64,000 nucleotides of DNA from a phage. Location of the stretch: sequence record PZ445446.1; one strand, 5' to 3'. This document shows, one piece after another, positions 1-64,000 of this stretch. Below the pieces are notes generated by a model. That model searched no databases, was not told where the DNA came from, and saw only the letters and a list, made by a program, of their open reading frames with translations. A program made the position numbers and the translations under genes. Within the stretch, counting starts at the first letter, position 1, and each line of letters starts with the position of its first letter.

Positions 1-1
1 T

Positions 2-316
2 GGATATACTTTGCTATCATGCGCCTGCTCAGACACCTACGTTGTGTGGACACTTATCCGGAAGGAAGAGCCTGCAGGGATCTTGGTGCCAAACCCTAAG
101 ATTATTAGTGAGGTGGATGACTATTCCCAGGACGGCCTGCCAGAAGGCTGGGAAGTATGGGAAGGTGGTGAAAACCCTGCACCAGGTAAGTGGGTAAAAT
201 ATAAACTACGTAGTGGTGCACAGTACGCTGACTACTCTGATGACCTAGACTGGAGTCATTCTTCACCAGGATCGTCTGCAAGTTCATATGATATCGTTGC
301 TTTTCAGGAAGAATAA
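2..316 (+). CDS. hypothetical protein, probably 5'-truncated at window edge
   Basis: Frame open from window start; track ORF 11..316; no motif recognised. Confidence 0.35.
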   Translation, partial: GYTLLSCACSDTYVVWTLIRKEEPAGILVPNPKIISEVDDYSQDGLPEGWEVWEGGENPAPGKWVKYKLRSGAQYADYSDDLDWSHSSPGSSASSYDIVAFQEE

Positions 317-328
317 GGAGATAGTGTT

Positions 329-811
329 ATGTCAGATTTTATGTGGAAAGTAGGTTACGCAGCTCCTGAAATGTGTGAGGCTTGCTTTGTGAAAATAGGC
401 CGCGAGGATATCGACAAAGTGATCCTTAAGTTTCGTGATGTGGCTGTGATCGGCAACCGAGTGCTTAAGCACTTAAAGAATCTGAAGCTCACTAAAAAGA
501 AATTCTTCGGGCTTTTCGAAGAGAAAGTTGATGCTTGGACCCATTGCATTCAGGAAGCTAAATCTCACTACAGTGCTATCGTTACCCCAGAACGGGTAGC
601 CAAGATGGAAGGACTCATCAACAGCACAGAGTTTGAGTGTCTGAAAGCTGCACTCGATAGTTATCCGAAATGCCTCAAGCACTTGGACAAGTATGTAGAA
701 AAGGATGGGGAAATGTATCTCACCCTGAACGCATATTATGAGATGCAAGAAATTTTAAATTTAGATTTGACATTGGTATCCACCGAGTATACAATAGGTA
801 TCCGGGTTTAA
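329..811 (+). CDS. hypothetical protein
   Basis: ORF track 160 aa; GGAG-type RBS upstream of ATG; no motif recognised. Confidence 0.55.
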   Translation: MSDFMWKVGYAAPEMCEACFVKIGREDIDKVILKFRDVAVIGNRVLKHLKNLKLTKKKFFGLFEEKVDAWTHCIQEAKSHYSAIVTPERVAKMEGLINSTEFECLKAALDSYPKCLKHLDKYVEKDGEMYLTLNAYYEMQEILNLDLTLVSTEYTIGIRV

Positions 812-817
812 CACTAG

Positions 818-845
818 GCCCTGCCCGAAAGGGTGGGGCTTTTTG
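818..845 (+). terminator. intrinsic terminator (GCCCTGCCC-GAAA-GGGTGGGGC + T-run)
   Basis: 9-bp stem with GAAA tetraloop followed by TTTTT; same sequence recurs at 10964. Confidence 0.6.
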
Positions 846-862
846 CATTAGGAGACAGCAAA

Positions 863-1627
863 TTGAAATTTATCTACAAAGAACACTACCACAAAGGTGT
901 TGTGTGGAGCCTATTTGACGGATCTGGTGGTGCAGTCATTGACTGGGCAAAAGCTGGATATCTGTGCCTGTGCTTTAACGCAAAAGGTGCTGACCACGGC
1001 AGTTATGCAGAGGTGATCACCGATCATCCAAATATTCACTATGTAGATTATTGGATTGATCCATGGTTCCCTCAGGAAACTTTCTGCATGTACCCAGCTC
1101 CGGACTTTGTTCTTGCATTTCCTCCGTGCACCCACTTAGCGGTGTCAGGTGCTGCACACTTTAAGAAGAAGCTGGCTAAGGACCCGTTGATCCAGATTAA
1201 TGCTGTAAAGGATGCTCGGGTTGCAGAAGAGTTGGGAGAGATTTACGATTGCCCGTGGCATGTAGAGAATCCTGTGGGTGTTATGTCCACACTGTGGCGC
1301 AAACCTGATTACCGTTTTCACCCTTCTGACTATGGCGGGTATTTACCGGAGGATGATGTAAACCCCTGGTTTCCTGAATTTATAGCTCCACGTGATGCCT
1401 ATCCAAAAATAACTTGCGGCTGGATAGGTAATGGATTTATAATCCCGGCCACAAAACCTGTCCCGCAAATAGTTGACGCGGTTAGCGGGTATTCCATGCA
1501 ACACGCCAAGCTGGGTGGAAAGAGTGCAAGAACGAAGATGATCCGAAGCCTCACACCACGTGGCTGGGCAAAAGCCGTATTCTTAGCAAACGAGCCTGTA
1601 GTAAGGAGCAGAATTAATGGGAAGTAA
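863..1627 (+). CDS. DNA (cytosine-5)-methyltransferase-like
   Basis: Motifs LFDGSGG (motif I-like), FPPCTHLAVSG (PC catalytic motif IV-like), HVENPVG (ENV motif VI-like), GNG near C-terminus; start moved to in-frame TTG 863 after terminator and GGAGA RBS (track start 833 lies inside hairpin). Confidence 0.55.
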   Translation: MKFIYKEHYHKGVVWSLFDGSGGAVIDWAKAGYLCLCFNAKGADHGSYAEVITDHPNIHYVDYWIDPWFPQETFCMYPAPDFVLAFPPCTHLAVSGAAHFKKKLAKDPLIQINAVKDARVAEELGEIYDCPWHVENPVGVMSTLWRKPDYRFHPSDYGGYLPEDDVNPWFPEFIAPRDAYPKITCGWIGNGFIIPATKPVPQIVDAVSGYSMQHAKLGGKSARTKMIRSLTPRGWAKAVFLANEPVVRSRINGK

Positions 1628-3695
1628 ATTTATGGCATCTGCATACAACCGTTTCGGTGAGCCAAACCCGAAAGCAACTAAGTATAAAAGTGGGGGAAGT
1701 GTGAAACGAGACTATCGTGATGAAAAAGAGGTTGAAACTGTAGAGACTGTTTTAGAAAATACTAAAATTGTCCCTGTTCCACAACAAAATATCGGTCTGA
1801 TGGCTGCACAATATTTTGGTGTGCGATCAGCATTGTCTCAAGAAGACGGTGTGACAGTTACTGCAACATATTTCCCATATTACGACCGCTACGGAAATCT
1901 GTCAGGTTTCAAAAAGCGTGACTGGACGATTCCTAAAGAGCAAAGGGGCCATTTCTCAGTTGTTGGCATAGTAAAGGCTAACTCTCAGATGTTTGGGCAA
2001 AAGCTGTGTGCATCTTCCAACAACCGTAAGCAAATTAACGTTTGTGAGGGGGAAGGTGATGTTATTGCAGCATGGCAGGCTGCATATCAGATACAAGTAA
2101 AAGGGATTCTCACCAACGCTAAAGCCCCGGCAAAGGTGAAGCAGTGGGCTAAAGAGGTCCAGGACGGGATCGATGCAGTTATCAACGGTGGTGATCTGGC
2201 AGGAAAACCCTGCCTACCTTTTGTTGGAATTAACTGTGGATGTGCAAACGCAGTAGATACTTTTGCAAACAATGAGAAGTTTATCCGTAGCTATGGAACA
2301 GTTGTGCTGGCAATGGATAACGATGCAGCTAACGAGGTAGAGAAGCAAAAACACGTCATTAAAGGTGTCGAGGCCACGCACAATATCGCAGCATTTTTGA
2401 TGGCTGATAACGTTTACCACGTAGAATACCCTGGTGAAGTAAACGACCCTGACGGTGTAAAAGATATCCGAGACATGCTGAAGGCTAAAAAGCTGGAAGA
2501 TATTGTCAACATGTTCCGGCATCCTGTTAAATATGTGCCTGATGCTGTGTCGGATTTAGAAGACTTCTCTATCGAGTCTTTGCGGAAAAAGACTTCCAAC
2601 GGGGTAGATATCAGCGCAGAGTTCCCAAAACTGCAAAAAATGCTAAAAGGCTTGCACAAAGGTACACTCGTAATGCTTACAGGCCCATCAGGTGGCGGTA
2701 AAACAACCGTAGCTAAAAAACTGGAACACTGTATTGCAAGATACCTAATGGACCCGACATGCCCGAAGGCTGATGACTATGAAGAGGATGATCGTCTATG
2801 TATGATCCATCTTGAGGAGGACCCAGAGGAAGCAATTAACTCCTTGTATGCAAACCAGTTAGGGTTTGATGTTAAAGAGTTTGTTGAAGATCCTAGCCAG
2901 TTTTTAACTGATCAAGAACACGCAGAGATTCATCAGTCATGGGCAAAAGCTGGAAAAATCAAAGTGTTCAAACATTTCGGGTCTATTCCGGTGGATGAGT
3001 TGATTACCAAGCTTAAGCAAATGGTTTGCCTGTACCATTGCCGTTATATTGTGCTGGATCACCTGTCCATGGTAATTTCAGGGCTTAATGTTAAGGATGA
3101 GCGAAAAGAACTGGACATGGCTATGACCCAACTGGCTGCGTTTTGTAAGCAGTTTAATGTGTTTATCTTGGTGATCGCTCACCTCAAACGTACAGAGATT
3201 GTGCCTCCTAAGGACAAGGATGGTAACCCGTTACCTTTCTGGTATCCTGTGCGAAAAGAGAATTTGCGAGGATCGGCTGGGCTTGAACAGTTGAGTTGGG
3301 TAGTTATAGGTGTCGAGGCCGAAGAAATGGTGGATCGTTCTCGTGGGCGTGTCCGTCTGGTAGGTCTTAAAAACCGTCCAGCAAAAACTTTAGGTATTGC
3401 TGACACTTTAGTTATGGACCCGCACACAGGTAAGTTCCATGATGCCAGTAACTGGTACTGGGACAAAGAAATGCAAATGTTTACAGACGGAGAAGGTGGG
3501 GAGGTTGTTTGGAGACCTCAGGCTATGTTTGAGGATCAGGAGCATGCAGTTGTAGAAACACCTATGGGCAAGGTTGTGGCTGATAAGGTTGTAACTCCTA
3601 CTGTTAAGCCTGTTGACACGCAGGAAGACCTCCAGTACGATGATCCGTCCTCTGACCATGTTCCTGGTTTTGAGGATGATGAAACACCTTTTTAA
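1617..3695 (+). CDS. T7 gp4-like primase-helicase (TOPRIM primase + DnaB-like helicase)
   Basis: TOPRIM-like EGEGD and AMDNDAANE motifs; Walker A GPSGGGKTT; AAGGAG RBS; acidic C-terminus ...DDETPF. Confidence 0.8.
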   Translation: MGSKFMASAYNRFGEPNPKATKYKSGGSVKRDYRDEKEVETVETVLENTKIVPVPQQNIGLMAAQYFGVRSALSQEDGVTVTATYFPYYDRYGNLSGFKKRDWTIPKEQRGHFSVVGIVKANSQMFGQKLCASSNNRKQINVCEGEGDVIAAWQAAYQIQVKGILTNAKAPAKVKQWAKEVQDGIDAVINGGDLAGKPCLPFVGINCGCANAVDTFANNEKFIRSYGTVVLAMDNDAANEVEKQKHVIKGVEATHNIAAFLMADNVYHVEYPGEVNDPDGVKDIRDMLKAKKLEDIVNMFRHPVKYVPDAVSDLEDFSIESLRKKTSNGVDISAEFPKLQKMLKGLHKGTLVMLTGPSGGGKTTVAKKLEHCIARYLMDPTCPKADDYEEDDRLCMIHLEEDPEEAINSLYANQLGFDVKEFVEDPSQFLTDQEHAEIHQSWAKAGKIKVFKHFGSIPVDELITKLKQMVCLYHCRYIVLDHLSMVISGLNVKDERKELDMAMTQLAAFCKQFNVFILVIAHLKRTEIVPPKDKDGNPLPFWYPVRKENLRGSAGLEQLSWVVIGVEAEEMVDRSRGRVRLVGLKNRPAKTLGIADTLVMDPHTGKFHDASNWYWDKEMQMFTDGEGGEVVWRPQAMFEDQEHAVVETPMGKVVADKVVTPTVKPVDTQEDLQYDDPSSDHVPGFEDDETPF

Positions 3696-3753
3696 TGTTT
3701 AACAAAGAGTGGGAGGGGTAGTACAACCGCCTCCCCTTTAAGGAGAACTGTAT

Positions 3754-6531
3754 ATGAGCATGTGGTCGTTCGATTTTGAGTCATCCGGTTTGCTGGAAGA
3801 CCCAGATCTTTATTATCACTGCGGCCTGTTTAAAGAGCTGAATAAGAACCGTTTTATGCTGTTCCTTCCTCTGAATGACCGCACACACTACTCCGAGGAG
3901 GATATAGAGAAGGCCAAGAACTTTATTCTGGCAAAGAAAACTCTTTATAAGGATTTTGAAGTTCGCATAGCAGATTTTTCGGAGTTGGAAGGTTGGCTTA
4001 CAGGAAATTCTGACTGGTCACCAACAGCTTTGAACTGCCATAACTGCTACAGTTATGACTTTATGCTGATGGAGAGATTATCCGGTATTCATTTTGATAT
4101 GTTCCGTGATCCTAAATGCATGGGGACTATCAACGACCACCAGGTTAACCTGTTTGATACGTTGGCGATGAGCAGAATCTTGTGGCCTGATCGCCCTTTA
4201 CCAAAAGGTTGTCCGGACTCTGTATTCAACCCGGTTACTAAGAAAATGCAGCCTGTTGGTCCTCACGGCCTTATGGCATGGGGCTACGCCCTTGGTAACC
4301 AGAAAGTTCAAATTGATGACTGGCGCGATCTTCCGTTGTGGAAGTATGTGGATCGTGTATTCGAGGACGTTATCATCCAGGAGCTGCTCTGGAAAGAGCT
4401 GGTAGCGGAATCAAAAGGTGTATTCTACGGCAAATCTGACATGCAGAACTTTATGTACGATCCAGCCAAAGAGAAGCCGAAAGGGTTCAAGAAAATCACC
4501 TGGAAGAACGCATTACGCCGAGGCATGCTGCAGCACTTCCTGATGGAGCTGCAGGCCCGTCAGGGTGTGTATTTCGACATAGATGGGGCTATTGCTTTAC
4601 GTGACCGTTGCGATGCGTGGATGAAAGAGATCGCTGATCGTGTTGAACCTCAACTTCCTTTAAAAGAGTTGTCAATGTCTCAGCGACCCAAGTTCCCTGA
4701 AAAGCCGTTTAACCAAGATGGGACAATCTCCAATAATGGTTGGAAATGGTTAAAAGATAAGCTTGGCTATCCTGTAGACATGAGCGCTTTAGAATTCAAA
4801 GCCCCGCCTAAGCGAGCATTTACCTCCACAGGAGATGTCAGCAAGATGGGGATAAAATGGTGCGAAGAGATGGGCTGCAAAGACCCCGACAAGATGGCTG
4901 ATTTCTTGAGAGGTTATATTAAGGGCACCTCCACACCACAACCTTTACCTAAAGAGCTGATGGATCAGGCAATAAGTGATCTGCAGCAGAAGCGAATGCC
5001 TGACTGCAAGATACCTATGAAAATCAGCAATCAGGACGACATTAAGCGATACCTGATCAGTGCTGGTTGGCTTCCGACAATGTGGAGAACTAAGGATGTA
5101 ACTAAGGACAGCAAGAAGAAAGCTCTACCTGATGCAGATGTTGATGCACGAGTATATGCATACATGGACGAGCTTTTAGAGTCAGAGTATTGTGACCTAA
5201 TTATCAACTTCTGGAACAAAACTGATGCTAAGTTTCAGACAACAGTGCACAAGTTCCGAAGCTTTCCTAACTCCGAAAGGATTAAAAAGGAAGTGTTCGG
5301 GAAAATACGCAGAAAAGCCAGGGCACTTATTACTTCTCCGCAACTGAAAGATACGTTTGGACACCTATGTCCGAATCTTGAAAAATTGAACGGAGAGATG
5401 GCTAAAGATATCGTCTTGTGGTTATCATTGCGAAACCGCAGATCGGTCCTTGATCCAATCAAGGAGGATAAGGTTGATACTGGTCTTCTTAATCACCCAC
5501 GTTTGAAGATTGACCATAAGCTTCCTGCTAAAAGCTCTGGATTAACAAACACTTCCCGACAGAAACACAGTATTTGTGCAAACATGCCTAAACCATCTCC
5601 TAAAGTGGTTATGGGTAAAGAGATGCGTAGCTTGTGGGGTGTTCCTCCTGGATATTTTGAGATCGGTATTGACGGGTCCAACTTAGAGCAGCTTATCGGG
5701 GCTTGGGGTGCCTTTGAGTTCGACAACGGCTTGTACTATGATGTTGTAAGTAACGGAGACGCACACCAAAACAATGCTGAGGCATATACAAAAGTAGCAG
5801 GCAGAGAGGTGTCTCGTAACGACGGTAAACCTATCACGTATGGGGTTATGTACGGGGCACAAAAAGATAAAGTTGCAGATATGCTGGATATCTCCCCAGA
5901 GTTGGGGCAAAGGGTGATCGATGCACTTTGGGATGCCAACCCCGGTCTTAAGGGGCGCAAAGAGGATCTGGAGAAATTCTGGGAAGCAACAGGTAAGAAG
6001 TTTATCTACTCTTTTGATGGTCATGCTATCTGGACCCGATCTAAACACTCTTTACTTAATGCATACCAACAAAATGGTGGTGCATCGCTGTGTGACTTAG
6101 TTGGGATACTCATGCACCACCAAATGGTGAAGCGTGGGTGGTACGATGAAGGTGTCCGTCGTATTATTTATTACCATGATGAGTACCAACTTCAGGTCCC
6201 TGACACACCTAAGTATAAGACTGTGTACACCTTCGACACAATTGAAGAATTGGAAGCATTTAAGGCAGAGCAGGAGGCCAAACTTCATGTGTTCGACGGT
6301 CATAAGTACAAAAAGGCACGCAAGGATGAAAACGGAAACGAAGTGGTTGACAGAGACGGAAACACGGTGTACGATCCTATCCTGAACGATGACGGAAAGC
6401 TTGAACTTATCTGGAGCCCTGTGGGTGAAATGGTGGTGCATTGCTTCTGGCAAGCTTCTAAAATGATGGGCGTTCCATTCCAGATCACAGGTGAATACTT
6501 GTGCGGTCGTAACTGGGGTGATTGTCACTAA
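3754..6531 (+). CDS. family A DNA polymerase, T7 gp5-like, with insertions
   Basis: N-terminal exo motif FDFESSG..YHCG; AWGYALG; motif B-like TYGVMYGAQ; motif C YYHDEYQ; C-terminal NWGDCH resembling T7 gp5 end; 925 aa. Confidence 0.85.
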   Translation: MSMWSFDFESSGLLEDPDLYYHCGLFKELNKNRFMLFLPLNDRTHYSEEDIEKAKNFILAKKTLYKDFEVRIADFSELEGWLTGNSDWSPTALNCHNCYSYDFMLMERLSGIHFDMFRDPKCMGTINDHQVNLFDTLAMSRILWPDRPLPKGCPDSVFNPVTKKMQPVGPHGLMAWGYALGNQKVQIDDWRDLPLWKYVDRVFEDVIIQELLWKELVAESKGVFYGKSDMQNFMYDPAKEKPKGFKKITWKNALRRGMLQHFLMELQARQGVYFDIDGAIALRDRCDAWMKEIADRVEPQLPLKELSMSQRPKFPEKPFNQDGTISNNGWKWLKDKLGYPVDMSALEFKAPPKRAFTSTGDVSKMGIKWCEEMGCKDPDKMADFLRGYIKGTSTPQPLPKELMDQAISDLQQKRMPDCKIPMKISNQDDIKRYLISAGWLPTMWRTKDVTKDSKKKALPDADVDARVYAYMDELLESEYCDLIINFWNKTDAKFQTTVHKFRSFPNSERIKKEVFGKIRRKARALITSPQLKDTFGHLCPNLEKLNGEMAKDIVLWLSLRNRRSVLDPIKEDKVDTGLLNHPRLKIDHKLPAKSSGLTNTSRQKHSICANMPKPSPKVVMGKEMRSLWGVPPGYFEIGIDGSNLEQLIGAWGAFEFDNGLYYDVVSNGDAHQNNAEAYTKVAGREVSRNDGKPITYGVMYGAQKDKVADMLDISPELGQRVIDALWDANPGLKGRKEDLEKFWEATGKKFIYSFDGHAIWTRSKHSLLNAYQQNGGASLCDLVGILMHHQMVKRGWYDEGVRRIIYYHDEYQLQVPDTPKYKTVYTFDTIEELEAFKAEQEAKLHVFDGHKYKKARKDENGNEVVDRDGNTVYDPILNDDGKLELIWSPVGEMVVHCFWQASKMMGVPFQITGEYLCGRNWGDCH

Positions 6532-6580
6532 TGTAAACTATCAGCACAGGGAGGTGCTGTTGAGCAAAGAGGAGACTTTT

Positions 6581-6865
6581 ATGGTAGTAGAGCCAACAAA
6601 AACATTTACATCCATGACCATTCCTGTTATTATGCAGGTGGAGTGTGTTCAGGTATCTCAAGTGTGGCCTGGCACCAAAATCCCAACAGGGCCTGATTTC
6701 TTTCAGGTTGGGAAAGTGTACAATGTCTGGAAGGCACCAGATTGTTACCCTTTCATTAAAGATGACCGTGGGATGCTGTGGTATCTTGGAAATGACTTGA
6801 CACTGCACCTTGGGAATGCTATTATTGCAGTATTCAGACTTAACAAGAAGGAGACCGATCAATGA
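6581..6865 (+). CDS. hypothetical protein
   Basis: Track ORF 6491..6865 trimmed to ATG 6581 with AAAGAGGAG RBS. Confidence 0.5.
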   Translation: MVVEPTKTFTSMTIPVIMQVECVQVSQVWPGTKIPTGPDFFQVGKVYNVWKAPDCYPFIKDDRGMLWYLGNDLTLHLGNAIIAVFRLNKKETDQ

Positions 6866-7089
6866 CGACTTTGGTTAAAGCTACCTTTGTAGAAGAAAAG
6901 ATGACAGACCTGTCATTCTTTAAAGAAGGAAAGACCTACGAGGTTTATTACGATAAAGCTCGTGCAAACAAAATGATTAAAGACGAGGAAGGGGTTGCCT
7001 GGTATATCTCTCACCTGGCAAACGGTGAGTATCATATCTACGGAACCACTTTGCTTGCCAAGTTTGTAGTTGTTGAAGAGGACCTATGA
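6862..7089 (+). CDS. hypothetical protein
   Basis: ORF track 75 aa; ATGA overlap with upstream stop. Confidence 0.5.
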   Translation: MTTLVKATFVEEKMTDLSFFKEGKTYEVYYDKARANKMIKDEEGVAWYISHLANGEYHIYGTTLLAKFVVVEEDL

Positions 7090-7280
7090 AAGTAAAGTAT
7101 CTTGCTGAAGGTATGAATAGGTATTTTACCCTTGGTGAAGAATATTGGCCCTTTACAAACAACGGTGATGTCTACGTGAAAGATAATTTCGGCACGCCGT
7201 GGTTTCTGCACTCTAATGGGCTGGGATACTCCATTTACTGCGGTGCAGTGAACAACACAACTCTTGCAGAGTTCGTTTAG
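7086..7280 (+). CDS. hypothetical protein
   Basis: ORF track 64 aa; overlapping stop-start. Confidence 0.45.
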   Translation: MKVKYLAEGMNRYFTLGEEYWPFTNNGDVYVKDNFGTPWFLHSNGLGYSIYCGAVNNTTLAEFV

Positions 7281-7290
7281 AGGAGGTAGG

Positions 7291-7662
7291 ATGTTAGTAA
7301 AAGGTACCCATACAGTCAAACAACGTATTGAAGTTGAGATTGATGATTGTGAGCTGAAGCATATTTTACGGTCATGCTCCAACGTTTTGCTCCTTAGTAT
7401 TCTCCAGGAGCGAGCGGAGAACGAGTTCTTAAATGCACTGGCAGGCCGCCCTGGTGATTTCTGTGTGCGTAAGCGTGGTGACAACAAGTCATGGCTGTGG
7501 GAGATAGACGCAGAATGGGATTACCATAAAAATGAGGGTATAGATGAACCTATTCGTGAATTGACGGACAACGAGGTTCAGATGTACAATGAAGTTTGTC
7601 AGTGGGCAAAAAGTCAACAAACTTATCTTGATCCTTGGTGGATGATCGAAAATAGTCGTTGA
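7291..7662 (+). CDS. hypothetical protein
   Basis: Track ORF trimmed to ATG 7291 preceded by AGGAGG. Confidence 0.5.
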   Translation: MLVKGTHTVKQRIEVEIDDCELKHILRSCSNVLLLSILQERAENEFLNALAGRPGDFCVRKRGDNKSWLWEIDAEWDYHKNEGIDEPIRELTDNEVQMYNEVCQWAKSQQTYLDPWWMIENSR

Positions 7663-7687
7663 CAGGAAGTAAGATTAGATATAAGAT
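7659..7687 (+). promoter_or_regulatory. sigma70-like promoter candidate
   Basis: TTGACA 7659-7664, 17-bp spacer, TAAGAT; upstream of ORF 7739. Confidence 0.35.
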
Positions 7688-7738
7688 GCTTCACACAAAC
7701 AGAGCGTTGATTGTTTAACACTTAAGGAGACCGCTAAG

Positions 7739-7993
7739 ATGAAAATTACTCTGAAGCCAGAATGCGTTGAAAATGACCGAGCTTTTAAAGATTGCACAAT
7801 CGGTGCAATTTATGAAGCAGAGTTTTGTGAGAACCCTTTGGTAAAAGCCCTTCTGGAAGAAGGAGCTCCTCTATCACAGGAAGAGCTTGATGAGTTGGAA
7901 AACTCAGCACAGTGCCTTACCTTTAAAGATGATGAAGGAGACTCTGTCTGGTGCACTGTTAATGAAGTAGTTTTTGTAAAACCTGAACATTAA
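7739..7993 (+). CDS. hypothetical protein (paralog of 8057..8329)
   Basis: ORF track 84 aa; AAGGAG RBS; shares KP(E/D)..E.D.AF(K/R)DCT segment with next ORF. Confidence 0.55.
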   Translation: MKITLKPECVENDRAFKDCTIGAIYEAEFCENPLVKALLEEGAPLSQEELDELENSAQCLTFKDDEGDSVWCTVNEVVFVKPEH

Positions 7994-7996
7994 TGC

Positions 7997-8025
7997 TTGA
8001 CAACAGTCATAGGGCCTACTATAAT
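7997..8025 (+). promoter_or_regulatory. sigma70-like promoter with palindrome over -10
   Basis: TTGACA 7997-8002, 17-bp spacer, TATAAT 8020-8025; inverted repeat TAGGGCC..GGCCCTA flanks -10. Confidence 0.45.
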
Positions 8026-8056
8026 GGCCCTATCAAAACGGAAGGGGACCACAGCA

Positions 8057-8329
8057 ATGACCAAACAATATCAACGAATTAAAGCCAAGGTTAAGCCAGA
8101 CTATCTGGAGAAGGACTCTGCTTTTCGGGACTGCACAGCTGACAAAGTTTACACAGGGGCCGTCCTGTTGAACGATGAACTTGAAGTAGATATTCTGGGT
8201 AAAGAGGCCACTATTAAGGACGACCAAGGCGATTATGTTTGCTGCACCACACGTGAGCTAGAAATCTTAGAATACTTCGGTGAAATCTTCACCTCTCTTG
8301 ATGATTACTTAGATGATGAGGAAGCGTGA
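8057..8329 (+). CDS. hypothetical protein (paralog of 7739..7993)
   Basis: Track ORF 7997..8329 trimmed to ATG 8057 downstream of promoter. Confidence 0.5.
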   Translation: MTKQYQRIKAKVKPDYLEKDSAFRDCTADKVYTGAVLLNDELEVDILGKEATIKDDQGDYVCCTTRELEILEYFGEIFTSLDDYLDDEEA

Positions 8330-8718
8330 TGAAAAATATTTGGGATATCGATATCTTTGAAGCCTCTAAGCTTGATGGTGCTGATGGAGTGATTATGGTG
8401 TCTGATGGCAAGGCAACACTAACTTCTGGGGATATCATCTATGCCTTGGACGAGCTGGCGCTTCTGAAATCTACCGGTAACACTTTAGAGGAGCGTCTTC
8501 AAGGCTTCGCCTTCAAAGAAGGCACAAATACCGCCATGATGTGCACCACACGGACAGTTCAAGTTGGTAACGGTGTCTATATGATCATTGCTGTGTGTCC
8601 TAAATTCAGCAACGTCAACAAAGATGATGCTGACGCTGTCAACGATGTGGTTGTTCTCTTCGTGGGTGACGCTATGGCAGATCTGATGAATGCAGGAGAA
8701 GCAGCAAATGAAGACTGA
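8326..8718 (+). CDS. hypothetical protein
   Basis: ORF track 130 aa; ATGA overlap. Confidence 0.5.
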   Translation: MMKNIWDIDIFEASKLDGADGVIMVSDGKATLTSGDIIYALDELALLKSTGNTLEERLQGFAFKEGTNTAMMCTTRTVQVGNGVYMIIAVCPKFSNVNKDDADAVNDVVVLFVGDAMADLMNAGEAANED

Positions 8719-9010
8719 AAACATCACCCCCGCAGGGTTCTTAAAAGTATACCGTGAACTGCTATATACTACAGAGGACAGTGTTCTAGAGTATCCAGAA
8801 TATCTTTTGCTGTATAAGTATCTGCAGGAGGCTGGTGAAAATCTGCCAGTTAGTGCAGAAGGTGGTCCGAACTGGATATACAGCGCATGGAGAAAGGTTG
8901 ACATTCTCCCCGACCCAGGTAAAGATATGGTAGTTTGGCAGCTTATTAACAACATCGGGATTCCAATCTTTGATGAAGCTGTTAAAATCTATTTTGAACT
9001 TGACGATTAA
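8708..9010 (+). CDS. hypothetical protein
   Basis: Track ORF trimmed to ATG 8708 after AGGAG. Confidence 0.45.
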   Translation: MKTENITPAGFLKVYRELLYTTEDSVLEYPEYLLLYKYLQEAGENLPVSAEGGPNWIYSAWRKVDILPDPGKDMVVWQLINNIGIPIFDEAVKIYFELDD

Positions 9011-9027
9011 TATCAGGAGACCTTAAG

Positions 9028-9273
9028 ATGACTGAAGTAGTTGCTCGCGCAGGACAGAAAGTACGTTGTGTTGAAGTAGGTTTTGGTGGCAAAGGGTGTC
9101 AAAACTTGACTCAAGGTAAGGAATACGCTGTTATTTCTGGTGGTGGCGACGAAAGTATTGTGTTCGAGGGCCACATCCTGGATGCTGAAAACTTTGAAAT
9201 CTTTGACGACGATGGAGATCCGATCACCTGCCTGCTGGACGGGAATTGGGGAACTTTCGAAGTGATTGGCTAA
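9028..9273 (+). CDS. hypothetical protein
   Basis: ORF track 81 aa; AGGAGA RBS. Confidence 0.5.
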   Translation: MTEVVARAGQKVRCVEVGFGGKGCQNLTQGKEYAVISGGGDESIVFEGHILDAENFEIFDDDGDPITCLLDGNWGTFEVIG

Positions 9274-9356
9274 CAAATACCTATTGTAATTTACAGAAGG
9301 GGATGCTAAAATAGTGTCTCCTTCTATGTTGTTCAAATAAAATCGGAGATTCCATA

Positions 9357-9722
9357 ATGGAACAAATGAACGATCAAGCGTCGGTTGCGATGAACGAGCA
9401 AGAACAACCTCAAGAATTTTTCTTAGGGTTAAGTAAAGATCAAGTGTCTCTTCTGCTAGTGCTTTCTTCTTTCATGGGAAGACTTCAGGAGCTCACACAA
9501 CAGCCAGAGGCTGAACAATTATTCCAAGCTTTGCGTGAAGAAGAAAAATATCGTCGTTTGGACTATGCCTTAGGTTGGGTAGCTCAACAACGAGATATGC
9601 TGATGGCCCTCTCTGGGACCACAAGTTTTGCAATGGGCCTGCTGGCTCAAGTTCAGGACAAATTAATTCAAGCAGGGTTTGCACACACGGCAAACACTAA
9701 CGAAGAACAAGGAGACAAATAA
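9357..9722 (+). CDS. hypothetical protein
   Basis: ORF track 121 aa; GGAG RBS. Confidence 0.5.
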   Translation: MEQMNDQASVAMNEQEQPQEFFLGLSKDQVSLLLVLSSFMGRLQELTQQPEAEQLFQALREEEKYRRLDYALGWVAQQRDMLMALSGTTSFAMGLLAQVQDKLIQAGFAHTANTNEEQGDK

Positions 9723-10948
9723 TGAGCGTTATTCAACAATTTGCTAACCCGATGAATCCGCGTGAAACTGTTTTACTGGCTCACGGCATGATTAAACGTG
9801 TCAGCATCAAACCTATCAAAGGTGCTGATCCTACAACAGGTATTAAAACCACTGTGTGGCAAGGTAAGAAAATTGAGTCCAGCCACACCATCTCTTTACT
9901 GATTTCTGAACTGGATTCCTCTGATAACCTGCTTCAAGGTGGTGAAGAAGTCTGGATCAGTATGGGTGATAAACTGCTTAAACCGGGTCATCAAGACTCT
10001 GTCTCTGTTAAAATTGATGACAAGTGGGAAACCGTAACACCGGGATGGATCGTAAATATCCCTTTGAAGGCAAACGAGCATAACGGTAAGACCTATTACA
10101 AAGGCTCACTGGCTAAGATGGTCAAGCTGGGGGCAGGAGAGGCTCCAGCAGCGACTCAGCAGCAAAAACAGCAACAAGGTGCACAATCACAAGGCCAGAA
10201 GCAGAAACCTCAGCAGAATGCCAATCAGGACGTTTTACGCATCTATGGTGATGTGACTCAGATTGTTGGCAACGTGGTTACTGTTAATGACCACAAGATT
10301 GGCGAAGGTGCTATGGTTGTCACTGATGAGCAGCTTAAAGACCTGGTGGTAGGTGGTCGTGTTGCAGCCATTGTTGACAAAGACACCGGAAACATTATCA
10401 GTGGTTTCAAAGCCTATCCACCTAAGTCAGAGAACGGCACCCAAGGCTCTGGTGGCAAGCGTAAATCCTCTTACGACCCTATTGGTGTGGAGACGGGACA
10501 TAGCATCAATGCGTTGCAAATCATCCTAGATCGCGGGTTTAAGGTGGACGACCCACTAAGCGTGGCTAAAACACTGCACGTAGTCACCATTGAGCTTAAG
10601 AAAGAGTATGCTCAAGCCACCAACCGAACTGAGGATGAAGTAGGTGCCAGTGTCGGTAATGCGGTGTTGAACGCTTGTCGCCGTATTGACAAGAAAACGA
10701 AAGTTGATGATTTTGCAGCGGCAATTACTGCAGAAGCAAAAGATGTCTTGACTAATCTGGCTGAGCCGTTGTACGATTGGATCAAGAACGGTGCTGGGTC
10801 AACTGACCATCAAGAACCTCAGGCTGCCAAACAGGAAGCAGCTCCACAGCAAAATACTGTAGACGCTCCTCCTGTAAATGATGAGGAAGATGACCCGATG
10901 GATCAGAATCCAGCACAGTACGCCTTTGATGATGACATCCCATTCTAA
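9722..10948 (+). CDS. putative ssDNA-binding protein with SSB-like acidic C-terminal tip
   Basis: Q/G-rich low-complexity linker followed by C-terminal DDDIPF identical to E. coli SSB tip; position in replication module. Confidence 0.45.
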   Translation: MSVIQQFANPMNPRETVLLAHGMIKRVSIKPIKGADPTTGIKTTVWQGKKIESSHTISLLISELDSSDNLLQGGEEVWISMGDKLLKPGHQDSVSVKIDDKWETVTPGWIVNIPLKANEHNGKTYYKGSLAKMVKLGAGEAPAATQQQKQQQGAQSQGQKQKPQQNANQDVLRIYGDVTQIVGNVVTVNDHKIGEGAMVVTDEQLKDLVVGGRVAAIVDKDTGNIISGFKAYPPKSENGTQGSGGKRKSSYDPIGVETGHSINALQIILDRGFKVDDPLSVAKTLHVVTIELKKEYAQATNRTEDEVGASVGNAVLNACRRIDKKTKVDDFAAAITAEAKDVLTNLAEPLYDWIKNGAGSTDHQEPQAAKQEAAPQQNTVDAPPVNDEEDDPMDQNPAQYAFDDDIPF

Positions 10949-10963
10949 CATATAGTTAACATA

Positions 10964-10991
10964 GCCCTGCCCGAAAGGGTGGGGCATTTTT
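10964..10991 (+). terminator. intrinsic terminator (same hairpin as 818..845)
   Basis: GCCCTGCCCGAAAGGGTGGGGC then ATTTTT, directly after SSB-like gene. Confidence 0.6.
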
Positions 10992-11010
10992 GTATAAGGA
11001 GATCTGAAAA

Positions 11011-11427
11011 ATGACATTAGAAGATATCATTGTTAAGCCTGAGAACTATGACCAATACAACCTGTCAACTCAATCTGTAGACCTTGGATGCGCCACGGTC
11101 AGTGCGTGGCTGGTTAACGGAAAAGAGCTGGATAAATGCTTAGAAGCTCACATGTCTATTAACAAGTTTCTGGATGAAAATACTCACTGGCTTGAGGGTG
11201 CAGGCGTATATGCTTCATGGTTGGAGAGTATGGGATTCGACTACCAATCTGAAGAGGGGTGGTGGAGCTATTTAGCTATCTGCCCAGAGACGCTGCAATG
11301 CTTCATGAAATATTCTGAAGATTTAGAGTATCGCGCTGTGGTTGACAGTGCTATTGCCCGTTATAGCCGTAAACCTTTTTCCCACGACATTAAAACTGTG
11401 GAAGAATTTGTTGAAGTTTTCTGTTGA
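11011..11427 (+). CDS. hypothetical protein
   Basis: ORF track 138 aa; AAGGAG RBS. Confidence 0.55.
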   Translation: MTLEDIIVKPENYDQYNLSTQSVDLGCATVSAWLVNGKELDKCLEAHMSINKFLDENTHWLEGAGVYASWLESMGFDYQSEEGWWSYLAICPETLQCFMKYSEDLEYRAVVDSAIARYSRKPFSHDIKTVEEFVEVFC

Positions 11428-11455
11428 CACAGGTTGAAAGGTGTGCAATTATAAC
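11424..11455 (+). promoter_or_regulatory. sigma70-like promoter candidate
   Basis: TTGACA 11424-11429 and AATTATAAC about 17-20 bp downstream. Confidence 0.35.
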
Positions 11456-11523
11456 TTCATAGAACGGGAGGACGTGATGAACGAAGAAAACTGGGATGTA
11501 TAACTAACAGGAGGCCACTGCCC

Positions 11524-11721
11524 ATGATTTATCGAATCCGTGTAAGAGAAGATGCACCAGGCTGTTACTTTGACTGGCGTGGGTGGTGGTTTCTCCACCC
11601 GATGGATGGACTCACAGATAGAATGCTGGATGCTGCCCTTTATACAGATACCGACATAGAATATAATCTCTATCTGAAGGACGGTATAGATAACGGTCTA
11701 TTTGAAGCAATTCCTGTGTAA
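11524..11721 (+). CDS. hypothetical protein
   Basis: ORF track 65 aa; AGGAGG RBS. Confidence 0.5.
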   Translation: MIYRIRVREDAPGCYFDWRGWWFLHPMDGLTDRMLDAALYTDTDIEYNLYLKDGIDNGLFEAIPV

Positions 11722-11789
11722 GAGACTGTGATAGCCATGTTTTATGATCTTCCTGTAGCACCACCACCTGTTGAACCTGGAGAACTAAG

Positions 11790-12215
11790 ATGATCTATGA
11801 AATGCCAAAACTGATTCGTGACGATGCCCAAAACGCTCACACCATTATTATGGGCAAACGCATGGATATTATTTGTCATAAAGATTTCTGGGAAGGAAGT
11901 TACTTCACAGAGTATTTTGGTAAACTGGACAATGGTCTGCTGATCCAGTTCTACACCGATGCGGAAAACAACATTCACTGGGAGTTCGAAACTGAAGATA
12001 TCCATAAACTTTTCACCTTCCTCGGTATTAAGGTTGAGGCCAAGTTTGAAGAAGGTGAGTGCGACGATTGTGGATTCTATGAGGTAACAGATTTCTACCT
12101 TCCAAGTGGTAAAAATCTCTACTACGAAAGCCACTTCGGCAACTCAAATATGCCACAGGGTTGGGATGAGTTTTTGGAAATTGCAGAAGAGGAGCTGAAA
12201 TACCGTGATTATTGA
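11790..12215 (+). CDS. hypothetical protein
   Basis: ORF track 141 aa. Confidence 0.5.
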   Translation: MIYEMPKLIRDDAQNAHTIIMGKRMDIICHKDFWEGSYFTEYFGKLDNGLLIQFYTDAENNIHWEFETEDIHKLFTFLGIKVEAKFEEGECDDCGFYEVTDFYLPSGKNLYYESHFGNSNMPQGWDEFLEIAEEELKYRDY

Positions 12216-12663
12216 TACTGTAAAGGGAGATCTAATCTCCATTTTCAAGAAAGGGTCAGGCCACATGATCCACGGTTGTAACTGCTTTCACACAATGGGT
12301 GCAGGTATAGCGAAAGATATTGCCCGTGAGTTCCCTCAAGCACTGGCAGCCGACAAAGAGACTGCTTATGGTAATCTAGACAAGCTGGGTATGTTTTCTT
12401 GTTGGGAGCATTTTGCCAAGACCAGGGTCGTATATGGAATCAACCTGTATACCCAGTTCTACCCAGGGCCCAATGCTGAATACTTCTCAATCATGAAAGG
12501 TTTTGAGCGAGTCAACGAGGTATTCAAAGGTATGTCATTGCCGTTCTACATTCCTAAAATCGGATGCGGTATTGGAGGTCTAAAGTGGGAACATGTAGAA
12601 GATGTAATTAATCTTGCAACCACAGATATTGATGTGGTTGTAGTAGAGTACAAAAAGTGTTGA
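12205..12663 (+). CDS. macro domain protein (ADP-ribose binding/processing)
   Basis: HGCNCFHTMGAGIAK signature typical of macro domains; 152 aa. Confidence 0.7.
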   Translation: MIIDTVKGDLISIFKKGSGHMIHGCNCFHTMGAGIAKDIAREFPQALAADKETAYGNLDKLGMFSCWEHFAKTRVVYGINLYTQFYPGPNAEYFSIMKGFERVNEVFKGMSLPFYIPKIGCGIGGLKWEHVEDVINLATTDIDVVVVEYKKC

Positions 12664-12914
12664 CGACCATCTTCTGAGGTGATATAGTTTCCACAACAAC
12701 TAAAAGAGGAGAGCACTGTGGAGACTAAAATCTTAATTCTTGCTGTGGTAGATACAACCGAAGGAGCTATATTCGAATCTGCAGGAGGGTATTTCTACCT
12801 ACCATACGGAAAAAGAACTTCCGAGCCAAGTAAAGATTCAATCCTCAAAGTGTTCCCGTGTGCTTTCTGGCTGGAGATTTTGGTATAAGATTGCAGATGA
12901 TTTGGGAGAGAATT

Positions 12915-13109
12915 ATGAGAAACAAGAAAGAACTTTACTCTGGTGAGTGGATCAACGATCAACAGGTGGGAGAGGTAACCTGCTTCCGATGTTTTACCAG
13001 GTACAATCTTAAAACTGCACCAAAAAGTGTTCCAAAGACTGATGGTTATTATATAAAAGAACCTCATTGCCCAAAATGTAAATGCCGATTGTACTGGAGC
13101 AATCTGTAA
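12915..13109 (+). CDS. small zinc-ribbon-like protein
   Basis: Track ORF trimmed to ATG 12915 after GGGAGAG; CFRC ... CPKCKC cysteine pairs. Confidence 0.45.
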   Translation: MRNKKELYSGEWINDQQVGEVTCFRCFTRYNLKTAPKSVPKTDGYYIKEPHCPKCKCRLYWSNL

Positions 13110-13113
13110 GAGG

Positions 13114-13141
13114 TTGACATCTGAAAACTGCAGTGTATAAT
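13114..13141 (+). promoter_or_regulatory. sigma70 consensus-like promoter
   Basis: TTGACA 13114-13119, 16-bp spacer, TATAAT 13136-13141, TG just upstream of -10. Confidence 0.55.
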
Positions 13142-13172
13142 ATACGCATAAACTAACAGAGAGCGATGTATT

Positions 13173-13364
13173 ATGGTAATTTTTAACCGGGATGGTATCA
13201 TAGTTAGACAGCACCCGTTCCTTGAATACTATCAAATTGAGCAATGGTGCTACGGGGATTGCAGTCACTCCTATGGGCAAAGTTGGGGATACCGTACAGT
13301 TTTTGAATCCACAGACCTTGACAAAGTAAGACAGAAAGTTTTAGAACTTATTAACAACAAGTGA
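13173..13364 (+). CDS. hypothetical protein
   Basis: ORF track 63 aa downstream of promoter. Confidence 0.5.
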   Translation: MVIFNRDGIIVRQHPFLEYYQIEQWCYGDCSHSYGQSWGYRTVFESTDLDKVRQKVLELINNK

Positions 13365-13371
13365 GTATGAT

Positions 13372-13704
13372 ATGGTAACATTAGAAAGACGTAAAGCTAT
13401 TGCCGCCACACTGGCAGACATCTTTTGGGATTGTAATTTAAAATCTACCCGAAATTGTGGCGCATCTGTAGATGTATTATTCCCACGGCCTACTATTGTT
13501 GCAATGGGCAACCTTCTTGATGTGGTATATGGAGCATGGGACAAGGAAGGTGGATTCTATATCTGGCAACCTGACTACGGGACTTGGAAAGAGGTTAGTG
13601 GTTCTACGGACTTCACTCCTGCAGTGGCTAAAATGGATGGCTGGAAAATCTATGTCGGTAACGACATGGAACTGAAAGGCGAAATTGTTTACTGGTTACC
13701 TTAA
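13372..13704 (+). CDS. hypothetical protein
   Basis: ORF track 110 aa. Confidence 0.5.
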   Translation: MVTLERRKAIAATLADIFWDCNLKSTRNCGASVDVLFPRPTIVAMGNLLDVVYGAWDKEGGFYIWQPDYGTWKEVSGSTDFTPAVAKMDGWKIYVGNDMELKGEIVYWLP

Positions 13705-13724
13705 GAAAGTGCAGGAGATAAAGT

Positions 13725-13970
13725 ATGAACAAAGGGTGGACATTTGTAGACGGCGTTGAAAACATGCCTCTAGGAAAGTATATTGTAGCCATGGCAGATG
13801 AGAATGGCAAGGTTGATTTCGGAGCTTGCGAGATTGTTCTTGCAGGATCTGGTGACCATGTGCACAAAACTGGGATAATTAACGGTCATTTCTACTTTGA
13901 TTACAACCCTGTTGTGGCGTATATGGCTATGCCAGAGTTAGAGCTCCCAAAGGAGGGTGCAGATGTTTAA
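13725..13970 (+). CDS. hypothetical protein
   Basis: ORF track 81 aa; GGAG RBS. Confidence 0.5.
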   Translation: MNKGWTFVDGVENMPLGKYIVAMADENGKVDFGACEIVLAGSGDHVHKTGIINGHFYFDYNPVVAYMAMPELELPKEGADV

Positions 13971-14160
13971 GCTTAAATCTGCATGGAACATCGCTGTGGG
14001 GGATGAGATCCGCATCCCAGGTGGAAAGACCATTATGAAGATATCACGTATCGAGTATGAAGGTGATCGTGTATTTCATATCTTTGCAGAAGATGGTCGA
14101 GAAATTTATATACAGGCAGGCTCTCACATCTATATCAGTAAGAAAGGGGACGACAAATGA
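13957..14160 (+). CDS. hypothetical protein
   Basis: ORF track 67 aa; overlapping start. Confidence 0.45.
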   Translation: MQMFKLKSAWNIAVGDEIRIPGGKTIMKISRIEYEGDRVFHIFAEDGREIYIQAGSHIYISKKGDDK

Positions 14161-14489
14161 CAGAGATCATCGTTTCAACTGCAGGGTATGTATTCCTGAC
14201 AATCATTGCGTTGGCTATTCTGGTGGCGGTGTATGGATTTGTTATCCTGCCTATTCTTGAGACATTTAGCTTGTGTCGGTGTTGGAGAAAAGCTTACGGA
14301 CCACAACCGTGGAAAGACTGGTTTCATTTGGTGCGTATAGCGTTCTCTTATGCCTATGATCACTCCAGCAGTGCATGCGTAACCGGGTACCATGCCTACA
14401 ACTGGAACTGGGAAGGGCTTGGGAGATGGACTGTTACAAAAACTATACCCTTACGGTTGTATAAAGGAAAGAACACACTGGGAGCCTGA
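14157..14489 (+). CDS. hypothetical membrane protein
   Basis: ORF track 110 aa; hydrophobic N-terminal segment IIALAILVAVYGFVILPIL. Confidence 0.5.
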   Translation: MTEIIVSTAGYVFLTIIALAILVAVYGFVILPILETFSLCRCWRKAYGPQPWKDWFHLVRIAFSYAYDHSSSACVTGYHAYNWNWEGLGRWTVTKTIPLRLYKGKNTLGA

Positions 14490-14797
14490 TATTTTAAGTT
14501 ATCAGATTGCCAGAGATCAGGAGGATTTCTAAAATGGATTTCCTCCTTTTGATATTTTACCTACCAGGATATTTTAAAATCCTTAGAAAATCAGAAAATG
14601 GATCGAAAACTAAAATGGATTTTTCAGAGCAGGCACGACGAGATGAACCACTCATCCTATCGTCTGCACCATATTCCAGACCACCATTACAGATTTCCCG
14701 CACATGCTCACACCCTTCTACTAGAACTTCCCCCACTTACCCTTGACCTTTTATAGTAATAATCCAACCACTACCTTGAAGTTGTGGCGCAGCTTTC

Positions 14798-14990
14798 CAA
14801 GTACTCGATCTGTTTTTCGTTTCAAAGATTGAATTTTCTGAAAATTTTTCTCGATAAATTTCTCAGTACTCGATCTGTTTTTCGTTTTCTGAATCGGATT
14901 TTCTGGAAATCGTTCCGGCTCTCGACCTGAAATTTTTGGGGACGAAATCGATTTTTCGTTTTCAGAAATGGATTTTTAAAATTTCTATAT
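14798..14990. repeat. about three imperfect tandem copies of a ~66-bp unit (iteron-like)
   Basis: AGTACTCGATCTGTTTTTCGTTT perfect at 14800-14823 and 14865-14888; degenerate third copy; AAAATGGATTT recurs nearby. Confidence 0.6.
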
Positions 14991-15117
14991 GGGAATATTT
15001 TAGTGGATACTATTTTATAGGAAATTGTTACGGAGGATAATTAGCGTGCTAATTAAATTTATTAAATGCGAGGAGTTCTCATTTAGAATTTTGAATGATA
15101 ATCATTCTCGTTTGCAG

Positions 15118-15165
15118 AATAACGGGCAGGCCCGGTGATTGTCTCCCGGCCCCTACTGCCCCGGC
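15118..15165 (+). repeat. GC-rich structured element copy A
   Basis: GGGCAGGCCCGGTGATTGTCTCCCGG...; homologous to 15255 and inverted copy at 24225. Confidence 0.5.
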
Positions 15166-15254
15166 TTGTTATTATAGTAACACACAGGACAAAGAAAGCA
15201 AGAAGTTTTTGCATAAATTTTTAGACGATAATGATAATCGTTCTCATTTCATGC

Positions 15255-15300
15255 AGCGCCCATCCCCGGTGGTTGTCTCCCCCGTCACCGGTGCCTGCCG
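15255..15300 (+). repeat. GC-rich structured element copy B
   Basis: CCCCGGTGGTTGTCTCCCCCGTCACCGGTGCCTGCCG; internal CCGGTG/CACCGG stem. Confidence 0.5.
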
Positions 15301-15353
15301 TCCTTTCGATAGGTATATTTTGCCACCTGGCGGGGCCGCTGTCAACACTTTTC

Positions 15354-15367
15354 AAAAAAAAAAAAAA
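15354..15367 (+). repeat. A14 homopolymer tract
   Basis: 14 consecutive A in non-coding region. Confidence 0.7.
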
Positions 15368-15509
15368 TTCTAACCTGATGCGCTGACCGCTGCAACCTGG
15401 CGGGGCCAGCCTGGCAGGGCCTAACTGACCAGGTAGGAGAGAATGAAGGCTTGCAAACCTGGTGGGCCTATGCTATAGGATAGGTAACAATTGAAGAGGA
15501 GGTACAAAA

Positions 15510-15646
15510 ATGGAAGGTAATATGATCCCCCTGGTTGAAAAGGCTATGGCGGGAGCGTTGGAACATAAAGAAGAGTACGAAAAAATGATGGTTAACCTGG
15601 CAGGGGCGGCGGCTGGAGAATTCTACCCAAAAAATAATTTTAACTA
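15510..15646 (+). CDS. small hypothetical protein (45 aa)
   Basis: GAGGAGG RBS 6 nt before ATG; below track cutoff; read by eye. Confidence 0.35.
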
Positions 15647-15650
15647 ATGG

Positions 15651-15679
15651 TTGACAGCTCGGACAGTTCTTGTTATTCT
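15651..15679 (+). promoter_or_regulatory. sigma70-like promoter candidate
   Basis: TTGACA 15651-15656, 17-bp spacer, TATTCT. Confidence 0.4.
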
Positions 15680-15732
15680 TATCCTCACAAGGTGAACAAC
15701 ACCACACCAATTAACAGAGAGGATAAAAAATC

Positions 15733-15930
15733 ATGAACGCCTACGGAATTAAAGTACGTCGCAACACTCGCCAGGTGGTCACCAATCAAGTGATTTGCCG
15801 GGTGGATGTAACCATCAACAACGGGCAAGGCCTTTATAAATTTCGTCGCGGTCATAGCTATACCCTGCAACAGCTTAACCGTTGCGCCCTGACAAAAGGT
15901 CAGATCAACCACTGGTTTAATAAAAAATAA
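15733..15930 (+). CDS. hypothetical protein
   Basis: ORF track 65 aa; leader GAGAGGATAAAAAATCATG. Confidence 0.55.
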   Translation: MNAYGIKVRRNTRQVVTNQVICRVDVTINNGQGLYKFRRGHSYTLQQLNRCALTKGQINHWFNKK

Positions 15931-15932
15931 TG

Positions 15933-15961
15933 TTGACATATGGTCTGACACAAAATACACT
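15933..15961 (+). promoter_or_regulatory. sigma70-like promoter candidate
   Basis: TTGACA 15933-15938, 17-bp spacer, TACACT. Confidence 0.4.
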
Positions 15962-15993
15962 GAAATCACAAAAGACACTAAGAGGATAAAATC

Positions 15994-16392
15994 ATGAAAA
16001 CCACTACCTTTAATTTTGATAATGCGGACTTTTCTTTTTCTGATGTCAAGAACTGCCGCCGTGATCGTGGATTTTACAAGGCTTATAATCTGGTGGGCCT
16101 GGACGATGACAATAATTTGCACGAAGTAGCTGAGATCCGGTATTATGCCGCCGCCAGTGGTAACACTCACTACTGCGTGTTTTGGATTCACGACAACAAG
16201 AACAATAAGTACGGTTATACTGGCGGCAAGGCGAGCGGTCACGGTTACGATAAAGCTAACGCAGCACTTGAGAGCGCATTAAATGCTATGGGGATCACTG
16301 CCGACGGCTGGATCTACGAAGAAGAGTTTTTGTCGGCACTTGCTGACCACCTGGGCTATAAAAAGCACATTGTGACATGCGCCCACGAATAA
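15994..16392 (+). CDS. hypothetical protein
   Basis: ORF track 132 aa; leader AGAGGATAAAATCATG. Confidence 0.55.
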   Translation: MKTTTFNFDNADFSFSDVKNCRRDRGFYKAYNLVGLDDDNNLHEVAEIRYYAAASGNTHYCVFWIHDNKNNKYGYTGGKASGHGYDKANAALESALNAMGITADGWIYEEEFLSALADHLGYKKHIVTCAHE

Positions 16393-16398
16393 AAATCA

Positions 16399-16427
16399 TT
16401 GACACGCTGCAAAATTTAAGTAAACTA
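16399..16427 (+). promoter_or_regulatory. sigma70-like promoter candidate
   Basis: TTGACA 16399-16404; followed by leader hairpin GGCGGGAATGTTTCCCGCC. Confidence 0.4.
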
Positions 16428-16475
16428 GACACAAAAGGCGGGAATGTTTCCCGCCAGCACAAAGGAAAAAAGATC

Positions 16476-16871
16476 ATGAATAAGAACGTACGCCGCATCA
16501 TGAACGAACTGGCAAACGATGAAAAAATTATTGACATGCATTTAGTCAACATTTGCCGCCGTTGTGTAACATATAACAACCGCGCCGCAAAAGCGCGTGA
16601 GATGAACGCAAAAGGCACCTTAAAGCCCTTTCAGGTGGTTGTAAAATCTATAACCAGTGCAGCAGGCCAGGCGCATGACCACAACAACGGGAGCACTAAT
16701 ATTGATCCGTCTTACGTAATGAAACGGATCCGGACTTGCAAGAATAAAGAGCAGGTGTATAATGTCATAGACTGGTTGGATTCTATGGGCGATGTGGTTT
16801 ACAATAGGTTTTCTGCAGCTATCGAGATCCAGCTTGACAGGTTGGACGGTAAAGTACTGAAAACTTACTAA
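16476..16871 (+). CDS. hypothetical protein
   Basis: Track ORF 16377..16871 trimmed to ATG 16476 after AAAGGAAAAAAGATC leader. Confidence 0.5.
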   Translation: MNKNVRRIMNELANDEKIIDMHLVNICRRCVTYNNRAAKAREMNAKGTLKPFQVVVKSITSAAGQAHDHNNGSTNIDPSYVMKRIRTCKNKEQVYNVIDWLDSMGDVVYNRFSAAIEIQLDRLDGKVLKTY

Positions 16872-16918
16872 GATTATTTTTAGATGGCCTTGACTTCAGG
16901 GCCATCAATAAAGTAAAC
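16872..16918 (+). promoter_or_regulatory. repeated palindromic TTGAC cassette, copy 1
   Basis: GATTATTTTTAGATGGCCTTGACTTCAGGGCCATCAATAAAGTAAAC directly after stop codon; ATGGCC/GGCCAT inverted repeat around TTGACT. Confidence 0.5.
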
Positions 16919-16951
16919 TAATCCCAGTTAAGCGAAAAAGGAGGCTTGAAG

Positions 16952-17071
16952 ATGAGCACTACACGCCAACACACAAAGGTAACGATTATCGTTTGCATCA
17001 TTGGTTACATCCTGGCGCAAATGTTGATGGGTAGCGCCAATGATTTCGCAAAATTTTTCTTAGACTTTTAA
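16952..17071 (+). CDS. small hydrophobic peptide (39 aa)
   Basis: Strong AAAAAGGAGG RBS 5 nt before ATG; hydrophobic core IIVCIIGYILAQMLM; read by eye. Confidence 0.45.
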   Translation: MSTTRQHTKVTIIVCIIGYILAQMLMGSANDFAKFFLDF

Positions 17072-17072
17072 T

Positions 17073-17100
17073 TGACAAGCTAACTTAAATCAGTATAATA
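17073..17100 (+). promoter_or_regulatory. sigma70 consensus-like promoter
   Basis: TTGACA 17073-17078, 15/16-bp spacer, TATAAT 17094-17099. Confidence 0.5.
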
Positions 17101-17151
17101 CTAAGCACATAAACGGGAAAACTTCCCAGAACACCAAAAGGAGAAAACATT

Positions 17152-17502
17152 ATGAATACTTCCATCACTATGACCGCCGAAGAAAAAGCCCTGCAGATCG
17201 CCGCTCTGAAAAAACAGATTGCAGAACTTGAAGACAAGATCGACAATTTTGAAATCGACGAAGACAAGTACGACGATAAATATGATGAATGGTTAGACGA
17301 GATCTACGGCGAAATTATGATCGGAAACATTTCTTTTCTTCCGTCGCGTATCCTCAAGGAGCTAGATCCTATCGCTTACCGCTGCGGATTTAGCGACTAC
17401 ATCGACAGCCTGGATATTGAGGACGATGAAGAATACCAGGAATTACAGACAGAGTTAGAAGAAGCAAAAGAAGAGCTTGCAGAACTGGAAGAAAACGAGT
17501 AA
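17152..17502 (+). CDS. hypothetical acidic coiled-coil protein
   Basis: ORF track 116 aa; AAAGGAGAAAACATTATG leader; very acidic. Confidence 0.55.
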   Translation: MNTSITMTAEEKALQIAALKKQIAELEDKIDNFEIDEDKYDDKYDEWLDEIYGEIMIGNISFLPSRILKELDPIAYRCGFSDYIDSLDIEDDEEYQELQTELEEAKEELAELEENE

Positions 17503-17550
17503 GATTATTTTTAGATGGCCTTGACTCCAGGGCCATCAATAAAGTAAACT
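17500..17550 (+). promoter_or_regulatory. repeated palindromic TTGAC cassette, copy 2
   Basis: Near-identical to 16872..16918; directly after stop codon. Confidence 0.5.
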
Positions 17551-17591
17551 TTATACTGTTAACACTGAACTAATGCATAGGAGTTAAAACC

Positions 17592-17837
17592 ATGGCAGCA
17601 CTAATCACCAAATATTATGCCCCTACCAACACCAAAAGCGCCCGTATCATGGTAAAAGGCTTCGGACGTAAAAAGGTGTACACCTGGGATTATGCCTTAG
17701 ACACGGAAGACAACTACACCAACGCGATGACCGATTTTATTAATGATCTGAACACGCGGATCTTGACAAATTATAAAATTACCGATATTGCCTATATAGG
17801 GGAAGGCGGGATCTGTTTTGTCGGTATCGTCAAATAA
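17592..17837 (+). CDS. hypothetical protein
   Basis: ORF track 81 aa; AGGAG RBS. Confidence 0.55.
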   Translation: MAALITKYYAPTNTKSARIMVKGFGRKKVYTWDYALDTEDNYTNAMTDFINDLNTRILTNYKITDIAYIGEGGICFVGIVK

Positions 17838-17839
17838 GC

Positions 17840-17885
17840 TGTTTTTTCGGTGGTCCTGGTAGCAGGGCCATCTATAAAGATAGTT
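17840..17885 (+). promoter_or_regulatory. variant of repeated palindromic cassette
   Basis: TTTTTTCGGTGGTCCTGGTAGCAGGGCCATCTATAAAGATAG; shares CAGGGCCATC..ATAAAG core. Confidence 0.35.
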
Positions 17886-17912
17886 TATCAATACAATGAA
17901 AGGAGAAAGTAC

Positions 17913-18266
17913 ATGATCAGCGGGGCAAGTTTTATTATTGGCGCTATTGCTACGGCTTTAATTGTAAACAAGATCCAATCTAAAAACGAAAAAGATAGCA
18001 ACGCCCTTACAGAATACCCGTTTTGGGTATTCAACGACAATGAAGACTATATTATCAAGTACAAGAATGAGAAGGGCGACCAGGTAACACCGCGACCGAT
18101 CCCGGCTTACAAGATGCAAGAAACACTATACCGCCTAAAGGCTGGAGGCGCAAAAATCGTAGACTTTTGGGGATACGATCACACAGATCAGGAAGTTATA
18201 AAGCGCCGTATCCGGGCTATTCAGGCCAATATTGAAGTTAGCAAGGGGGGAATATATGAAGATTAA
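17913..18266 (+). CDS. hypothetical protein with N-terminal TM segment
   Basis: Track ORF trimmed to ATG 17913 after AAAGGAGAAAG. Confidence 0.5.
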   Translation: MISGASFIIGAIATALIVNKIQSKNEKDSNALTEYPFWVFNDNEDYIIKYKNEKGDQVTPRPIPAYKMQETLYRLKAGGAKIVDFWGYDHTDQEVIKRRIRAIQANIEVSKGGIYED

Positions 18267-18453
18267 TTTTGAGAAGATTGTAAAGCGATCTCATGCTTCC
18301 GAAGAGCTGCCGGAACGCCGCCAGCGCAACAATAAACTGAATAAGCCAAAAAGATTTGGGAAGATCTGGCGGAATCATTATGATCGCAAATTACCGGGCC
18401 TGCTTTTGGAACGTGAACGACAGGCGGAACGATACCGCCACAAAGGCAAATAA
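18256..18453 (+). CDS. small basic protein
   Basis: Track ORF trimmed to ATG 18256 after AAGGGGGG; Arg/Lys-rich. Confidence 0.4.
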   Translation: MKINFEKIVKRSHASEELPERRQRNNKLNKPKRFGKIWRNHYDRKLPGLLLERERQAERYRHKGK

Positions 18454-18460
18454 CAACCAA

Positions 18461-18490
18461 CGCCCCGCCATTGTGCGGGGCTTTTTATTT
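18461..18490 (+). terminator. intrinsic terminator
   Basis: CCCCGCCATTGTGCGGGG hairpin then CTTTTTATTT. Confidence 0.6.
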
Positions 18491-18634
18491 CTATCCTACA
18501 AATAGCGCCCCTGGTTGGCCCTGTAAGCGCCAAAAAGGCCCCACCTATGCAATCGCCCCCCTTTAACCTGAAAACATCGCTTAGGGCCGTTTTATGGCGT
18601 TAAAAATATCATTGACAGTGATTTTATTTAAAGC

Positions 18635-18662
18635 TTGACATCTTAAACAGGTTAGCTATACT
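18635..18662 (+). promoter_or_regulatory. sigma70-like promoter candidate
   Basis: TTGACA 18635-18640, 16-bp spacer, TATACT; second TTGACA at 18612. Confidence 0.45.
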
Positions 18663-18694
18663 AACCACATCAAAGAGAGAAAGGAGTAAACGCC

Positions 18695-18943
18695 ATGCGT
18701 AAATTAAAAAATTTTGATAAAGTTGATGTTGTCCTGAATAATTTTTACTACTGCAACAACAAGGCCATTTGGTGGCGTGATAGTTCCACCGATAAAGTCA
18801 AGGCGCGCTTTCTCCAGGGGCACTGGCAAGGCCGCCCAGTGATTAAAATCATGGGGCAATTGGTAGCGTTTAAAAATTGCCGCCGTGTTGATGACGTTGA
18901 AGAGATCTTGAATATTTTACGCCACAATAATTTAAAAAAATAG
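18695..18943 (+). CDS. hypothetical protein
   Basis: ORF track 82 aa; GAGAAAGGAG leader. Confidence 0.55.
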   Translation: MRKLKNFDKVDVVLNNFYYCNNKAIWWRDSSTDKVKARFLQGHWQGRPVIKIMGQLVAFKNCRRVDDVEEILNILRHNNLKK

Positions 18944-18945
18944 TG

Positions 18946-18973
18946 TTGACAAGTAAATCTCAATAAGTATACT
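18946..18973 (+). promoter_or_regulatory. sigma70-like promoter candidate
   Basis: TTGACA 18946-18951, 16-bp spacer, TATACT; followed by leader hairpin GGCGGGAAGTTTTCCCGCC. Confidence 0.45.
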
Positions 18974-19030
18974 TAAGCACACAGGCGGGAAGTTTTCCCG
19001 CCACTAACAAAGAAAATAGGAGAAAATATC

Positions 19031-19654
19031 ATGACCACCGTTAACATTACCACAGGTTGCAATTTATCTTTCGACGTGCTGACCGATGAACAAAAAGAAA
19101 AAGCTATTGAAATGGTCCGCGAAAGAGAAGAACACAGCGGAGAGGATTTTTTCGCAGAAAGTGTAATTGAATATTATAAAGAACAAGTTTTTCCAGAGTA
19201 CGGCCTTGAAGATACCGATGTACATTGGTCCGGCTTTTGGTGTCAAGGCGATGGCGCGTCAATTAGTGCTGAAAATGTAGACTTAGAGAAATTCTTGCGT
19301 AAAGTCAAGGCCCTGACCAAGTTCCGATCAATTCGTCACTTGTTCGGAACAATGCACGATGGCGAACTATCAGCCAGTGTTGAACGCGACAAGTACAGCC
19401 ATTACAGCCATGAAAACACTGTAAGCGGATATATTGATACTACCTGGCTAGATCTGACCGCAAAACAAGAAAATAAAGTAGAAGATCTGGAAGAGCTGAT
19501 CACCGAGACGGTACGGGAGCTATCCCGCAAGGTTTATGTAGACCTGGAGGAGGCCTATCTTGAACAGTTTACTACCGAAAACCTGATCGGCCTTATTGAA
19601 GCCAATGATTGGCGGTTTGATGTGGATGAATATGGAGAAATGAGTTTTTCATAA
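19031..19654 (+). CDS. hypothetical acidic protein
   Basis: ORF track 207 aa; GGAGAAAATATCATG leader. Confidence 0.6.
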   Translation: MTTVNITTGCNLSFDVLTDEQKEKAIEMVREREEHSGEDFFAESVIEYYKEQVFPEYGLEDTDVHWSGFWCQGDGASISAENVDLEKFLRKVKALTKFRSIRHLFGTMHDGELSASVERDKYSHYSHENTVSGYIDTTWLDLTAKQENKVEDLEELITETVRELSRKVYVDLEEAYLEQFTTENLIGLIEANDWRFDVDEYGEMSFS

Positions 19655-19745
19655 ATAAAGTGTTGCAATAATCTAAAAACCTGCTATATTAAAACTTAAG
19701 GGGGAGAGATGACTTGCCCCCACACAAAACAAAGAGGAAAACATC

Positions 19746-20126
19746 ATGAAAAACACTACTAAAGCTATTGACACCGTTATGTTTAACCTGGTTACATTCC
19801 GTGAAGATATGAAAGATCTTCCACGTGAAACAGTGTGCGACCATATCGAAAACTATCGCAAACTAATCAAAGAGTTGCCTTTAAAACGTGACCAGTACGC
19901 GGCTAACGCTATGCTTAACGCCATGATCAAGAAAATGATTCAGTGCGATTTGACTTTAGCTTATGATTATGCAGGTGGTCGTTTTGCAGTATACAATCAG
20001 CCCGTGCCTGGTATGAGCACCACAGAAGAATTGCACGCGTTAAATCTAAAACAAGACGTATGGGATAACATGCCCCGCGTGGTGGTGTGGGCAGAAAGCG
20101 GAAAGATTTACGGCGATAATTTTTAA
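19746..20126 (+). CDS. hypothetical protein
   Basis: ORF track 126 aa; AAAGAGGAAAACATCATG leader after hairpin. Confidence 0.6.
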   Translation: MKNTTKAIDTVMFNLVTFREDMKDLPRETVCDHIENYRKLIKELPLKRDQYAANAMLNAMIKKMIQCDLTLAYDYAGGRFAVYNQPVPGMSTTEELHALNLKQDVWDNMPRVVVWAESGKIYGDNF

Positions 20127-20190
20127 TCAGGTAACAGGCGGCATATTTGCCGCCTTATTGTTAAACAGAACTGCAAAAGAGGTACATAGA

Positions 20191-20562
20191 ATGGAATTTA
20201 TTATTTTGGCTGTAGTAGTTGCCTTGTTCAACGCCTGGATCGCTGGCAAGATGGGTAGATCCGCTTTTCTATGGTTTGTTATATCTATTTTCCTGGGAGT
20301 GGTTGCAACTATTGTATTGGTTATCCTTGCAATTGTTGACAAGGGGAATAATAGAAAGGGTAAAGTATTTTCAGACCTGTACGACGCTCAAACGTTTGTC
20401 AACGCCTATTATAGTGATCTTCCAGTCTCCCTACGCTGCAGCCTGGCACAACAGGTTTTTGATGAGGCTAAAACCAGAGACCAAGCCCATGAGATATGTT
20501 TAACTGAGGCGGATCGCCTATTTGAGAGGAATAGAAAATATGTGGACCAGCCGTTTAAATAA
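20191..20562 (+). CDS. hypothetical membrane protein (two predicted TM helices)
   Basis: Track ORF trimmed to ATG 20191 after AAAAGAGG; hydrophobic stretches. Confidence 0.5.
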   Translation: MEFIILAVVVALFNAWIAGKMGRSAFLWFVISIFLGVVATIVLVILAIVDKGNNRKGKVFSDLYDAQTFVNAYYSDLPVSLRCSLAQQVFDEAKTRDQAHEICLTEADRLFERNRKYVDQPFK

Positions 20563-20781
20563 TGCCACGTTAATTAACCCCTTTAGTGAAGATTTGAAGC
20601 CAGCCGCCTGGCGGGATGGATTCAATAACGAAAGCTTTATTTTCAGGCCTGATCTTAAGGAATTTTATAACAATGGATCGAACAACGACAGAGATAATTT
20701 TTCTTGTAATGTGCGTGGTGATAATACTCCTGGGGGCCATTGCAAACCACGTCACTGCTAACAGGAGGAAAGGGGGAGACG

Positions 20782-20901
20782 ATGACACCCAAGGATAAGC
20801 CCCGCACCGATAAGGCGCGCCGTGTTATGGTATGGCTTGAGATCATCGCCCTTGAAATATTGTTAGGCGTAGGGATGTATTTTATCGCTGTAAGTAACTG
20901 A
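20782..20901 (+). CDS. small membrane peptide (39 aa)
   Basis: AGGAGGAAAGGGGG RBS; C-terminal hydrophobic segment; read by eye. Confidence 0.3.
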   Translation: MTPKDKPRTDKARRVMVWLEIIALEILLGVGMYFIAVSN

Positions 20902-21040
20902 TAACGGCCCCGATCCCTGGGGCCTAACTTTTCAAATTTTTTCTCCCTGAGTGTTGCAATCCGATCCAGAATATGGATAATAACAATCAACGGGGAGACA
21001 CTCCCCACCGCATAGACAAAGTTCCAAAAGGAGAAACAAA

Positions 21041-21241
21041 ATGAGCAACAATATCCGCGTTATTAACTTCAAAAAAGAAGAAAAAATTGCCGTGCTGATT
21101 GACGGTCAAGAAATCTTTAAAGGTGATTATGAAGATCATCAAACGGCGATTAGTATCACTCGCGTGATTGGTTACCATAATTTTTACCCTCAAGGCGCTG
21201 AGGCAGCAGTAAAACGAATTAAAGAGATTGTAGGCCTGTAA
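21041..21241 (+). CDS. hypothetical protein
   Basis: ORF track 66 aa; AAAAGGAGAAACAAAATG leader after hairpin. Confidence 0.55.
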   Translation: MSNNIRVINFKKEEKIAVLIDGQEIFKGDYEDHQTAISITRVIGYHNFYPQGAEAAVKRIKEIVGL

Positions 21242-21290
21242 AATTTATTTTTAGATGGCCTTGACTCCAGGGCCATCAATAAAGTAAATT
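21241..21290 (+). promoter_or_regulatory. repeated palindromic TTGAC cassette, copy 3
   Basis: AATTTATTTTTAGATGGCCTTGACTCCAGGGCCATCAATAAAGTAAAT directly after stop codon. Confidence 0.5.
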
Positions 21291-21332
21291 TAAACCCTGT
21301 TAAAATAATCAGTGCAAAAAGGAGTAATGATC

Positions 21333-21632
21333 ATGTTTATCCAGGCTAATAATCTTTATTTCTTTGATGGTCAGATCGTAGACGGCGTGGAGGTGGAAAT
21401 CACCGGGTGCCCTGGCGGTCAGGTTATGACTTTTCGGAATAATGCCTTTGATGATTCTCATATCGTTATGAGAATGGAAGTTAGTAAGCTGGATGACAAG
21501 AAAACACTTATCGACTATTCCGTCAAAGATCATCCAGACTACCACATGATCTATGGTGATTTGTGCATTGTTGACCGTGACAAGGTGGGCGGCATTGTGA
21601 TCGCTATTGTGAACGATGTTTTCTCAAACTAA
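21333..21632 (+). CDS. hypothetical protein
   Basis: Track ORF trimmed to ATG 21333, 8 nt after AAAAAGGAG. Confidence 0.5.
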   Translation: MFIQANNLYFFDGQIVDGVEVEITGCPGGQVMTFRNNAFDDSHIVMRMEVSKLDDKKTLIDYSVKDHPDYHMIYGDLCIVDRDKVGGIVIAIVNDVFSN

Positions 21633-21649
21633 TTTCAGCAGGTGATTTT

Positions 21650-22000
21650 ATGAAAGTAAAACTATATTACCTTAATGAGCTTAACCCCCTTGCCCAGGTC
21701 CGCGCCCTGGCTAATACCTTGATTTGTGAGAAATCTGTATATTGTGTTGAGCTTAACGCCATGCGTGAACGTCTCAAAGGTGGTTACTTTGACATCCATG
21801 CTGCAATCAACGGCCTGAATATGGAATTTATCCGCTTACGTAACAGCCGCCAGAATCTGGCAAGAATGGAACAAGATCCGGCCCACCTTCGTAAGCTGGT
21901 TATTGAAAATCATCTGATGTTTAATGCCGATGGTGATTATTACCATTTTCACCGCAAACGCTGGTACCGTGGCGGCAATACAGGCAAGAATGCAAAATAA
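21650..22000 (+). CDS. hypothetical protein
   Basis: ORF track 116 aa. Confidence 0.5.
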   Translation: MKVKLYYLNELNPLAQVRALANTLICEKSVYCVELNAMRERLKGGYFDIHAAINGLNMEFIRLRNSRQNLARMEQDPAHLRKLVIENHLMFNADGDYYHFHRKRWYRGGNTGKNAK

Positions 22001-22036
22001 GGCCCCAGGCAGGGCCTGCAGCGATATAATCACATA

Positions 22037-22070
22037 AAGGCTATGCGGTTGCATGGCCTTTATTATTTTA
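22037..22070 (+). terminator. intrinsic terminator candidate
   Basis: GGCTATGCGGTTGCATGGCC hairpin followed by TTTATTATTTT. Confidence 0.45.
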
Positions 22071-22201
22071 GCGTTACAGCGGCCCCAAGGCGCTTAAAAA
22101 ATTTTTAAAGAAGTACTTGCATCAAGTCCTACAATATGGATAATAGGACGTGTCAGGGGGGCGGCCCCCAATCATTAACCGGATAGATAGGAGTTAAAAT
22201 C

Positions 22202-22486
22202 ATGGCTATTGTCACCGTTGGCGATGTAGTGGAAATGGAAGCAAAATACTTAAAAGCGGGTATGCATATCCTACGGAATGATCAAGAATTGTTATTAACG
22301 ATGGTAGACTATAATCCCGGCCAGGATTATCCAAGCATCGACTACTTTTTTGAGTATGTTGATGAAGAATTGAAAGAGGATGAGGCTTATCAGGGTGAAT
22401 TCTGCAATTTCTTTTGCCCTGATGAGGTTGTAAAAGTTATCTATCAACCTGGAGTACCTTTCCCGCTGCACGCTATCAATAAATAA
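22202..22486 (+). CDS. hypothetical protein
   Basis: ORF track 94 aa; AGGAGTTAAAATCATG leader. Confidence 0.55.
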   Translation: MAIVTVGDVVEMEAKYLKAGMHILRNDQELLLTMVDYNPGQDYPSIDYFFEYVDEELKEDEAYQGEFCNFFCPDEVVKVIYQPGVPFPLHAINK

Positions 22487-22540
22487 ACCTGGTGGGGCCG
22501 AAAAGGCCCCAATTATGAAAATAAAGAGAGGTAAATCATC

Positions 22541-22774
22541 ATGATGGAACAAATTAAACGCGCTGAGTCTATTAATGGCAATGTGATCTATTTTGTCAGC
22601 AAAAACGAAAAAGGCGTACCATATGCGGCGGTAATAGTACAACCTGACGGCGATTATTGGTTTACTGTGTACGGCGCTTATTCTTTTGGGCGTCCGGTGC
22701 ATGATAGAATTTTGAAAGTAGCGAACCCTACCGGGAAAAATATTACAGCAGAAAAATTTTTTGAAAATAGTTGA
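22541..22774 (+). CDS. hypothetical protein
   Basis: ORF track 77 aa; AAAGAGAGGTAAATCATCATG leader. Confidence 0.55.
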   Translation: MMEQIKRAESINGNVIYFVSKNEKGVPYAAVIVQPDGDYWFTVYGAYSFGRPVHDRILKVANPTGKNITAEKFFENS

Positions 22775-22798
22775 CATGACCATATAAGACTGTAGAAT
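22771..22798 (+). promoter_or_regulatory. sigma70-like promoter candidate
   Basis: TTGACA 22771-22776, 16-bp spacer, TAGAAT. Confidence 0.45.
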
Positions 22799-22850
22799 AT
22801 AAATCAAAGGGGGCAACAAGCCCCACCAACCACAAAGAGGATAAAAAATC

Positions 22851-23030
22851 ATGGCTATTATTGCAAAGACTGAGATCGTAGGCTTAGATTCTATTCTCCT
22901 CGCATATGAGGAAGCTATAGAAATGTATGTGGTTTCCTATGGTGAATATATCCGTGAATATAAATCTATTGATCTGGCTTTTGAATGTTATATTCGCCAG
23001 GTTAATAAAGCGTACGATGATTATCGTTAA
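22851..23030 (+). CDS. small hypothetical protein (59 aa)
   Basis: Leader AAAGAGGATAAAAAATCATG after GGGGGCAACAAGCCCC hairpin; below track cutoff; read by eye. Confidence 0.4.
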   Translation: MAIIAKTEIVGLDSILLAYEEAIEMYVVSYGEYIREYKSIDLAFECYIRQVNKAYDDYR

Positions 23031-23120
23031 AATAGCTTGACAACAAACAACCATCTAACAAAGCATAATACATAAGGCGGTGGAATGGTCCGCCACCTGG
23101 AACAAGAAGAGGAAAACAAG

Positions 23121-23225
23121 ATGAAACAGAAATTAATTGATGCGGTGATCCTGGTTATTGCCCTGGGTATTGGCCTGATTGCAACCATGTCTAATATGAT
23201 CTTGTCTTCCAACGGTATCGGGTGA
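23121..23225 (+). CDS. small hydrophobic peptide (34 aa)
   Basis: Leader AAGAAGAGGAAAACAAGATG; sequence VILVIALGIGLIATM; read by eye. Confidence 0.35.
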   Translation: MKQKLIDAVILVIALGIGLIATMSNMILSSNGIG

Positions 23226-23234
23226 GGTTGGCAA

Positions 23235-23450
23235 ATGATCACTAACAAAACAGGCAAAACAGAATTTTTACGCAACTTACAGATCGGCAAGCCTGAGATC
23301 TGGTATTGCACTAAAACACCACGTGACGAAATGAAAGACTTCACCGCCACGCTGCAACGGGTAAAGATATCCATCACGCAGAAAAAGGCCTTATTAGTGG
23401 TGGAAGGTGAGATCCCCCAAACCGTTGTTATAGTTGGGCGTACAGCATAG
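23235..23450 (+). CDS. hypothetical protein
   Basis: ORF track 71 aa. Confidence 0.45.
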   Translation: MITNKTGKTEFLRNLQIGKPEIWYCTKTPRDEMKDFTATLQRVKISITQKKALLVVEGEIPQTVVIVGRTA

Positions 23451-23541
23451 TTTAATTTATACCGATACCCGAAAATTAACCAACAAAGCATAAACAGGCG
23501 GTTACCGCCGCCTTAAACGTAGCAGAAAGAGGATAGACACA

Positions 23542-23826
23542 ATGAAAAAGATGATCGCAGTGGTTGCCCTGGTTGTTGGACTTAATGCGCCTGTAATGGC
23601 TAAAGAGCTGGCAAAAGAGGTTAATCTAACGGATATTCATGCCGTCAATCAAATAGGGGTTACTTATCGCTTATGCCTTGCCGCTAAAACTTTTAAGGAC
23701 GGCACGACAGAGTACTACGGATTCGAGGGTATCCGGTGCGGTGAGCTTGCTCGCGACCTTAAGGAAGATCCAGACCTGGAAGATCTGCCCATAACCGTGA
23801 ACGGGAAAACTTACGTAAACCGTTAA
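23542..23826 (+). CDS. hypothetical secreted protein
   Basis: ORF track 94 aa; N-terminal signal-peptide-like MKKMIAVVALVVGLNAPVMA. Confidence 0.55.
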   Translation: MKKMIAVVALVVGLNAPVMAKELAKEVNLTDIHAVNQIGVTYRLCLAAKTFKDGTTEYYGFEGIRCGELARDLKEDPDLEDLPITVNGKTYVNR

Positions 23827-23975
23827 CCATGAGAAAGATAATTATCACCTTGGGGATTGTGGCGGGATCGCTGGCGCTCTTTCCCCTTATGGTTAGATAT
23901 GTGCTGATCAGTATTGTCCTGATAGTCAGTGATCTATTGGAAACGGTTGGCACCTTGTTTTAAAGAGCGGTAAAA

Positions 23976-24167
23976 ATGAATATCGAACAAGTTAGAAAGG
24001 TATTAGCAGTACTGCGTTATCATAATCATAGAAAGGTTATAGACGATCCTGATTATGTTGATTCAAGTCTGGAAGGGGATACACTGCAAGCCATAAGCAA
24101 CATGCAAGAATTGCTAAAGCGCATGACAGAGAAAAACCGACCGGACTACATAGGCGAAAAAATATAA
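23976..24167 (+). CDS. hypothetical protein
   Basis: ORF track 63 aa. Confidence 0.45.
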   Translation: MNIEQVRKVLAVLRYHNHRKVIDDPDYVDSSLEGDTLQAISNMQELLKRMTEKNRPDYIGEKI

Positions 24168-24185
24168 TCCTTATAAACTACAAAA

Positions 24186-24212
24186 CAGGGCTTGCAATGG
24201 TCCTGTTTTTTG
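24186..24212 (+). terminator. intrinsic terminator candidate
   Basis: ACAGG..CCTGT stem followed by TTTTTTG. Confidence 0.4.
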
Positions 24213-24224
24213 TTATACTTGTTT

Positions 24225-24273
24225 CACGGCAGGCACCTGGCGACGGGGGGAGACAATCACCGGGTGTGCCTGC
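24225..24273 (-). repeat. GC-rich structured element copy C (inverted relative to A/B)
   Basis: Reverse complement closely matches 15262..15300; contains GCAGGCAC/GTGCCTGC stem. Confidence 0.5.
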
Positions 24274-24295
24274 TATATAAAAATTATAAAAACCG

Positions 24296-24324
24296 TTGAC
24301 ATCTGCCAGGTGGTGGGGTAGCAT
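24296..24324 (+). promoter_or_regulatory. sigma70-like promoter candidate
   Basis: TTGACA 24296-24301, 17-bp spacer, TAGCAT. Confidence 0.4.
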
Positions 24325-24379
24325 TTATCTCGAAGGGGGCAAAAGCGCCCACACAACAACCGGAAGAGAGGAAAACGCC

Positions 24380-24652
24380 ATGTTAAGCTGGATTAACCAA
24401 GAAGTTGAATCACGTTTTAATGCTATTTGGGATCTCATCGAAAAAGAGGACGGAACATCAAGCCCTTATCTCAATAATCTTGAATTCCATTTCGTGGAAG
24501 CGATGAACGCAGAACATGATCACGAAGGTGGTGCGGATGAATTCGCTAAAGGATATGGCTTCAACAATGCCAACGAAATGATCGAGGCGGTTGTACTCCA
24601 GGCTGAGGAAGATTATCAATTAAAAACGCTTGAATTCTGCCGCCGTAAGTAA
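24380..24652 (+). CDS. hypothetical protein
   Basis: Track ORF 24296..24652 trimmed to ATG 24380 after GAAGAGAGGAAAACGCC leader. Confidence 0.5.
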   Translation: MLSWINQEVESRFNAIWDLIEKEDGTSSPYLNNLEFHFVEAMNAEHDHEGGADEFAKGYGFNNANEMIEAVVLQAEEDYQLKTLEFCRRK

Positions 24653-24712
24653 TAAGATAATGACACGGGCCAAAAGGCCCACTAATCAGAACCGCACAAA
24701 GAGGTAAACATC

Positions 24713-24976
24713 ATGAAACGTCTTGATCAGCTCAAATTAGTTCAATATATGGCTTATCGTGTTCTTGAAGTCCAGAAAGGTAGCAAAAAAGAGGTTTGCG
24801 AGAAAGCTTATAAGATCTTCACTCGCAAAAAAGATGACTGGATGCTGCGCCAGACTAAAAAGGCTGACATCTTGGGGTACCTGGAAGAAGAGATCCGCCT
24901 TGAAGAGCAAGAAGAGATCCGCCGTAGTGAGGCAGATTATCAGGCAGCTTGGGAAAACTGGATGAGCAACAAATAA
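24713..24976 (+). CDS. hypothetical protein
   Basis: ORF track 87 aa; AAAGAGGTAAACATCATG leader after GGGCC..GGCCC hairpin. Confidence 0.55.
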   Translation: MKRLDQLKLVQYMAYRVLEVQKGSKKEVCEKAYKIFTRKKDDWMLRQTKKADILGYLEEEIRLEEQEEIRRSEADYQAAWENWMSNK

Positions 24977-25042
24977 TACAACAAGTTACATGGTCAGGGG
25001 CAATAAAGCCCCTTGATCACATAAAAATTATGCTATCCCTGG

Positions 25043-25071
25043 TTGACAGGGATCGGCAGTTTTGCTATATT
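25043..25071 (+). promoter_or_regulatory. sigma70-like promoter with palindrome around -35
   Basis: TTGACA 25043-25048 inside CCCTGG..CAGGGA inverted repeat; 17-bp spacer; TATATT. Confidence 0.45.
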
Positions 25072-25120
25072 CTTTTTTGAAGGGAAGTTGTAAGAAAATT
25101 AACTAAGAGGTAAAAACACC

Positions 25121-25540
25121 ATGAACATTAAATCTAATAATCCGGCATATAGCTTTGATAACGCTTTTTGTCACGGTCCGGCGGCGAAAGGATTCGAAAT
25201 CGATGGTAAACTAATTATTGTCAATGTTGACGGGGAAGAGGTTGCAGTATATCCGGTGGCAGACGTAAAAAGCCGTTTACAATGCCGCATGGATGTTACC
25301 GCCTATCAGCTTGATCCGGTCCGCATAGTTGCCCTGGTCCTGGAAGAAGAAATTAAAGCCATGCACCATAGCAACAGATTTATTGGTGACGCGCAGGATA
25401 ATATGAAAGTATGCCGCCATAAAGTTAATGAAGTGCTTAAAGAGTACGGCTATAAAGATCTTATGATCAAACGTGAGGAAAAATTCCGCTACCGTAACGA
25501 CCTGGCAAATCGGATTTTTGAAATATACGAATCATTATAA
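25121..25540 (+). CDS. hypothetical protein
   Basis: ORF track 139 aa; last plus-strand gene before convergence zone. Confidence 0.55.
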   Translation: MNIKSNNPAYSFDNAFCHGPAAKGFEIDGKLIIVNVDGEEVAVYPVADVKSRLQCRMDVTAYQLDPVRIVALVLEEEIKAMHHSNRFIGDAQDNMKVCRHKVNEVLKEYGYKDLMIKREEKFRYRNDLANRIFEIYESL

Positions 25541-25560
25541 TTTTTTAACTGAATTATCAA

Positions 25561-25584
25561 GGGGCTTAGGCCCCTTTCTTTTTG
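25561..25584 (+). terminator. intrinsic terminator
   Basis: GGGGCTTAGGCCCC hairpin followed by TTTCTTTTTG. Confidence 0.6.
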
Positions 25585-26189
25585 TCTGCTCTTCTCCTAC
25601 CATAAACGGCCCTACCTGGCAAGTGGAATAATTGACTAGCCATCAATCCCACATACTGTACAAATATACATGGAAAATAACTATTGCATAATTTTTCATT
25701 GTGTGGTAGCAAGTCCATTTTTACCCGTTTTCTCTCCCAAAAGTGCACGTAATGCCGCTATTGCACAAATTTTAACCTGATGCACATCTCCAATATCTTG
25801 TCAACAACTAAAAATCTTTATAAGTCATACACTTACACAGCATCGAAAGCGTGTTCTACGCGAAAAATCGAGTATAACTATAGCCGCCAGATCTCAGAAT
25901 TCACGTACGCACGCCATTCTATAGCCTGCAAAGTATTTATTCCAACCACAGAATAACGGAATAGTCAATACCTGCATAAAATAATTATTCGTGTAAACTG
26001 CATAACATAAATCAGCTCAGGTGTCAACATTTTTCGTAAACAGTCCGAAATTATCACGATGAGCTATCATAAACAGAGAAATATTTAGTCGTCTAATGTT
26101 TACTGTACATTACTATACTGACTGGAATCATTAGATGACTAAGAGAAAGATAAGAAATAATTAATAATGTAATTATTTTACCTGTAACA

Positions 26190-26500
26190 ATAAGGCAACT
26201 ATGCAAACGAATGGCATGGCGCGACGGAGTCGCGACATAATATAAAAGCAGTAACCATCACCCCCGTGATAGTTTGTCTGCAAACTATTAATCAGATCAT
26301 AGTTGCCTTGTATTTAGTTAATCATGACATAACAAGCAAGGCAACTATAGATCTTCTAATAGTTGCCCTGCTTTTATATTATGTCATAGGAACGCCCGAA
26401 GGGGTGACCTAGTCACCTGGTATAGCCAGCGAAAGATTATTAACTTGTCGATTGTTATCTTGTTAATTGTTTTCATGCAAACGAATGGCATGGCTTATCA
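26190..26500. repeat. cluster of inverted and direct repeats in non-coding DNA
   Basis: AAGGCAACTAT at 26192 and 26338 with inverted ATAGTTGCC(T/C)T at 26299 and 26359; 20-bp direct repeat ATGCAAACGAATGGCATGGC at 26201 and 26475. Confidence 0.6.
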
Positions 26501-28060
26501 TCTATGCGTGAACAGTGAGGCATGCAATAGTAACAATTGTTATTGTATCCAGTGTGTTGAGTATGCCCAGTGTGTCACTATTATGTCATATTATGTCACA
26601 GTATGTCAGACAAGTTTTCCTCCTCTTTGTCAAGTGCTGCATGAAAAATTTACAAGCTTGTATGGTAGCATTTTTGCGGCCCTGTTTACATTCAGTGTTG
26701 TATGTATAATCCTTGTTGTGTGGGCGTTTAGACGTCTGGACGGTCAGAAGTTTGCAGGTCAATATCTAATCTATTGGCTGCTAACTATATCCCCCACAAA
26801 TAATAAGAAATATAATTGTTATGTGCGTAAACAGTAACCCATGTTATCAATCCCTGTATGTATCGCCAGTGGTGCGCATAATGGGTATTATGTTAAATTG
26901 CCCGTAATGATAACAGTTCTCACAATGATAGGTATTCTCATTCATCCACACAAAATAGGTTGCAAATGTTGTGCCACTGTGTGAACGGCCTGGCCTATTA
27001 ATTTCTCTCACTGCCTCGATATTTGAGAATTGTTATAAGAATGAGAAGTATTCCCATTCCGTCCGCCTGGCAGCACTCCAGTAGCTACCGGCTCCTGACA
27101 GGGCAGCACTCCTGTAGGTCAGGTCAAAATCGTGGTAGAATTGGGCCTGTTCAGATATTTCTGACTGACTCTTCAGATCTGTGTGGGAAAAGCCAACCTC
27201 TCCGGAGGGGCAGGGGAGGTCAATTAAAAAATTTACGTGGTGTATGAAGCGCTCTTCAGGTAAGGCATGTATTATGGGATGAAACCCTCTTCAGGCAATG
27301 ATATTTGTGGGTGTGATATTTGCTGGAAAGCCAGATATGACGGGACTCCCGGCGGGGATGGGGTAGTACAGACAGGGAAAATATGGGGATGTAGTTGGGT
27401 AAATTGATCAGACAGGTAGAGTATGGAATATGTTACAAGTATGTTAAATAGGGAGGATGAATATCTGCAGGATTTGTGTGTAAAATCAAAGACTTAAGTG
27501 GTGTTGTGGTATTTTCTATAAATAATTCAAGTTTAATAGGTAATATTTGTCTCTATCCACTTTGTGTGGTAAACAGATTCAGATGAAATTGGTTTACAAG
27601 TGTATACATAATATACAAATTAAAGATACAAGAAACCCCCCTCCCCCTTCGGCTACCATTCACCTTTTCCTCTGACTGGTACTTAAACACTTATTCAGAC
27701 TCTTCAGGTTATCACCCATATATCATATGGCAGTGACTGGTGTCCTCCGGCCCCTCTTTCGTCACCCGTCCGCTTCGCCATGCTAATGCCATAGCCAATG
27801 GTTCGGTTGTTCACTCTGTTCACTCAGGTGTATCTCCATACCCCTTCAAACCGAAGAGAACAGAAAACCCGAATTACTCGGTAAAAGAAAAGAGAAGAAC
27901 TTAATTTTATCAGGATAGGCAAGAATGTCAAGGCATGACTGCTCACTAAACAAGCAAACAGTCATGTGTGGAAGGTAAGTGATTGTGGTGGTGGGAAATT
28001 TAGTTGAAAGATGTGTTATAGGTGCGCTTCCAGCACTTTGGCCGGGCAGCTAATTGTGTG

Positions 28061-28276
28061 TCAGTCCAGCGGTTCATCCTCTACTTCACTGAAATCAATG
28101 TTCATGGTCTCCTCCCAACCATCGATCTCAGCACAAGAGTGGAGTTCTTTAGGGTTTACTCCCAAAGCCTCAGCAACAGAGTCTATATTTAACACCTCTG
28201 GCAGGTATGATTCATCGAATTCAAGGTAAATCAGGCCACGAGTGTTGTCAGCTCCACCAAATATCTCTATCTTCAT
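28061..28276 (-). CDS. small acidic protein
   Basis: ORF track 71 aa; GAGGAG RBS; starts MKIEI; D/E-rich. Confidence 0.5.
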   Translation of the reverse strand: MKIEIFGGADNTRGLIYLEFDESYLPEVLNIDSVAEALGVNPKELHSCAEIDGWEETMNIDFSEVEDEPLD

Positions 28277-28397
28277 GAAATCTCCTCTGGAAATGAGAGT
28301 GTGAACAGGGTTTTATACGTTCTAATGCACAGGAATTATACACGTTTGCCTCTTCAGGCCATGCTTTAGCATGAGGAACCTGTGTGGGCTCGGTGCT

Positions 28398-28610
28398 TCA
28401 TAGTCTACCACCTCTGAACTCTTCGTGCTCAGGCATAATAGAGAACCAGATATCTACGATGTCCTCCCACGTCAGGTCATCAGCCTCAGGATCTGTCTGG
28501 GACGAAGATGAAGAGTCCTCAGAATCTAAGTTTTCCTCTTTAACTGGCTCATCCAAGGGACATATGGTCACTCCTTCGGATGTCTCTTCAGATGCATGTG
28601 TGTTGATCAT
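28398..28610 (-). CDS. small highly acidic protein
   Basis: ORF track 70 aa; strongly D/E/S-rich. Confidence 0.45.
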   Translation of the reverse strand: MINTHASEETSEGVTICPLDEPVKEENLDSEDSSSSSQTDPEADDLTWEDIVDIWFSIMPEHEEFRGGRL

Positions 28611-28970
28611 GTTCCCCCCGTGAGTATTCCGGCAACAGCCGCTATGGAAGTAATGATCATCAGGATCACCACTAAAACTTCAGACAATGTTCTCATTGTA
28701 TATTCCATATTCTCCAAACTGTGTGTGGATACTATCACGGGAGCGGTAATGTGTCAACAGCAACGCCGCGAGGGTTTGGTTAAAATCCGAGCGTATGGTG
28801 ATTTGGGTCAAAACGGACGTGCGTTCTCGCTACGCTCGAAAGAGAGACTTGTTTGTAGAAAGCTCTTAAACGCTCTGTAACGAGATTATCTGTCCAAGGT
28901 ATGCAATCGTGCACCAGATAAAGAAAAGGACGCCACAGAGCGTCCTAGGTGTCTTAAATTTGATATTTTG

Positions 28971-29282
28971 CTATACCCATGAGGGCTTATCAAGGTTGGA
29001 GTAGCTGAAAGGTGTCAAAAGGTGACTGTCAAAATCCCTCAAACTATCCAAATCTTTTTCCTCGTCCTGACACCATCTGTGCCTACATTTATTGTTGTAG
29101 TGCATAGAATGCATAGCGTTCTGCAACTTAACAGGTACAAGTGATTCAGGAGTAGATAGTATTGTTGGGTATGCCAGAATCACCTCAAACAGTGGAAACA
29201 CATCGAAACTAAAGTCTATCTCTGCAGAGGTTGATGGCATATAGGAGTATTTAGCCGCCTTTGTAGACATAATCCACCTCAC
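28971..29282 (-). CDS. hypothetical protein
   Basis: ORF track 103 aa; start uncertain. Confidence 0.35.
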   Translation of the reverse strand: MRWIMSTKAAKYSYMPSTSAEIDFSFDVFPLFEVILAYPTILSTPESLVPVKLQNAMHSMHYNNKCRHRWCQDEEKDLDSLRDFDSHLLTPFSYSNLDKPSWV

Positions 29283-29605
29283 ACAGGTTTGATAATACCT
29301 TTACCGAATAATTCTTCGTATCTAATCTTATCCGGATCCCACTCTTGGATAATTTCGAAGACAATATCCAACCCAGGGATAATCACTTCTCCAGTGTCAA
29401 GTTTGGCAAGAACAAAACCAGAAGGCTGAATGGTTTCCCAGTTGCGCCGATTGGAATAGAAGACCTCGAAAATATCGCCGACCTTTATCTGTTGATCAAG
29501 ATGTTCAAGATTCTCTTTCATATAGACGCAGCGGATTTTTCGTGCAGGCCAGAGACCACCTGCATCACGTTCATTTAGCTCTTTTACAGTAATCGGTATA
29601 CCCAT
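29279..29605 (-). CDS. hypothetical protein
   Basis: ORF track 108 aa. Confidence 0.5.
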   Translation of the reverse strand: MGIPITVKELNERDAGGLWPARKIRCVYMKENLEHLDQQIKVGDIFEVFYSNRRNWETIQPSGFVLAKLDTGEVIIPGLDIVFEIIQEWDPDKIRYEELFGKGIIKPV

Positions 29606-29626
29606 CTCAAATCTCCTTCATAGATA

Positions 29627-29653
29627 GTAAAAAGAGGGGCCCAAGCCCCCCTC
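29627..29653 (-). terminator. intrinsic terminator candidate (minus strand)
   Basis: GAGGGGGGCTTGGGCCCCTC hairpin followed by TTTTT on minus strand. Confidence 0.45.
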
Positions 29654-29660
29654 TTTGTCA

Positions 29661-29966
29661 TTATTCTACAGAGCGTTTGAACAGAATGTCTGCCTCAGAC
29701 ATGTGCTCAACCTCTTCTTCGATTTTAGCGCGACGTTTTTCAGCCTCATAGCGAATATCGAACTCGGTAGCCACCAGAGATTTGATGAATTTAGGAGAAT
29801 ACAGGTGATCCTGCTTCTCAACGAGAATGATATCCTTAATGGCATCTTTCAGATCTTTAATCTGAAGTTGGAGTTCTACCAGTTCTTCGATTGTTTTGCG
29901 AAGGCGATCACGCTCTGCAGTGTCAGAAGGAAGAGAGGTGAACAGTTCAACTTTAGATTTAGCCAT
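29661..29966 (-). CDS. hypothetical coiled-coil protein
   Basis: ORF track 101 aa. Confidence 0.5.
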   Translation of the reverse strand: MAKSKVELFTSLPSDTAERDRLRKTIEELVELQLQIKDLKDAIKDIILVEKQDHLYSPKFIKSLVATEFDIRYEAEKRRAKIEEEVEHMSEADILFKRSVE

Positions 29967-29994
29967 AGTAAGAGTCTCCTTATGTTGTTTTAAA

Positions 29995-30312
29995 TTAACG
30001 TTCTACAAAAATACCGTTCAGTTCAATAACCAGGAATTTCTGGTCTTCACTATCGTCTCGTGCCAGCACCTCACAGACGTATCGGTCATCCCCATCATCA
30101 TCGCAGTCAAATACAAGACTGAGGACTTTATCATGGTAAACCTTCGCCACTACCGCCTCGTAAGTATTGCCGATTGTGAATCCAAGATAATCTCCGATGC
30201 ATTTGACAACAACATGGTCTCCAGCATTTAAGTCAATCTTCGTCATTACTGCGCTCCTTGGGTAATAATACTGTATGTAAAACTTTAACCAGAGATGTGA
30301 ATAACGCCCCAA
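29995..30312 (-). CDS. hypothetical protein
   Basis: ORF track 105 aa. Confidence 0.5.
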   Translation of the reverse strand: MGRYSHLWLKFYIQYYYPRSAVMTKIDLNAGDHVVVKCIGDYLGFTIGNTYEAVVAKVYHDKVLSLVFDCDDDGDDRYVCEVLARDDSEDQKFLVIELNGIFVER

Positions 30313-30401
30313 AACACACCGATAGCGCTAAAACAGACAAGGCCATCATTAAAGCTTCAGTAAAATCAGTCATTCCTCACCTCTTGTTAGTCACTGTACT
30401 A

Positions 30402-30665
30402 TCATTTATCCTTGTCGTCAAGAACTTTTTTAAATCTTTCAGGGATATCTCCCGTTCTTAGATAGTTCATGACCTCGCAAGGTTCCCACTTGAATTTCTT
30501 ACAGAGCAGGGCGGCTGAGATTGTTTCATTGCGAAAAGAAAGGATATTAATATCCCACTCTGAGAACCCCAACTTCCGAAGGGTAGCTACAGAAATCCTC
30601 ACCGCAACCCAGCAGCAAAAACATGCAACAAACGCCACTGCTACAACCCACATCAGGATGTTCAT
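30402..30665 (-). CDS. hypothetical membrane protein
   Basis: ORF track 87 aa; N-terminal TM WVVAVAFVACFCCWVAV. Confidence 0.5.
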   Translation of the reverse strand: MNILMWVVAVAFVACFCCWVAVRISVATLRKLGFSEWDINILSFRNETISAALLCKKFKWEPCEVMNYLRTGDIPERFKKVLDDKDK

Positions 30666-30754
30666 ATAAGCACCTTACTGAAATACAAGACACAGTGTTA
30701 AGGTTACTGACCAGCAAATAATTAACAGTGCCGTTGCAACCTTTGCAAGATTTA

Positions 30755-31042
30755 TCATAGTGCCTCTAAGATTTCATATCCTTCGGGTCGGAATACAAGC
30801 CACTCCGTGGCTCCGTTTGGTCGATACGCTTTATACAGAACAACCTGGTCTCGGCACATGCACATGGCTACATAGTTTTCATCCACACCTGCAGCCTGCA
30901 TTGCATCTTCTTCTCCGGCAACTGCTTTGCTTACAACTTCCTTGGTAGGCAGGTGTGCGATCAGCTCGTCACCATCATTAATTCCAAAATGGCTGAGTTC
31001 GCCGTTGGTATCTTTAATCTTAATCTTAACCAGATCTTTCAT
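30755..31042 (-). CDS. small hypothetical protein
   Basis: ORF track 95 aa; translationally coupled array. Confidence 0.5.
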   Translation of the reverse strand: MKDLVKIKIKDTNGELSHFGINDGDELIAHLPTKEVVSKAVAGEEDAMQAAGVDENYVAMCMCRDQVVLYKAYRPNGATEWLVFRPEGYEILEAL

Positions 31043-31371
31043 TAGTCTTCCCCCAGGTTCAAAGGTCCTAAGATTTCATATGCCAGATTAGAAGTTACAA
31101 GAGGGTCTTCTGCGTCTTTAGTATTATACCACCCGTGAATGACCAGAGTCCCACTTTGTTTCATGTCCAACTGGAACTCTTCTGCCGTTTCCTCATCCAG
31201 CTCCAAGATTTCCATAAGGTATTTGATGTTAGGGAGGTATGCAGCTGTTACAGTCCCCTCTACCAGACCTTCAGGCCAACCTACATCTGGATGACAAGTA
31301 GGAACCAGGTTGGTCAGCTTAATGGTGTACGCTTTTTCTGCACGAGCCTTCAGTAACGGGTCAATCTTCAT
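31042..31371 (-). CDS. small hypothetical protein
   Basis: ORF track 109 aa; overlapping start/stop. Confidence 0.5.
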   Translation of the reverse strand: MKIDPLLKARAEKAYTIKLTNLVPTCHPDVGWPEGLVEGTVTAAYLPNIKYLMEILELDEETAEEFQLDMKQSGTLVIHGWYNTKDAEDPLVTSNLAYEILGPLNLGED

Positions 31372-31721
31372 TATTCGTCCTCCTCTTCGGTACCTGCTTC
31401 CAGTAATAAGTTAAGAATATCTTCTGCACAAGGTTCATAGAACTCTTGGCCTTCATTATCGATGATTTTGTAGTCATCTCCACGAATAATCAGGGGATCA
31501 CTATCAAAATTATCGAGACCTTTAACAACGACAACACGATCGATTGCCATCATTGTAAGAACTTTATCGACATCTTCCTCTGCTACACCATACTGCAGCA
31601 GAATGTCTTTGGTAGGAGGAACAGCATCCACCACAACGCCGTTACCAAAACCTTCTGGAAGTTTAGCTAAAATATCTTCCGGAACCACATTCACATCAAA
31701 ACCGGTAATTTCTACTTTCAT
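31371..31721 (-). CDS. small acidic protein
   Basis: ORF track 116 aa; starts MKVEITG; acidic C-terminus. Confidence 0.5.
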   Translation of the reverse strand: MKVEITGFDVNVVPEDILAKLPEGFGNGVVVDAVPPTKDILLQYGVAEEDVDKVLTMMAIDRVVVVKGLDNFDSDPLIIRGDDYKIIDNEGQEFYEPCAEDILNLLLEAGTEEEDE

Positions 31722-31982
31722 TTACAGCACCTCTTCGTCAACTACTTCATAAAAATGGCCTGGGATTGCAATAGCGTTCTCACCTTCACCTACAAACACA
31801 GTTCCGTCAAGAATCAACATCATAAGAATTTCTGTAATATCCTCTTCCGGAACGTTGCCAAAACCTTTAATCAGCTCGTAGGTTGGAATATTTACCTCTA
31901 AGATGTCACCATCTTTAGAACGGAAATCAACACCGTCCTGAATCTCTGCCGTTTCAAGGTTTTTCAATTTAATCTTCATCAA
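31722..31982 (-). CDS. small hypothetical protein
   Basis: ORF track 86 aa. Confidence 0.5.
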   Translation of the reverse strand: MMKIKLKNLETAEIQDGVDFRSKDGDILEVNIPTYELIKGFGNVPEEDITEILMMLILDGTVFVGEGENAIAIPGHFYEVVDEEVL

Positions 31983-32058
31983 TCGGTCCCCTGTCTTGTT
32001 AAGATGAAGGTATTATTTCACACAGGGTTGGCGTTGTCAACACCTGTGTGCAAGAAAA

Positions 32059-32454
32059 TTACTGAAACAGTGCGGATAAATTACCTTCTGGTGGGAACTT
32101 ATCTGCCAAAAACGGTGTTAGCACAGTAGCCTTCTGAAGATCTGGGGTCCACTCGTTGTTCAGAACATCCCAGTAGTACGCAATGTTGCTGTGTGGGTGC
32201 CGCATTACGAACTTTTTCCCTTCGTAGTCATCTGAAACCTCTACAGAAGAAATAACAACAGAATCTTCAAGGGTTTCTTCATAGAAAGATCCACCTTCAA
32301 ATTTCCAACGAGATGCAAGAGCCCCTGCCTTGAACGCTGCAGATAACGGACTGTCGGCAAGAACATACATTTCTTGCACTCTGTCGCTGCGATCTTTGCT
32401 TCTTACGTTGTATACAGTATCTGAGCTATACTCAACACGGTATAGGCTTACCAT
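32059..32454 (-). CDS. hypothetical protein (paralog of 34261..34659)
   Basis: ORF track 131 aa; shared HP.S...YW.....WTP segment with paralog. Confidence 0.55.
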   Translation of the reverse strand: MVSLYRVEYSSDTVYNVRSKDRSDRVQEMYVLADSPLSAAFKAGALASRWKFEGGSFYEETLEDSVVISSVEVSDDYEGKKFVMRHPHSNIAYYWDVLNNEWTPDLQKATVLTPFLADKFPPEGNLSALFQ

Positions 32455-32786
32455 TACCGCACCTCCTCAATAACTTCCACATCTGAACCTACCACAAATG
32501 CAAAAGGACAGGTTTCATGAAAGATATCCGGATCGCCGCCAAGCTTGCTAACAATTTCTCCACCACTAATAAACACAAGCTCACCGATATTCATCAGATT
32601 GCTGAAATAGTACCCATAATGATTAAAGAATGCAGCAGGGTCAGGTAGACTAGTAGCCTCAAGCACTACATCAGTTGAGGTTACTTTCTTATCATAACCT
32701 CTCGCCTTTTGAGATGCAAGATCTGCAGAATCCTCAGGCGACCGGAGATGCACAGGAATTGTTTCACCAATAAAGCGTACTTTCAT
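32454..32786 (-). CDS. small hypothetical protein
   Basis: Track ORF 32454..32813 trimmed to internal ATG (MKVRFIG...). Confidence 0.4.
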   Translation of the reverse strand: MKVRFIGETIPVHLRSPEDSADLASQKARGYDKKVTSTDVVLEATSLPDPAAFFNHYGYYFSNLMNIGELVFISGGEIVSKLGGDPDIFHETCPFAFVVGSDVEVIEEVR

Positions 32787-32790
32787 ATTA

Positions 32791-33054
32791 TCACCCAACA
32801 ACCATAGCTTCAAAAGGGGTCATGAACGAATAAACGGCATCATCATCTGCTTCAGGGAATGCTCCCAAAGACTTCATGTCTGAGCCCTTGACAAATACAA
32901 GGTTTTGATCAAAAGCTTCTTGAGGATCAATCCGATACATATTTCGTAGAATATCGCCTACCTCCTCATCAAGAGGTGAGTATGCTGTGCACGTTTTTCC
33001 GATCAAGCTTTGAGAATCAGGGTATCCACCTGAAGTTTTAAAATAAACAATCAT
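32791..33054 (-). CDS. small hypothetical protein (distant member of MKVK family?)
   Basis: ORF track 87 aa; FVKGSD..LGA resembles LVKGKDLLAAGA of paralogs. Confidence 0.45.
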   Translation of the reverse strand: MIVYFKTSGGYPDSQSLIGKTCTAYSPLDEEVGDILRNMYRIDPQEAFDQNLVFVKGSDMKSLGAFPEADDDAVYSFMTPFEAMVVG

Positions 33055-33145
33055 ATAGTATCACCTCTGGTAAGAGATTGGGATTCCTTTCCCACAAATA
33101 ATTACAAACCTTCCTTATCGAGGAAGTATGCTAATCCAAGCAAGA

Positions 33146-33415
33146 TTATTCCTCTACAATCTCATACACATCCGGAGTTACAATCAACTCTTCTCCGTTA
33201 CCCGGTGCAACAAACACCACCATGCCTTCAGGTGTGTGCTTTTTAGCCATCTCGATAACATCTTCTCGCAGAGCTGGCTCCATCAGATCAAAACCTTCAC
33301 CCAGGGCATCACGAACCACCTTCATATAGTCAACTGGTTGTGCTTCGACAATCATACCTTCAACCAGTCCACAGTTTTTGTCTGCCAGCTCAGTTTTGAA
33401 TAATTTAATTTTCAT
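33146..33415 (-). CDS. small acidic protein
   Basis: ORF track 89 aa; starts MKIKLFK. Confidence 0.5.
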   Translation of the reverse strand: MKIKLFKTELADKNCGLVEGMIVEAQPVDYMKVVRDALGEGFDLMEPALREDVIEMAKKHTPEGMVVFVAPGNGEELIVTPDVYEIVEE

Positions 33416-33552
33416 TTAGAGGCCTCCTCAATTATTTGATATTAATAGCCGTAACCTAACACATTAACTACAACTGCGATTGCAAACATAATTTCAAAGC
33501 ATGCAATCTCTACATTTGGGACTAATTTCTTGATCACACCCATTGTAGCACC

Positions 33553-33870
33553 TCATTCTCTAAAGTCAATCTTTACTTTGCCTTTCCCCTTACCTTTCTT
33601 TCCACCGCATTTAGCCAGTTGACGTGCTGCAACATCTACCATACGGTCAGTTGCCTCGTAAGCATCACTGCCTTTAGCTTTGGCAATAACTTCTTTTCCA
33701 GAATTGTCAAAAATGAACGCCATAACTTCCTGGTGATCATTTTCAACTTTTACACTCACACGTGCATAGTTGGCAGAGGGATGCAAACGCTCCAGCTTAG
33801 ACATTTTGTGGGAAATGAAAGACACCATACCTTCAGTGATTTCTACGTTGCCAGTGATTTCAATTTGCAT
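33553..33870 (-). CDS. hpf: ribosome hibernation promoting factor / RaiA-like (HPF)
   Basis: MQIEITGNVEITEGM..KLER...V.VKVE...ARQLAK closely parallels E. coli HPF (MQLNITGNNVEITEAL...KLEQ...VLKVEK...ARQLTKHKDK); 105 aa. Confidence 0.8.
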   Translation of the reverse strand: MQIEITGNVEITEGMVSFISHKMSKLERLHPSANYARVSVKVENDHQEVMAFIFDNSGKEVIAKAKGSDAYEATDRMVDVAARQLAKCGGKKGKGKGKVKIDFRE

Positions 33871-33952
33871 AACGTGTTCCTTTTAAAGAAGAGGGAACCA
33901 AACCCTCTTTGAAAACAATGATACTAAATCTGAAGCGTTGTGTCAACAGTTT

Positions 33953-34243
33953 TTACAGATTGTTGTCGATAGTTTTTAAAATATCCACAGCAAGATCTGC
34001 CATTTTTCGAACATACTCTGCAAACTCAACAGGATCCTTGATCAAAGAATTCACAGGGTCGTACCCTAGAGCGTTCAAAATGGCTGCAGCATCTACAACC
34101 TTCTCATCATTTGCGAAGATCTCTCCATCAAACTTGTAGGTCCATTTTGAGTCAATCTTGGCAGGGAATGATTGGTCAACGCTTGTTACACCATCCTTTT
34201 TAAACGCTCCGGTGTTATCAGTGTCTAGAACTAAATCCATCAT
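33953..34243 (-). CDS. hypothetical protein
   Basis: ORF track 96 aa. Confidence 0.5.
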   Translation of the reverse strand: MMDLVLDTDNTGAFKKDGVTSVDQSFPAKIDSKWTYKFDGEIFANDEKVVDAAAILNALGYDPVNSLIKDPVEFAEYVRKMADLAVDILKTIDNNL

Positions 34244-34260
34244 GTTAGTACCTCACCGTT

Positions 34261-34659
34261 TCAGTTTAGCTTTTCTTCAACAACCCCATAGCTCGGGACA
34301 GAGTCAAGAGCTTTCTGGTTTAAAAGTGGTGTAGCAGAATCTGCAAACGGTGTCCAAGTTTTTGTTCTGGCGTTCCAGTAATGCTTCACTCTGGAATCTG
34401 GATGCACTATAACAAAAACTTTTTCACTTGTCAACACATTAATTTCTTCCACACCCCTGCTGATAATTTCTCCGTCATATCCCCCGGTCTGGTATCCTTC
34501 GTACCAGGTTCTTGCATAGGCATAGCCAGCCTGCCAGCATGCAGCCTCCTCCGAGGTGGAGACTACGTAGAAGTCTTTCTCAAATTCTGGGATACGCCCT
34601 TGCTTTACGCTCCAAGCTCCGCGAATTTTCATTGTAACTTTGAATAGTTTATTTTTCAC
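34261..34659 (-). CDS. hypothetical protein (paralog of 32059..32454)
   Basis: ORF track 132 aa; paralog alignment. Confidence 0.55.
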   Translation of the reverse strand: MKNKLFKVTMKIRGAWSVKQGRIPEFEKDFYVVSTSEEAACWQAGYAYARTWYEGYQTGGYDGEIISRGVEEINVLTSEKVFVIVHPDSRVKHYWNARTKTWTPFADSATPLLNQKALDSVPSYGVVEEKLN

Positions 34660-34671
34660 AACGGTTACCCA

Positions 34672-34926
34672 TCACAGTTCTACAATATCTGCATCTGACC
34701 CTGCCCCAAAGGCATAATAGGACTCTTCCCCGAAATAATATTCCGGTGCACCAGCAGCGATCAGGTCTGATCCCAAAATGAATACCACGTTGTGGCCTAC
34801 ATAGCTGTGATTTTGCCGCACAGGATCATCCCACGGCAACCCTTCGAAGTATACCGCAGGGACGACCTTTCCTTTCAGGAAGGATTGCCCCAAGTAGACG
34901 TTAGAATCAAGAATTTTAACCTTCAT
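34672..34926 (-). CDS. small protein, MKVKxLD paralog family
   Basis: ORF track 84 aa; MKVKILD...GKVV...DLIAAGA. Confidence 0.55.
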   Translation of the reverse strand: MKVKILDSNVYLGQSFLKGKVVPAVYFEGLPWDDPVRQNHSYVGHNVVFILGSDLIAAGAPEYYFGEESYYAFGAGSDADIVEL

Positions 34927-35143
34927 GATCGTCCTCCACTATCTCTACATCCTCACCTAGGGCAAAGTTGTAGGTCCACTGACTGTCAAAGCATTCCTGA
35001 GATGCACCAGCGGCAATAAGATCTGCCCCTTTTATTTTTAAAAGGTCAGGGTAATCTTCGTTAGGGACAGCAGTAAACACTTTCCCTACTAAAGGCTCCT
35101 GACCAATATAGAAGCTTGAATCTAAAACTTTAACTTTCATCAA
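34916..35143 (-). CDS. small protein, MKVKxLD paralog family
   Basis: ORF track 75 aa; MKVKVLD...GKVF...DLIAAGA. Confidence 0.55.
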   Translation of the reverse strand: MMKVKVLDSSFYIGQEPLVGKVFTAVPNEDYPDLLKIKGADLIAAGASQECFDSQWTYNFALGEDVEIVEDDHEG

Positions 35144-35427
35144 CGGTCTCCATCAGGTGGTTGTGGGACGTAAACACTGTTACGAATATCGTCCGCAGTA
35201 TAGTAATAAGTGTCTCCAACCCTATCTCTGGCTGCAATGTACTCTGCTATACCAATAAGTGCCATTGATTTGGTGGCGTATCTTCCCCACTCGTTAGCTC
35301 CCCAGTAGAATTTAGACCAGTAGGGAATAATACCGAACAAATATACCTTTTGACGAACTTCCCAGTAAGTGCCTTTTCCGACAAGTTTAAACTCTACTTC
35401 ACTACTGTTAATCTTTTTCATTATCAA
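35140..35427 (-). CDS. hypothetical protein
   Basis: ORF track 95 aa; ATGA overlap. Confidence 0.5.
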   Translation of the reverse strand: MIMKKINSSEVEFKLVGKGTYWEVRQKVYLFGIIPYWSKFYWGANEWGRYATKSMALIGIAEYIAARDRVGDTYYYTADDIRNSVYVPQPPDGDR

Positions 35428-35720
35428 TCTCCCTCTACCGTGGTCGGATTGTCAGTAAGAAATTGAGCATTGGCTGGAGGCACGCCTGACATTTTCCACA
35501 CAACCATAAGTTTGTAACCAGGAACTCTATTAAGTGCAGATCGAGTAGAGTTTGTGCACGTATACTTTCGCTTTCCAAACCCGTTCTCCATCATAATCCA
35601 GTACCCAGTATCTTTGTCACCAGGTATCGGTAGACCACCTTCATCAACCCACTGAATGGACCACGGCACGATGGCTACAGCTTTATATTTAAACTTTTTA
35701 AACCACTCAAAAAGTTTCAT
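35424..35720 (-). CDS. hypothetical protein
   Basis: ORF track 98 aa. Confidence 0.5.
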   Translation of the reverse strand: MKLFEWFKKFKYKAVAIVPWSIQWVDEGGLPIPGDKDTGYWIMMENGFGKRKYTCTNSTRSALNRVPGYKLMVVWKMSGVPPANAQFLTDNPTTVEGD

Positions 35721-35815
35721 AATTCAGCCTCGCATAGACATAATCACTATAAACAGGCAAACAATGAATCCGAATGCCACGCCACCCATAAACGTTAATA
35801 TTGATGCAATCATAG

Positions 35816-36001
35816 TCAATCAGCCTCGCTTGGCAACTCTTCTACCTTAACATGCCGAAAAGTGTTACCGTAATGGTTGATCCATGACATCAGCTCGCTT
35901 TCTTGCTCTTCCTCTGGGATGAACTCTCGAATGCTGACAAGTTTTAAGAAAACCCAATCACAATCTGCACCCATTCTACCAGACAGGCAATAGTGCTTCA
36001 T
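35816..36001 (-). CDS. small hypothetical protein
   Basis: Track ORF 35816..36079 trimmed to internal ATG to avoid overlap. Confidence 0.35.
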   Translation of the reverse strand: MKHYCLSGRMGADCDWVFLKLVSIREFIPEEEQESELMSWINHYGNTFRHVKVEELPSEAD

Positions 36002-36020
36002 AAAAACCCCCCCACCTGGT

Positions 36021-36215
36021 TTAGAATATTGCTTCTTCCATTGCACCTGAGAGCAACAAAGAGGTGATCTGGCTAACATTCATCTCAGACTCTACTTCCT
36101 CCCCTTTGAAAGGTTCGCGGCAGAATAGGACTGTTTCAGGACTTTTACTTCGAACAGTATAATACAAATCATTCAATGTGTTGTAGTAATAAGTGTTAAA
36201 ACGTAAGTTTTTCAT
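36021..36215 (-). CDS. small hypothetical protein
   Basis: ORF track 64 aa. Confidence 0.4.
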   Translation of the reverse strand: MKNLRFNTYYYNTLNDLYYTVRSKSPETVLFCREPFKGEEVESEMNVSQITSLLLSGAMEEAIF

Positions 36216-36499
36216 TTTCTAGTCCCCTTCTTAGATTTTTGTGTAGAAACGCTTTCTGCAATACGAGACAAACGTTCTTCTGAAGCCTTGCCTATTCCAG
36301 GTTTTTTGAGTGGGTTATCTTTATGACCACAATCCAATTGGATATTGGATACCTCTCCAACCTTGTAAGTCAATTCTAGCAAAAGGTTGTCGTCCTTGTC
36401 AAATGTTCTTACGATAAATTTTTTATCGTTCTCCTGAACTTCGTATCGGGTACCCGCAGTATACAGCATGGTGCCATCCGCATAGGATATCCAGATCAT
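36212..36499 (-). CDS. hypothetical protein
   Basis: ORF track 95 aa; ATGA overlap. Confidence 0.5.
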   Translation of the reverse strand: MIWISYADGTMLYTAGTRYEVQENDKKFIVRTFDKDDNLLLELTYKVGEVSNIQLDCGHKDNPLKKPGIGKASEERLSRIAESVSTQKSKKGTRK

Positions 36500-36843
36500 T
36501 GAACCTCCTTCTGCTGCAACAGCATTAACTCTTTGTTGGAGATTTTTACTGCTGTTTTTATTGTTCCATCTTCACGAAACCACGACCAGAACTCTACAGT
36601 GTCCCCACTGTCAAGCAAAGCATACCCGTGGTAGAAGTCTTTGTCCTTAGACAGTTTCTCATCTATGTCTGCATCGACACATTCGTGATCCATAGCATTT
36701 TGCCTGAATGCATCGGTTATACCAATGCACGCCTTGCTCTCAAGACTGGTATATCCGATATCTTTTAATTCAGTTTCCCAAGTCCAGTACCCTATAAAAG
36801 CTAAAACAGCTACCCACATTAATAACGTTTTAATCTTTGGCAT
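36496..36843 (-). CDS. hypothetical secreted/membrane protein
   Basis: ORF track 115 aa; N-terminal hydrophobic LLMWVAVLAFIGYW. Confidence 0.5.
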   Translation of the reverse strand: MPKIKTLLMWVAVLAFIGYWTWETELKDIGYTSLESKACIGITDAFRQNAMDHECVDADIDEKLSKDKDFYHGYALLDSGDTVEFWSWFREDGTIKTAVKISNKELMLLQQKEVQ

Positions 36844-36905
36844 TCTCTCTACCTCTTTCTTAGTTTATTTCACTATGGCACATCCTTTGTGCCATATCTC
36901 AACCA

Positions 36906-37367
36906 CTACTTAAATAGTAGTCCAAAATAGTGCAAAATTAACAGAAGTTGAACTACACCTAGTGCAACGGCGAGTATGTTAATCTTAGAATCGAAAAACT
37001 TCTTAACTTTTACTCTAAAAGGTTCCTTAATGTCCTTTACGATCCTATTTATAGATGATTTCATATCCCTGATTACCATCCTAAACATTAGAGACGGATC
37101 TTCCTTCTCTGTAATAGAATCGAAAACATACTCTCTTCGGTCATAAGGACCTCCAGATCTGCGTATTAACCTCTCCACAGAGACCTCGTACGACACACCT
37201 GTAACGTAATCATCTATGATAAGTAGTGACGGGTCTTTATCGTCCAAGGGTATTAAAGTTATCTTTCCAGATTTTGTTAAAATTTCTCCTTTTTCAAGCA
37301 AGGTGTACCAATGCTCTCTACCAAGATTGTTGAGGCACGTTTTTACATATTTAACAAACATCGTCAC
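36906..37367 (-). CDS. hypothetical protein with C-terminal TM anchor
   Basis: ORF track 153 aa; C-terminal ILAVALGVVQLLLILHYFGLLF. Confidence 0.5.
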   Translation of the reverse strand: MTMFVKYVKTCLNNLGREHWYTLLEKGEILTKSGKITLIPLDDKDPSLLIIDDYVTGVSYEVSVERLIRRSGGPYDRREYVFDSITEKEDPSLMFRMVIRDMKSSINRIVKDIKEPFRVKVKKFFDSKINILAVALGVVQLLLILHYFGLLFK

Positions 37368-37567
37368 CCCTCATCGCACGTCTGATATAACCACTCTATG
37401 AAATCTTGATACCATTCGCCCTCTGAGCGCTCCGTAGGCCAATAATCTTCACCCTCTCGTGCATTAAAATCTGAGTATTCAACTTTCCACTCCTTTACCA
37501 GCTCGTGGAGAAGGTTTTCAGCCTGCTCTAAAGATTTATTTTTTGCCATTGCTGTCTCCTTTTTCAA
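37364..37567 (-). CDS. small hypothetical protein
   Basis: ORF track 67 aa; ATGA overlap. Confidence 0.45.
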   Translation of the reverse strand: MKKETAMAKNKSLEQAENLLHELVKEWKVEYSDFNAREGEDYWPTERSEGEWYQDFIEWLYQTCDEG

Positions 37568-37768
37568 GATAGTTATACATCAGAACTGCACCACCTAAGA
37601 TGGCTACCAGTAACAATATCCCAGATAGCATCTCAATAAACATGGCTTGAAACACTGGAAGGTCTCCCTAAATTAACGCACCATTTTAAATACATGCTCT
37701 TTTCCCATAAAGGTGCCTGGCTAAGATCTGCGTAGAACGCAATCTCTTTAAGAACAGTATAGATAGTT

Positions 37769-37996
37769 TTAGGTGCGGTCTCCATCCCTACTCTCCTTCC
37801 TGATATTCTTGTAGTAATCAACTAGGCACATTATTACGATGAAGATAACAACAGGCCAAAAAGGTGCAGCAGTGATGATGGTGATAAAATCATCAAACTT
37901 CACCCTTCGTCTGGACACGATGCATACACCTGTCAAGAATACCGCTGTTATAACGGACATTACCAGGTAACCTATTAGCACAACATTTATACTCAT
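37769..37996 (-). CDS. small membrane protein (two TM segments)
   Basis: ORF track 75 aa; two hydrophobic stretches. Confidence 0.5.
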   Translation of the reverse strand: MSINVVLIGYLVMSVITAVFLTGVCIVSRRRVKFDDFITIITAAPFWPVVIFIVIMCLVDYYKNIRKESRDGDRT

Positions 37997-38026
37997 TGGT
38001 CCTCCCTTTGTAGGTTAAATTGTATA

Positions 38027-38560
38027 CTACAAATGGTCGCTGAGGGTGTCAAGAAAATTATCCCGTTCTTTCTCAGAGTTTTCATGTGTGTAGCTGAAAA
38101 ACATATCGAGAATAACCTTATTGATATATTCCAGCTCCTCTGTGTTCAGATGCTTAGCAGGATCTACAATGACATCCCAAATATCATACAGACCACACTC
38201 ATGATACCCATAACGCCACTCAATTGTCAAGCTGAGCGGCAAATCTTTACCTTCACAAACAACCTTCCATCTACATATGTTGGTATCTGGTCGTACCTGT
38301 GCACGGTAAACCTGCACAAAATCCAATTTGAATTTGAGGTACTCGTCATACAATTTAAGCACAAAGCTCTCGATTTGTGGAGACACTTTTGCAGCAAACT
38401 GTGCGTATTTGTACTTGCACTGGATGATCTTTCTACGTTTTGCAGTTAAATTTTTTGCCGCCAGTTGTTCTTCAGTGTATCTCCACCTACGATCAACAAA
38501 CGCAACAGGGTCTTTGTCCCCATAGAGGTCTTCCCAGTTAATCAGAAGCATACCTGTCAC
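38027..38560 (-). CDS. hypothetical protein
   Basis: ORF track 177 aa. Confidence 0.55.
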   Translation of the reverse strand: MTGMLLINWEDLYGDKDPVAFVDRRWRYTEEQLAAKNLTAKRRKIIQCKYKYAQFAAKVSPQIESFVLKLYDEYLKFKLDFVQVYRAQVRPDTNICRWKVVCEGKDLPLSLTIEWRYGYHECGLYDIWDVIVDPAKHLNTEELEYINKVILDMFFSYTHENSEKERDNFLDTLSDHL

Positions 38561-38790
38561 TCCTCCACAACTTCAAGGCCTTTACCGCCTCGCTCTGGCA
38601 GATTACTTAAAGATAGGTAATACATATAATCAGGAGAGATCCTGCCAGACTCTGCACCTGCAGCTAGTAAATCCTTCCCTTTAACCAGGACAACATTCTC
38701 GTTTGCAGATAGCCGTTTTGCTTCCACAATTTTACCAACACAGTCAACCAAGGAAGGGTACCCTAAATCTGTAAGAAATTTAACTTTCAT
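38557..38790 (-). CDS. small protein, MKVKxLD paralog family
   Basis: ORF track 77 aa; MKVKFLTD...GKIV...DLLAAGA. Confidence 0.55.
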   Translation of the reverse strand: MKVKFLTDLGYPSLVDCVGKIVEAKRLSANENVVLVKGKDLLAAGAESGRISPDYMYYLSLSNLPERGGKGLEVVEE

Positions 38791-38827
38791 GCTACCTCCT
38801 ACCTACCGTCCCTGGTAAGATAAATTA

Positions 38828-39226
38828 TTACTGAACAGAGCGCGGTGCTGGGAAGGATAACTCTTCTAAAGAGAAGATTTCATTTCCTACCACCCAAGTT
38901 GCTGGGTCATCTGGATCAACAGGTTGGATAATCATTACCTCATCCGCCTCGCACACACGTTTCCCACCCATAGTAGCGTCAGCCACTAACATACGCGGCT
39001 CTTCAGAAATGCACAGGTAGCCACCTCGGCCCACTGTTCCTTCCACGGGATCCTGCCCTTTGACCACAATGAATACCTTCTCTCCTGTGGCGATATTACT
39101 TTTCACACTAACAGTTTGACCAACTTTAGATGTACCGATCTTGGTGGCTTCAAACATTAAATCCCGAATTACTGTTGCATAGTTGCCGGACACTTTCTTA
39201 CCTTCTTTAGTAATCTCAATCTTCAT
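38828..39226 (-). CDS. hypothetical protein
   Basis: ORF track 132 aa; starts MKIEIT. Confidence 0.5.
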   Translation of the reverse strand: MKIEITKEGKKVSGNYATVIRDLMFEATKIGTSKVGQTVSVKSNIATGEKVFIVVKGQDPVEGTVGRGGYLCISEEPRMLVADATMGGKRVCEADEVMIIQPVDPDDPATWVVGNEIFSLEELSFPAPRSVQ

Positions 39227-39495
39227 AATCTAGGCTCCTTAAATGAATCTATGTAATCAATTAAATCCCAAGCATCCCTATGACCTGTCAGAGGGTATAC
39301 TTCTCCAAGAGGGATCATAGCAATAAGTCTATCAAAAACCCAATCTGGACGCAACATTTTATGGTGATACTCCCACTCACCTTCTACAGACTTTTTCTGA
39401 GTGATCAGGATCTCTGTGTAGTGTTTCGCCTGTCTTGAGTAGATTGAGAATGACTTGTACATAAATGGCCCCCTCTTGTTGAAAACAAAATACAC
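39223..39495 (-). CDS. hypothetical protein
   Basis: ORF track 90 aa. Confidence 0.5.
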   Translation of the reverse strand: MYFVFNKRGPFMYKSFSIYSRQAKHYTEILITQKKSVEGEWEYHHKMLRPDWVFDRLIAMIPLGEVYPLTGHRDAWDLIDYIDSFKEPRL

Positions 39496-39497
39496 TA

Positions 39498-39782
39498 CTA
39501 CCAGGTCACTGTCAAGTAGGCAACTGTGTTATTTTTCTCCGGAGAGATGCCAACAACATCCACCTGCAGACCTCCTGCCCTCAAATCCCCAACAATGTGT
39601 GGGAAGTAGTCTGAGAGGTGTGATGGGAGATTTATCGAAAATCCACATCCCAGAAAGCCTGCTAACGCTTTATTTTGTATCTCCCCAACAATCGCATCAT
39701 AAATAGAGTTAAGCTCGTCAGGAAGCGTTACAGGACGTTTTAGCGCTAACTGGTGCAACTTGTCCTTAGCACTCATTTTCAT
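39498..39782 (-). CDS. hypothetical protein
   Basis: Track ORF 39498..39851 trimmed to internal ATG that forms ATGA overlap with upstream stop. Confidence 0.4.
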   Translation of the reverse strand: MKMSAKDKLHQLALKRPVTLPDELNSIYDAIVGEIQNKALAGFLGCGFSINLPSHLSDYFPHIVGDLRAGGLQVDVVGISPEKNNTVAYLTVTW

Positions 39783-40312
39783 TTCAAGTCTGCCTCTGGT
39801 GGTGCCAACCACATAAATGGCGGCAAGTCTAGACGGTTTTTCTTGTCCCATACAAAATATGCATATGCCTGCCCATCCGTTCTACCATTAGATTGGAATG
39901 ACGGACGCTTAGATATTGTGATCACAGTGGTAGGTGCATTATCAAGCCACCATTCAAATCTGGCCTTGCTTTCCAGAAAATTAAGACGCAAAAGCATAAT
40001 AACTACGTCGGCATCTTTCAACGCCTTGTCCACAAACTCACGAGCCAGGCTGTACGGCGGGTTGGTGATAATACAGTCAACATGGTTGTATTCTGTATTC
40101 AGATAGTCAACACCTTCTTGGATTTCTCCCCATGCAGATCCTAACGGCATACGGGAGTAGAACACACCTGAGGCACTATTCCTGCAAGGCTCTAAGTAGG
40201 TCCAGTCTTCTGGGAACGGAATAAGGTCATACAGCCCTTCTGCACACCACTCCGGTGTCACATACTCATCGTAGGCGTTACGTTGTTCATCAGGTTTTCT
40301 AGCACAAGTCAT
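39779..40312 (-). CDS. putative small N6-adenine/N4-cytosine-type methyltransferase
   Basis: DCIITNPPY motif IV-like (NPPY); 177 aa. Confidence 0.45.
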   Translation of the reverse strand: MTCARKPDEQRNAYDEYVTPEWCAEGLYDLIPFPEDWTYLEPCRNSASGVFYSRMPLGSAWGEIQEGVDYLNTEYNHVDCIITNPPYSLAREFVDKALKDADVVIMLLRLNFLESKARFEWWLDNAPTTVITISKRPSFQSNGRTDGQAYAYFVWDKKNRLDLPPFMWLAPPEADLK

Positions 40313-40363
40313 GCAAATCTCCAGATCATAAAAGCCCTCCGAAGAGGGCTTTAGAATTAATGT

Positions 40364-41413
40364 TTAAGCTTCTTCGACAATTCCTGCACCCAGGATTTTT
40401 TCATTGAGCTCTTTTGCTGTTTTAATAATATTGTCCACAAGACGCTTGCGAGTCTTATCTTTCACCTTAACCTCTTCACCGCCGTTCAGAGTAGTCTTCA
40501 ATTGAGACAGAATATCCTGAAGTTCAACGACAGAGAATCTCTGCAGATCTTCTGAAGTAATCTCACCCAGGGCAATTCGGACGGTCTCGCCACTTTCCAT
40601 CTGCAGATTCAGGAACACAGTGTGAACATCACCTTTCGAACCACCCGCTTTTGCAGATTCAACAGCATGAACTAACTCATCTAAAGATGTGCACTGATGA
40701 ATCTCCGGAAGACCTGCTTCACCTAACACGCCTTCTTCATCACCTTTTGCCAGAAGCTTTTTCGGTTTTTGTCCGTTCTGGATGCGTTGTATGTTGCCTT
40801 CATCCAGAATAATAGCTCCAGTGCGTGCTGCCAACTCTTCTCCGTCCAACCACACTTCGCCACCAGCTGTGATGGATGCGATCTCATCTTCTGTCAGCAC
40901 CCCACCGTAGTATTTTTCGATCAGGTGTTCAAAACGTTTTTTCCAGTAGCTGACCTGAGTATTCATGTTAACACCGTTACCATAAGTGCCACCTTGATAG
41001 TAGTGGAACATAAATTCTGTGTCCGGAGCCACAGTACGTTCTTTGCAACCAAGCCATAAGATTGTTCCAGCAGAGCAGCACATCCCTTCAGCATGTGCAA
41101 CAACGCTTGCCTGAGACTCGCGGAATGCCTGCAGATAGGCCATTGCAATGTGCACGCAACCACCAGGGCTATTGATGATCACACGAATGCTTTCTTCCGG
41201 CTGAGCCATACGGATCGTCTGCAGACGAGACATATGATCCTGCAGGTCCTCCAAATCGTCGATATAAAGAACGTGGTCAACAACAGGTGTTGGGTAGCTG
41301 TATGTTTCCATGATACCGCCCGGCATACCAAACATTTTATTACTCATAGGTTCGAAACCGTTCTGTTTTTCTTTCATGCCGTGTACCATGGTGCTGCGAG
41401 GTGTTAAATTCAT
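40364..41413 (-). CDS. ClpP-like (S14 family) serine peptidase with C-terminal extension
   Basis: INSPGGCV, GMCCSAGT (Ser site-like) and FMFHYYQGG (His site-like) in ClpP-like order and spacing; 349 aa. Confidence 0.55.
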   Translation of the reverse strand: MNLTPRSTMVHGMKEKQNGFEPMSNKMFGMPGGIMETYSYPTPVVDHVLYIDDLEDLQDHMSRLQTIRMAQPEESIRVIINSPGGCVHIAMAYLQAFRESQASVVAHAEGMCCSAGTILWLGCKERTVAPDTEFMFHYYQGGTYGNGVNMNTQVSYWKKRFEHLIEKYYGGVLTEDEIASITAGGEVWLDGEELAARTGAIILDEGNIQRIQNGQKPKKLLAKGDEEGVLGEAGLPEIHQCTSLDELVHAVESAKAGGSKGDVHTVFLNLQMESGETVRIALGEITSEDLQRFSVVELQDILSQLKTTLNGGEEVKVKDKTRKRLVDNIIKTAKELNEKILGAGIVEEA

Positions 41414-41473
41414 GAGAAATCCTTAATATTGGAAGTTGAAAGCTATTTATTTAAACCTGATTCACATTTACCT

Positions 41474-41785
41474 TTATTTAGCAATCACTATGGAGTACTT
41501 ACGATTGTCAGAAGCATCACAACTCAATGATTGCCAATCTACCACATACCACGTATCATTGTCAACAATTACTTTATCGCCTGTTCTGTAGCAAGTGCTG
41601 CTTTCAATAATTCGAGACTCGATAAAGAATCTGTGTCGGCGCTCACGTAGCAACGCTAAGTTGATTATATTACCACCGCTGTCCTTGATCCACACATTCT
41701 TGGATCCCTTATTTGCCAAAATTGTCTCGCCGTTATAGACAAACAGGCAGTATATTTTATTCAGTTTCTCTTGTATTGTAGCCAT
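41474..41785 (-). CDS. hypothetical protein
   Basis: ORF track 103 aa. Confidence 0.5.
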   Translation of the reverse strand: MATIQEKLNKIYCLFVYNGETILANKGSKNVWIKDSGGNIINLALLRERRHRFFIESRIIESSTCYRTGDKVIVDNDTWYVVDWQSLSCDASDNRKYSIVIAK

Positions 41786-41886
41786 ACTGTCCTTCTCTCT
41801 GTTTTGTCCGATAATAATATCTAAAGCTTACCTATTTGTCAACAACTGTTTTAGATATTTAAGGGTGGAATAACCACCCTTCTGTA

Positions 41887-42675
41887 TTACTCGGAAACAG
41901 GGGTCCAAATATGATTTGCACGATCCTCAATAAGATTGAGTGCGATCTGACGACCCAACCCAGAACGAACGACATCGTCTGGACTATCAAAGCTGATCAT
42001 TCCAACCTCAGGATCTGGATGACGAGTAAAGAAATCCGTCACCCATGCAAGGCCAGATTTACCAGGGATGTCACGTTGGCTATTATCACCCATAATTACA
42101 AGGGTGGCTTGATCAGAGATCCTTGTGATAATTGACAACATTTCTTCAGGGTTAGTTTGCTGTGCCTCGTCAATCAGGACAAAGCATCGCTCATCGAAAC
42201 TACGACCACGAATGCTTTCAACTTCACAAATCTCGATACGGCTGTTCTGACCGTCTCCCAGCATTGCGGCAAAAGCACCTTTGCCAACACGACGACAAAT
42301 CGTGTCCATCATGCTTCGAAGATAGGGCCACAGTTTCTGCATTGCATTTCCAGGTTTAAATCCTGAAGTCTTTCCTGTCTGAACGTAAGGACGTGCAACA
42401 ATAATCTTATCAATCTCGTTCTTACGCAGAAGATCACCTGCATATGCAGATGCCATGAATGTCTTACCGGATCCAAACACACCGTTTACAATAATAATCT
42501 TACGTGACCCTAGATAATCAAGATACTTTTGCTGCTTCTTATTCATTGGTCGGAGAGCTGGAGCGGTGTGCTCTCTTTCGTCAGCAAATTTCTCAGCAGC
42601 CTTACGCAGGCGATCAGATTTGCGAGCCTCTCTAGCTTCATCACGCATGCGTTTTGTTTCTTTAGCTCGACCCAT
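41887..42675 (-). CDS. phoH: PhoH-like ATPase
   Basis: Walker A GVFGSGKTF; Walker B-like VLIDEAQ; size and motif spacing typical of phage PhoH. Confidence 0.7.
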   Translation of the reverse strand: MGRAKETKRMRDEAREARKSDRLRKAAEKFADEREHTAPALRPMNKKQQKYLDYLGSRKIIIVNGVFGSGKTFMASAYAGDLLRKNEIDKIIVARPYVQTGKTSGFKPGNAMQKLWPYLRSMMDTICRRVGKGAFAAMLGDGQNSRIEICEVESIRGRSFDERCFVLIDEAQQTNPEEMLSIITRISDQATLVIMGDNSQRDIPGKSGLAWVTDFFTRHPDPEVGMISFDSPDDVVRSGLGRQIALNLIEDRANHIWTPVSE

Positions 42676-42713
42676 GTTGGGACTCCTTTCAGATTGAGAT
42701 GTGCCAAGTACTT

Positions 42714-43064
42714 TTACTGCAACAGTTTTTCAATAGCCGCTTCCATGCTGCTTGCAACAGCCTGAACTCGGATATTCATCTCTTCTTGGTGGATCAGCTC
42801 CTTAAGCTCTTTAATGGTAAATTCTTTAGAGAAACCTTCCACCATAATCTTGTGCAAGGCTTCTTGCGTGTCTACTTGCAAGAACTTTTCCAGTTTGTTG
42901 GCAGAGGCTTCTAAATCAGCCCGAATACGAGGGTCATCTGTGCGATTCAGCATTAGGCGTAAGCCATCAAGATTAGTAGAAATAGCATCTGCATGTTGAG
43001 TAACTAACCGTGGCAAAATGAGATCTACAAACTTATTAGCCAAATCGATACGTTCTTGTGTCAC
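42714..43064 (-). CDS. hypothetical protein
   Basis: ORF track 116 aa; apparent GTG start overlapping upstream stop. Confidence 0.45.
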   Translation of the reverse strand: MTQERIDLANKFVDLILPRLVTQHADAISTNLDGLRLMLNRTDDPRIRADLEASANKLEKFLQVDTQEALHKIMVEGFSKEFTIKELKELIHQEEMNIRVQAVASSMEAAIEKLLQ

Positions 43065-43174
43065 TGTTGCACCCCCTCTTCATCTTCATGATGTTTCTTT
43101 TCACGCTTGTGTTTTTTCTTAAGCTCAAGCGCAATCTCTTTCTTGTACGCCTTCTTCAAGGCTTTTTTAGCCAT
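43061..43174 (-). CDS. small lysine-rich protein (37 aa)
   Basis: GAGGAGGT RBS; MAKKALKKAYKKEIALELKKKHKREKK...; stop overlaps next start; read by eye. Confidence 0.35.
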   Translation of the reverse strand: MAKKALKKAYKKEIALELKKKHKREKKHHEDEEGVQQ

Positions 43175-43236
43175 TTGGCACCTCCTCTGCTTTCATTACG
43201 GCAATTATAACCAACTCAACAAAGCTTTGTCAACAA

Positions 43237-43710
43237 CTAGTCTACCTGAACCCAACCGCCTGATACTTTTTTAAACATTCTTTGGTTATCACTGCCTCGG
43301 AACGGTTTCTTGGTTGGTAAATCTTTTACATACTTACCGTCAATGATGATATCAGCCAGTTTAAGAACATCACTAGAGATATGGTCAAATGTGAACCCAG
43401 TATATACAAGAATAGTTTTCTTGTCACCAAATTTTTCCTTAATTTTCTCCATCAGGCTAATAATATCTGGCTCATTATAGTATGCTAAGGGTTCTCCACC
43501 CAGTAGAGAGATACCGCACACAGACGGGTTATCTAAATCTGACAAGATTTTTTGCAAGTCTTCTTCAGTGAACTTCCTCCCCTTATCTTTTGACCAAAAT
43601 GCCTGATTAAAGCAACCAGGGCAAGCGTGTGGGCACCCAGATACCCACAAGGCAGTTCTAATACCTGGTCCTTCGGTGTAAGATATTTCTGTGTATCCAG
43701 CAATGTTCAT
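43237..43710 (-). CDS. nrdG: anaerobic ribonucleotide reductase activating protein (radical SAM)
   Basis: CPHACPGC (CxxxCxxC) cluster near N-terminus; immediately downstream of nrdD. Confidence 0.75.
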   Translation of the reverse strand: MNIAGYTEISYTEGPGIRTALWVSGCPHACPGCFNQAFWSKDKGRKFTEEDLQKILSDLDNPSVCGISLLGGEPLAYYNEPDIISLMEKIKEKFGDKKTILVYTGFTFDHISSDVLKLADIIIDGKYVKDLPTKKPFRGSDNQRMFKKVSGGWVQVD

Positions 43711-43823
43711 AGATACTCCGCATCACATTTAGGGCAATGCCAAATAAAATCGTCTAGTGCCTTGCACCAACGAAGATTACAACTACAGCCGCACTTGCAA
43801 ATTTTATAAATACCTGATGACAT
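43707..43823 (-). CDS. small Cys-rich zinc-ribbon-like protein (38 aa)
   Basis: AGGAGGT RBS 5 nt before ATG; CKCGCSC...WC...CPKC; ATGA overlap with nrdG start; read by eye. Confidence 0.45.
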   Translation of the reverse strand: MSSGIYKICKCGCSCNLRWCKALDDFIWHCPKCDAEYL

Positions 43824-43886
43824 ACTGCACCTCCTAGCTCACTGTGTGTCAATAATATGCCACATCCTTGTGGCTTTTGTCAAGAA

Positions 43887-46010
43887 TCAGCAACCACAAC
43901 TTCCGTAGTGCTTAACTCGCTCGATAACTTCCGCTTGCTTACCTTTATTGTAAGGACGGGAGTTAGGACTGGAAAGGTATCCAGACACACGTCGAATTAC
44001 ACTGATCGTTCCCTCTTCATGGTTTCCACACTCTGGGCATACAAAGCCTTTAGCTGTTGCACTGAACTCACCAGAGAAACCACACTTGAGACATTTATCC
44101 ACAGGCTGGTTAATACCAAAATACATAATGTGTTTATACCCGAAGTCAACAAGAGCCTCTAAAGCATCCAGGTTGTTTTTCAGGTTAGGTGTTTCTACGT
44201 ATCCGATGTTGCCACCAGAGGAGATCATAGCAAAACCTTCCTCATACTCCCACTTATCAAAAGGAGAGCTATTTATCCATACTGGCTGATGGAAACTGTT
44301 GGTGAGATATTCATGCTCGTGCTTCAACACTTCCGGATATTCACGATCCAGACAGGTTGCAGCTTTATAGCATAGACTCTCAGAAGGAGTGCCGTACAAG
44401 CTAAATGCTAGTCTACTTTCCTTCTTGTATCGCTCACAAGCATCTCTCATGTGCTGAAGGATTCCAAGAGCTAAAGCCTTGTCACCCTCTCTGCCCAAAA
44501 TCTGACAGGTTTCATACACACCGATATACCCAATACTGATGGAAGCGTACCCGTCATAGAAGAGTTTATCAATACTCTCTTCAGGATCCAGGCGAGCAAG
44601 AGCGCCTTCACACCACATGATGGGGTTCTGCCCTGCCTTTGTTCCTTTTAGACGATTAACCCTTACAAGGTGAGCCTCGTATGCAAGATCCAAGTATTCG
44701 TCAAGAACTGCAAAGAAATCAACACCTTCCGTCTTGGCTTTTGCCGCAATCATTGGCAGGTTAAGGCTAACAACGCCTAAGTTAAATCTGCCAAGGTATT
44801 TCTCCTCGCCTGTTTCCAAGTCATTGTATTTGCTAAGAAAACTCCTGCAACCCATGCTAGTTACTTTGCCATCTGTCGAGCCTGTCACTTTTCTATTTAG
44901 TGGTACAGATACGAAGTCAGGATAGATACGTTCTGCACAGCATTCCAGAGCTAATCGTTTCAAATCATAGTTAGGATCCCCAGGGTTCATGTTGACACCC
45001 TCTTCCAGGAAGAACAGCACTTTAGGGAACACAGGTGTGATACGTTCTTCACCAAGACCCATTTTGTGGACTTTCAGGTAGTTTTTGGTAATCATTCTAC
45101 CAAAGACCGAGGTATCCAGTCCTAAACTCAATGTGATGAATGGAGTTTGCCCGTTGACAGAAGTTAACGTGTTGATTTGATAGAGCAAAGTCTGCATGCT
45201 GTCAAATACGTCTTTATCTGTCATTTGCATTGCAACAGTTTCAGCATCCGGCAACCAATGTTCCTGGCAAAATTTAAGGTTCTTCTCATAGGTTGCTTCA
45301 GCATACTGTGCCAGATAATGATCAATATGGCTCATAGTCTGACCACCATATTGAGCACTAGCTACCGCACTAGAGATTTGGCTAAGGATTGTTGTTGCAA
45401 CCCCTATTGACTTCGGCTTGCTGACATGGGCGTTACCAATGTTGAATCCGTTTTCCAACATATCTGGATAATTTACCAAACAACAGTTTGTTAACGGACT
45501 GATCAAGTAGTCAAGATCATGCACATGGATGAATCCTTTATTGTGCTCTTCGGAGACACGGTCTGGCAGGATCTGTGTTGATGCAAGGTGTTTGCTAAGA
45601 ATACCTGCAAGCAGGTCGCGATGAGTGTGTACATGATTAGTAGGCTTATTTGCGTTTTCTTTTGTAAATTCATCACAAGTTCGATCCAAGAAGCCACTAA
45701 TATCTGCAAGCAGTTTTCCACCTGCCTCTCTGTTATTATCTCTTGTCTGTCTATACTGGATGTATTCTCTGGCTGCACATTTTAAACCCATATCCATAAG
45801 AGCATCTTCAACAAGGATATGGATATTTTTTACAGAGATCGTGCACTGGTCGGTTGGTAGATTGTTAGCAACAACTTCATTAACCGCGCAGGCGATCCGG
45901 TAAGCTTCTTCTTCAGTATGTCCAGACTCAAGTAAGGCGGACTCTGCCGCCTTGATCACCTTAATTCCGTTATAGAACTCTTCTCTACCGTCCCGTTTTA
46001 CAACTTTCAC
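43887..46010 (-). CDS. nrdD: anaerobic ribonucleoside-triphosphate reductase
   Basis: N-terminal ATP-cone-like; C-terminal CLKCG...CPECG zinc site and glycyl radical-like RVSGY; 707 aa. Confidence 0.8.
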   Translation of the reverse strand: MKVVKRDGREEFYNGIKVIKAAESALLESGHTEEEAYRIACAVNEVVANNLPTDQCTISVKNIHILVEDALMDMGLKCAAREYIQYRQTRDNNREAGGKLLADISGFLDRTCDEFTKENANKPTNHVHTHRDLLAGILSKHLASTQILPDRVSEEHNKGFIHVHDLDYLISPLTNCCLVNYPDMLENGFNIGNAHVSKPKSIGVATTILSQISSAVASAQYGGQTMSHIDHYLAQYAEATYEKNLKFCQEHWLPDAETVAMQMTDKDVFDSMQTLLYQINTLTSVNGQTPFITLSLGLDTSVFGRMITKNYLKVHKMGLGEERITPVFPKVLFFLEEGVNMNPGDPNYDLKRLALECCAERIYPDFVSVPLNRKVTGSTDGKVTSMGCRSFLSKYNDLETGEEKYLGRFNLGVVSLNLPMIAAKAKTEGVDFFAVLDEYLDLAYEAHLVRVNRLKGTKAGQNPIMWCEGALARLDPEESIDKLFYDGYASISIGYIGVYETCQILGREGDKALALGILQHMRDACERYKKESRLAFSLYGTPSESLCYKAATCLDREYPEVLKHEHEYLTNSFHQPVWINSSPFDKWEYEEGFAMISSGGNIGYVETPNLKNNLDALEALVDFGYKHIMYFGINQPVDKCLKCGFSGEFSATAKGFVCPECGNHEEGTISVIRRVSGYLSSPNSRPYNKGKQAEVIERVKHYGSCGC

Positions 46011-46285
46011 TTTTTCTCTCCAAAACCATTCTTAACAAAAGAGATGAAATCGTCGGCACCGCCTATATGGACACTGTCAAGATCGCTTTCTAAGAAGATC
46101 TGCGGCAACGTTCTGGGGACAATTGGACTGCACTTCTCAATAAGCTCTTCTTTTGTGTAGCCCTCGCCAAGTGTCTTATATACAAAAGGCAGACCTTTGC
46201 TGATTGCAAATTCTTTTGCTCTGACACAATGTGGGCAGTTATCCTTACCGTAAATGATGATGAAAAAAGATTTTTCGCAGCTCAT
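46007..46285 (-). CDS. glutaredoxin-like redoxin
   Basis: CPHC active site, TLPQIF and GGADD motifs; adjacent to nrd genes. Confidence 0.75.
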   Translation of the reverse strand: MSCEKSFFIIIYGKDNCPHCVRAKEFAISKGLPFVYKTLGEGYTKEELIEKCSPIVPRTLPQIFLESDLDSVHIGGADDFISFVKNGFGEKK

Positions 46286-46288
46286 ATA

Positions 46289-47377
46289 TTAAAACTCCCA
46301 AATTTCTTCTTCAGCGTCGTTAACAGTTGTGTTGACGCGGTAGTCAGTGTTCGACATTTCTTGGTTCGCCGTCTGTTGTAATGAAGGTTTCATCCACACC
46401 TGCATAAACGGTAGCGGGTCCTTTGTTGGCGGCACAAAGTCTTTGTCGATGTCGTAGTAATCATAAATCGGTGAGCAGTTATAGTCAACCCACTCTTTAA
46501 GCAACGGTGAGTTAAGACCTATAATCGCTCTTCCTTCGCTGAAAATATAGTCACTCCAACCGTACTCTTTGGTTCGTACTTCATCAAGAATCTCTTTTAA
46601 CTCCCCCTTTATCTCAAGGAAGCTTTTCTCCCATGCGGGATCATTAAGCAAGATATCAATGATGGCAAAATCACCTTTCGAATGTAGCATTTCGTCAAGC
46701 ATGATTTTTTGAACAAGCTGCGCCACCTGAACAAAGATACCCTGTTCAGCTACTGCGAAAGTGCATGCAAAACTTGCAATAAACTCAATACTTTCCAGAG
46801 CTAAAAGCGCAAAAAGCGCTCTAAGAATGCATTTCCGCACAATATCTTCTTCAACACTAGAAGGATCCAGGCGGTATTTTGCACCAATAACCTCAAGCTC
46901 TTGCATGTATTTGACAATAACGCCGGATCTGCTCAGAACGTTTTGGTTTTCCTGAATCTCTTCTATAATCTCACGGGCATTGGGGAGGCATTGTCTAACA
47001 ATCTCTGAGTAAGTTAGTGCGTGAAGAACTTCAATCTCTGACTGTTTCATCAATAGAGTGAAAAGCTCACTATTAGTGATGAATGGTGAAAAGAGGCAGA
47101 TGATCGATCTTGCCGCAACGCTATCAGCCTCCCATTGCCACATCAAGGTCTGCACCATCACGTCATAAGTTGACTTTGAGCATGTTACAAAATCTGAAAT
47201 AGATTGCGACAAATCCACTTCATCCTCTGCCCAATCTTGCTCTTTTTGTTTTTTGTATAGTTCAAACAGTTGTGGATATTTTTTGTTGATAGAGTCGTAC
47301 ATACCCATTTGCTGTCCCAGAAACAGCGGATAGTCACCAGTTTTATGAGCGGTGTTCTCAGCATTAAATACAGCCAT
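46289..47377 (-). CDS. nrdB: ribonucleotide reductase beta subunit
   Basis: Two E-x-x-H iron-ligand motifs (EVLHA, DEMLHS); track ORF trimmed to ATG at 47377 with AGAGGTAG RBS. Confidence 0.75.
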   Translation of the reverse strand: MAVFNAENTAHKTGDYPLFLGQQMGMYDSINKKYPQLFELYKKQKEQDWAEDEVDLSQSISDFVTCSKSTYDVMVQTLMWQWEADSVAARSIICLFSPFITNSELFTLLMKQSEIEVLHALTYSEIVRQCLPNAREIIEEIQENQNVLSRSGVIVKYMQELEVIGAKYRLDPSSVEEDIVRKCILRALFALLALESIEFIASFACTFAVAEQGIFVQVAQLVQKIMLDEMLHSKGDFAIIDILLNDPAWEKSFLEIKGELKEILDEVRTKEYGWSDYIFSEGRAIIGLNSPLLKEWVDYNCSPIYDYYDIDKDFVPPTKDPLPFMQVWMKPSLQQTANQEMSNTDYRVNTTVNDAEEEIWEF

Positions 47378-47393
47378 TATTCTACCTCTAAAA

Positions 47394-47407
47394 TGGGGCC
47401 GAAGCCC
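47394..47407 (-). promoter_or_regulatory. intergenic hairpin between nrdA and nrdB
   Basis: GGGGCTTCGGCCCC (minus strand) followed by ATTTTA. Confidence 0.3.
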
Positions 47408-47415
47408 CTTTAAAA

Positions 47416-49731
47416 TTATAGTGCACAGCTTTCGCAATACGGATCTTCAACTGAACTATCTGCAATCAAAGGATAGTTCTTTCTGGTTTCATCTTCAGCC
47501 TGTTTCTTGGCATGAAGTTCCTCTGCCAAGGAGTCACCAGCACCAACCCTAGAGTTTAAATAATACCATGTCTTCATCCCGAATTTAGTGGCACGGATAA
47601 GGTACCCTAACTGCTCCTTCATTGAAATTTTACCATCTTTCAACTTGGTGTAGTCTATGTATAAATCCGCGCTGATTGCCTGACCTGTGAATTTTTGAAT
47701 CACGGCATACATATCGATCATGTCGTTAGTATCAACGTCCCAAGCCGAGGTGTAATACTCTTTCAACTCATCATAGTCAGGAACGATAAACAGCACCTGC
47801 CCTTGTGGCGACTTTTTAAAGATAATGTGCTCACGGACAGGATAAACCCCGTTAGTGGTGTTTGTTGCCAGCGAAGAGCTTTCATTAGGCATATATGCTT
47901 CAAGAACGCTATTACGTAGCCCACCATTCTCAATGATTTCTTTACGTAACCCTTCCCAATCCTGTTTAAGAGAAGGATCTTTCACCACGCTATCGACCTC
48001 TTTGTTATAGGTGTCGATTGGTAACCAACCTTCTGGATATTTTGTTTTATGCATCCACTCGCAGACACCACGCTCTTTTGCCAACCGTAAACTTGCCTTA
48101 TGCAAGCTGTAGCTGTGAAGTTCTGCAAGATCGTGAACGAGCTGTTTACTTTCAGGAGACCCGTAAGTAACCTTGTGGCTGGCAATAAAATGTGCAACAT
48201 TGGTAAGGCCAACCCCGATGGATCTGCGTTTTTTAACTGTGCTTTCCATATTTTCATACGGATATGTCATGATTTCTATAACATTGTCAATCATAAGCAC
48301 CGTATAGTATGCAACATCCTCATACTCCTCTGGAGTAACCCTCCCAGCTACAAGAGATGACAGGAAGCACAATGCAACCTCTCCATCATCAGCATCGTGC
48401 TTGAAGATATTACGCATATCTGAATAGCCTTTTGTCGGGAGGGCTATTTCTGCACACAGGTTGCTTGAATAGATCACATCTTTAAAAGGTGTATGTCTAT
48501 TCATCTCATCTGTCCAGTATACGTACAGCCTTCCCACCTCAGTGCGCTGCGTGATCAGTTCAACAGCAAGATCTCTAGCTCGGATCCATGTTTTAGGAAT
48601 ACTGTCATCTTTAGCAATACGATCAACCTCTGCATCAAACTCCTCCATAGACATGGTGAAGATACCCTCATGCAGTTGAGGCGCGTGCTTATAAGAAACA
48701 AGCATCCAATCTAAATTCTTAGCCACACGGTTGATAAACGACCTATTAATACCGATGGAGTAGTCCATGGTGTTGATTCTTTTTGAAGCAACAGTCATAG
48801 GGTTTCTCAAACGGATTAGCTCATCAATCTGCGGGTCCAGTGCAAGGAATGATACTGTTGCAGAACCACCACGTGATTGTTGTCTGTTCTCCTTAACCCC
48901 AGCATCAATACCTCGATAATATGGAATCTTACCCATATGTTTAATAGTGTTACCACGAACACCATCGCCTGCAGATCTTGAGGATAAGTAGTAGCCGATA
49001 CCTGCTTGATTAACCGTCATTGTGTACGCAACTTCACGTGCCACACCAATAGATTTTGCTGTATCGTCAGCTTTTATTACACAACAAGATGCATACCCTG
49101 TCTTACCTGTGCGCAGCCCGTTTAAGTACGGTGTCGGGGCATTGATCTTTAAGTCGGACAGATAAGTGTATAATTTTACAACATCGTTGATACGACGTTC
49201 TTTCGGCATATTCTTCATGACAGCCATTGCTATCCCCATAAACATCATCTGGGGAGATTCAAACAAGGTGTCTTTAAGAGTATCCTTGATCCCATATTTG
49301 TCGCGAAACTGTTTAAGGACTGCATAGCCATAACCGAGATCTTTACTGTGGTCAATAACAGCGTCTAAAGTGTTTAGCTCGGTAAAGCTATAGCCCATAT
49401 CCTCCCAATACCCTTTCTCAACCATGGTATTGTAAAATGATGGTAAGGAAGGGATCTTTGTAAACCCTCCAAAAGCCTCTTTATAGATCTGACCAATAAG
49501 AACACGACCAGCCATACGGGAATGTGCTTCGTCTTTACGGCTAACACAAGAGTCTATAATAGCTTGGTTAACTTCTTTGGTTGTACATCCATCATACAAC
49601 CGCTTGTAGGCATCCAGTGCAATATGTGACCAATTGCCGTTACCGTCGTCACCGAAAATAGCTGCCTTATTTAAACGTTCTGGATCGAATGCCACTTCAC
49701 ATCCGTTGCTTTTAATTACCTTGGTGATCAA
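47416..49731 (-). CDS. nrdA: ribonucleotide reductase alpha subunit (class I)
   Basis: N-terminal ATP-cone-like; SSNLCAEI active-site motif; C-terminal CESCAL cysteine pair; 771 aa. Confidence 0.85.
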   Translation of the reverse strand: MITKVIKSNGCEVAFDPERLNKAAIFGDDGNGNWSHIALDAYKRLYDGCTTKEVNQAIIDSCVSRKDEAHSRMAGRVLIGQIYKEAFGGFTKIPSLPSFYNTMVEKGYWEDMGYSFTELNTLDAVIDHSKDLGYGYAVLKQFRDKYGIKDTLKDTLFESPQMMFMGIAMAVMKNMPKERRINDVVKLYTYLSDLKINAPTPYLNGLRTGKTGYASCCVIKADDTAKSIGVAREVAYTMTVNQAGIGYYLSSRSAGDGVRGNTIKHMGKIPYYRGIDAGVKENRQQSRGGSATVSFLALDPQIDELIRLRNPMTVASKRINTMDYSIGINRSFINRVAKNLDWMLVSYKHAPQLHEGIFTMSMEEFDAEVDRIAKDDSIPKTWIRARDLAVELITQRTEVGRLYVYWTDEMNRHTPFKDVIYSSNLCAEIALPTKGYSDMRNIFKHDADDGEVALCFLSSLVAGRVTPEEYEDVAYYTVLMIDNVIEIMTYPYENMESTVKKRRSIGVGLTNVAHFIASHKVTYGSPESKQLVHDLAELHSYSLHKASLRLAKERGVCEWMHKTKYPEGWLPIDTYNKEVDSVVKDPSLKQDWEGLRKEIIENGGLRNSVLEAYMPNESSSLATNTTNGVYPVREHIIFKKSPQGQVLFIVPDYDELKEYYTSAWDVDTNDMIDMYAVIQKFTGQAISADLYIDYTKLKDGKISMKEQLGYLIRATKFGMKTWYYLNSRVGAGDSLAEELHAKKQAEDETRKNYPLIADSSVEDPYCESCAL

Positions 49732-50036
49732 TTTGCTTCCTCCACTTCATTAACGTATTTATCAAGGCAGGTATCAGTATCTTGCTGGATAAAGGTATCC
49801 TCTTCTACAGAGATATTTATAATTTTACCTGTATACTCGTCATAATAAACATCATCATACATTTTAATATCGTTTGTCAGGCCGTTGAACCAAAGCCAAC
49901 CAACATACTCTGCCCGACTTGCAAAACCAAGATCCTTCCACTTGGAGTTATGACTCATCTTCACCACCTTAGCTTTCAATACCGAATAATTTTTCCAGGC
50001 GATGCAGATCTTCAAAATTGAAAGGTTCATCAACAA
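49728..50036 (-). CDS. hypothetical protein
   Basis: ORF track 102 aa; start uncertain. Confidence 0.4.
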   Translation of the reverse strand: MLMNLSILKICIAWKNYSVLKAKVVKMSHNSKWKDLGFASRAEYVGWLWFNGLTNDIKMYDDVYYDEYTGKIINISVEEDTFIQQDTDTCLDKYVNEVEEAN

Positions 50037-50469
50037 TATGAATATCTTCAGCCTTTTCAGATTGTTTTGTATACTTTCTTACATTAACACGATCCTCTAC
50101 AGGGATATCATACGGAAGATCTTGAACAAGCATTGCCTCACCGGGTGCTTTATCTACATCTAAAATATCTACACCGTTATACATTTGCGGGTATCTAAAG
50201 TCTGCACGCATGACACCAGCAAATACATCTGCCTTTCGATAATGTGTTGGCTTATTTTTGCATCGAACGTTTTTTCCACGAAGAACATCAATACTTTTTA
50301 AATCAAACCCTACGGCAAAGAGTGCAGCTCGGAGACCGTTTCGTGTGCGAACGTTAAACCCGGGAACGGTAGATAGGAAATCCAAAGTAACTGAAATAAA
50401 TGTCTTTTTAGGAATCATAACATTACTCATATCTGTCTCCATTTCTGGCTCACTAACAAAGTGAGCCAT
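49969..50469 (-). CDS. hypothetical protein
   Basis: ORF track 166 aa. Confidence 0.5.
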   Translation of the reverse strand: MAHFVSEPEMETDMSNVMIPKKTFISVTLDFLSTVPGFNVRTRNGLRAALFAVGFDLKSIDVLRGKNVRCKNKPTHYRKADVFAGVMRADFRYPQMYNGVDILDVDKAPGEAMLVQDLPYDIPVEDRVNVRKYTKQSEKAEDIHIVDEPFNFEDLHRLEKLFGIES

Positions 50470-50528
50470 TATTATAGATTATCTGATACTATTAGTCAAC
50501 ACAAAAGTTACCTATCGCTGTGATAGGA

Positions 50529-51512
50529 TTAACCTTTCACGAAGTGGTTATTAAGCAGTTGTCTGTGCTGAACCCACCCACAAAAGTTGGCAGACCAGAA
50601 TTTACCATCACGGTCTTGATGGGTTACACCTTCCTGCCAAGTACTGATGTCTTGTGTGATTTCACATGAAGACAGGTAGTAGTTTAAACGTTCCATTGCG
50701 TTATCGTGATCCATAGGTGTTGCCTGGTGCTCGTAAGGGCTTGCATGAATACGATCCCCACCAATCAATTTTTTAGCCACACTGTCTGCCTTTTCAAACG
50801 TGCTGTCAATATTTCGATAAGATACTTGTGCACAGCAACTAGCACTGATAGACAGAGCTTCTTTAGTATCGAGAATGCAGAGCTTTCCTTCTGTGTCACG
50901 CACAGCGTAGTTAAACTCTCCGTCCAAATAAACGTGCTCTACATATGGGGTGTGCCATTGACCCGGTTTAAGGATTTCAGGAGTGCTATTCCCAAGAGCC
51001 TCCCACATACAATTAGCCAACATCTGAATCGTAGGATCCGCATCGTGCCAGCAACGGAGGTGGAAAAAATTGTTCCACTCGGTGCTTGTTACAACTGTTT
51101 TCATGCGCTGAAAAGGCTCCACTAAGCGGTTACATACTTGCTTATGGTAACCAGCAAGTGCGAACTTCTCTGCATGCCAAGCGGCGTTTTTTGCAGCCTC
51201 TTTCCAAAACTCTTCAGGAGTTAGCTCCATGTCAGTGTACTCTACACGGATCTTTTGATCGTGTTCCCCACCATCCTCCATTCCTCGCTTATTTACACCG
51301 AAGCGAACTGGCATTGCCGGATTCTCCACAATCTGCTGCAGCATCTTGCCGACAGGCACTGCACGGGAAGACATGGCGTTTCGGCTGAATACTCGATGCG
51401 TCATAAGCTCTGAGTGAATAATTCGAGGATACTCTAGCTCAAAAGTGGTGATGCGCTTACCTTTCTCGGAAATGCTGTCAGCAATGATCTTTGCAGTGCA
51501 CAGTTTTAGCAT
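50529..51512 (-). CDS. thyX: putative flavin-dependent thymidylate synthase (ThyX-like)
   Basis: THRVFSRNAMSSR fits ThyX signature (R/T)HRxxSxxxxSxR; nucleotide-metabolism context. Confidence 0.5.
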   Translation of the reverse strand: MLKLCTAKIIADSISEKGKRITTFELEYPRIIHSELMTHRVFSRNAMSSRAVPVGKMLQQIVENPAMPVRFGVNKRGMEDGGEHDQKIRVEYTDMELTPEEFWKEAAKNAAWHAEKFALAGYHKQVCNRLVEPFQRMKTVVTSTEWNNFFHLRCWHDADPTIQMLANCMWEALGNSTPEILKPGQWHTPYVEHVYLDGEFNYAVRDTEGKLCILDTKEALSISASCCAQVSYRNIDSTFEKADSVAKKLIGGDRIHASPYEHQATPMDHDNAMERLNYYLSSCEITQDISTWQEGVTHQDRDGKFWSANFCGWVQHRQLLNNHFVKG

Positions 51513-51712
51513 TATTTAGCTCTCCTTGTTTTAATTTTGGAAATTTCGTCTGGGTTTATATTGGCCTTAAATGCAAGGTATCTGTTAAACATATCAGAGC
51601 ACATATCTTGGGTGATCCTGGAGGCATACACTAGCTTACCTCCTAGATCATACACCTCTAGCCAGTCACCATATCTGACTACAGGATCGCCACCTTTAGA
51701 ACATCTGACCAT
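51512..51712 (-). CDS. small hypothetical protein
   Basis: ORF track 66 aa. Confidence 0.45.
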   Translation of the reverse strand: MVRCSKGGDPVVRYGDWLEVYDLGGKLVYASRITQDMCSDMFNRYLAFKANINPDEISKIKTRRAK

Positions 51713-51713
51713 T

Positions 51714-52307
51714 TCAAATACCTTCTAAAAATTTTCCTATTTTATACCAGCTATTAGCGGTATAGTCAACACTGACCTTTAACTCCTCGAATTGCTCATA
51801 AGGCGTATCTTTTAGGATTTTAATAACTTCAGGTCGTGAAGCGAATTGGTTCAGGTATTCATGCCTGTCGTCAATTATAACATCTACAGCCACATTCCCT
51901 TTGAAATGTGTGGCGTAGAAGCCGTGGCCCTGGGTGTGGTCGTCCAGATCCATAAAATCACTGGTCCAACGCTTTAAGAACCTTGATTTAGATGCAAGGT
52001 GACCTTTCTTGCATACCGAGATAAATGCAAGCTTGTGACCACGAGCCACCAAATCTTTCATAACCTCAACAGCCCCATCTTCAGGCTTAAGAAAGTCGTA
52101 GAGGAATGGGTCACTCCAGAAATCAAAAGGCCCTATGATGTTTTCTTTGGGGCGATCAGGCCAATACTTTGACAGATCGTAATACATCAGTCCATTAGAA
52201 GGTTTAGCGACTGTCTTACTGGCTGGACCATACAAACGCTCCAACCACTCCCACCATGCTGTTCCTGAATCTACCAGTGTCAAATCTACATCAATTCCGA
52301 TTAACAT
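51714..52307 (-). CDS. HAD-superfamily hydrolase (putative nucleotidase)
   Basis: N-terminal IDVDLT (DxDxT) motif. Confidence 0.5.
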   Translation of the reverse strand: MLIGIDVDLTLVDSGTAWWEWLERLYGPASKTVAKPSNGLMYYDLSKYWPDRPKENIIGPFDFWSDPFLYDFLKPEDGAVEVMKDLVARGHKLAFISVCKKGHLASKSRFLKRWTSDFMDLDDHTQGHGFYATHFKGNVAVDVIIDDRHEYLNQFASRPEVIKILKDTPYEQFEELKVSVDYTANSWYKIGKFLEGI

Positions 52308-52918
52308 TCTTCTTGGGCCTCTTTAGCATCAATATACTTGCACACAATCTCCGATGCACACTCCCAAGGTGCACCTTCAGGGTTTACAACATCAAACTCA
52401 ACCCCTTTTATTCCGTTCTTTTCCAGACTTAGATAGGTTCTGGAATCATTTCCCCAGTCATATCCTACACGGTGAATACGGAACAACAACAGATCTCCAC
52501 CTGTGCTGTATGCGTACTCGCTAAGGCATGCCAGCTCCTCTTTGAATCCCCCATCGGAGTAAACAATAACCCCTTTACCTTCAGGGAAATCTTTCTTCAA
52601 AGATGCGACTGCGGCTTTACCGAAAGCATCTTCACCAAAGATAGGTTTAATCAGATTTTCACTACAATGGATCATCCATTCTCGCGGAGAAACATGCTTG
52701 CCGTCTATCATTAAGAAAGGGCAAGGCTCTTCTTTGTAGTGGCGGTCATAAAGTGCATTCCAGAGTTGAGGAGTTACACCAGCTGCCTTAATTGCCACAC
52801 TGAAGAGCATCTCCTTAACCTCACGGTGGTGTGAGTTAGGAATAGCTTCCAACAAGAGATCTGCAATGTGATCCTTACCACTGCTGGGTGGGGCGTTAAG
52901 AACAATAATATCCATCAA
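52301..52918 (-). CDS. putative deoxynucleoside monophosphate kinase (T4 gp1-like)
   Basis: N-terminal LNAPPSSGKDHIADL resembles T4 gp1 P-loop region. Confidence 0.4.
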   Translation of the reverse strand: MMDIIVLNAPPSSGKDHIADLLLEAIPNSHHREVKEMLFSVAIKAAGVTPQLWNALYDRHYKEEPCPFLMIDGKHVSPREWMIHCSENLIKPIFGEDAFGKAAVASLKKDFPEGKGVIVYSDGGFKEELACLSEYAYSTGGDLLLFRIHRVGYDWGNDSRTYLSLEKNGIKGVEFDVVNPEGAPWECASEIVCKYIDAKEAQEEC

Positions 52919-53118
52919 AAACCTCCATGGTATTCTTCAACTGCATCAATAATACTTTTACACTTATCTACCAGCTCGTTAGCCACTACAGCGTCGTCTT
53001 CCCAAACAGCCTCCTCAATCTGATCAAGCAATGATCGCATCTTACTCATCATTTCTGGGATAAAGTTTTCTGAAAAGCTGTCTGGAATTGTTAACTCTAG
53101 TGTCATTTCGGTCTCCAA
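52915..53118 (-). CDS. small acidic protein
   Basis: ORF track 67 aa. Confidence 0.45.
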   Translation of the reverse strand: METEMTLELTIPDSFSENFIPEMMSKMRSLLDQIEEAVWEDDAVVANELVDKCKSIIDAVEEYHGGF

Positions 53119-53133
53119 TCATACTATGCGTTA

Positions 53134-53592
53134 TTAGAAGTTTGTTTTTACACGTCCCTTTTCATCAACCTCGTTGTTAGCTAAAAGCGTTACAAAGTCT
53201 GTGAAACGGACATGAAGAACTCTTTTCTTATCAAGGTATCCTAAAGCCACCCCTGAGAAATTTAGCATCAAAGGGGCTAAAGAAGCTCTGGCACTGAAAT
53301 GCTGTTGTTCTACCCTTCCAACACCCTTAGTGTAGGATGGGTTAAGATTGTAAGTTCTGAATCCCAGTTTTGTTGGAGCTTTAGAATTAAAAACGACTTT
53401 ATAGCGTTTCTTACTCAACTTATGCTCCAGGATAAGCATTCCCTTATCACCTTTGATAAGTTGAAAATCTGTAAAGTGCTCTTTTAAGACGAAAGGTAGT
53501 GCCAGTCCCATCGCCTGTCCTCTTTGTACCGCTGTCTCACCAAAAGCTTTTGCATCAGTAAGTTCTTTGGTCAAGTCTATGCTTTTGATCAT
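53134..53592 (-). CDS. hypothetical protein
   Basis: ORF track 152 aa. Confidence 0.5.
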   Translation of the reverse strand: MIKSIDLTKELTDAKAFGETAVQRGQAMGLALPFVLKEHFTDFQLIKGDKGMLILEHKLSKKRYKVVFNSKAPTKLGFRTYNLNPSYTKGVGRVEQQHFSARASLAPLMLNFSGVALGYLDKKRVLHVRFTDFVTLLANNEVDEKGRVKTNF

Positions 53593-54403
53593 ACCTGGTC
53601 TCCAAAATGTATTGTAGTTCTTTCTTACCTATACTCTTCATTCCAGCAGTCTTACCTGCTTCTTCTTGAAAAGAAGAATAGCATTCAGCAAACACTCTGT
53701 CAACACCGTTAACTAAAGATTTTATGAAATATGTTGATTCTTCAGATTTTGGGTCATCATCCCCCAATACTTTTCCAGCATTATACCCAACACGTCTTAC
53801 ACAGAAGTCGTAGTCATCTGGTGTGCTAAAAGAAAATAACTTATTCTCTCCAATCTCTACAGGATCCCTATTGCACGCCTTTTTCTCCCAAATTTGGAAA
53901 ACACATGGCACGTCATAAGGTTTGCCATTAAGTAAAAACGAATTCTTAGGGCACCTTTCGCTGTAGACAAGGTGCATCGACATGTCCAGTTTGTTTGCAA
54001 AAAATATTTTTTCAAATGTCCGTGGCAAGATGAAGGCTATAGCCCCTCCAAGCTCTAGCAATGATGCACAATGGTTAAAGAATTTGCAAGCTAAGGATGA
54101 ATTCTTGCCAAATGGTGGGTTACCTATGAAGACATCTGCCTTGGGATGCACCTCCAAGAAGTTTGCCTGAATGCACGGTGTTGGTCCTTCAAATTCAGGA
54201 TCTGGTACTAAATCGTACGACAGTATCTCTGAAAATAGTTTTGAAAAAGAACCCCTTCCAGCAGAAGGCTCAACGTATGCACAATTCCCATACTTATCTT
54301 TTACTTTACCAACAAGATATTCTGCATACTCAGGGTTTGTGTAGTATTTGTCGTTGGACTCTTTCTTGCTCAAAGTGCCTCCAAAAGGAAAAGGGAGGCG
54401 CAA
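53555..54403 (-). CDS. N6-adenine-type methyltransferase (DNA or RNA target not resolved)
   Basis: SAM-binding-like VEPSAGRGSF then FIGNPPFG motif IV. Confidence 0.6.
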   Translation of the reverse strand: MRLPFPFGGTLSKKESNDKYYTNPEYAEYLVGKVKDKYGNCAYVEPSAGRGSFSKLFSEILSYDLVPDPEFEGPTPCIQANFLEVHPKADVFIGNPPFGKNSSLACKFFNHCASLLELGGAIAFILPRTFEKIFFANKLDMSMHLVYSERCPKNSFLLNGKPYDVPCVFQIWEKKACNRDPVEIGENKLFSFSTPDDYDFCVRRVGYNAGKVLGDDDPKSEESTYFIKSLVNGVDRVFAECYSSFQEEAGKTAGMKSIGKKELQYILETRYDQKHRLDQRTY

Positions 54404-54418
54404 GCCTCCCTATAATTG

Positions 54419-55402
54419 TTAGATTATCTGAATCAGGGTATTTTTCATTTCTTCTCTGGTGCGGATGTTGTTACGGTCACGAACAACAGATCCACAACCT
54501 TCGCAGCGGTATGTTTTAAATGCACTCAGTTGAGTATACGCCAAAGCTTCTTCCTCGTGAAGGTGTTCTCCACCACAGCGTGGGCAACGAACTTTTGGCT
54601 CCTCATCCTGGTAGTACAATGACATGTTGGGGTGCTGCTTAGCAAACGGGCGAGCCAGCAAATACAGGCCTTCCAGAGATAGGATATCGCCAACATTGTA
54701 CTCCCGCATCTGTTTAAACGCCTCAAGATCACCGTGAACACACTTGATCCACATTTCAAATGTGTGGTCAATCAGTTTCTGTCGGGCAAGTTGGAAGTAT
54801 TTGCATGCATACTCCAAAGTGTTTGCATTCAAACGGAATGCCTTCTTGATCATTTTAAGGGTGTCAACCTCTTTGTAGGGGCTTGTTGGAGGCAATCCGT
54901 GAAATGCAAATCGTTGGTTGGCCCACCCACAGTCAAAACCTGAATTGTGGGCTACTGCGACATCACATTTATCCAGATAATACCACAAATCCTGAATCAA
55001 TTCGAGATCATTGTGAATATCCTCATCCCACATTTTGTAATCAGGAAGAGCGCAGTCAACCACACTAGGACTGTCTAACCACTTACCTGCGAAAGTTAGC
55101 ATGTAGGGCATAATTTCAATACCGCAGGTTTGAATGTTGGTCTTATAGTGCCCAAAGAACCAGCCGTTTGTTGGAGATGTCTCTGTATCATACACCCAAA
55201 CTTTAGCACCTTTGTGCTCTTCAAGGAAGCGCTCCGTTGCTTCTCCTACAATCTCTGACATATTCTCTTGTGCACGTTTAAGCTGTAGTCGGATCCAGCT
55301 CTCACGTGACTCACGGCCTAAAAATTCACGAGCAATTTGTCTATTAGTGTATCCCTGTTGCTTTAGTGTTAAAATTTGCTCAAGAGTTAACTTTGTCATC
55401 AT
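54419..55402 (-). CDS. DEDDy-type 3'-5' exonuclease with N-terminal HTH-like region and C-terminal zinc ribbon
   Basis: VYDTETS (Exo I), AHNSGFD (Exo II), YNVGD (Exo III-like); CPRCGG...CEGCG. Confidence 0.5.
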   Translation of the reverse strand: MMTKLTLEQILTLKQQGYTNRQIAREFLGRESRESWIRLQLKRAQENMSEIVGEATERFLEEHKGAKVWVYDTETSPTNGWFFGHYKTNIQTCGIEIMPYMLTFAGKWLDSPSVVDCALPDYKMWDEDIHNDLELIQDLWYYLDKCDVAVAHNSGFDCGWANQRFAFHGLPPTSPYKEVDTLKMIKKAFRLNANTLEYACKYFQLARQKLIDHTFEMWIKCVHGDLEAFKQMREYNVGDILSLEGLYLLARPFAKQHPNMSLYYQDEEPKVRCPRCGGEHLHEEEALAYTQLSAFKTYRCEGCGSVVRDRNNIRTREEMKNTLIQII

Positions 55403-55414
55403 CGTTAAGATTCC

Positions 55415-55636
55415 TTAGTAAAACTGAAGAATGTCTTTTAAAGCGAAGTCACGATATTCGCCCTTGTCTACATCGAAGGCACGCATCAACCACTGCTCTT
55501 CTTTATGATACTCTGTAGAGCCAAACCATAAATTAGGCTCAGTAACGCAGCGATCTGCAACAACACCTTTCCAGTTACGGTATTTCATCCTGATCAGGAC
55601 TGAGTCGCAAGGATTGAATACCTTTTTCATCCCCAT
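55415..55636 (-). CDS. small hypothetical protein
   Basis: ORF track 73 aa. Confidence 0.4.
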   Translation of the reverse strand: MGMKKVFNPCDSVLIRMKYRNWKGVVADRCVTEPNLWFGSTEYHKEEQWLMRAFDVDKGEYRDFALKDILQFY

Positions 55637-56180
55637 AGAAATCTCTCTCCTCAGTTTTCTTTATAAACTCCTGCATGTAGGACTCAATAGCCTCATGCTT
55701 GGTGCACTCTGGATTAATGACAAGATTGAGATCTGATTCTGCTCGTGCAATGATCGTAGCTTTAGAGCATCTCCTCAAGAACTTTGTCATATCATCTCTG
55801 TAGTTTTTGTGGAGCGGGAAGTCGCTGTAGTCTTTCTCCAAATAGTCAGCCATCCGGCGCAACGCCTCTGATAAACTGCAATCTGTATACTCGTTACAGT
55901 ATTTCATCCAGTATTTAAGCACATACCCCTCAAAGGTATTAGTGCATTGTGACAAAACACCCCTGCAACGACCAGTCAGATGGTCATGATCCAAACAAGG
56001 CTTACGAAGTGGCTCGCACAAGATCGGATCAAGACCATCCTGCTCCTCTGACAATTCTTTTCGAAAGTTGGCTATGTCCTTAGAATCTTTTAACCACCCG
56101 TTATGAACGGGGGCTTTGACAGCTTTCTTTCTTATTTTACGCTTTGCGATAATCCCTCCAGATGCGCCCTGCCTATCCAA
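55575..56180 (-). CDS. endonuclease VII-like protein
   Basis: CLDHDHLTGRCRGVLSQCTN resembles T4 endo VII HLDHDH...RGLLCNLCN motif. Confidence 0.5.
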   Translation of the reverse strand: MDRQGASGGIIAKRKIRKKAVKAPVHNGWLKDSKDIANFRKELSEEQDGLDPILCEPLRKPCLDHDHLTGRCRGVLSQCTNTFEGYVLKYWMKYCNEYTDCSLSEALRRMADYLEKDYSDFPLHKNYRDDMTKFLRRCSKATIIARAESDLNLVINPECTKHEAIESYMQEFIKKTEERDFYGDEKGIQSLRLSPDQDEIP

Positions 56181-56761
56181 TAAGCATCTGCGAGATCGGC
56201 CTTACCTTGTACCAAATTGATCCCATCTAGGAACCCAGGTTCAGATACTTCGCAGGCCTTAACCATCAACTTTTTATCCATCGTAACAGGTTTCTTCACA
56301 GTATGCTCTTTACCTGTCTTTTTGTCAAGCTTTTTCTTCTCCTCGAAAGCAAGTTCCTCAGGAAGATGACTACGAGCAAACTTTTTGGCAGTTGTTGGTG
56401 TCACTGTGTGGACCTTAAACAGGCCGTCATTTTCACAATCAGCTAAGGCATCCCAAAGCATAACTTCAAGACCGTAAAACAACCCAGCCAGTTCACGTGT
56501 GGCATCCCCGCGTGATCCAAAGGAAAGCCCTTCCATAACTACAGTGTCAACGCCGTGCGTGTGGATATAATATCTGACCTGTTTGCAGATCCAGTCAATA
56601 CGCTCAGCAGCTGTTGCAAAAGAAACCGTCCCTGGTTTCTTCTCTTTTGCAGATGAGCTTTGAGTTCGTAACACAACCTTATGAACAGGCTTTCCATCGT
56701 CCCATACAACGCAAGCTGTGTGTGTCAACGACTGGTCTATGGATAATAGACGCTCTCTCAT
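56132..56761 (-). CDS. RuvC-like Holliday junction resolvase
   Basis: LLSIDQS (N-terminal Asp motif), VVMEG (Glu), ADLADAYWIG (DAxDAxxI-like C-terminal motif). Confidence 0.5.
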   Translation of the reverse strand: MRERLLSIDQSLTHTACVVWDDGKPVHKVVLRTQSSSAKEKKPGTVSFATAAERIDWICKQVRYYIHTHGVDTVVMEGLSFGSRGDATRELAGLFYGLEVMLWDALADCENDGLFKVHTVTPTTAKKFARSHLPEELAFEEKKKLDKKTGKEHTVKKPVTMDKKLMVKACEVSEPGFLDGINLVQGKADLADAYWIGRAHLEGLSQSVK

Positions 56762-57093
56762 GCTTCCTCATCCTCCTCTCCTTCATCAGGAGCATAAGCC
56801 TTATCTTTGAACAATACGAGAGAGCAAAGCTTAACATCTGTTTCCACACTGGTGAACATGCATAACCGCTCGCCCTCAATCAGCTCACAATCCTCTTTTA
56901 AAACAGCAGACCATACACGGTCATCTGCGTAATCATCCGTGTACAGGATGTATGAAATGGTGTCATCTTCATACAACCGCCACATACCTGTGGCAACAAC
57001 GAATGTATTTTTTGTTTTAAGTGTCCCTGTTGTGTGATCATCCTCAAAAACAGCTTCCATAATTGCGTTATCTACAGAATTTTTAGTCATCAA
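56758..57093 (-). CDS. hypothetical protein
   Basis: ORF track 111 aa; ATGA overlap. Confidence 0.5.
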   Translation of the reverse strand: MMTKNSVDNAIMEAVFEDDHTTGTLKTKNTFVVATGMWRLYEDDTISYILYTDDYADDRVWSAVLKEDCELIEGERLCMFTSVETDVKLCSLVLFKDKAYAPDEGEEDEEA

Positions 57094-58229
57094 ATTGCTC
57101 CAACATTTCTAAGAACGTTAACAAGTTTTGTTTGATCATTGAATGTTCGCTTCATATACAAACAGTCAAAAATTATACTCATCCATTGACCTACGGAAAT
57201 TCTACGATCAATACCATTGAAGTCAGTATACTTAACAACACCTTTCGGGAACCACTTCTTGTACTGATCAATAATAGCCACCCACATCTCCTTTGGAGTG
57301 CTGCACTGAGACAGTAGGTAGAATGCTGAGGCATCTCCGAACTTACCCTTACCGATAAGTCCTTGATACGGCTTGATGTTGTCAGCAGAGTCACCACACA
57401 GCATTTGGTATCCGAAGAACAGCATTCCGTAACCACCAACCTCTCCATTAGGCTTCATGAAGATGTCCCCCATACCGTTATCGATCAGCATAGGGGTTTC
57501 CCTTACAAAATCTCCCTTATCGTTTCGCATGGGATCGAACACAAGCCCCGGTAGTGTTCTTTGGTCCTTATCAATAGAGATAATAAACTTGTTGAACTTA
57601 CCTGTTTTTTGGTAGTGGTTCCAACCTTCAAATTGCTGGATAGCTAACCAGTCATCAGCCTCGATACCGTTGATCACTTGAGCATTATACTGCTTTTGGA
57701 GATACTGTCTTGCATCTCCAAGCAGCAGTGGTCGAAGAGTATTGTTACGGTTGGCTTTGTATCTTTCCGGCATTGGAAGATCTAGTCTGAAGTTACCTGT
57801 GCCTCCCAACACCCCGACACATCGCTCTTCCGGAATACCAAGATAGTTAAGAACTGCATTTGCCTTACATTTTATTGTGTGCAAGCAGTTCTCTACAGGG
57901 TCAGGTGTTTGGATATCCAAGACATCAAAATCTTCACGTGTCCACGGAATAAACTCCTTACCAGACTTTTTACATGCGGCTTCACGGTTGGTATTCTCAG
58001 CTTTTAGCCAACCACCAACGGTGTTCTTCTGCCGCCCCCAGAACTCTGTTCGTGTTTTAAACATCTTCTTACGTCCGGAGGCTTTGTGTGTTACCTCAAT
58101 TGTCCTTTTTTCACAACTTGCTGCAGCTTGATATGCAACCTGATCGAAGTCATAATAAACTATAGCGTCAGGTTCAAGAAGATCAGCCAGACAATCTATG
58201 GACTCAATAAGTGGATATTCTCTACTCAA
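57090..58229 (-). CDS. 5'-3' exonuclease / flap endonuclease (FEN family)
   Basis: YKANR, EADDWLA, SIDKDQ and GDSADNI..GKGKFGDASA (H3TH-like) motifs. Confidence 0.65.
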   Translation of the reverse strand: MSREYPLIESIDCLADLLEPDAIVYYDFDQVAYQAAASCEKRTIEVTHKASGRKKMFKTRTEFWGRQKNTVGGWLKAENTNREAACKKSGKEFIPWTREDFDVLDIQTPDPVENCLHTIKCKANAVLNYLGIPEERCVGVLGGTGNFRLDLPMPERYKANRNNTLRPLLLGDARQYLQKQYNAQVINGIEADDWLAIQQFEGWNHYQKTGKFNKFIISIDKDQRTLPGLVFDPMRNDKGDFVRETPMLIDNGMGDIFMKPNGEVGGYGMLFFGYQMLCGDSADNIKPYQGLIGKGKFGDASAFYLLSQCSTPKEMWVAIIDQYKKWFPKGVVKYTDFNGIDRRISVGQWMSIIFDCLYMKRTFNDQTKLVNVLRNVGAI

Positions 58230-58530
58230 AGACCCTCCTGTTAGTTATTCTGCAAGATGGTTGGATGCTGTAATGGAATGCATCATCACTCTCTGCAATA
58301 AGTGACTCAACATCCCAATACTTTTCAAAAAGGAACGGATTAGACCCCCAGTGGTGGGTTATTTTCATCAAGGAGTCTGGTATCATATAACCACAGATCT
58401 TAATTACATCGCCAGGTTGAATTGTGTTTTCATGAAGGTTGCTTGCCTTCTTCAGAATCATACCTTTATGATTCTCGTTTGCATACAACTGGACAATATC
58501 TTTATCTTCAACAATAAAAATTTTAAGCAT
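58222..58530 (-). CDS. hypothetical protein
   Basis: ORF track 102 aa. Confidence 0.5.
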   Translation of the reverse strand: MLKIFIVEDKDIVQLYANENHKGMILKKASNLHENTIQPGDVIKICGYMIPDSLMKITHHWGSNPFLFEKYWDVESLIAESDDAFHYSIQPSCRITNRRVFE

Positions 58531-58589
58531 ACCTAGTTCTCCTAGTTTATAGATATCTGACCGATAATATCAGATTAATAACACTTTTG

Positions 58590-58883
58590 TCAAGACTTTT
58601 TAGTCTTTCTTGGAGAGCTTTTTGTTGATCTTTTCCTTTTGTGGTAGATTCCAAGTGCAGCGTTTTCTTGGGCGCACGTTTTAACAGTTCTCAGACAAGA
58701 GCTTTCAGCTTTAGGCAGGTTTAACTCCCACCAACCAAGCCAGTAAAGTTCTGATTCAGACAACTGCTCAGATTCAGCCTTCCGATACAAGGCTTGCATA
58801 CCTCTGATGATATCGTCCAGAGGTGTATCGAATACAAAAGCTGTCTTATCGAATTTCTCTTTTACAGATCTCTTAGCCATCAA
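58590..58883 (-). CDS. hypothetical basic protein
   Basis: ORF track 97 aa. Confidence 0.45.
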   Translation of the reverse strand: MMAKRSVKEKFDKTAFVFDTPLDDIIRGMQALYRKAESEQLSESELYWLGWWELNLPKAESSCLRTVKTCAQENAALGIYHKRKRSTKSSPRKTKKS

Positions 58884-59337
58884 GGTAACCCTCTATCCAC
58901 GAAAAGTCAGTCTTCCACTCTGGAACTTTACTAAGCTCACGCCACTCTGCAAAGCAGTCTCGGTAATACGCCTCTGCCATACCTTTGGTGATCTTATTCA
59001 CCTTAGCCAACTGATTAACTGCCTGAGCATACTTTCCACGAATATTTGCTAACCCAGGATGCACCGATGTGTGACAATCTGGGCACAACGCTATCAGTCC
59101 GACAAGCCGGATCACTCCCTCTTCGAAAGTGTAAAGTTCATGACACTCCACTGGGTGTTTGCTGCCTTTACCGCCACACACCTCACAAGTGTAGTTGGCT
59201 TCTCTATAGCACTTCTTGCGGATCTTATCCCACTCACTCTTCTTCACAGCGTTTCGGAGGTTATTATACCAAGCTGTTTCTGGGATCAGTTGCACAATAA
59301 GCCTGCGTTCAGACTTCATTAAACGTCCGTCTTCCAC
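58873..59337 (-). CDS. zinc-binding protein, possibly HNH-like
   Basis: CEVCGG...ECHE...CPDCH cysteine/histidine pattern. Confidence 0.35.
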   Translation of the reverse strand: MEDGRLMKSERRLIVQLIPETAWYNNLRNAVKKSEWDKIRKKCYREANYTCEVCGGKGSKHPVECHELYTFEEGVIRLVGLIALCPDCHTSVHPGLANIRGKYAQAVNQLAKVNKITKGMAEAYYRDCFAEWRELSKVPEWKTDFSWIEGYLDG

Positions 59338-59346
59338 GTATCCCCC

Positions 59347-59553
59347 TTATTCAAAGAAATGGGTGCGAGGGCAGGAACCTGCCTCGCCTTGTTTCACAAG
59401 CTCGTAGAGCTCACCTTGGCTTGTCTCATAAAGGCAAATACGTTTACCATTGTCCCGATACACATCGACAAGATACGCTGTTTCACCTGCAAACACGACA
59501 CCACAGGCCAGACATGCTGCCATGAACAAAATTGCCAACAGAAAATCTTTCAT
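59347..59553 (-). CDS. small putative lipoprotein
   Basis: Signal-peptide-like LLAILFMAACLACG with lipobox-like Cys; directly downstream of endolysin. Confidence 0.4.
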   Translation of the reverse strand: MKDFLLAILFMAACLACGVVFAGETAYLVDVYRDNGKRICLYETSQGELYELVKQGEAGSCPRTHFFE

Positions 59554-59616
59554 GGTTAAACCCTCCTGAACATCTTATGAGGTAACAATACCACGTCCGT
59601 GTGGTCATGTCAATGA

Positions 59617-60087
59617 TCAATCCAGGACAACGCCGCCTGCCTTTTTAAACACCTCGATCAACTTCTCGATCTTCTGTTCATGCTGACCATATCCAGCACC
59701 AGGTAACGAAGCCCAGCGGCTGCGGCATTTATAGATGGCCTGATGAATACGCCCTTCATCAATGTCGGCGAGAGCCTTGCACTCACGGATCAGTTGCAAC
59801 GCAATCTTGTCCTGACTGGCAGGGCCAAAATCTGGTAATCCTAACTGTTTCATGTAGTGTTTAGCAAACTTCTCCAAAACCTGGTAACGACCAGCAGCGG
59901 AGGAGGTAAGTTTAGCATTTAGCTTAACGTAAACACCAGGATGCTTGCTATAATCGCTGAACAGCTTGCCGCCGACTATGACATCGTACCCCCGATCCTT
60001 AGTAGGTTGTCTACCATTATCTGTGCCTTCCGAATATGCGATCATATCCAAGAAAGCTTTTCGTTGAACATTTTTATCAAGTTTCAT
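59617..60087 (-). CDS. lambda R-like endolysin (lytic transglycosylase)
   Basis: QRKAFLDMIAYSEGTDNGRQ...GYDVIVGG...AGRYQ...WASLPGAGYGQ nearly collinear with lambda R. Confidence 0.9.
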   Translation of the reverse strand: MKLDKNVQRKAFLDMIAYSEGTDNGRQPTKDRGYDVIVGGKLFSDYSKHPGVYVKLNAKLTSSAAGRYQVLEKFAKHYMKQLGLPDFGPASQDKIALQLIRECKALADIDEGRIHQAIYKCRSRWASLPGAGYGQHEQKIEKLIEVFKKAGGVVLD

Positions 60088-60211
60088 TTTTCATACTCTC
60101 CAGTTTACTCATAACTAACCAGATCAACAACACTGCATAGTGTGGTTATGTAGGTGCCAATTGAAAAACCATCATTCAATTGGCTACCGTTACCTACTAG
60201 ACCCTCCTACA

Positions 60212-61495
60212 TCATTCCAGAACCTCCCAAGTATCTGGGTTAACATTTCGGACGCAGATACCGACAGGGAATTGGTAGTTGTTGTCTTCTGTCCTTGCTT
60301 GATATTTGAAGGTGACAAACTTGCCGATCATTTCCTGCATCCTGTCATAGCTACGCTCCTCGTGCGTGCCTTTCATCTTCATTTTAACAACAACACCCTC
60401 CTTGTCAACACAGATAAGAACACCTTCATCATTCTTATCTTTCTCAACGTCAATAACTTTCACCTCTGCGTCGTTGAACTTTTTCCATTTCAATGCTTCA
60501 GATGTTCGCTGACCATACTCATACTTACCACAGAAGTTACGCATAATGGTACCTTCATATCCTTCAGACATAAATATACCAACAGACTCTTCGCACCGAT
60601 CAACTGTATATGCAAGCTCTGCATCAACAACCTTAATATGATCAAGCATCAAAGAAGAAATAGCACCATTTGCCTCCATAAGATCCTTACAGCGCCCAGA
60701 CTCTGTTTCAGGATCCCACCACACCTTATCGCTAGGGATATCGAAAATATGATACTCTAAGTCGTAGCTGCAGTACCCTCCGTAACGCAAATCATCACGA
60801 ACAGGCTCAACATCAACAGGAATGTCCATCTTGTTGAAGTTTTTGTATGTTGCTAAACCTGCCTTAATCGCAGCCTGACGTCGTTTTTTATCTGCCTTGT
60901 AGTCTTTATCGATCTCGGCCTGAATTTCTTCCTGTGTGCGCCATCGTTTAGCAAGAGAAACTATTTTCTGCAGAGGCAGACCATGAATATAGAGCTCTCC
61001 GTCGAGCTGTTTAATCCCAGTGGTGAGGTGGAAAGAGCGAAGTTGCTCCAGAAGCTTTCCTTGAATAGGGTAGGACTTATTACCACGGGAAATAAATTTG
61101 GGCTCACCATTCTGGAAAACAACAAGTAGACGAAGGCCATCTAACTTACGCAAGATCCAGCAAGGTAATTTAAGAGCCTTGCCACGCTTCAGGTAGTCAT
61201 GCACCAGCATGGGTAAAAGGTCAACACCCTGCTCGCAATCTTCCATATTCTCAACATACCCCAGACGGACTTGTTTTTCCCACTTGCTAATAGCCTCAAG
61301 CTCGGCCTGTTGCTCAGCGGTAGTCTCGTTGGTACGACCTACGTTCTTAGGCGTGCATACCGTCTCTTTGTATTGCAGTTTACCATCAAGCTTGCCAAAC
61401 TCTACGATAACCTTATCACCATCCGTGAATACTTTCCACTGTTGGTAGCTGCCATCTTTGTTCAGTGCGTACAGTGTTGTTTTGATCTGATGCAT
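60212..61495 (-). CDS. ATP-dependent DNA ligase
   Basis: Nucleotidyltransferase motif I RKLDGLR, motif III LDGELY, motif IV EGTIMR, motif V LKWKK. Confidence 0.65.
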   Translation of the reverse strand: MHQIKTTLYALNKDGSYQQWKVFTDGDKVIVEFGKLDGKLQYKETVCTPKNVGRTNETTAEQQAELEAISKWEKQVRLGYVENMEDCEQGVDLLPMLVHDYLKRGKALKLPCWILRKLDGLRLLVVFQNGEPKFISRGNKSYPIQGKLLEQLRSFHLTTGIKQLDGELYIHGLPLQKIVSLAKRWRTQEEIQAEIDKDYKADKKRRQAAIKAGLATYKNFNKMDIPVDVEPVRDDLRYGGYCSYDLEYHIFDIPSDKVWWDPETESGRCKDLMEANGAISSLMLDHIKVVDAELAYTVDRCEESVGIFMSEGYEGTIMRNFCGKYEYGQRTSEALKWKKFNDAEVKVIDVEKDKNDEGVLICVDKEGVVVKMKMKGTHEERSYDRMQEMIGKFVTFKYQARTEDNNYQFPVGICVRNVNPDTWEVLE

Positions 61496-61764
61496 TACTC
61501 GGCCTCTTCCTTAAAAATGTTAAACATCTCTTCTTTACTCATTACCAACCAGTCTCCCATAAAGTCAACTAACCAATCTCCCTGGTACAAGACCAGGTTA
61601 CCAAACGGCTCGACAAGCTCACACATGCGACGAAGATCTCTGGTACGAACAGGTGACGATGTAAACACACCTGTATCAATCCACCGTTGCAGATCAGATA
61701 CTGATGAAGAGCTTCCGTCAAACTGGTGTGCTTCTACAGGTTTAGCAAGATTAAATAACGGCAC
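61495..61764 (-). CDS. hypothetical protein
   Basis: ORF track 89 aa; overlaps ligase start. Confidence 0.45.
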   Translation of the reverse strand: MPLFNLAKPVEAHQFDGSSSSVSDLQRWIDTGVFTSSPVRTRDLRRMCELVEPFGNLVLYQGDWLVDFMGDWLVMSKEEMFNIFKEEAE

Positions 61765-62089
61765 TGCAGTCCTCCTTATCTAATAGGTCTTTTATCGGGT
61801 AAACAAGCAGGTGTGGATCGTAATAATTTATAGTTTTATTCTGCCACACTATGAACTTAATTACAACTAAATTTACCACATCTTTATCTCCATGTAGTCC
61901 AACACACAGATTTGTCCATATTTTGTGGTTGAATACTTTGCTGTCGATGTAGATCTTAGTGTCAAACTTATCCTCTATCCTGCCTATGAGTTTAACCAAC
62001 TCTTTCATCTGATCCCCAAACACAGCATCGTTTTCAAGATCTCTAGAGTGCTTGTACATAACTATCTTCCTCACTTGCATACTTTCCAC
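61751..62089 (-). CDS. hypothetical protein
   Basis: ORF track 112 aa. Confidence 0.5.
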   Translation of the reverse strand: MESMQVRKIVMYKHSRDLENDAVFGDQMKELVKLIGRIEDKFDTKIYIDSKVFNHKIWTNLCVGLHGDKDVVNLVVIKFIVWQNKTINYYDPHLLVYPIKDLLDKEDCSAVI

Positions 62090-62122
62090 AACAAGTAAAG
62101 CCGGGTAATCCCGGCTATGTTG

Positions 62123-62836
62123 TTAAATATACTCTGTTACATCCTTGAAGCTCGAAGGCTTCATGATCTTACCTTTGCTGTCAAGGAATATGATAACTTT
62201 ATTACCGTTGTAGAATTCTTCCTTAGCAACAAAACCTTCATATCGACCATCAAAGCGTCGCTCAAGATCTTTAATCTCCAACTCGATGAGTTGTTCAGCA
62301 GGCATATCTGCACTGGCACCGTGTGAATACTGTAGATGGTTGACCCGTGCAAACTTGCTGTCATTCGATTTGAGAACCTTACGCATCATCCCGCACACAT
62401 CGCCGCGAAGCTGGAACAGCAAAGCTGTTGACAACTCTGCTAAGCGGTAAGCGGACGCTTTTTGCTTAGAGGTGTTTTTCGCAGCGATCAGTGTATCATA
62501 GAACTCACCGATCTTGAACTTAAGACCCTGTGGATTATCAAACAGGTTTGACCACTTTTCGTGATTATCATTAACAAGATAAGCGGCATAACTTGTGACA
62601 ACGTGAAGATCGCAGGCCTCTTTTAGCAGGTGATCTCCGCCATCACCTTTCTCCAGCTCTTCCAAAACTTCATTGAACTCTTCCTCAATGAAGCTAAGCT
62701 GTAATTCGAATGGTGTGTATGATTTTTTCACTTTAGCTGCCACACGGTTCCAGTTTTCCACCCAGTTGGCAGACCAAAGGTAGTTTTCAGGTTGGGACAG
62801 TTTTTCCAGGTTGTCAATTAATTTGGTATTCAGCAT
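62123..62836 (-). CDS. hypothetical protein with MazG-like NTP pyrophosphohydrolase-type N-terminal motif
   Basis: IEEEFNEVLEELEKGD..D acidic E-x-x-E cluster resembling MazG-like metal site; rest unassigned. Confidence 0.35.
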   Translation of the reverse strand: MLNTKLIDNLEKLSQPENYLWSANWVENWNRVAAKVKKSYTPFELQLSFIEEEFNEVLEELEKGDGGDHLLKEACDLHVVTSYAAYLVNDNHEKWSNLFDNPQGLKFKIGEFYDTLIAAKNTSKQKASAYRLAELSTALLFQLRGDVCGMMRKVLKSNDSKFARVNHLQYSHGASADMPAEQLIELEIKDLERRFDGRYEGFVAKEEFYNGNKVIIFLDSKGKIMKPSSFKDVTEYI

Positions 62837-62849
62837 TAAAGGTCTCCTT

Positions 62850-63611
62850 TTAAAGTTCCATAAAGTTTTCTACGGTCTCAATGAATGTTTTATCAGAGAA
62901 AGCATCAACCGCCCCGTTAAACCAAACTGGGATGCCGCGATCCTCATATTGGTAAATATCACTACGTGAAATACCATTCTCCCCTAGCTGCTGTGAGTCG
63001 TATTTGTTAACGATCAGCAGTTTGGTTCCCTTATTGCAGGCAGGGAATAGCTCCCAGTTAAAATTGATAACTGTGTTGGAACACCCTACAAGGATAACCA
63101 TATCATTACTCGTAAGAGAAGTCAACAGGTCATACATGTCTGTATACTTCGGAGCTACTTCTCCGAAGAACACCACATTAGGTTTAACCCAGGTATACTT
63201 TCCTGCATCTACCTCAGAGTATCCAATGTCCTTAATGACGTCACTTCCTTCATCGTCCTCATAGACTATTTCTGGCAAATACCCGTGAACATGTAAAATA
63301 TCTTCATGTTTTACACCAGCACGCTCCAGCAAATCATCTACATTGGTGGTAAGGTTGATCACACGACCAGACCAGCGGGAATACCACTCAGCGATCCGAA
63401 GATGTGCAAGGTTAGGCTCAACACCGCCTAGAGCTACACGACGTGCATTGTAAAAGTCATGCACCTTGTAGTAGTTCTTGGCAAAGGTGTGGATGTTGCA
63501 CACCTCATCGATGCTGAAATTCTCCCACATTGCAGTGCTACCAGATCGGAAAGTGGGAATACCAGATTCAGCGCTCAAACCAGCACCGGAGATAATAATC
63601 AGTCGTCGCAT
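62850..63611 (-). CDS. Sir2-family (sirtuin-like) protein
   Basis: GAGLSAESGIPTFR NAD-binding signature, TTNVDDL, catalytic-like HVHG; no obvious Zn-binding Cys tetrad. Confidence 0.75.
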   Translation of the reverse strand: MRRLIIISGAGLSAESGIPTFRSGSTAMWENFSIDEVCNIHTFAKNYYKVHDFYNARRVALGGVEPNLAHLRIAEWYSRWSGRVINLTTNVDDLLERAGVKHEDILHVHGYLPEIVYEDDEGSDVIKDIGYSEVDAGKYTWVKPNVVFFGEVAPKYTDMYDLLTSLTSNDMVILVGCSNTVINFNWELFPACNKGTKLLIVNKYDSQQLGENGISRSDIYQYEDRGIPVWFNGAVDAFSDKTFIETVENFMEL

Positions 63612-63619
63612 AAGTGTCC

Positions 63620-63970
63620 TCAGTAGATGTTTTGTTTAATCTCTATTCCAAACTTTTTAAACGAGTCAGCTGCAAGCATGAATTTACGAGCCGCTGATGG
63701 GTTAGAAGTATGCACGAAAATCTTCACGTTGTCAACTACAGGGGGCTTACCAAATACAAATTTTTCCTCCAACATAGATAGGCAATCGTACCCTTCGAAC
63801 ACCTCTCCAAGGTCGTTGTCCATGTGCCACTCAGAAACGCGTCTGTAGAGCTTTCCCCTATCGTTAATAAAATCTATAAACTCGGAGGAATTCTTTAGCC
63901 AAATAGCGTCTGGGAGCCCATAATTTGACGGATCTCTCAAGTCATCCAGCCACACAATCAACTTCTTCAT
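63620..63970 (-). CDS. hypothetical protein
   Basis: ORF track 116 aa. Confidence 0.5.
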   Translation of the reverse strand: MKKLIVWLDDLRDPSNYGLPDAIWLKNSSEFIDFINDRGKLYRRVSEWHMDNDLGEVFEGYDCLSMLEEKFVFGKPPVVDNVKIFVHTSNPSAARKFMLAADSFKKFGIEIKQNIY

Positions 63971-64000
63971 TGCATATAGTTCTCGTTGTGGAAATAGTAA

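Follow-up and report, generated by a model that had tools for sequence, protein, structure and literature searches.

In large virulent phages, small non-essential early genes can be clustered, as in the early accessory regions of T4 and the host-takeover module of SPO1, with dozens of packed genes of under ~130 aa that are mostly ORFans, are served by host-type promoters and are dispensable in the laboratory, some having anti-defence or shut-off roles. The array studied here shares these traits but has no sequence relationship to those clusters, is nearly invariant in content within its genus and has a predicted early timing, and just one of its 42 proteins carries an above-threshold Pfam domain.

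The closest described system is the small-gene region of phage rV5, reported in 2013 as "88 mainly small ORFs" (Kropinski et al. 2013, PMC3606486). The array lies on the minus strand at 28061-39851 of the window (the whole 64,000-nt stretch analysed, PZ445446.1), which belongs to an rV5-like Vequintavirus infecting E. coli, with 99% identity to known rV5-like phages. It is the same locus as the rV5 region and its orthologues in ~120 Vequintavirus genomes, with no difference in kind. It is collinear with the rV5-type array (the rV5 92269-104013 arm), orthologous gene by gene, with identical gene order, adjoining non-coding gap and annotated promoters, and in a nucleotide comparison it was covered 100% at 90-99% identity in 115 records. 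The region is of an ordinary kind, with a useful, testable lead. The small-gene region itself (2013) and the grouping of paralogs in PHROGs were already known; a text search of the rV5 paper (PMC3606486) for paralogs and duplication found no mention of those terms. Newly added here are the gene families, their fold, a repeated order of two family A genes and one family B gene (A-A-B) and the link to published transposon data, according to which some array members help the phage to infect particular wild hosts.

Extent and organisation of the array

The phage has two convergent small-gene arms, one of which is the array. It follows genes for PhoH, a ClpP-like protease and a methyltransferase, a synteny also present in the genera Mydovirus and Seunavirus. 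Downstream of the methyltransferase 41 small ORFs were counted, ~40 of them credible as genes, which upholds the array described in the earlier note at a higher count than its ~35 ORFs; every ORF named there was found in its place on the minus strand. One ORF, g28914, is probably not a gene, because its dN/dS is near 1, its start is GTG and a Shine-Dalgarno sequence is missing. The landmarks are as follows.

39779..40312, minus strand: Dam-like N6-adenine methyltransferase, upstream boundary of the array and conserved synteny anchor
28061..39782, minus strand: small-gene array, ~40 genes of 29-174 aa downstream of the methyltransferase (from the ORF list with choice of start and Shine-Dalgarno sequence)
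35424..37361, minus strand: seven-gene block g35720 to g37361, absent from Bas54/MaxBurger, present in 116 GenBank records
33553..33870, minus strand: g33870, HPF/RaiA ribosome hibernation factor homologue (PF02482 at 48.3 bits, cut-off 23.7, E 1.8e-12)

PF02482 in g33870 is the sole above-threshold Pfam domain of the array. The orthologue of g37361 is the rV5 'virion structural protein ORF 133', whose abundance in virions has been reported, and so not every array member is an intracellular effector. Seven short array proteins contain a segment of strong hydrophobicity that would fit insertion into a membrane.

The earlier note had described the ORFs as translationally coupled. For a single coupled operon, a stop/start overlap or a spacing of ≤5 nt would be expected at every junction; 21 of the 41 junctions qualify (14 overlaps and 7 at 0-5 nt), so that coupling holds for these and fails for the rest, where gaps of 8-121 nt are found, several with sigma70-like promoters or terminators. 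The array is a series of short coupled runs, split by gaps holding promoter-like and terminator-like sites. The array has 15 copies of TTGACA on its coding strand and two on the opposite strand, and the coding strand holds 14 of the 15 best promoter-like sites, many in large gaps. Two of the predicted promoters are annotated in the rV5 record (P144 and P150). The clearest sites can be placed as follows.

33918..33946, minus strand: sigma70-like promoter TTGACA-17-TATCAT, upstream of the HPF gene in a gap of 82 nt (P144 in the rV5 record)
32012..32040, minus strand: sigma70-like promoter TTGACA-17-AATAAT with TG, upstream of g31979 in a gap of 79 nt (P150 in the rV5 record)
28729..28757, minus strand: sigma70-like promoter TTGACA-17-TAGTAT with TG, before g28708
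29635..29651, minus strand: terminator-like G+C hairpin and T run after g29966; the hairpin is on the plus strand too
28927..28946, minus strand: terminator-like hairpin after g29270

Promoter-like sites were found all over the genome by the rV5 authors (PMC3606486). A literature search for transcript data on this phage group found none, and 'early' expression of the array is a prediction deduced only from promoter-like sites. Transcription is probably by the host RNA polymerase from several sigma70-type promoters, and the transcripts would probably be short units of translationally coupled genes.

Three paralogous families

All-versus-all alignment of the array proteins gave significant matches, and the paralog families proposed in the earlier note resolved into three that are statistically real: family A (five genes), family B (two genes) and family C (four genes and one marginal member), the last absent from that note. 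Their members are listed here.

38557..38790, minus strand: g38790, family A, 77 aa (E 1e-6 to g35140; phrog_5009, E 8e-36)
34916..35140, minus strand: g35140, family A, 74 aa, first gene of putative A-A-B module 1 (E 5e-15 to g34926)
34672..34926, minus strand: g34926, family A, 84 aa, second gene of putative module 1 (11-nt overlap with g35140)
34261..34632, minus strand: g34632, family B, 123 aa, third gene of putative module 1 (orthologue of bas54_0157; phrog_7379)
33146..33415, minus strand: g33415, family C, 89 aa, charge -10 (HMM E 1.2e-5, 0/4200 decoys)
32791..33054, minus strand: g33054, family A, 87 aa, first gene of putative module 2 (orthologue of bas54_0152)
32454..32786, minus strand: g32786, family A, 110 aa, second gene of putative module 2 (orthologue of bas54_0151)
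32059..32454, minus strand: g32454, family B, 131 aa, third gene of putative module 2 (orthologue of bas54_0150)
30755..31979, minus strand: four acidic genes directly adjoining one another, three of family C (g31979, g31721, g31042) and its marginal member g31371 (net charges -7 to -21)

The motif noticed earlier in ORFs 34672, 34916 and 38557 marks a real family by blastp (34916 to 34672, E 5e-15 and 42% identity; 38557 to 34916, E 1e-6). An HMM built from these three also recovers g33054 (E 1.5e-7) and g32786 (E 1.8e-5), whose scores were reached by 0 of 4200 shuffled decoys. The profile match is full-length in all five window genes, with the motifs MKVK.L, GK, G.DLIAAGA, Y.F and E(V/I)VE, and g32786 has a long insert between strands 2 and 3. 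Relatives of family A form 90 representative clusters among 1.84 billion proteins at E≤1e-3, and some of the metagenomic ones have two to three copies fused in one polypeptide. The kinship claimed for ORFs 32059 and 34261 also stands, with E 3e-9 (blastp) and 7e-11 (phmmer) over ~120 aa and the HP.S, YW and WTP motifs present in both; only six family B clusters were found in 5.8 billion proteins.

The same paralogs are grouped independently by PHROGs, as phrog_5009 (family A) and phrog_7379 (family B). PHROGs keeps g33054 and g32786 apart from family A and each family C member alone, whereas the profile searches used here unite them. Window proteins match these two PHROG families and phrog_12359, 12155, 12794, 13920 and 13661 end to end with E 1e-32 to 1e-76, and all the matched families are annotated 'unknown function'. 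A start of the form MK(I/V)x(I/L/F) is found in nine array genes, seven of them in families A or C, versus 1 of 54 in the other small-gene arm.

The collinear gene order A-A-B occurs twice in the array. The best partner of g32786 is g34926 (z 7.7), g33054 is closer to g35140 (z 6.7) than to g34926 (z 4.6), and B pairs with B; as judged from these sequence comparisons, this suggests a duplicated three-gene A-A-B module.

Transposon data and the role of the array

HIDEN-SEQ is a 2025 transposon study of Vequintavirus Bas54 (preprint, 10.1101/2025.11.20.689424), to which array genes could be mapped as orthologues at 95-100% identity. On E. coli K-12, bas54_0135-0170 were all non-essential or intermediate and none was essential. 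A knock-out of bas54_0140 is reported to be sensitive to DS-28, a defence system of E. coli CFE311 (10.1101/2025.11.20.689424). The counterpart of bas54_0140 in the window is:

28971..29270, minus strand: g29270, 99 aa, 98 of 99 residues (99%) identical to bas54_0140

On a clinical isolate, transposon insertions were lost from the orthologues of g33054 (bas54_0152, log2FC -7.16), g32786 (bas54_0151, log2FC -6.17) and g32454 (bas54_0150, log2FC -6.77) and depleted in that of g34632 (bas54_0157, log2FC -2.14), all with q=0, while the orthologues of other family A genes (0158, 0159) and of family C (0146-0149) were unaffected (10.1101/2025.11.20.689424). In the supplement the sheets for the CFE303 and CFE311 comparisons carry the same numbers, and it is solely the depletion of 0063 and 0140 in these data that assigns the isolate to CFE311. 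For the A-A-B genes the evidence is of one type, pooled transposon depletion, and since the three genes are translationally coupled (the start of g32454 overlaps the stop of g32786), insertions in 0152 and 0151 may have been depleted through polarity on 0150. A conditional need on a clinical isolate is no proof of anti-defence activity and could reflect other host differences.

We read the array, with moderate confidence, as the non-essential small-gene arm of an rV5-like virulent phage that serves as a host-interaction gene set. The counter-defence or host-takeover role proposed in the earlier note is partly supported, because the orthologue of g29270 is required against DS-28 and insertions in those of the A-A-B genes and of g34632 are depleted on a clinical isolate. 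The genes would be dispensable on laboratory K-12, as in Bas54, with a subset needed on particular natural hosts. To judge from its 99%-identical orthologue, g29270 would counteract DS-28, and transposon depletion points to the g33054-g32786-g32454 unit and g34632 as the leading candidates for additional inhibitors of strain-specific immunity. The small proteins may bind host proteins stoichiometrically rather than enzymatically.

Nearly all array genes are conserved across the ~120 Vequintavirus genomes and only six are detectable in sister genera, so that the presence/absence variation expected among relatives is low within the genus and appears between genera, where array content is almost completely replaced. 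Typical anti-defence hotspots turn over fast, unlike this array, and the low within-genus variation is a point against the host-interaction reading. The Vequintavirinae are reported to be poorly protected from restriction systems and to be targeted by abortive-infection systems (PMC8594841), which counts against it as well. A further such point comes from E. coli prophages, whose family A homologue lies within the late rather than an early region, flanked by Q and the holin.

General host takeover instead of counter-defence, comparable to the work of early genes in T4 and SPO1, is a possible but distinctly less probable role. Host transcription, translation, replication or envelope functions would be shut off or redirected, and need on some hosts would reflect physiological strain differences. 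High conservation within the genus is more readily reconciled with fixed host targets than with an arms race, and the HPF homologue mid-array behind its own promoter, the seven proteins with hydrophobic segments and the non-essentiality on K-12 are in line with such a role. However, one member is experimentally tied to a specific defence system, depletion of 0150-0152 is strain-specific and all-or-none, a pattern that points more to a discrete barrier, and content is replaced near-totally between genera that infect similar enterobacteria.

Predicted folds, acidity and selection

AlphaFold2 models of family A (g35140, pLDDT 93) and family C (g33415, pLDDT 91.6) are both SH3-like barrels, the latter interrupted between strands 2 and 3 by an insert of three helices. 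The predicted barrels are five-stranded, with structural matches to SH3/KOW domains. Sequence identity of the two families to SH3-like, KOW and PsaE small beta-barrels is 4-24% with no common motif; the likeness seen in the models is one of fold only, with no function implied, and the fold is too generic for naming a target. Families A and C are predicted to have a common fold with inserts at the same position, and hhalign aligns them with a probability of 7.5% (P 0.0047), limited to the N-terminal 29 columns. Most array products would have a single domain and a length of 30-130 aa, and nine or more fall in these two modelled barrel families. Rather unlikely, in our estimate, is that A, C and the ~90 metagenomic family A clusters make up one large undescribed superfamily of phage SH3-like inhibitors, with the A-A-B triplet a multi-subunit inhibitor of a defence system in E. 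coli and each of the two triplets specialised for a different variant of that system.

The strong acidity noted earlier for several members is confirmed: 30 of the 42 array proteins have a net negative charge and 29% have a pI <4.5, versus 4% of larger ORFs elsewhere in the window. The suggestion drawn from it, that acidic members (mainly family C, g28276 and g28610) imitate DNA charge and, like Ocr and ArdA, sequester DNA-binding proteins of the host, for example its restriction enzymes or nucleoid proteins, is unsupported, and we regard it as improbable. Net charges can be extreme (g31721 -21, g28610 -17, g28276 -16), and Ocr/ArdA and the array proteins are alike in being small, acidic, phage-borne and presumed made early. 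However, pI values <4.5 are equally enriched in the other small-gene arm (28%), and because that unrelated arm is equally acidic, acidity seems to be common to small accessory proteins of phages in general. Ocr and ArdA have elongated folds with carboxylates at DNA-like spacing, unlike SH3-like beta-barrels, and families A and C are modelled as compact barrels. The SH3 fold does not exclude mimicry, since CarS of Myxococcus, a protein of SH3 topology, is a known DNA mimic. No array protein matched the Ocr/ArdA Pfam families at E≤0.05-0.1, and PDB sequence searches gave only chance-level matches with no DNA mimic among them. The net charge of family A is only -1 to -10 and its conserved positions (Y11, G19, K20, A24, G38, D40, G45, Y57) are mostly non-acidic; the conditional screen showed no depletion of family C genes; and the Vequintavirinae are reported to be 'exceptionally susceptible' to restriction-modification (PMC8594841).

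Measured against five diverged genomes, dN/dS is 0.02-0.2 for nearly all array genes, indicating purifying selection, and orthologues are 90-100% identical across the genus. That the array is neutral or selfish filler left by duplication, its paralogs without separate functions and the screen signals due to polarity acting on a genuine gene or two, is very improbable and already disfavoured: every array gene is dispensable on K-12, Bas54 lacks seven genes with no obvious harm and coupling makes polarity plausible, but dN/dS is 0.03-0.16 in every family A, B and C member, every copy is kept at 80-100% identity in all genus genomes examined, the block missing from Bas54 is found in 116 records and two unlinked B copies are both depleted.

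Under the host-interaction reading, the families would stem from old within-lineage duplications, seen in the run of family C genes and probably in a segmental duplication of the A-A-B unit, with each copy since kept by purifying selection. The duplication and divergence of small proteins proposed earlier is borne out by the three families, the collinear A-A-B order and a 70-aa chimera (P0014), in which residues 1-47 of g35140 are joined to the C-terminus of g34926. Unequal recombination between neighbouring copies would still be ongoing, because this chimera takes the place of both g35140 and g34926 in two contigs.

Layout and conservation of the array

The array belongs to a known and ordinary class of region, the non-essential small genes of a large virulent phage, and reveals no new type of genetic system. 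It is one of two small-gene arms of this phage, the other being:

6581-25540, plus strand: other small-gene arm, 54 small hypothetical genes downstream of the DNA polymerase

Array genes were called from the longest ORFs, Shine-Dalgarno (SD) scoring and the annotation of a close relative. This gave 42 genes between 40312 and 28061, all on the minus strand: a gene for a Dam-like methyltransferase, then 41 small ORFs of 29-174 aa. Each is named by its highest coordinate, such that g35140 is 34916..35140. The GC skew switches sign near position 28000. The earlier note had described about 35 translationally coupled small ORFs. The array stands, with 41 small ORFs, and 21 of the 41 junctions are tight (14 overlaps and 7 gaps of 0-5 nt), the rest being gaps of 8-121 nt; coupling therefore holds for short gene runs and not for the entire array. 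The larger gaps carry candidate transcription signals:

before g33870, g31979, g28708, g37996 and g39462: sigma70-like sites with perfect TTGACA, at 33946, 32040, 28757, 38052 and 39515, respectively
after g29966, g29270 and g33415: terminator-like hairpins

Within the array, the coding strand carries TTGACA 15 times and the opposite strand twice; the rV5 RefSeq record lists two of these sites as sigma70-type promoters (P144 and P150). We found no literature reports on the timing of transcription in rV5-like phages, and scanning the whole window for Rfam families and tRNAs gave no match.

Over their whole length, the 12 kb around the array are 99.0% identical to Escherichia phage vb_EcoM_bov10K2; identity to the BASEL phage WalterGehring (Bas51) is 98.9%. 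This stretch matches 122 GenBank phage records, every one an rV5-like Vequintavirus, and the array is at least 80% covered in 115 of them. Almost all array genes are present at 80-100% identity in eight genomes compared, with divergent alleles at g38551 and g37996 (51-58%), g35720 (62-66%), g35421 (about 75%) and g28610 (64-73%). Phage V18 has several array deletions, and a seven-gene block, g35720 to g37361, is missing from Bas54/MaxBurger and present in 116 records. Array genes are conserved and presence/absence variation, which the earlier note had raised, is small within the genus; between genera the picture is reversed. In Mydovirus AV124 and Seunavirus EC152, PhoH, ClpP-like protease and methyltransferase still precede, in that order, a long series of small genes, but only the methyltransferase and g39782, g39462, g37549, g37361 and g35720 are detectable there by tblastn. 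The first gene past the methyltransferase, g39782 (39498-39782), has 40-45% identity in Mydovirus and Seunavirus. The orthologue of rV5 'virion structural protein ORF 133', g37361 (36906-37361), is a member of the small-gene array whose product has a hydrophobic segment at its C-terminus. It is among the few cross-genus array genes and is absent from Bas54.

Selection was estimated against orthologues in five diverged Vequintavirus genomes. The dN/dS ratio (Nei-Gojobori) is 0.02-0.2 for nearly every gene, including all members of the paralog families described below, the exceptions being the very acidic g28610 (0.3-1.1) and g28914 (0.5-1.8), the latter probably not a protein-coding gene:

28780-28914, minus strand: g28914, GTG start, no SD, downstream of a terminator-like hairpin, annotated in several relatives

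When 37 array proteins were searched against Pfam, the ribosome hibernation factor homologue (g33870) alone passed. Some GenBank records call array genes 'putative glycosidase', 'HNH homing endonuclease', 'sigma 54 modulation factor' (twice) or 'ATP-dependent protease La type I'; these names had no Pfam support and look like propagated annotation. The loci concerned, on the minus strand, are:

38027-38551: unsupported GenBank product name
33146-33415: unsupported GenBank product name
35490-37330: block with unsupported GenBank product names

The second 'sigma 54 modulation factor' label falls on the g33415 orthologue. Separately, eighteen GenBank MG0656xx records are named 'Campylobacter phage', host Campylobacter jejuni, and match this E. 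coli Vequintavirus array at 95-98% identity; their host attribution looks doubtful.

Three paralog families

The paralogy proposed in the earlier note holds and goes further: there are three families, two of which share a fold, together with a probably duplicated triplet and one natural recombinant. Family A comprises g38790, g35140, g34926, g33054 and g32786; family B, g34632 and g32454; and family C, g31979, g31721, g31042 and g33415, with g31371 marginal. All-against-all comparison of the 42 proteins by blastp and phmmer paired g35140 with g34926 (E 5e-15, 42% identity) and with g38790 (E 1e-6), g32454 with g34632 (E 3e-9 by blastp, 7e-11 by phmmer), and g31979 with g31721 (E 3e-4 and 1e-5, respectively). 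An HMM built from the first three family A proteins recovered g33054 (E 1.5e-7) and g32786 (E 1.8e-5), and none of 4200 composition-matched shuffled decoys scored as high as either. Iteration seeded by g31979 and g31721 brought in g31042 (1/4200 decoys as high) and then g33415 (0/4200), with g31371 at the margin (0-6 of 4200). Independently, the three family A proteins that seeded the HMM fall in phrog_5009 and both family B proteins in phrog_7379, each PHROG being of unknown function. An MK(I/V)x(I/L/F) start, a pattern also seen earlier, is found in nine array genes, seven of them in families A or C, versus 1 of 54 in the other arm, and forms the first beta-strand in the structure models.

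The AlphaFold2 model of g35140 (family A; pLDDT 93, pTM 0.80, 37-sequence alignment) shows a small barrel of five strands, and the conserved G.DLIA motif forms its one short helix. That of g33415 (family C; pLDDT 91.6, 34-sequence alignment) repeats this strand order with a three-helix insertion between strands 2 and 3, the position at which g34926, g33054 and g32786 carry insertions in the family A alignment. Profile-profile comparison of A with C is weak (probability 7.5%, P 0.0047, over the N-terminal 29 columns only), and a common origin of the two families is plausible. Foldseek against viral predicted structures (BFVD) returned only uncharacterised proteins, and PDB sequence searches with families A and B gave chance-level matches only; the predicted A/C fold is too common to indicate function.

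Two three-gene runs share the order A-A-B, g35140-g34926-g34632 and, 1.2 kb downstream, g33054-g32786-g32454. The Smith-Waterman z scores are collinear: g32786 is best with g34926 (z 7.7), g33054 is closer to g35140 (z 6.7) than to g34926 (z 4.6), and B pairs with B. No DNA-level similarity remains between the two modules. A segmental duplication of the A-A-B unit is likely, with modest support from these protein comparisons. The neighbours g35140 and g34926 are very alike (z 21.5), which fits later homogenisation, with a chimera, the 70-aa protein P0014, as its direct evidence. Read from the sequences, P0014 is g35140 residues 1-47 joined to the g34926 C-terminus at the conserved DLIAAGA motif, and it stands in place of both genes in two phage contigs, a form that unequal crossing-over between adjacent paralogs would produce. 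Another natural chimera, P0093 (98 aa, metagenome contig), combines an unrelated N-terminal half with the C-terminal half of a g31371 orthologue.

The families were not found in the other small-gene arm or in the Mydovirus and Seunavirus arrays, including by tblastn against AV124 and EC152. A word-indexed search of 5.8 billion clustered proteins gave 42 clusters for family A, 54 for family C and 6 for family B, nearly all on contigs of ~130 kb, the genome size of rV5-like phages. An exhaustive HMMER comparison with 1.84 billion representatives (E<=1e-3) gave 90 clusters for family A, mostly stand-alone proteins of 65-80 aa sharing the family's motif pattern; five (P0103, P0105, P0129, P0141 and P0158) carry two or three domain copies per polypeptide. 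The contigs with distant family A members are only 1-2 kb long; tblastn with such a member matched only Vequintavirus and two unlisted Vibrio phages, and tblastn with family C matched Vequintavirus only. One family A branch (P0031/P0032, 75 aa) lies in E. coli lambdoid prophages, in a row of small genes flanked by the Q antiterminator and the holin. This late-transcribed position holds accessory genes in many lambdoid phages. P0031 has 309 member sequences; on two of three prophage contigs (L002 and L003, of L002-L004) its gene is at 10001-10228, among about ten small genes.

Transposon phenotypes and function

Few E. coli phages are isolated as often as the rV5-like ones, which are candidates for therapy; tiny ORFans make up roughly 40% of their genes. 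One arm of this dark matter is now sorted into three families, two with a fold. The earlier note had read the array as a counter-defence or host-takeover cassette, and independent transposon and knock-out experiments support the counter-defence reading in part. The HIDEN-SEQ preprint describes a saturated transposon library of Bas54 (phage MaxBurger, MZ501093) (10.1101/2025.11.20.689424), whose genes were paired with those of the window; protein identity is 86-100%, and only two pairs fall below 94%. On K-12, all array genes, bas54_0135 to 0170, were classed as non-essential or intermediate (10.1101/2025.11.20.689424). The orthologue of g39782, bas54_0169, had mean insertion counts of 1.8 and 0.5 in liquid culture with 42% of TA sites hit (10.1101/2025.11.20.689424), and g39782 may be the most fitness-relevant array gene on this host.

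Knocking out bas54_0140 sensitised the phage specifically to DS-28, which is predicted to be a defence system of the uropathogenic strain CFE311 (10.1101/2025.11.20.689424); g29270 is identical to the bas54_0140 product at 98 of 99 residues, and DS-28 is essentially undescribed in the literature. In the resampling table of the preprint (10.1101/2025.11.20.689424), insertions are lost from bas54_0150 (g32454, family B; log2FC -6.77), 0151 (g32786, A; -6.17) and 0152 (g33054, A; -7.16), and reduced in 0157 (g34632, B; -2.14), all at q=0. The remaining family A genes (0158, 0159 and 0166) show no effect, nor do 0146-0149 of family C, and 0153 (g33415) gives a log2FC of -2.78, not significant (10.1101/2025.11.20.689424). 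The supplement sheets for K-12 vs CFE303 and K-12 vs CFE311 carry identical numbers in the copy used; the table was assigned to CFE311 because bas54_0063 and 0140 are lost in it, losses that the text ties to CFE311. Since 0152, 0151 and 0150 are translationally coupled, depletion of 0152 and 0151 may reflect a polar effect on 0150. Searching the main text of the preprint gave no mention of genes 0150-0152 or 0157. We predict a host-specific role in counter-defence or adaptation for family B, either alone or together with its two family A partners. The run g33054-g32786-g32454 and the paralog g34632 offer a direct and inexpensive lead to a new phage factor of this kind, since in the transposon data their orthologues are selectively needed on a uropathogenic isolate.

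The earlier note had further suggested that strongly acidic members might be DNA mimics. The acidity is real, with 30 of 42 array proteins net negative and a pI <4.5 in 29% versus 4% of larger ORFs, but it is not array-specific, the unrelated other arm being equally acidic (28%). Mimicry is not supported: array proteins gave no match to the Ocr or ArdA families, families A and C are modelled as compact barrels, conserved family A residues are mostly not acidic, and family C, the most acidic, has no conditional phenotype in the transposon data. The phage group is moreover restriction-sensitive, Vequintavirinae being "exceptionally susceptible" to RM systems (PMC8594841); they are also commonly targeted by abortive-infection systems (PMC8594841). 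Individual proteins outside the modelled set, such as g28276 and g28610, may act as mimics.

The other arm and the ORF-free stretch

The other arm has adjacent paralog pairs of its own, p6581 with p6862 (E 8e-6) and p7739 with p8024 (E 2.5e-9). Several of its Bas54 genes (bas54_0106, 0123, 0126, 0127 and 0132-0134) are also depleted on the clinical isolate (10.1101/2025.11.20.689424). The two arms converge on an AT-rich stretch with the following features:

25541-28060: ORF-free stretch, GC 0.35-0.39
26185-26376: cluster of 15-19 nt repeats, core ATAGTTGCC(T/C)TG, in direct and inverted orientation
26234-26251 / 26368-26385: perfect 18-nt inverted repeat
26201 / 26475: exact 20-nt direct repeat

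Rfam and tRNA searches of 25541-28060 gave no match. The stretch was termed non-coding in the rV5 paper (PMC3606486), and the corresponding Bas54 stretch has no transposon insertions (HIDEN-SEQ, 10.1101/2025.11.20.689424). These observations suggest that an essential cis-acting element lies here, which may be an origin of replication carrying iteron-like repeats.

Follow-up and report, generated by a model that had tools for sequence, protein, structure and literature searches.

The 64,000-nucleotide stretch of phage DNA analysed here (sequence record PZ445446.1; hereafter the window) encodes on its minus strand, at 33553..33870, a diverged homolog of the short form of the ribosome hibernation factor HPF (Ribosomal_S30AE family). 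The gene is intact, with an ATG start and 105 codons ahead of the stop. It carries its own promoter and is an old acquisition that selection has kept. The reading favoured here, held at about even odds (probability near 0.5), is that the product is a salt-labile binder of the decoding channel of vacant host ribosomes, which would leave them as silent, protected 70S particles with no 100S.

Family membership and predicted fold

The 105-residue product (MQIEITGNVEITEGMVSFISHKMSKLERLHPSANYARVSVKVENDHQEVMAFIFDNSGKEVIAKAKGSDAYEATDRMVDVAARQLAKCGGKKGKGKGKVKIDFRE) begins MQIEITGNVEITEG and has AARQLAK in its interior. It matches the Pfam family PF02482 (Ribosomal_S30AE) over residues 3-88 with an E-value of 1.8e-12 and 48.3 bits, against a gathering score of 23.7, and it also exceeds the cut-off of the NCBIfam model for the HPF/YfiA family (TIGR00741; 45.9 bits vs 40.9). 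The top PDB matches found with phmmer are E. coli HPF structures (2rql, 4v8h and 6h4n; E ~5e-12). Residues 1-89 align on residues 1-89 of E. coli HPF with only two one-residue gaps, one residue being deleted in the β1-α1 loop and one inserted before β4. E. coli short HPF (YhbH) likewise consists of one S30AE domain, some 90 residues long, in the order β-α-β-β-β-α, and the two collinear proteins have in common the MQ-ITGN-VEIT start, D69, Y71, D75, the ARQL motif, R83, K87 and K91.

A first-pass annotation had described a 105-residue HPF/RaiA homolog at 33553-33870, nearly collinear with E. coli HPF at the N-terminus and in the ARQL helix. The ORF call on the minus strand and the phmmer alignment bear out these particulars, and sequence, Pfam and NCBIfam profiles, PDB match and predicted fold all agree on the homology. 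Membership in the HPF/RaiA superfamily, on its short-HPF branch, is secure. The dimerisation domain of long HPFs (about 60 residues) is absent, as the phage protein ends 16 residues after helix α2 in a segment predicted to be disordered.

Within the superfamily, the protein lies nearer HPF than RaiA, with 40-41% identity to E. coli HPF against 22% to RaiA, and with 55.8 bits for the HPF equivalog model (NF007780) against 17.6 bits for the RaiA equivalog model (NF007654). NF007780 is the best subfamily model, but its cut-off of 125 bits is not reached, nor is the cut-off of 158 bits of NF007654. A score above an equivalog cut-off means that the same function is expected; the status of the phage protein as a functional equivalent of HPF is not secure. 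RefSeq phage records use "RaiA" as a generic label for the family, which is no evidence of RaiA orthology.

An AlphaFold2 model was built from a 54-sequence alignment of family members taken from the profile search (mean pLDDT 83.8, pTM 0.74). AlphaFold2 and Foldseek together delimit a folded HPF domain of residues 1-89 (33604..33870, minus strand), composed of β1 (2-7), α1 (13-29), β2 (33-43), β3 (46-55), β4 (60-67) and α2 (70-89). The profile search and the superposition on HPF, both suggested in the first-pass annotation, thus gave a significant family match and the expected β-α-β-β-β-α order. The model superposes on V. cholerae HPF (4hei) with an rmsd of 1.0 Å and a TM score of 0.93, and on E. 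coli HPF of the 100S ribosome (6h4n_x) with an rmsd of 1.2 Å at 41% identity. All 37 Foldseek matches in the PDB at E <= 0.001 are hibernation factors of the HPF/RaiA/pY family. The T7 protein Gp1.2 appears as a weak match at rank 38 (TM 0.42-0.50), and the SPO1 protein Acb4 is not among the matches listed in either the PDB sequence search or the Foldseek search.

The C-terminal tail

Beyond the folded domain, residues 90-105 (GKKGKGKGKVKIDFRE; 33556..33603, minus strand) form a lineage-specific tail rich in Lys and Gly. It is predicted to be disordered, pLDDT falling below 50 for residues 91-105. The C-terminus of the phage protein, CGGKKGKGKGKVKIDFRE, extends 10 residues past the end of E. 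coli HPF; together with C88 and G89, the tail stands in place of the 8-residue HKDKLKQH that closes the bacterial protein. Residues 88-105 carry a net charge of +5, against +2 for the E. coli HPF end, and the whole protein has a pI of 9.0, against 6.5.

The tail is basic in all variants (rV5 type, Murica, P0003 and P0004), while its sequence and length vary. The 99-residue form of Murica ends in GKGKAK, and the tail of the sister lineage (P0004, discussed below) is KYSKSKGIDKRTAKWDY. In both Murica and APECc02, the tail has been shortened within a (GGN-AAR)n repeat (codons 33556-33603), which gives the 99-residue protein in Murica. A further length variant lies at codon 8 (33847-33849 region), where V18, A6-1 and Murica-type phages have GNNVEIT, as in E. 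coli HPF, in place of GNVEIT.

E. coli RaiA (YfiA, or protein Y) has the same fold and family and also a C-terminal extension beyond the domain; the end of its tail is acidic (EEVEEE), whereas the phage tail is strongly basic. On the ribosome, the C-terminus of E. coli HPF follows the E-site mRNA path (bioRxiv 10.1101/382572), and the longer tail of YfiA points to the RMF site (bioRxiv 10.1101/2025.10.07.680626). By analogy, the longer polybasic tail of the phage protein could plausibly extend along the mRNA exit path.

Divergence at ribosome-contact residues

The phage protein was aligned, as two phage lineages, with 10 bacterial short HPFs, a column being considered strongly conserved where at least 8 of the 10 bacteria agree. 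Mean identity is 34% between the phage protein and the bacterial short HPFs, against 46% among the bacterial proteins themselves. Both phage lineages keep 19 of the 35 conserved columns, including M1, G7, T12, K22, L26, E43, G58, A63, D69, Y71, A73, D75, D79, R83 and K87; 14 columns are changed in both and 2 are mixed. In about half of the changed columns, one hydrophobic residue conservatively replaces another. The non-conservative changes are E/D51 to M/S, M70 to A, I74 to T, K80 to V/T, L81 to A, H88 to C/Y and K89 to G/S. K80 is invariant in 10 of 10 bacterial short HPFs and in RaiA; it is V in the phage protein and T in the sister lineage.

Contacts that HPF and YfiA make with the ribosome were taken from two cryo-EM papers (bioRxiv 10.1101/382572 and 10.1101/2025.10.07.680626). 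A basic track on α2, formed by K80, R83, K87 and K91, is strictly conserved between HPF and YfiA and contacts 16S rRNA (bioRxiv 10.1101/2025.10.07.680626). According to the two papers, K26, Q29 and Y30 lie near A790 and m3U1498, with Y30 stacking on A790; T53 and H62 contact m2G966; H55 and E60 contact the C-terminal tail of uS9; R33 and K93 contact E-site tRNA; and H95 stacks on G693 and mimics E-site mRNA. From the α2 track, the phage protein keeps R83, K87 and K91, with V in place of K80. It also keeps K25 (equivalent to E. coli K26) and E60. Changed positions are Y30 (to L), R33 (to S), T53 (to F) and H62 (to I), and the C-terminal contact region with K93 and H95 is replaced by the different C-terminus. 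H55 corresponds to F54 of the phage protein, which is within natural variation since some bacteria also have F, and some of the other changed contact positions vary among bacteria as well. With contact residues both retained and lost, the sequence leaves binding at the HPF site neither assured nor excluded.

Promoter, leader and adjoining ORF

A sigma-70-type promoter, TTGACA-17 nt-TATCAT, lies 47 nt upstream of the ATG (33918..33946, minus strand) and matches the consensus at 11 of 12 positions. The rV5 record carries the same element as "Sigma70-type promoter; P144". Across 8 Vequintavirus relatives, the -35 hexamer does not vary and the -10 reads TATCAT or TATTAT, and TTGACA is also found upstream of the HPF gene in the sister lineage (contig L002). 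This consensus host-type promoter makes it likely that the phage HPF is expressed early in infection. In the rV5 genome paper, the gene falls in the transcription unit of genes 82-163, in a block of 88 mainly small ORFs, and 33 sigma-70-type promoters are described (PMC3606486).

Between the promoter and the ribosome-binding site (AAGGA, 33878-33882, minus strand, read from the sequence ahead of the ATG), the 5′ leader contains a 7-bp hairpin, AAGAGGG / CCCTCTT, with a 7-nt loop (33889..33909, minus strand). Its stability does not significantly exceed that of shuffled sequence (z -0.73); relatives have a hairpin of differing sequence at the same place in the leader.

A hydrophobic ORF of 33 residues (MGVIKKLVPNVEIACFEIMFAIAVVVNVLGYGY; 33442..33543, minus strand) starts 9 nt downstream of the HPF gene. 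It has a Shine-Dalgarno sequence, GAGGTG, that overlaps the stop codon of HPF, so co-transcription with the HPF gene is probable. A promoter-like site across the start codon of this ORF (33569..33542) was judged a chance match or irrelevant, given the strong Shine-Dalgarno sequence. The ORF is conserved in Vequintavirus, with annotations in rV5, V18, DrSchubert, A6-1 and Murica. It is missing from L002 of the sister lineage and is therefore not an obligate partner of the HPF homolog.

The small-ORF array

Chromosomal hpf of gammaproteobacteria lies in the rpoN operon. The phage gene instead sits under its own sigma-70 promoter in an array of small acidic ORFs, a setting named in the first-pass annotation and borne out by the neighbours. 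All seven proteins downstream of the 33-residue ORF and three of the four upstream have an acidic pI of 4.0-4.7, the HPF homolog being the basic exception. Some of the small acidic proteins, all on the minus strand, are paralogous: one set comprises 32059-32454 and 34261-34632, and a second comprises 34672-34926, 34916-35140 and 38557-38790. The paralog matches in the array (31% identity, E 2e-9; 42%, E 5e-15; 31%, E 9e-7) indicate local duplication.

An ORF-poor stretch of about 2.5 kb (25,550-28,050) separates plus-strand genes ending near 25,540 from the minus-strand array. Its GC content is as low as 33.5% (25.8-26.2 kb), and the GC skew switches sign. A cluster of short repeats at 25,979-26,500 includes an 18-nt inverted repeat without mismatches (26234-26251 / 26368-26385) and a 20-nt direct repeat whose copies are identical (26201 / 26475). 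This stretch matches the "non-coding" region 104013-106618 of rV5 (PMC3606486) and may serve as an origin or in regulation. Searches of the whole window turned up neither an Rfam family nor a tRNA.

Source phage and earlier work

The window belongs to a Vequintavirus (rV5-like) genome. The 2.5 kb around the gene are 99.9% identical to Escherichia phage WalterGehring (Bas51, Vequintavirus) and 97-99% identical to dozens of rV5-like phages. The WalterGehring counterpart, bas51_0154, is annotated "ribosome hibernation factor", and the rV5 counterpart, ORF144, "sigma 54 modulation factor". The rV5 protein (ABI79209) is the product of the same gene, 99% identical and with the same locus and promoter; residue 104 is R in the window and G in rV5, with no biological difference.

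The existence and identity of the gene are thus already known: its annotation goes back to the rV5 record, and a published analysis appeared in 2019. The novelty implied by the first-pass annotation does not hold. The 105-residue rV5 protein is one of the virus-encoded ribosome-associated proteins listed by Mizuno et al. (2019, Nat Commun, PMC6375957), who placed it among gammaproteobacterial HPFs. Mathieu et al. (2020, PMC6969025) noted that five rV5-like isolates from the gut carry this hpf gene. Literature searches on phage HPF returned no functional follow-up beyond these two papers.

Several database labels around this gene are misleading. It is mislabelled "ATP-dependent protease La type I" in MT884008-11, OR062525 and OR062530. 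In PQ510733 the label "sigma 54 modulation factor" sits on the neighbouring gene. Eighteen records named "Campylobacter phage" (MG0656xx) are rV5-like coliphage sequences.

Distribution and age of the gene

A tblastn search found the protein in 118 records of the phage collection, 117 of them rV5-like (90-100% identity) and one a Salmonella chromosome contig. Of the 120 rV5-like records matching the region, 118 have the gene. A query with E. coli HPF added very few further records among 50,697, the Xanthomonas jumbo phage XaC1 being an example. An exhaustive HMMER scan of 1.84 billion cluster representatives returned only 22 proteins at E <= 1e-3. The single close match is P0004 (103 residues, 64-65% identity), and the next real one is an HPF of Enterobacterales type at 45%. 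A match to P0006, a 1160-residue repeat protein, is spurious, made up of 8 short stretches on residues 35-81. A word-indexed homolog search with the single protein gave 5 near-identical or close proteins, and a related-locus search, also with the single protein, gave only 2 IMG/VR loci.

P0004 is carried on uncultured phage contigs of 15-137 kb, where its flanks are orthologs of the window flanks in the same order, at 37-68% amino-acid identity. This sister lineage of Vequintavirus is represented by Logan/ENA metagenome contigs of 15-125 kb (L002-L005) and has no close counterpart among the 50,697 deposited phage records; its HPF tail is basic but different. Synonymous sites are saturated between the window lineage and the sister lineage. 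Against 8 Vequintavirus orthologs, dN/dS is 0.04-0.20 with dS up to 0.63 (Nei-Gojobori), and the GC content of the gene (41.8%) is that of the surrounding array (42.0%).

Sister-lineage synteny, saturated synonymous sites, low dN/dS and phage-like GC show that the capture is old: the gene predates the split of the two lineages and has been kept by selection. The "relatively recent" transfer suggested in 2019 does not fit these data. A recent capture from the host was likewise rejected, as there is no DNA-level similarity, identity is 41%, GC is phage-like and the gene is syntenic in the sister lineage.

Function

In the favoured reading, the gene derives from a gammaproteobacterial short HPF that was captured long ago and is fixed in Vequintavirus phages. 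Host RNA polymerase would transcribe the gene from its own consensus sigma-70 promoter, so that the protein is probably made early. Its folded domain may occupy the 30S mRNA/tRNA channel of vacant host ribosomes in the manner of HPF, making contacts through the retained R83, K87 and K91 of the α2 basic track and through K25 and E60. The Lys/Gly-rich tail would run beyond the E site along the mRNA path, heading for the platform. Binding is expected to be weak and reversible; a ribosomal protein probably binds more tightly or withstands more salt. The proposed outcome is RaiA-like, as RaiA yields inactive 70S without 100S: idle ribosomes would be parked as silent, protected 70S monomers. The phage may benefit while host mRNA is being cleared or while the host is starved. 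Family, fold and a greater closeness to HPF than to RaiA count in favour of vacant-ribosome binding, as do the three of four basic α2 residues kept alongside K25 and E60, the basic tail of every variant viewed with the paths of the HPF and YfiA tails, and the conserved promoter, purifying selection, wide retention and sister-lineage synteny.

The functional experiment on the rV5 protein was negative (PMC6375957). The protein was expressed from pBAD24 in E. coli NM522, and ribosomes from cells at OD600 ~1 were pelleted through a 500 mM NH4Cl sucrose cushion. By mass spectrometry the phage HPF was detected in the crude extract but in neither ribosome fraction (70S, 100S), and expression left the 100S peak unchanged. 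A wrong growth phase, stripping by salt and a genuine loss of binding were offered as possible reasons, and the authors regard the negative as not conclusive. Cultures in continuous arabinose still reached OD 1, so at that level of expression the phage HPF does not act as a strong general inhibitor of translation. Both this growth and the absence of the protein from salt-washed 70S and 100S count against vacant-ribosome binding, as do the loss of K80 and other conserved or contact positions and the shortfall against NF007780 (55.8 vs 125). The lack of extra 100S, on the other hand, fits a 70S-type outcome. Of the interpretation in the first-pass annotation, the phage HPF homolog stands; direct manipulation of host ribosome activity goes further than the homology, the rV5 protein having been missing from salt-washed ribosomes.

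The protein might also act on ribosomes to the opposite end. Mizuno et al. speculated that a viral HPF competes with host factors and prevents ribosome dimerisation (PMC6375957). A loose occupant of the HPF/RaiA site, and through its tail of the surroundings of the RMF site, that is displaced by initiation would block host RMF, HPF and RaiA from locking ribosomes as 100S or 70S, and translation of phage mRNAs would go on in cells that are starved or arrested by defence. Weak or salt-labile binding and the absence of toxicity suit such a competitor better than an inhibitor, and the loss of K80 and other contacts could lower affinity. The longer basic tail resembles the YfiA tail projecting to the RMF site, the gene has an early-type promoter, and host RMF goes up in at least one defence response, DRT2 (PMC13434031). 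However, the small 100S peak was not lowered by expression (PMC6375957). Competition moreover presupposes ribosome binding, shares the conditional steps of vacant-ribosome parking and needs a finely tuned affinity besides; it is considered unlikely. A fuller version, in which an early-made, low-affinity anti-hibernation factor occludes the mRNA-exit/RMF region with its tail and so keeps ribosomes available to the phage, is given a small chance. Were the anti-hibernation reading true, the losses at K80 and other contacts would be adaptive affinity tuning and not decay, and dormancy-inducing defence systems would also be kept from locking ribosomes into 100S or RaiA-70S.

Alternatively, the HPF fold could have been neofunctionalised, its dsRBD-like fold and basic tail acting on a target such as a different RNA, a protein of the host or a nucleotide signal. 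The negative ribosome association of the rV5 protein (PMC6375957) would then be expected, and the phage clade is an outlier in the family, both in mean identity (34% vs 46%) and in the 14 of 35 conserved columns changed in both lineages. T7 Gp1.2 and SPO1 Acb4, likewise small phage proteins of HPF/dsRBD-like fold, offer precedents: Gp1.2 is a dGTPase inhibitor whose best structural matches are HPF/YfiA (PMC9478638), and Acb4 is an anti-CBASS sponge structurally like V. cholerae HPF. Both have proven targets, dGTPase and cyclic nucleotide signals respectively, and both are without detectable HPF sequence homology. The phage protein, unlike them, retains that homology over the whole domain, including R83, K87, K91, K22 and K25, and many of its changed columns, about half, are the hydrophobic swaps noted above. 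Acb4 is absent from the matches listed and Gp1.2 reaches just TM 0.42-0.50. With true HPF sequence homology retained, an Acb4-like sponge or a Gp1.2-like activity is considered unlikely, and neofunctionalisation in general, the main rival of the favoured reading, is a doubtful, minority prospect. It is far harder to see the gene as a functionless passenger picked up by chance from a host. The expression experiment had no effect and no phenotype is on record, but dN/dS of 0.04-0.20, retention in some 118 records as well as in a sister lineage with saturated synonymous sites, a conserved promoter and ribosome-binding site of its own, and a GC content (41.8%) matching the phage make this very improbable.

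Implications

Other host-derived translation components have been fixed in large phage genomes. Pelagiphage bS21 and phage bL12 are of this kind, and these viral proteins were shown to enter ribosomes, whereas rV5 HPF was not (PMC6375957). HPF-like genes of the jumbo phages Cronobacter GAP32 and Xanthomonas XaC1 are also host-derived and fixed. From their sequences they look like separate acquisitions: the XaC1 protein is 34% identical to E. coli HPF, and GAP32 groups with Firmicutes sequences and not with the E. coli phage HPFs in the published phylogeny (PMC6375957).

The rV5-type gene is conserved, selected and independently promoted, yet its single functional test was negative. As a hibernation-factor homolog fixed in phages, it is a natural entry to how virulent phages handle dormant or starved hosts and their idle ribosomes.

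Follow-up and report, generated by a model that had tools for sequence, protein, structure and literature searches.

Two conserved small genes beside nrdG in an rV5-like Escherichia coli phage: a probable zinc-ribbon mini-protein that looks independent of the anaerobic ribonucleotide reductase, and a lysine-rich peptide of the adjoining operon

Two very short open reading frames (ORFs) lie on either side of nrdG in the phage DNA analysed here, and they raise the questions of whether they are genes at all and, for the one rich in cysteine, whether its product serves the class III (anaerobic) ribonucleotide reductase (RNR) whose genes surround it. The window, by which we mean the whole stretch of 64,000 nucleotides (sequence record PZ445446.1), is that of an rV5-like E. 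coli phage (Vequintavirus) and is 100% identical to slur16/slur12 at this locus. A preliminary description presented the two frames as unannotated and translationally coupled to nrdG and its neighbour, and suggested that the Cys-rich peptide might partner the anaerobic reductase system as a zinc ribbon. The analysis reported here indicates that both frames are genuine small protein genes of rV5-like phages, their expression being deduced from selection, and that the Cys ORF looks like a free-standing zinc-ribbon mini-protein rather than a dedicated RNR partner. The features concerned, all on one strand and given in the order in which they are read, are as follows.

43887..46010, minus strand: nrdD, large subunit of class III (anaerobic) RNR, 707 aa (ORF list and translation)
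43859..43874, minus strand: hairpin GCCACA-AGGA-TGTGGC, directly past the nrdD stop (consensus scan)
43829..43835, minus strand: Shine-Dalgarno (SD) sequence AGGAGGT of the Cys ORF, 5 nt 5' of the ATG (direct reading)
43707..43823, minus strand: Cys-rich micro-gene, 38 aa with 7 Cys, MSSGIYKICKCGCSCNLRWCKALDDFIWHCPKCDAEYL (direct reading; PHROG 20137)
43237..43710, minus strand: nrdG, radical-SAM activase of class III RNR, 157 aa (Pfam and PHROG 626)
43204..43233, minus strand: sigma-70 promoter TTGACA-18-TATAAT of the Lys-ORF/ORF116/PhoH unit (12/12 consensus match)
43180..43187, minus strand: SD sequence GAGGAGGT of the Lys ORF, 5 nt 5' of the ATG (direct reading; conserved)
43061..43174, minus strand: Lys-rich micro-gene, 37 aa, MAKKALKKAYKKEIALELKKKHKREKKHHEDEEGVQQ (direct reading; PHROG 7670)
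42714..43064, minus strand: ORF116, conserved hypothetical protein, 116 aa, GTG start (PHROG 7650)
41887..42675, minus strand: PhoH-like ATPase, 3' gene of the Lys-ORF unit (relatives' annotation)

The translated NrdD carries a C-terminal CxxC..CxxC zinc site and a glycyl-radical motif region; relatives' annotations also bear the nrdD label, and the homologue in the related lineage L008 matches Pfam NRDD and Gly_radical. NrdG matches Pfam Fer4_12 (1e-42) and Radical_SAM as well as its PHROG, and has a CxxxCxxC motif at GCPHACPGC. The hairpin past nrdD is, judged from its sequence, a putative terminator- or attenuator-like element, and is overlapped by a weak promoter-like site (TTGACA-18-CATATT, 43854..43883, minus strand; consensus scan); lineage L018 keeps the stem 3' of nrdD with changed outer pairs (GAGCACAAGGATGTGCTC), and hairpins rich in GC and with a T tail stand at the same position in L008 and L009. 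The Cys ORF opens with ATG at 43821..43823, and its TGA overlaps the ATG of nrdG (ATGA, 43707..43710), as the TGA of the Lys ORF overlaps the GTG of ORF116 (GTGA, 43061..43064); such stop/start overlaps on one strand are likewise found in relatives. On the minus strand, both frames are thus as first described, the Cys ORF with its 38 aa, AGGAGGT and ATGA overlap, and the Lys ORF with its 37 aa, ribosome-binding site and overlap with the next start. Only five candidate ORFs of 20-65 aa in the window have the full AGGAGGT, and the Cys and Lys ORFs are two of these.

Neither frame is in fact unannotated. Records that enter both as hypothetical proteins include those of slur12 and of the BASEL phage EduardKellenberger, and the exact 38-aa Cys peptide is present in NCBI and UniRef (CUL03106.1 of slur12; A0AAE8AYV3_9CAUD, 'Uncharacterized protein, Vequintavirus'). 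Among the PHROG profiles, the Cys ORF matches that of PHROG 20137 with an E of 4.7e-30 (residues 1-38 on profile 1-38 of 38), and the Lys ORF that of PHROG 7670 with an E of 2e-20 (residues 1-37 on profile 1-37 of 46). Both micro-ORFs are accordingly already known from several public annotations and PHROGs, and literature searches found no paper on either. Annotation is partial in Murica, Gotham and rV5: the Lys ORF is an annotated CDS in Murica and Gotham, as it is in slur12 and EduardKellenberger, and is ORF118 of rV5; the Cys ORF is without annotation in Murica and Gotham, Murica places a terminator inside it, and the rV5 authors picked another frame there (ORF114), which is closed in the window. 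For the quality of annotation, the conserved 38-aa frame should supplant both the ORF114 frame of rV5 and the 'terminator' of Murica. Two names that have become attached to the micro-ORFs, 'ribonucleotide reductase' and 'minor capsid protein', appear to be propagation artefacts. The first of these is the label of phrog_20137, whose sequence is the same as the Cys peptide without difference; it appears to have arisen by neighbourhood or name propagation; the peptide is unlike NrdD and NrdG and also occurs in a phage that has neither. The profile phrog_7670, a family itself of unknown function, matches the Lys ORF, again without any difference.

That the two frames are genes is argued by their conservation in related phages, the check proposed at the outset, in which the frames proved to be kept. 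By tblastn, at least 80% of the 38-aa peptide was aligned in 120 of 121 phage records, and the frame is open in all 21 copies of the Cys ORF that were read directly (20 fetched loci and the window). Alma is the only frameshifted record; in it nrdG too has gained 1 nt and the Lys ORF has lost 1 nt, a pattern that points to sequence errors; the Alma frameshifts were considered as a refutation of coding and rejected, since the nrdG of that record is itself frameshifted. Between lineages, synonymous sites in the Cys ORF are near saturation (pS 0.6-0.9) and pN/pS is 0.05-0.15; in the Lys ORF, 14 of the 18 variable sites fall at codon position 3. Both ORFs are under protein-level purifying selection, and this selection in relatives, together with the rarity of the full AGGAGGT, makes them more than chance open frames. 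The lineages L008, L012 and L018 keep both ORFs with the same overlaps and neighbours, at identities of only 52% for NrdG, 51% for PhoH and 35% for ORF116. The SD sequence of the Cys ORF is kept in the Vequintavirus loci, with single-base variants in some (AGGAGGT/C, TGAGGT), and reads TAGGAGA in L008, L009 and L012. The seven conserved Cys form the pattern CxCxCxC-x4-C-x9-CxxC and almost every variant seen retains them; C20R occurs in one variant, of metagenomic origin. A profile search of 1.84 billion representatives yielded no remote homologues of the Cys peptide, only the family's own two clusters being matched; a scan with a degenerate pattern recovered no copy from 185,579 bacterial and archaeal genomes, and only a handful from IMG/VR and metagenomes. 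The idea that the peptide is a fragment of neighbouring homing-endonuclease zinc fingers was also considered and rejected, as BLASTP matched only CPEC tetrapeptides.

As to what the Cys peptide is, the zinc-ribbon part of the preliminary description stands as plausible, on the CxC/CxxC and CPxC knuckles and on AF2 models whose Foldseek matches have non-significant E values. The model of the 38-aa window form (pLDDT 55) was too poor for use, and that of a 54-aa homologue has a core at pLDDT 70-79. Against the PDB, the top Foldseek matches of the latter are overwhelmingly zinc ribbons or zinc-finger modules, among them the NUDIX N-terminal ribbon 3cng, Rpb9 and ZifS; the best-ranked mostly superpose at 0.9-1.2 A rmsd over ~33 columns with probability up to 1.0, all at a non-significant E of at least 0.14. 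By sequence, PADLOC, Pfam and NCBIfam offer no family for either the Cys or the Lys peptide, the 38-aa Cys form having no Pfam or NCBIfam match, and a PDB sequence search with the Cys peptide gave non-significant zinc-motif matches only. Weak, motif-level matches were to Zn_ribbon_NUD, eL43 and PolD zinc modules, and for a 53-aa form the best-scoring curated model was Zn_ribbon_NUD, whose cut-off of 24.8 bits lies above the 17.7 bits obtained. CP[KE]C is kept without exception as the second knuckle, and the first reads CKC in the window form and CK[DH]C in the forms of 41 aa and 53/54 aa. Taken with the models, the peptide is probably a 7-Cys zinc-ribbon mini-protein, although homology to zinc-ribbon families is unproven. 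Its predicted Zn ligands would likely be C9/C11 and C30/C33, and the conserved C13, C15 and C20 could serve in a second metal site or in dimerisation.

The other part of the proposal, that the peptide is a partner of the anaerobic reductase, fares less well. In its strongest form, the peptide would be a dedicated class III RNR accessory made stoichiometrically with NrdG by way of the ATGA overlap, either as a rubredoxin- or Dph3-like centre that gives the [4Fe-4S] cluster of NrdG its electrons or iron, or as an NrdD-binding factor; we regard this as unlikely. It draws support from gene order: wherever flanks are available for a Vequintavirus-like lineage, the Cys ORF lies directly after nrdD, the one exception being L009, in which a homing-endonuclease-like gene is upstream on a 2.3-kb contig. 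The overlap with nrdG is present in the window and in L008, L009, L011, L012, L013, L015 and L017 (three of five architectures), and hence in both the window type and the L008/L009 type, whose NrdG proteins are only 52-55% identical. The CxxCG ... CPxC knuckles of the 53-aa variants are also of rubredoxin style, and a precedent by analogy may be offered by Dph3 with the radical-SAM enzyme Dph1-Dph2 (PMC8251694). The position after nrdD and the overlaps with nrdG fit a functional tie to RNR as well as they fit inherited synteny.

Several lines of evidence argue against such a dedicated role. Where both genes are present, they are not always adjacent: in rV5, L014, L016 and L018 the stop of the Cys ORF is TAA and one or two further ORFs come after it, so that in rV5 and L018 it is retained while uncoupled from nrdG. 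The peptide also does not covary with NrdG, its core being almost invariant (86-92% identical) against three NrdG allele types that are 48-55% identical to one another. Nor is it general among phages with nrdD and nrdG: it occurs in 121 phage records as compared with 2236 for NrdG, leaving thousands of other nrdG-bearing records in which no homologue was detected. At the loci inspected in Phapecoctavirus, Felixounavirus and Pseudotevenvirus, neither the Cys ORF nor an analogous micro-ORF lies 5' of nrdG; in Phapecoctavirus nrdD overlaps nrdG directly, and in the Felixounavirus phiWec177 nrdG begins 35 nt past the upstream gene. Finally, Pfam rubredoxin and zf-CSL do not match the peptide, even at E up to 10.

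A further case is that of the podovirus ACG-C91 (Vectrevirus), where the Cys peptide recurs upstream of DNA ligase and where neither nrdD nor nrdG is found by annotation or by tblastn (E > 0.01). This copy is 77% identical over the 35 aa aligned by tblastn, is under purifying selection (pN/pS 0.12 over a 28-codon core), and overlaps the ligase start with its stop (TGA/ATGAATAT). What ACG-C91 holds is the Cys ORF by itself, with exact boundaries at the ATG and at TGA/ATGAATAT, and the same pre-ligase slot is occupied in K1E by a different CxxC..CxxC micro-ORF and in vB_EcoP_B by an unrelated 57-aa ORF. Read from these boundaries and slots, the comparison shows the Cys ORF to behave as a self-contained, exchangeable cassette that has been transferred between unrelated phages. 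This is a small evolutionary point in its own right, an exact-ORF zinc-ribbon cassette having moved between an E. coli myovirus and a podovirus at stop/start overlaps.

The E. coli that ACG-C91 infects encodes an NrdDG itself, and for this reason the case is not strictly against an RNR-directed role. By analogy, one can conceive of the 7-Cys protein as a third, hitherto unrecognised component of phage class III RNR, a metal centre like rubredoxin or Dph3 by which the [4Fe-4S] cluster of NrdG would be reduced or repaired, that of the host NrdG included in phages without RNR genes such as ACG-C91; we think this improbable, even more so than an accessory role dedicated to the phage enzyme. If it were true, RNR activation would be independent of host flavodoxin, and only if the peptide serves NrdG does it bear on the source of electrons or iron for the activases during infection. 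Nothing found here requires a tie of the Cys peptide to NrdG or NrdD, and most likely its activity is independent of the phage class III RNR. The peptide is probably a small adaptor that binds protein or nucleic acid, such as phages carry in variable slots.

For the window, the free-standing Cys ORF can be pictured as sitting at the ancestral nrdD/nrdG junction, where it would have taken over the upstream place in the translational coupling of nrdG, and ribosomes ending at its TGA could reinitiate at the overlapping ATG. We infer this coupling from the overlap, and the preliminary description is borne out to that extent; as a general property of the gene, coupling to nrdG does not hold, given the TAA and the extra small ORFs of rV5 and L018.

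The overlaps invite the further suggestion that both ORFs are translated leaders only, which feed ribosomes to nrdG and ORF116 or open their starts and whose peptides have no function. Such an explanation would account for the 4-nt stop/start overlaps, for an SD of nrdG that is merely GGAG and for the GTG start of ORF116, and it accords with what most of the inspected relatives show, namely an nrdG start that overlaps the end of the ORF upstream, be it nrdD, the Cys ORF or rV5 ORF116; in L018 the start is overlapped only by an uncalled 19-codon frame, read by eye. We nonetheless consider it very improbable, because the amino acids are strongly conserved while synonymous sites approach saturation, because all seven Cys are kept, and because the Cys ORF persists both where it is uncoupled from nrdG (rV5 and L018) and after transfer into another phage family. 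The nrdG start is also not masked by significant RNA structure, folding of the Cys-ORF/nrdG junction showing none beyond that of shuffles (z = -0.13); an RBS-masking hairpin, along with the internal terminator of Murica, was dropped on the same grounds. That the frames are open by chance, the conserved signals being promoters, terminators or untranslated-region elements, might be read from the Murica and Gotham annotations, from the frame choice of the rV5 authors and from a weak terminator-like hairpin at 43754..43770 (consensus scan), but it is scarcely credible and already close to refuted, the substitutions being codon-periodic and overwhelmingly synonymous, the alternative rV5 frame closed in the window, the RNA fold not significant, and strong SD sites present at the correct spacing in all lineages.

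The Lys ORF, as a small protein gene, has a different context from that of the Cys ORF. The original grouping of both around nrdG holds for the Cys ORF of the window and does not hold for the Lys ORF, which stands behind its own promoter. This element (43204..43233) separates it from nrdG, is conserved across the loci compared, is annotated as P118 in rV5 and is also predicted in Gotham; given such a perfect TTGACA-18-TATAAT, we take the Lys ORF to be the first cistron of a separate putative operon composed of the Lys ORF, ORF116 and the PhoH-like ATPase. In L008, L012 and L018 its place is taken by a 41-aa homologue, and all homologues found are from within this phage group; tblastn with the Lys peptide gave no match, presumably through low-complexity filtering. 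ORF116 matches PHROG 7650 (E 2.5e-57) and has no Pfam family above cut-off; its L008 homologue, of 133 aa, is 35% identical at the same position, and the L008 homologue of the ATPase matches Pfam PhoH. The N-terminal part, or body, of the Lys peptide is basic and its tail acidic, and this highly charged product would probably be helical. Through the GTGA overlap it would be made in step with ORF116, and for this reason it most plausibly either partners ORF116 or binds nucleic acid. As they stand, these are two ordinary small phage genes of little wider consequence.

Comparison with known systems places the Cys peptide among several small Cys-knuckle proteins. Dph3, a small CSL zinc-finger protein, is an electron and iron donor to the radical-SAM enzyme Dph1-Dph2, and Dph3/Kti11 is a small Cys4-knuckle protein (CxC ... 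CxxC) that works with a radical-SAM enzyme (PMC8251694). The Cys ORF may be likened to this case, being a small Cys-knuckle frame that runs into the start of nrdG, the gene of a radical-SAM activase; with zf-CSL and rubredoxin unmatched in Pfam, the likeness to Dph3/Kti11 and to rubredoxin is functional and analogical only. Closer in genetic setting is the 38-aa zinc-ribbon micro-ORF of K1E (MTCPNCGSEETEHVVMSDTYHFYFCHSCDTTIEEEEAV), which takes exactly the slot 5' of ligase that the Cys ORF has in ACG-C91 and resembles it in length class, in the shared upstream RBS and ATG, in the TGA/ATGAATAT overlap with ligase and in its Cys knuckles. Sequence similarity between the two is undetectable, however, and the K1E peptide, a CPxCG ribbon of the canonical 4-Cys type, weakly matches dozens of Pfam Zn-ribbon models, whereas the window peptide does not. 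In fold, the predicted core resembles the N-terminal ribbon of NUDIX/NADH pyrophosphatase (3cng; Pfam Zn_ribbon_NUD) and the Rpb9/C11 ribbons, which are likewise of ~33 residues, and such modules would share with it two Cys knuckles around a beta-hairpin or sheet as well as a second knuckle of the form hydrophobic-W-x-C-P-x-C. Zinc-ribbon modules have four conserved Cys, whereas the Cys peptide has seven, with a first knuckle of CxC in the window form. Like the Cys peptide, Thermus ZifS (8yoz) and the archaeal CPxCG mu-proteins (8q5b) are stand-alone micro-proteins.

Every gene relevant to the two micro-ORFs lies on the minus strand, in the order nrdA, nrdB, a glutaredoxin-like ORF, nrdD, a Cys-rich micro-ORF (the Cys ORF), nrdG, a Lys-rich micro-ORF (the Lys ORF), the gene for a 116-aa hypothetical protein (ORF116), and the gene for a PhoH-like ATPase. 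In order of transcription, the features are:

43887..46010, minus: nrdD, a continuous 707-aa ORF
43859..43874, minus: hairpin 3' of the nrdD stop, overlapping a weak TTGACA-18-CATATT promoter-like site with an upstream TG
43829..43835, minus: AGGAGGT, 5 nt 5' of the Cys ORF ATG
43707..43823, minus: Cys ORF, 38 codons, MSSGIYKICKCGCSCNLRWCKALDDFIWHCPKCDAEYL
43237..43710, minus: nrdG, whose start shares ATGA with the Cys ORF TGA
43204..43233, minus: promoter TTGACA-18-TATAAT, a 12/12 consensus match, P118 in the rV5 annotation
43180..43187, minus: GAGGAGGT, 5 nt 5' of the Lys ORF ATG
43061..43174, minus: Lys ORF, 37 codons, MAKKALKKAYKKEIALELKKKHKREKKHHEDEEGVQQ
42714..43064, minus: ORF116, 116 aa, whose GTG start shares GTGA with the Lys ORF TGA
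41887..42675, minus: PhoH-like ATPase, the gene after ORF116

Read on the minus strand, these features bear out the anatomy claimed for both micro-ORFs in the preliminary description, including ribosome-binding motifs, codon counts, and overlaps with the following starts. In the whole window, only five ORF candidates of 20-65 codons have a full AGGAGGT, and the Cys and Lys ORFs are two of the five. The same full motif is found upstream of micro-ORFs at 15510..15647 (plus strand, 45 aa from ATG) and 51512..51631 (minus strand, 39 aa from GTG). Escherichia phages slur16 and slur12 match the 1.3-kb region surrounding the micro-ORFs at 100% identity, and ~90 other rV5-like phages (genus Vequintavirus) match it at 97-99.9%. 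Nineteen records named 'Campylobacter phage' also match this E. coli Vequintavirus region, among them MG065635, MG065653 and MG065659 at 97-99.8% identity, and the host label or isolate purity of these records looks doubtful.

Both micro-ORFs are real genes. We compared the Cys ORF with 20 further loci drawn from GenBank phages, IMG/VR, metagenomes and Logan assemblies. Across a 28-codon core represented by 12 distinct nucleotide versions, pN/pS between lineages was 0.05-0.15, with synonymous divergence of up to 0.6-0.9, near saturation; in tblastn, 120 of 121 phage records aligned over 80% or more of the 38-aa peptide. Seven distinct Lys ORF versions from Vequintavirus vary at 18 sites, 14 of them at codon position 3. 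A distant lineage, consisting of three 136-140-kb contigs (L008, L012 and L018) absent from the phage collection, shares 52%, 51% and 35% protein identity with the window in NrdG, PhoH and ORF116, respectively, and retains both micro-ORFs at the same positions, as a 41-54-aa Cys ORF and a 41-aa Lys ORF homologue; the overlaps are the same, apart from that of the L018 Cys ORF, which ends in TAA. Frameshifted copies were found in phage Alma only (OV101294, 1501..2700), where three single-base indels within 1.2 kb each break a conserved frame: one in the Cys ORF, a 1-nt insertion that truncates nrdG, and the loss of 1 nt from a homopolymer A-run within the Lys ORF. Because nrdG and the Lys ORF are broken in the same 1.2 kb, the Alma frameshifts are probably sequence or assembly errors. 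The frameshifts or stops in relatives that the preliminary description held to count against its ORFs are thus confined to this one doubtful record.

The ORFs had also been described as unannotated, which does not hold for public data: both are catalogued there, as hypothetical proteins and as PHROG families. They are CDSs in slur12 (CUL03106.1, CUL03104.1) and in BASEL phage EduardKellenberger, the Lys ORF is ORF118 of rV5, and NCBI and UniRef list the exact Cys peptide as an uncharacterised protein of Vequintavirus. Over their whole lengths, the Cys ORF matches phrog_20137 (E 4.7e-30) and the Lys ORF phrog_7670 (E 2e-20). Annotation is nevertheless uneven. The Cys ORF is omitted in Murica and Gotham, and Murica has a 'terminator' annotated within it (728..751); rV5 (DQ832317) has ORF114 (1436..1663) annotated in a frame other than that of the conserved Cys ORF (1501..1617), a frame that is closed in the window; and several records label these micro-ORFs 'ribonucleotide reductase' or 'minor capsid protein'. 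The ORF114 frame, the terminator and both labels look like annotation or propagation errors. The slur12 record also lists nrdD as a partial 'nrdD_1', though the window ORF is continuous. The products are of familiar kinds, a likely zinc-ribbon micro-protein for the Cys ORF and a small charged peptide for the Lys ORF.

Translational coupling of the micro-ORFs to nrdG and its neighbour, as first proposed, stands in part: the ATGA and GTGA overlaps are present, whereas dependence of nrdG and ORF116 translation on the ORFs upstream is presumptive. The SD sequence of nrdG itself is GGAG only, and in most relatives inspected the nrdG start overlaps the end of whichever ORF precedes it. The one frame that overlaps this start in L018 is an uncalled 19-codon one, read by eye, and the nrdG start of Felixounavirus phiWec177 lies 35 nt beyond the gene that precedes it. 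Across the Cys ORF/nrdG junction, no RNA structure was detected beyond shuffled controls (z = -0.13). The hairpin at 43859..43874, which may attenuate read-through from nrdD, is kept in L018 with compensatory outer-stem changes and is replaced by T-tailed GC hairpins in L008 and L009. The Lys ORF is unconnected with nrdG; with the consensus promoter standing between them, it is the first cistron of a separate transcription unit that includes ORF116 and PhoH. The Lys peptide has no Pfam, NCBIfam or PADLOC match, and the 41-aa homologue, used as query in a word-indexed search, returned its close relatives only. Its basic N-terminal two-thirds and acidic tail, taken with the conserved ORF116 overlap 5' of the PhoH-like ATPase gene, suggest a helical, charge-bipolar peptide produced together with ORF116; binding to ORF116 or nucleic acid would be a guess.

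The further suggestion that the Cys peptide is a partner of the anaerobic (class III) ribonucleotide reductase (RNR) is unsupported by comparative context. By analogy with Dph3 or rubredoxin, the peptide might be a helper of the activase NrdG, although we consider this improbable. Such a helper would fit the position of the Cys ORF, which, wherever flanks are available, directly follows nrdD in all Vequintavirus-like lineages but L009 (a 2.3-kb contig with a DUF723/T5orf172 homing-endonuclease-like gene immediately 5', 45..1259) and overlaps the nrdG start in two nrdG allele backgrounds, and Dph3 is a precedent for a helper role (PMC8251694). However, the Cys ORF terminates with TAA in rV5, L014, L016 and L018, where a 34-aa ORF, joined in rV5 by a 78-aa ORF (PHROG 3249), separates it from a different nrdG allele. 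The three nrdG allele types (window copy; rV5, 2002..2475; L008, 8159..8632; L018, 6316..6789) are 48-55% identical to each other in protein sequence, whereas the Cys core is 86-92% identical across them and tracks the nrdD C-terminus (87%). In the rV5 type, the interval that separates the Cys ORF from promoter P118 has undergone mosaic replacement. Also against a helper, nrdD overlaps nrdG directly in the related Phapecoctavirus tuntematon, no such micro-ORF occurs at the Felixounavirus and Pseudotevenvirus loci inspected, and phage records with NrdG number 2236, those with the Cys peptide 121. Within Vequintavirus, the window and rV5 types have near-identical backbones (ORF116 99%, Lys ORF 97%, Cys ORF 92%), and the third nrdG type was seen in no lineage other than the more distant one of L008/L009/L012. 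In L008 (4687..7936) and L018 (2862..5948), nrdD lies in two pieces, split by an HNH (HNH_3) endonuclease gene that in L008 also has a NUMOD1 domain.

The same peptide is carried by the SP6-like podovirus vB_EcoP_ACG-C91 (77% identity over the 35 aa aligned by tblastn; pN/pS 0.12 and pS 0.59 in the 28-codon core). Its ORF (L005, 3998..4108), unannotated in GenBank and RefSeq, lies between gp24 (DUF3310/'nucleotide kinase') and an ATP-dependent DNA ligase gene, where the overlap is likewise ATGA. Between the two phage families, homology runs exactly from ATG to TGA/ATGAATAT, and therefore the ORF alone was transferred. The identical slot holds an unrelated canonical CxxC..CxxC 38-aa ribbon ORF in K1E (673..789) and an unrelated 57-aa ORF in vB_EcoP_B (673..846); the Vectrevirus gp24-ligase interval is a hypervariable micro-gene slot with three alternative ORFs. 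Neither annotation nor tblastn revealed nrdD or nrdG in the ACG-C91 genome, and this retention without phage nrdDG, like the ORF-only transfer and the variable slot, argues against a NrdG helper, though not decisively, as the E. coli host has its own NrdDG. The simplest reading is insertion: nrdD and nrdG would originally have been coupled directly, a self-contained zinc-ribbon micro-gene would have entered their junction in the Vequintavirus lineage, and the Cys ORF would now hold the upstream position in nrdG coupling, with a function independent of the phage class III RNR.

Seven Cys residues (C9, C11, C13, C15, C20, C30 and C33) are kept across all lineages, one C20R variant excepted, as are the motifs NLRW, LDD and IW-x-CP-x-C; position 29 alternates between H and Y. 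The C20R variant is metagenomic and was seen on three contigs. A 70-aa metagenomic variant departs after CPKCD and has a tail with another CxxC (…YCDNCGQ…). These two variants (entries P0029, a 523-nt ENA contig, and P0023) come from short or single contigs and are of uncertain reliability. In longer forms of the peptide, the N-terminus is extended by a tail rich in Lys and Glu, and the first knuckle reads CK[DH]C rather than CKC. The Cys peptide matched no curated family in Pfam, NCBIfam or PADLOC, profile searching against 1.84 billion cluster representatives recovered nothing beyond the two clusters of the family itself, and no copy was found among 185,579 prokaryotic genomes. AlphaFold2 performed poorly on the 38-aa form (pLDDT 55) and predicted a beta-rich core for the 54-aa form (pLDDT 70-79). 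In Foldseek searches of the PDB, the best-ranked matches of the 54-aa model were overwhelmingly zinc ribbons or zinc-finger modules, with E-values of at least 0.14, a level to be expected of a domain this small. Sub-threshold sequence matches to Zn_ribbon_NUD, eL43 ('IWHCPKC') and PolD ('LLWVCPRCNAEY') point in the same direction. The Cys peptide thus likely adopts a zinc-ribbon fold, its 54-aa model superposing at ~1.1 Å rmsd over 33 columns on the NUDIX N-terminal ribbon 3cng, Rpb9, C11 and the small zinc-finger protein ZifS.
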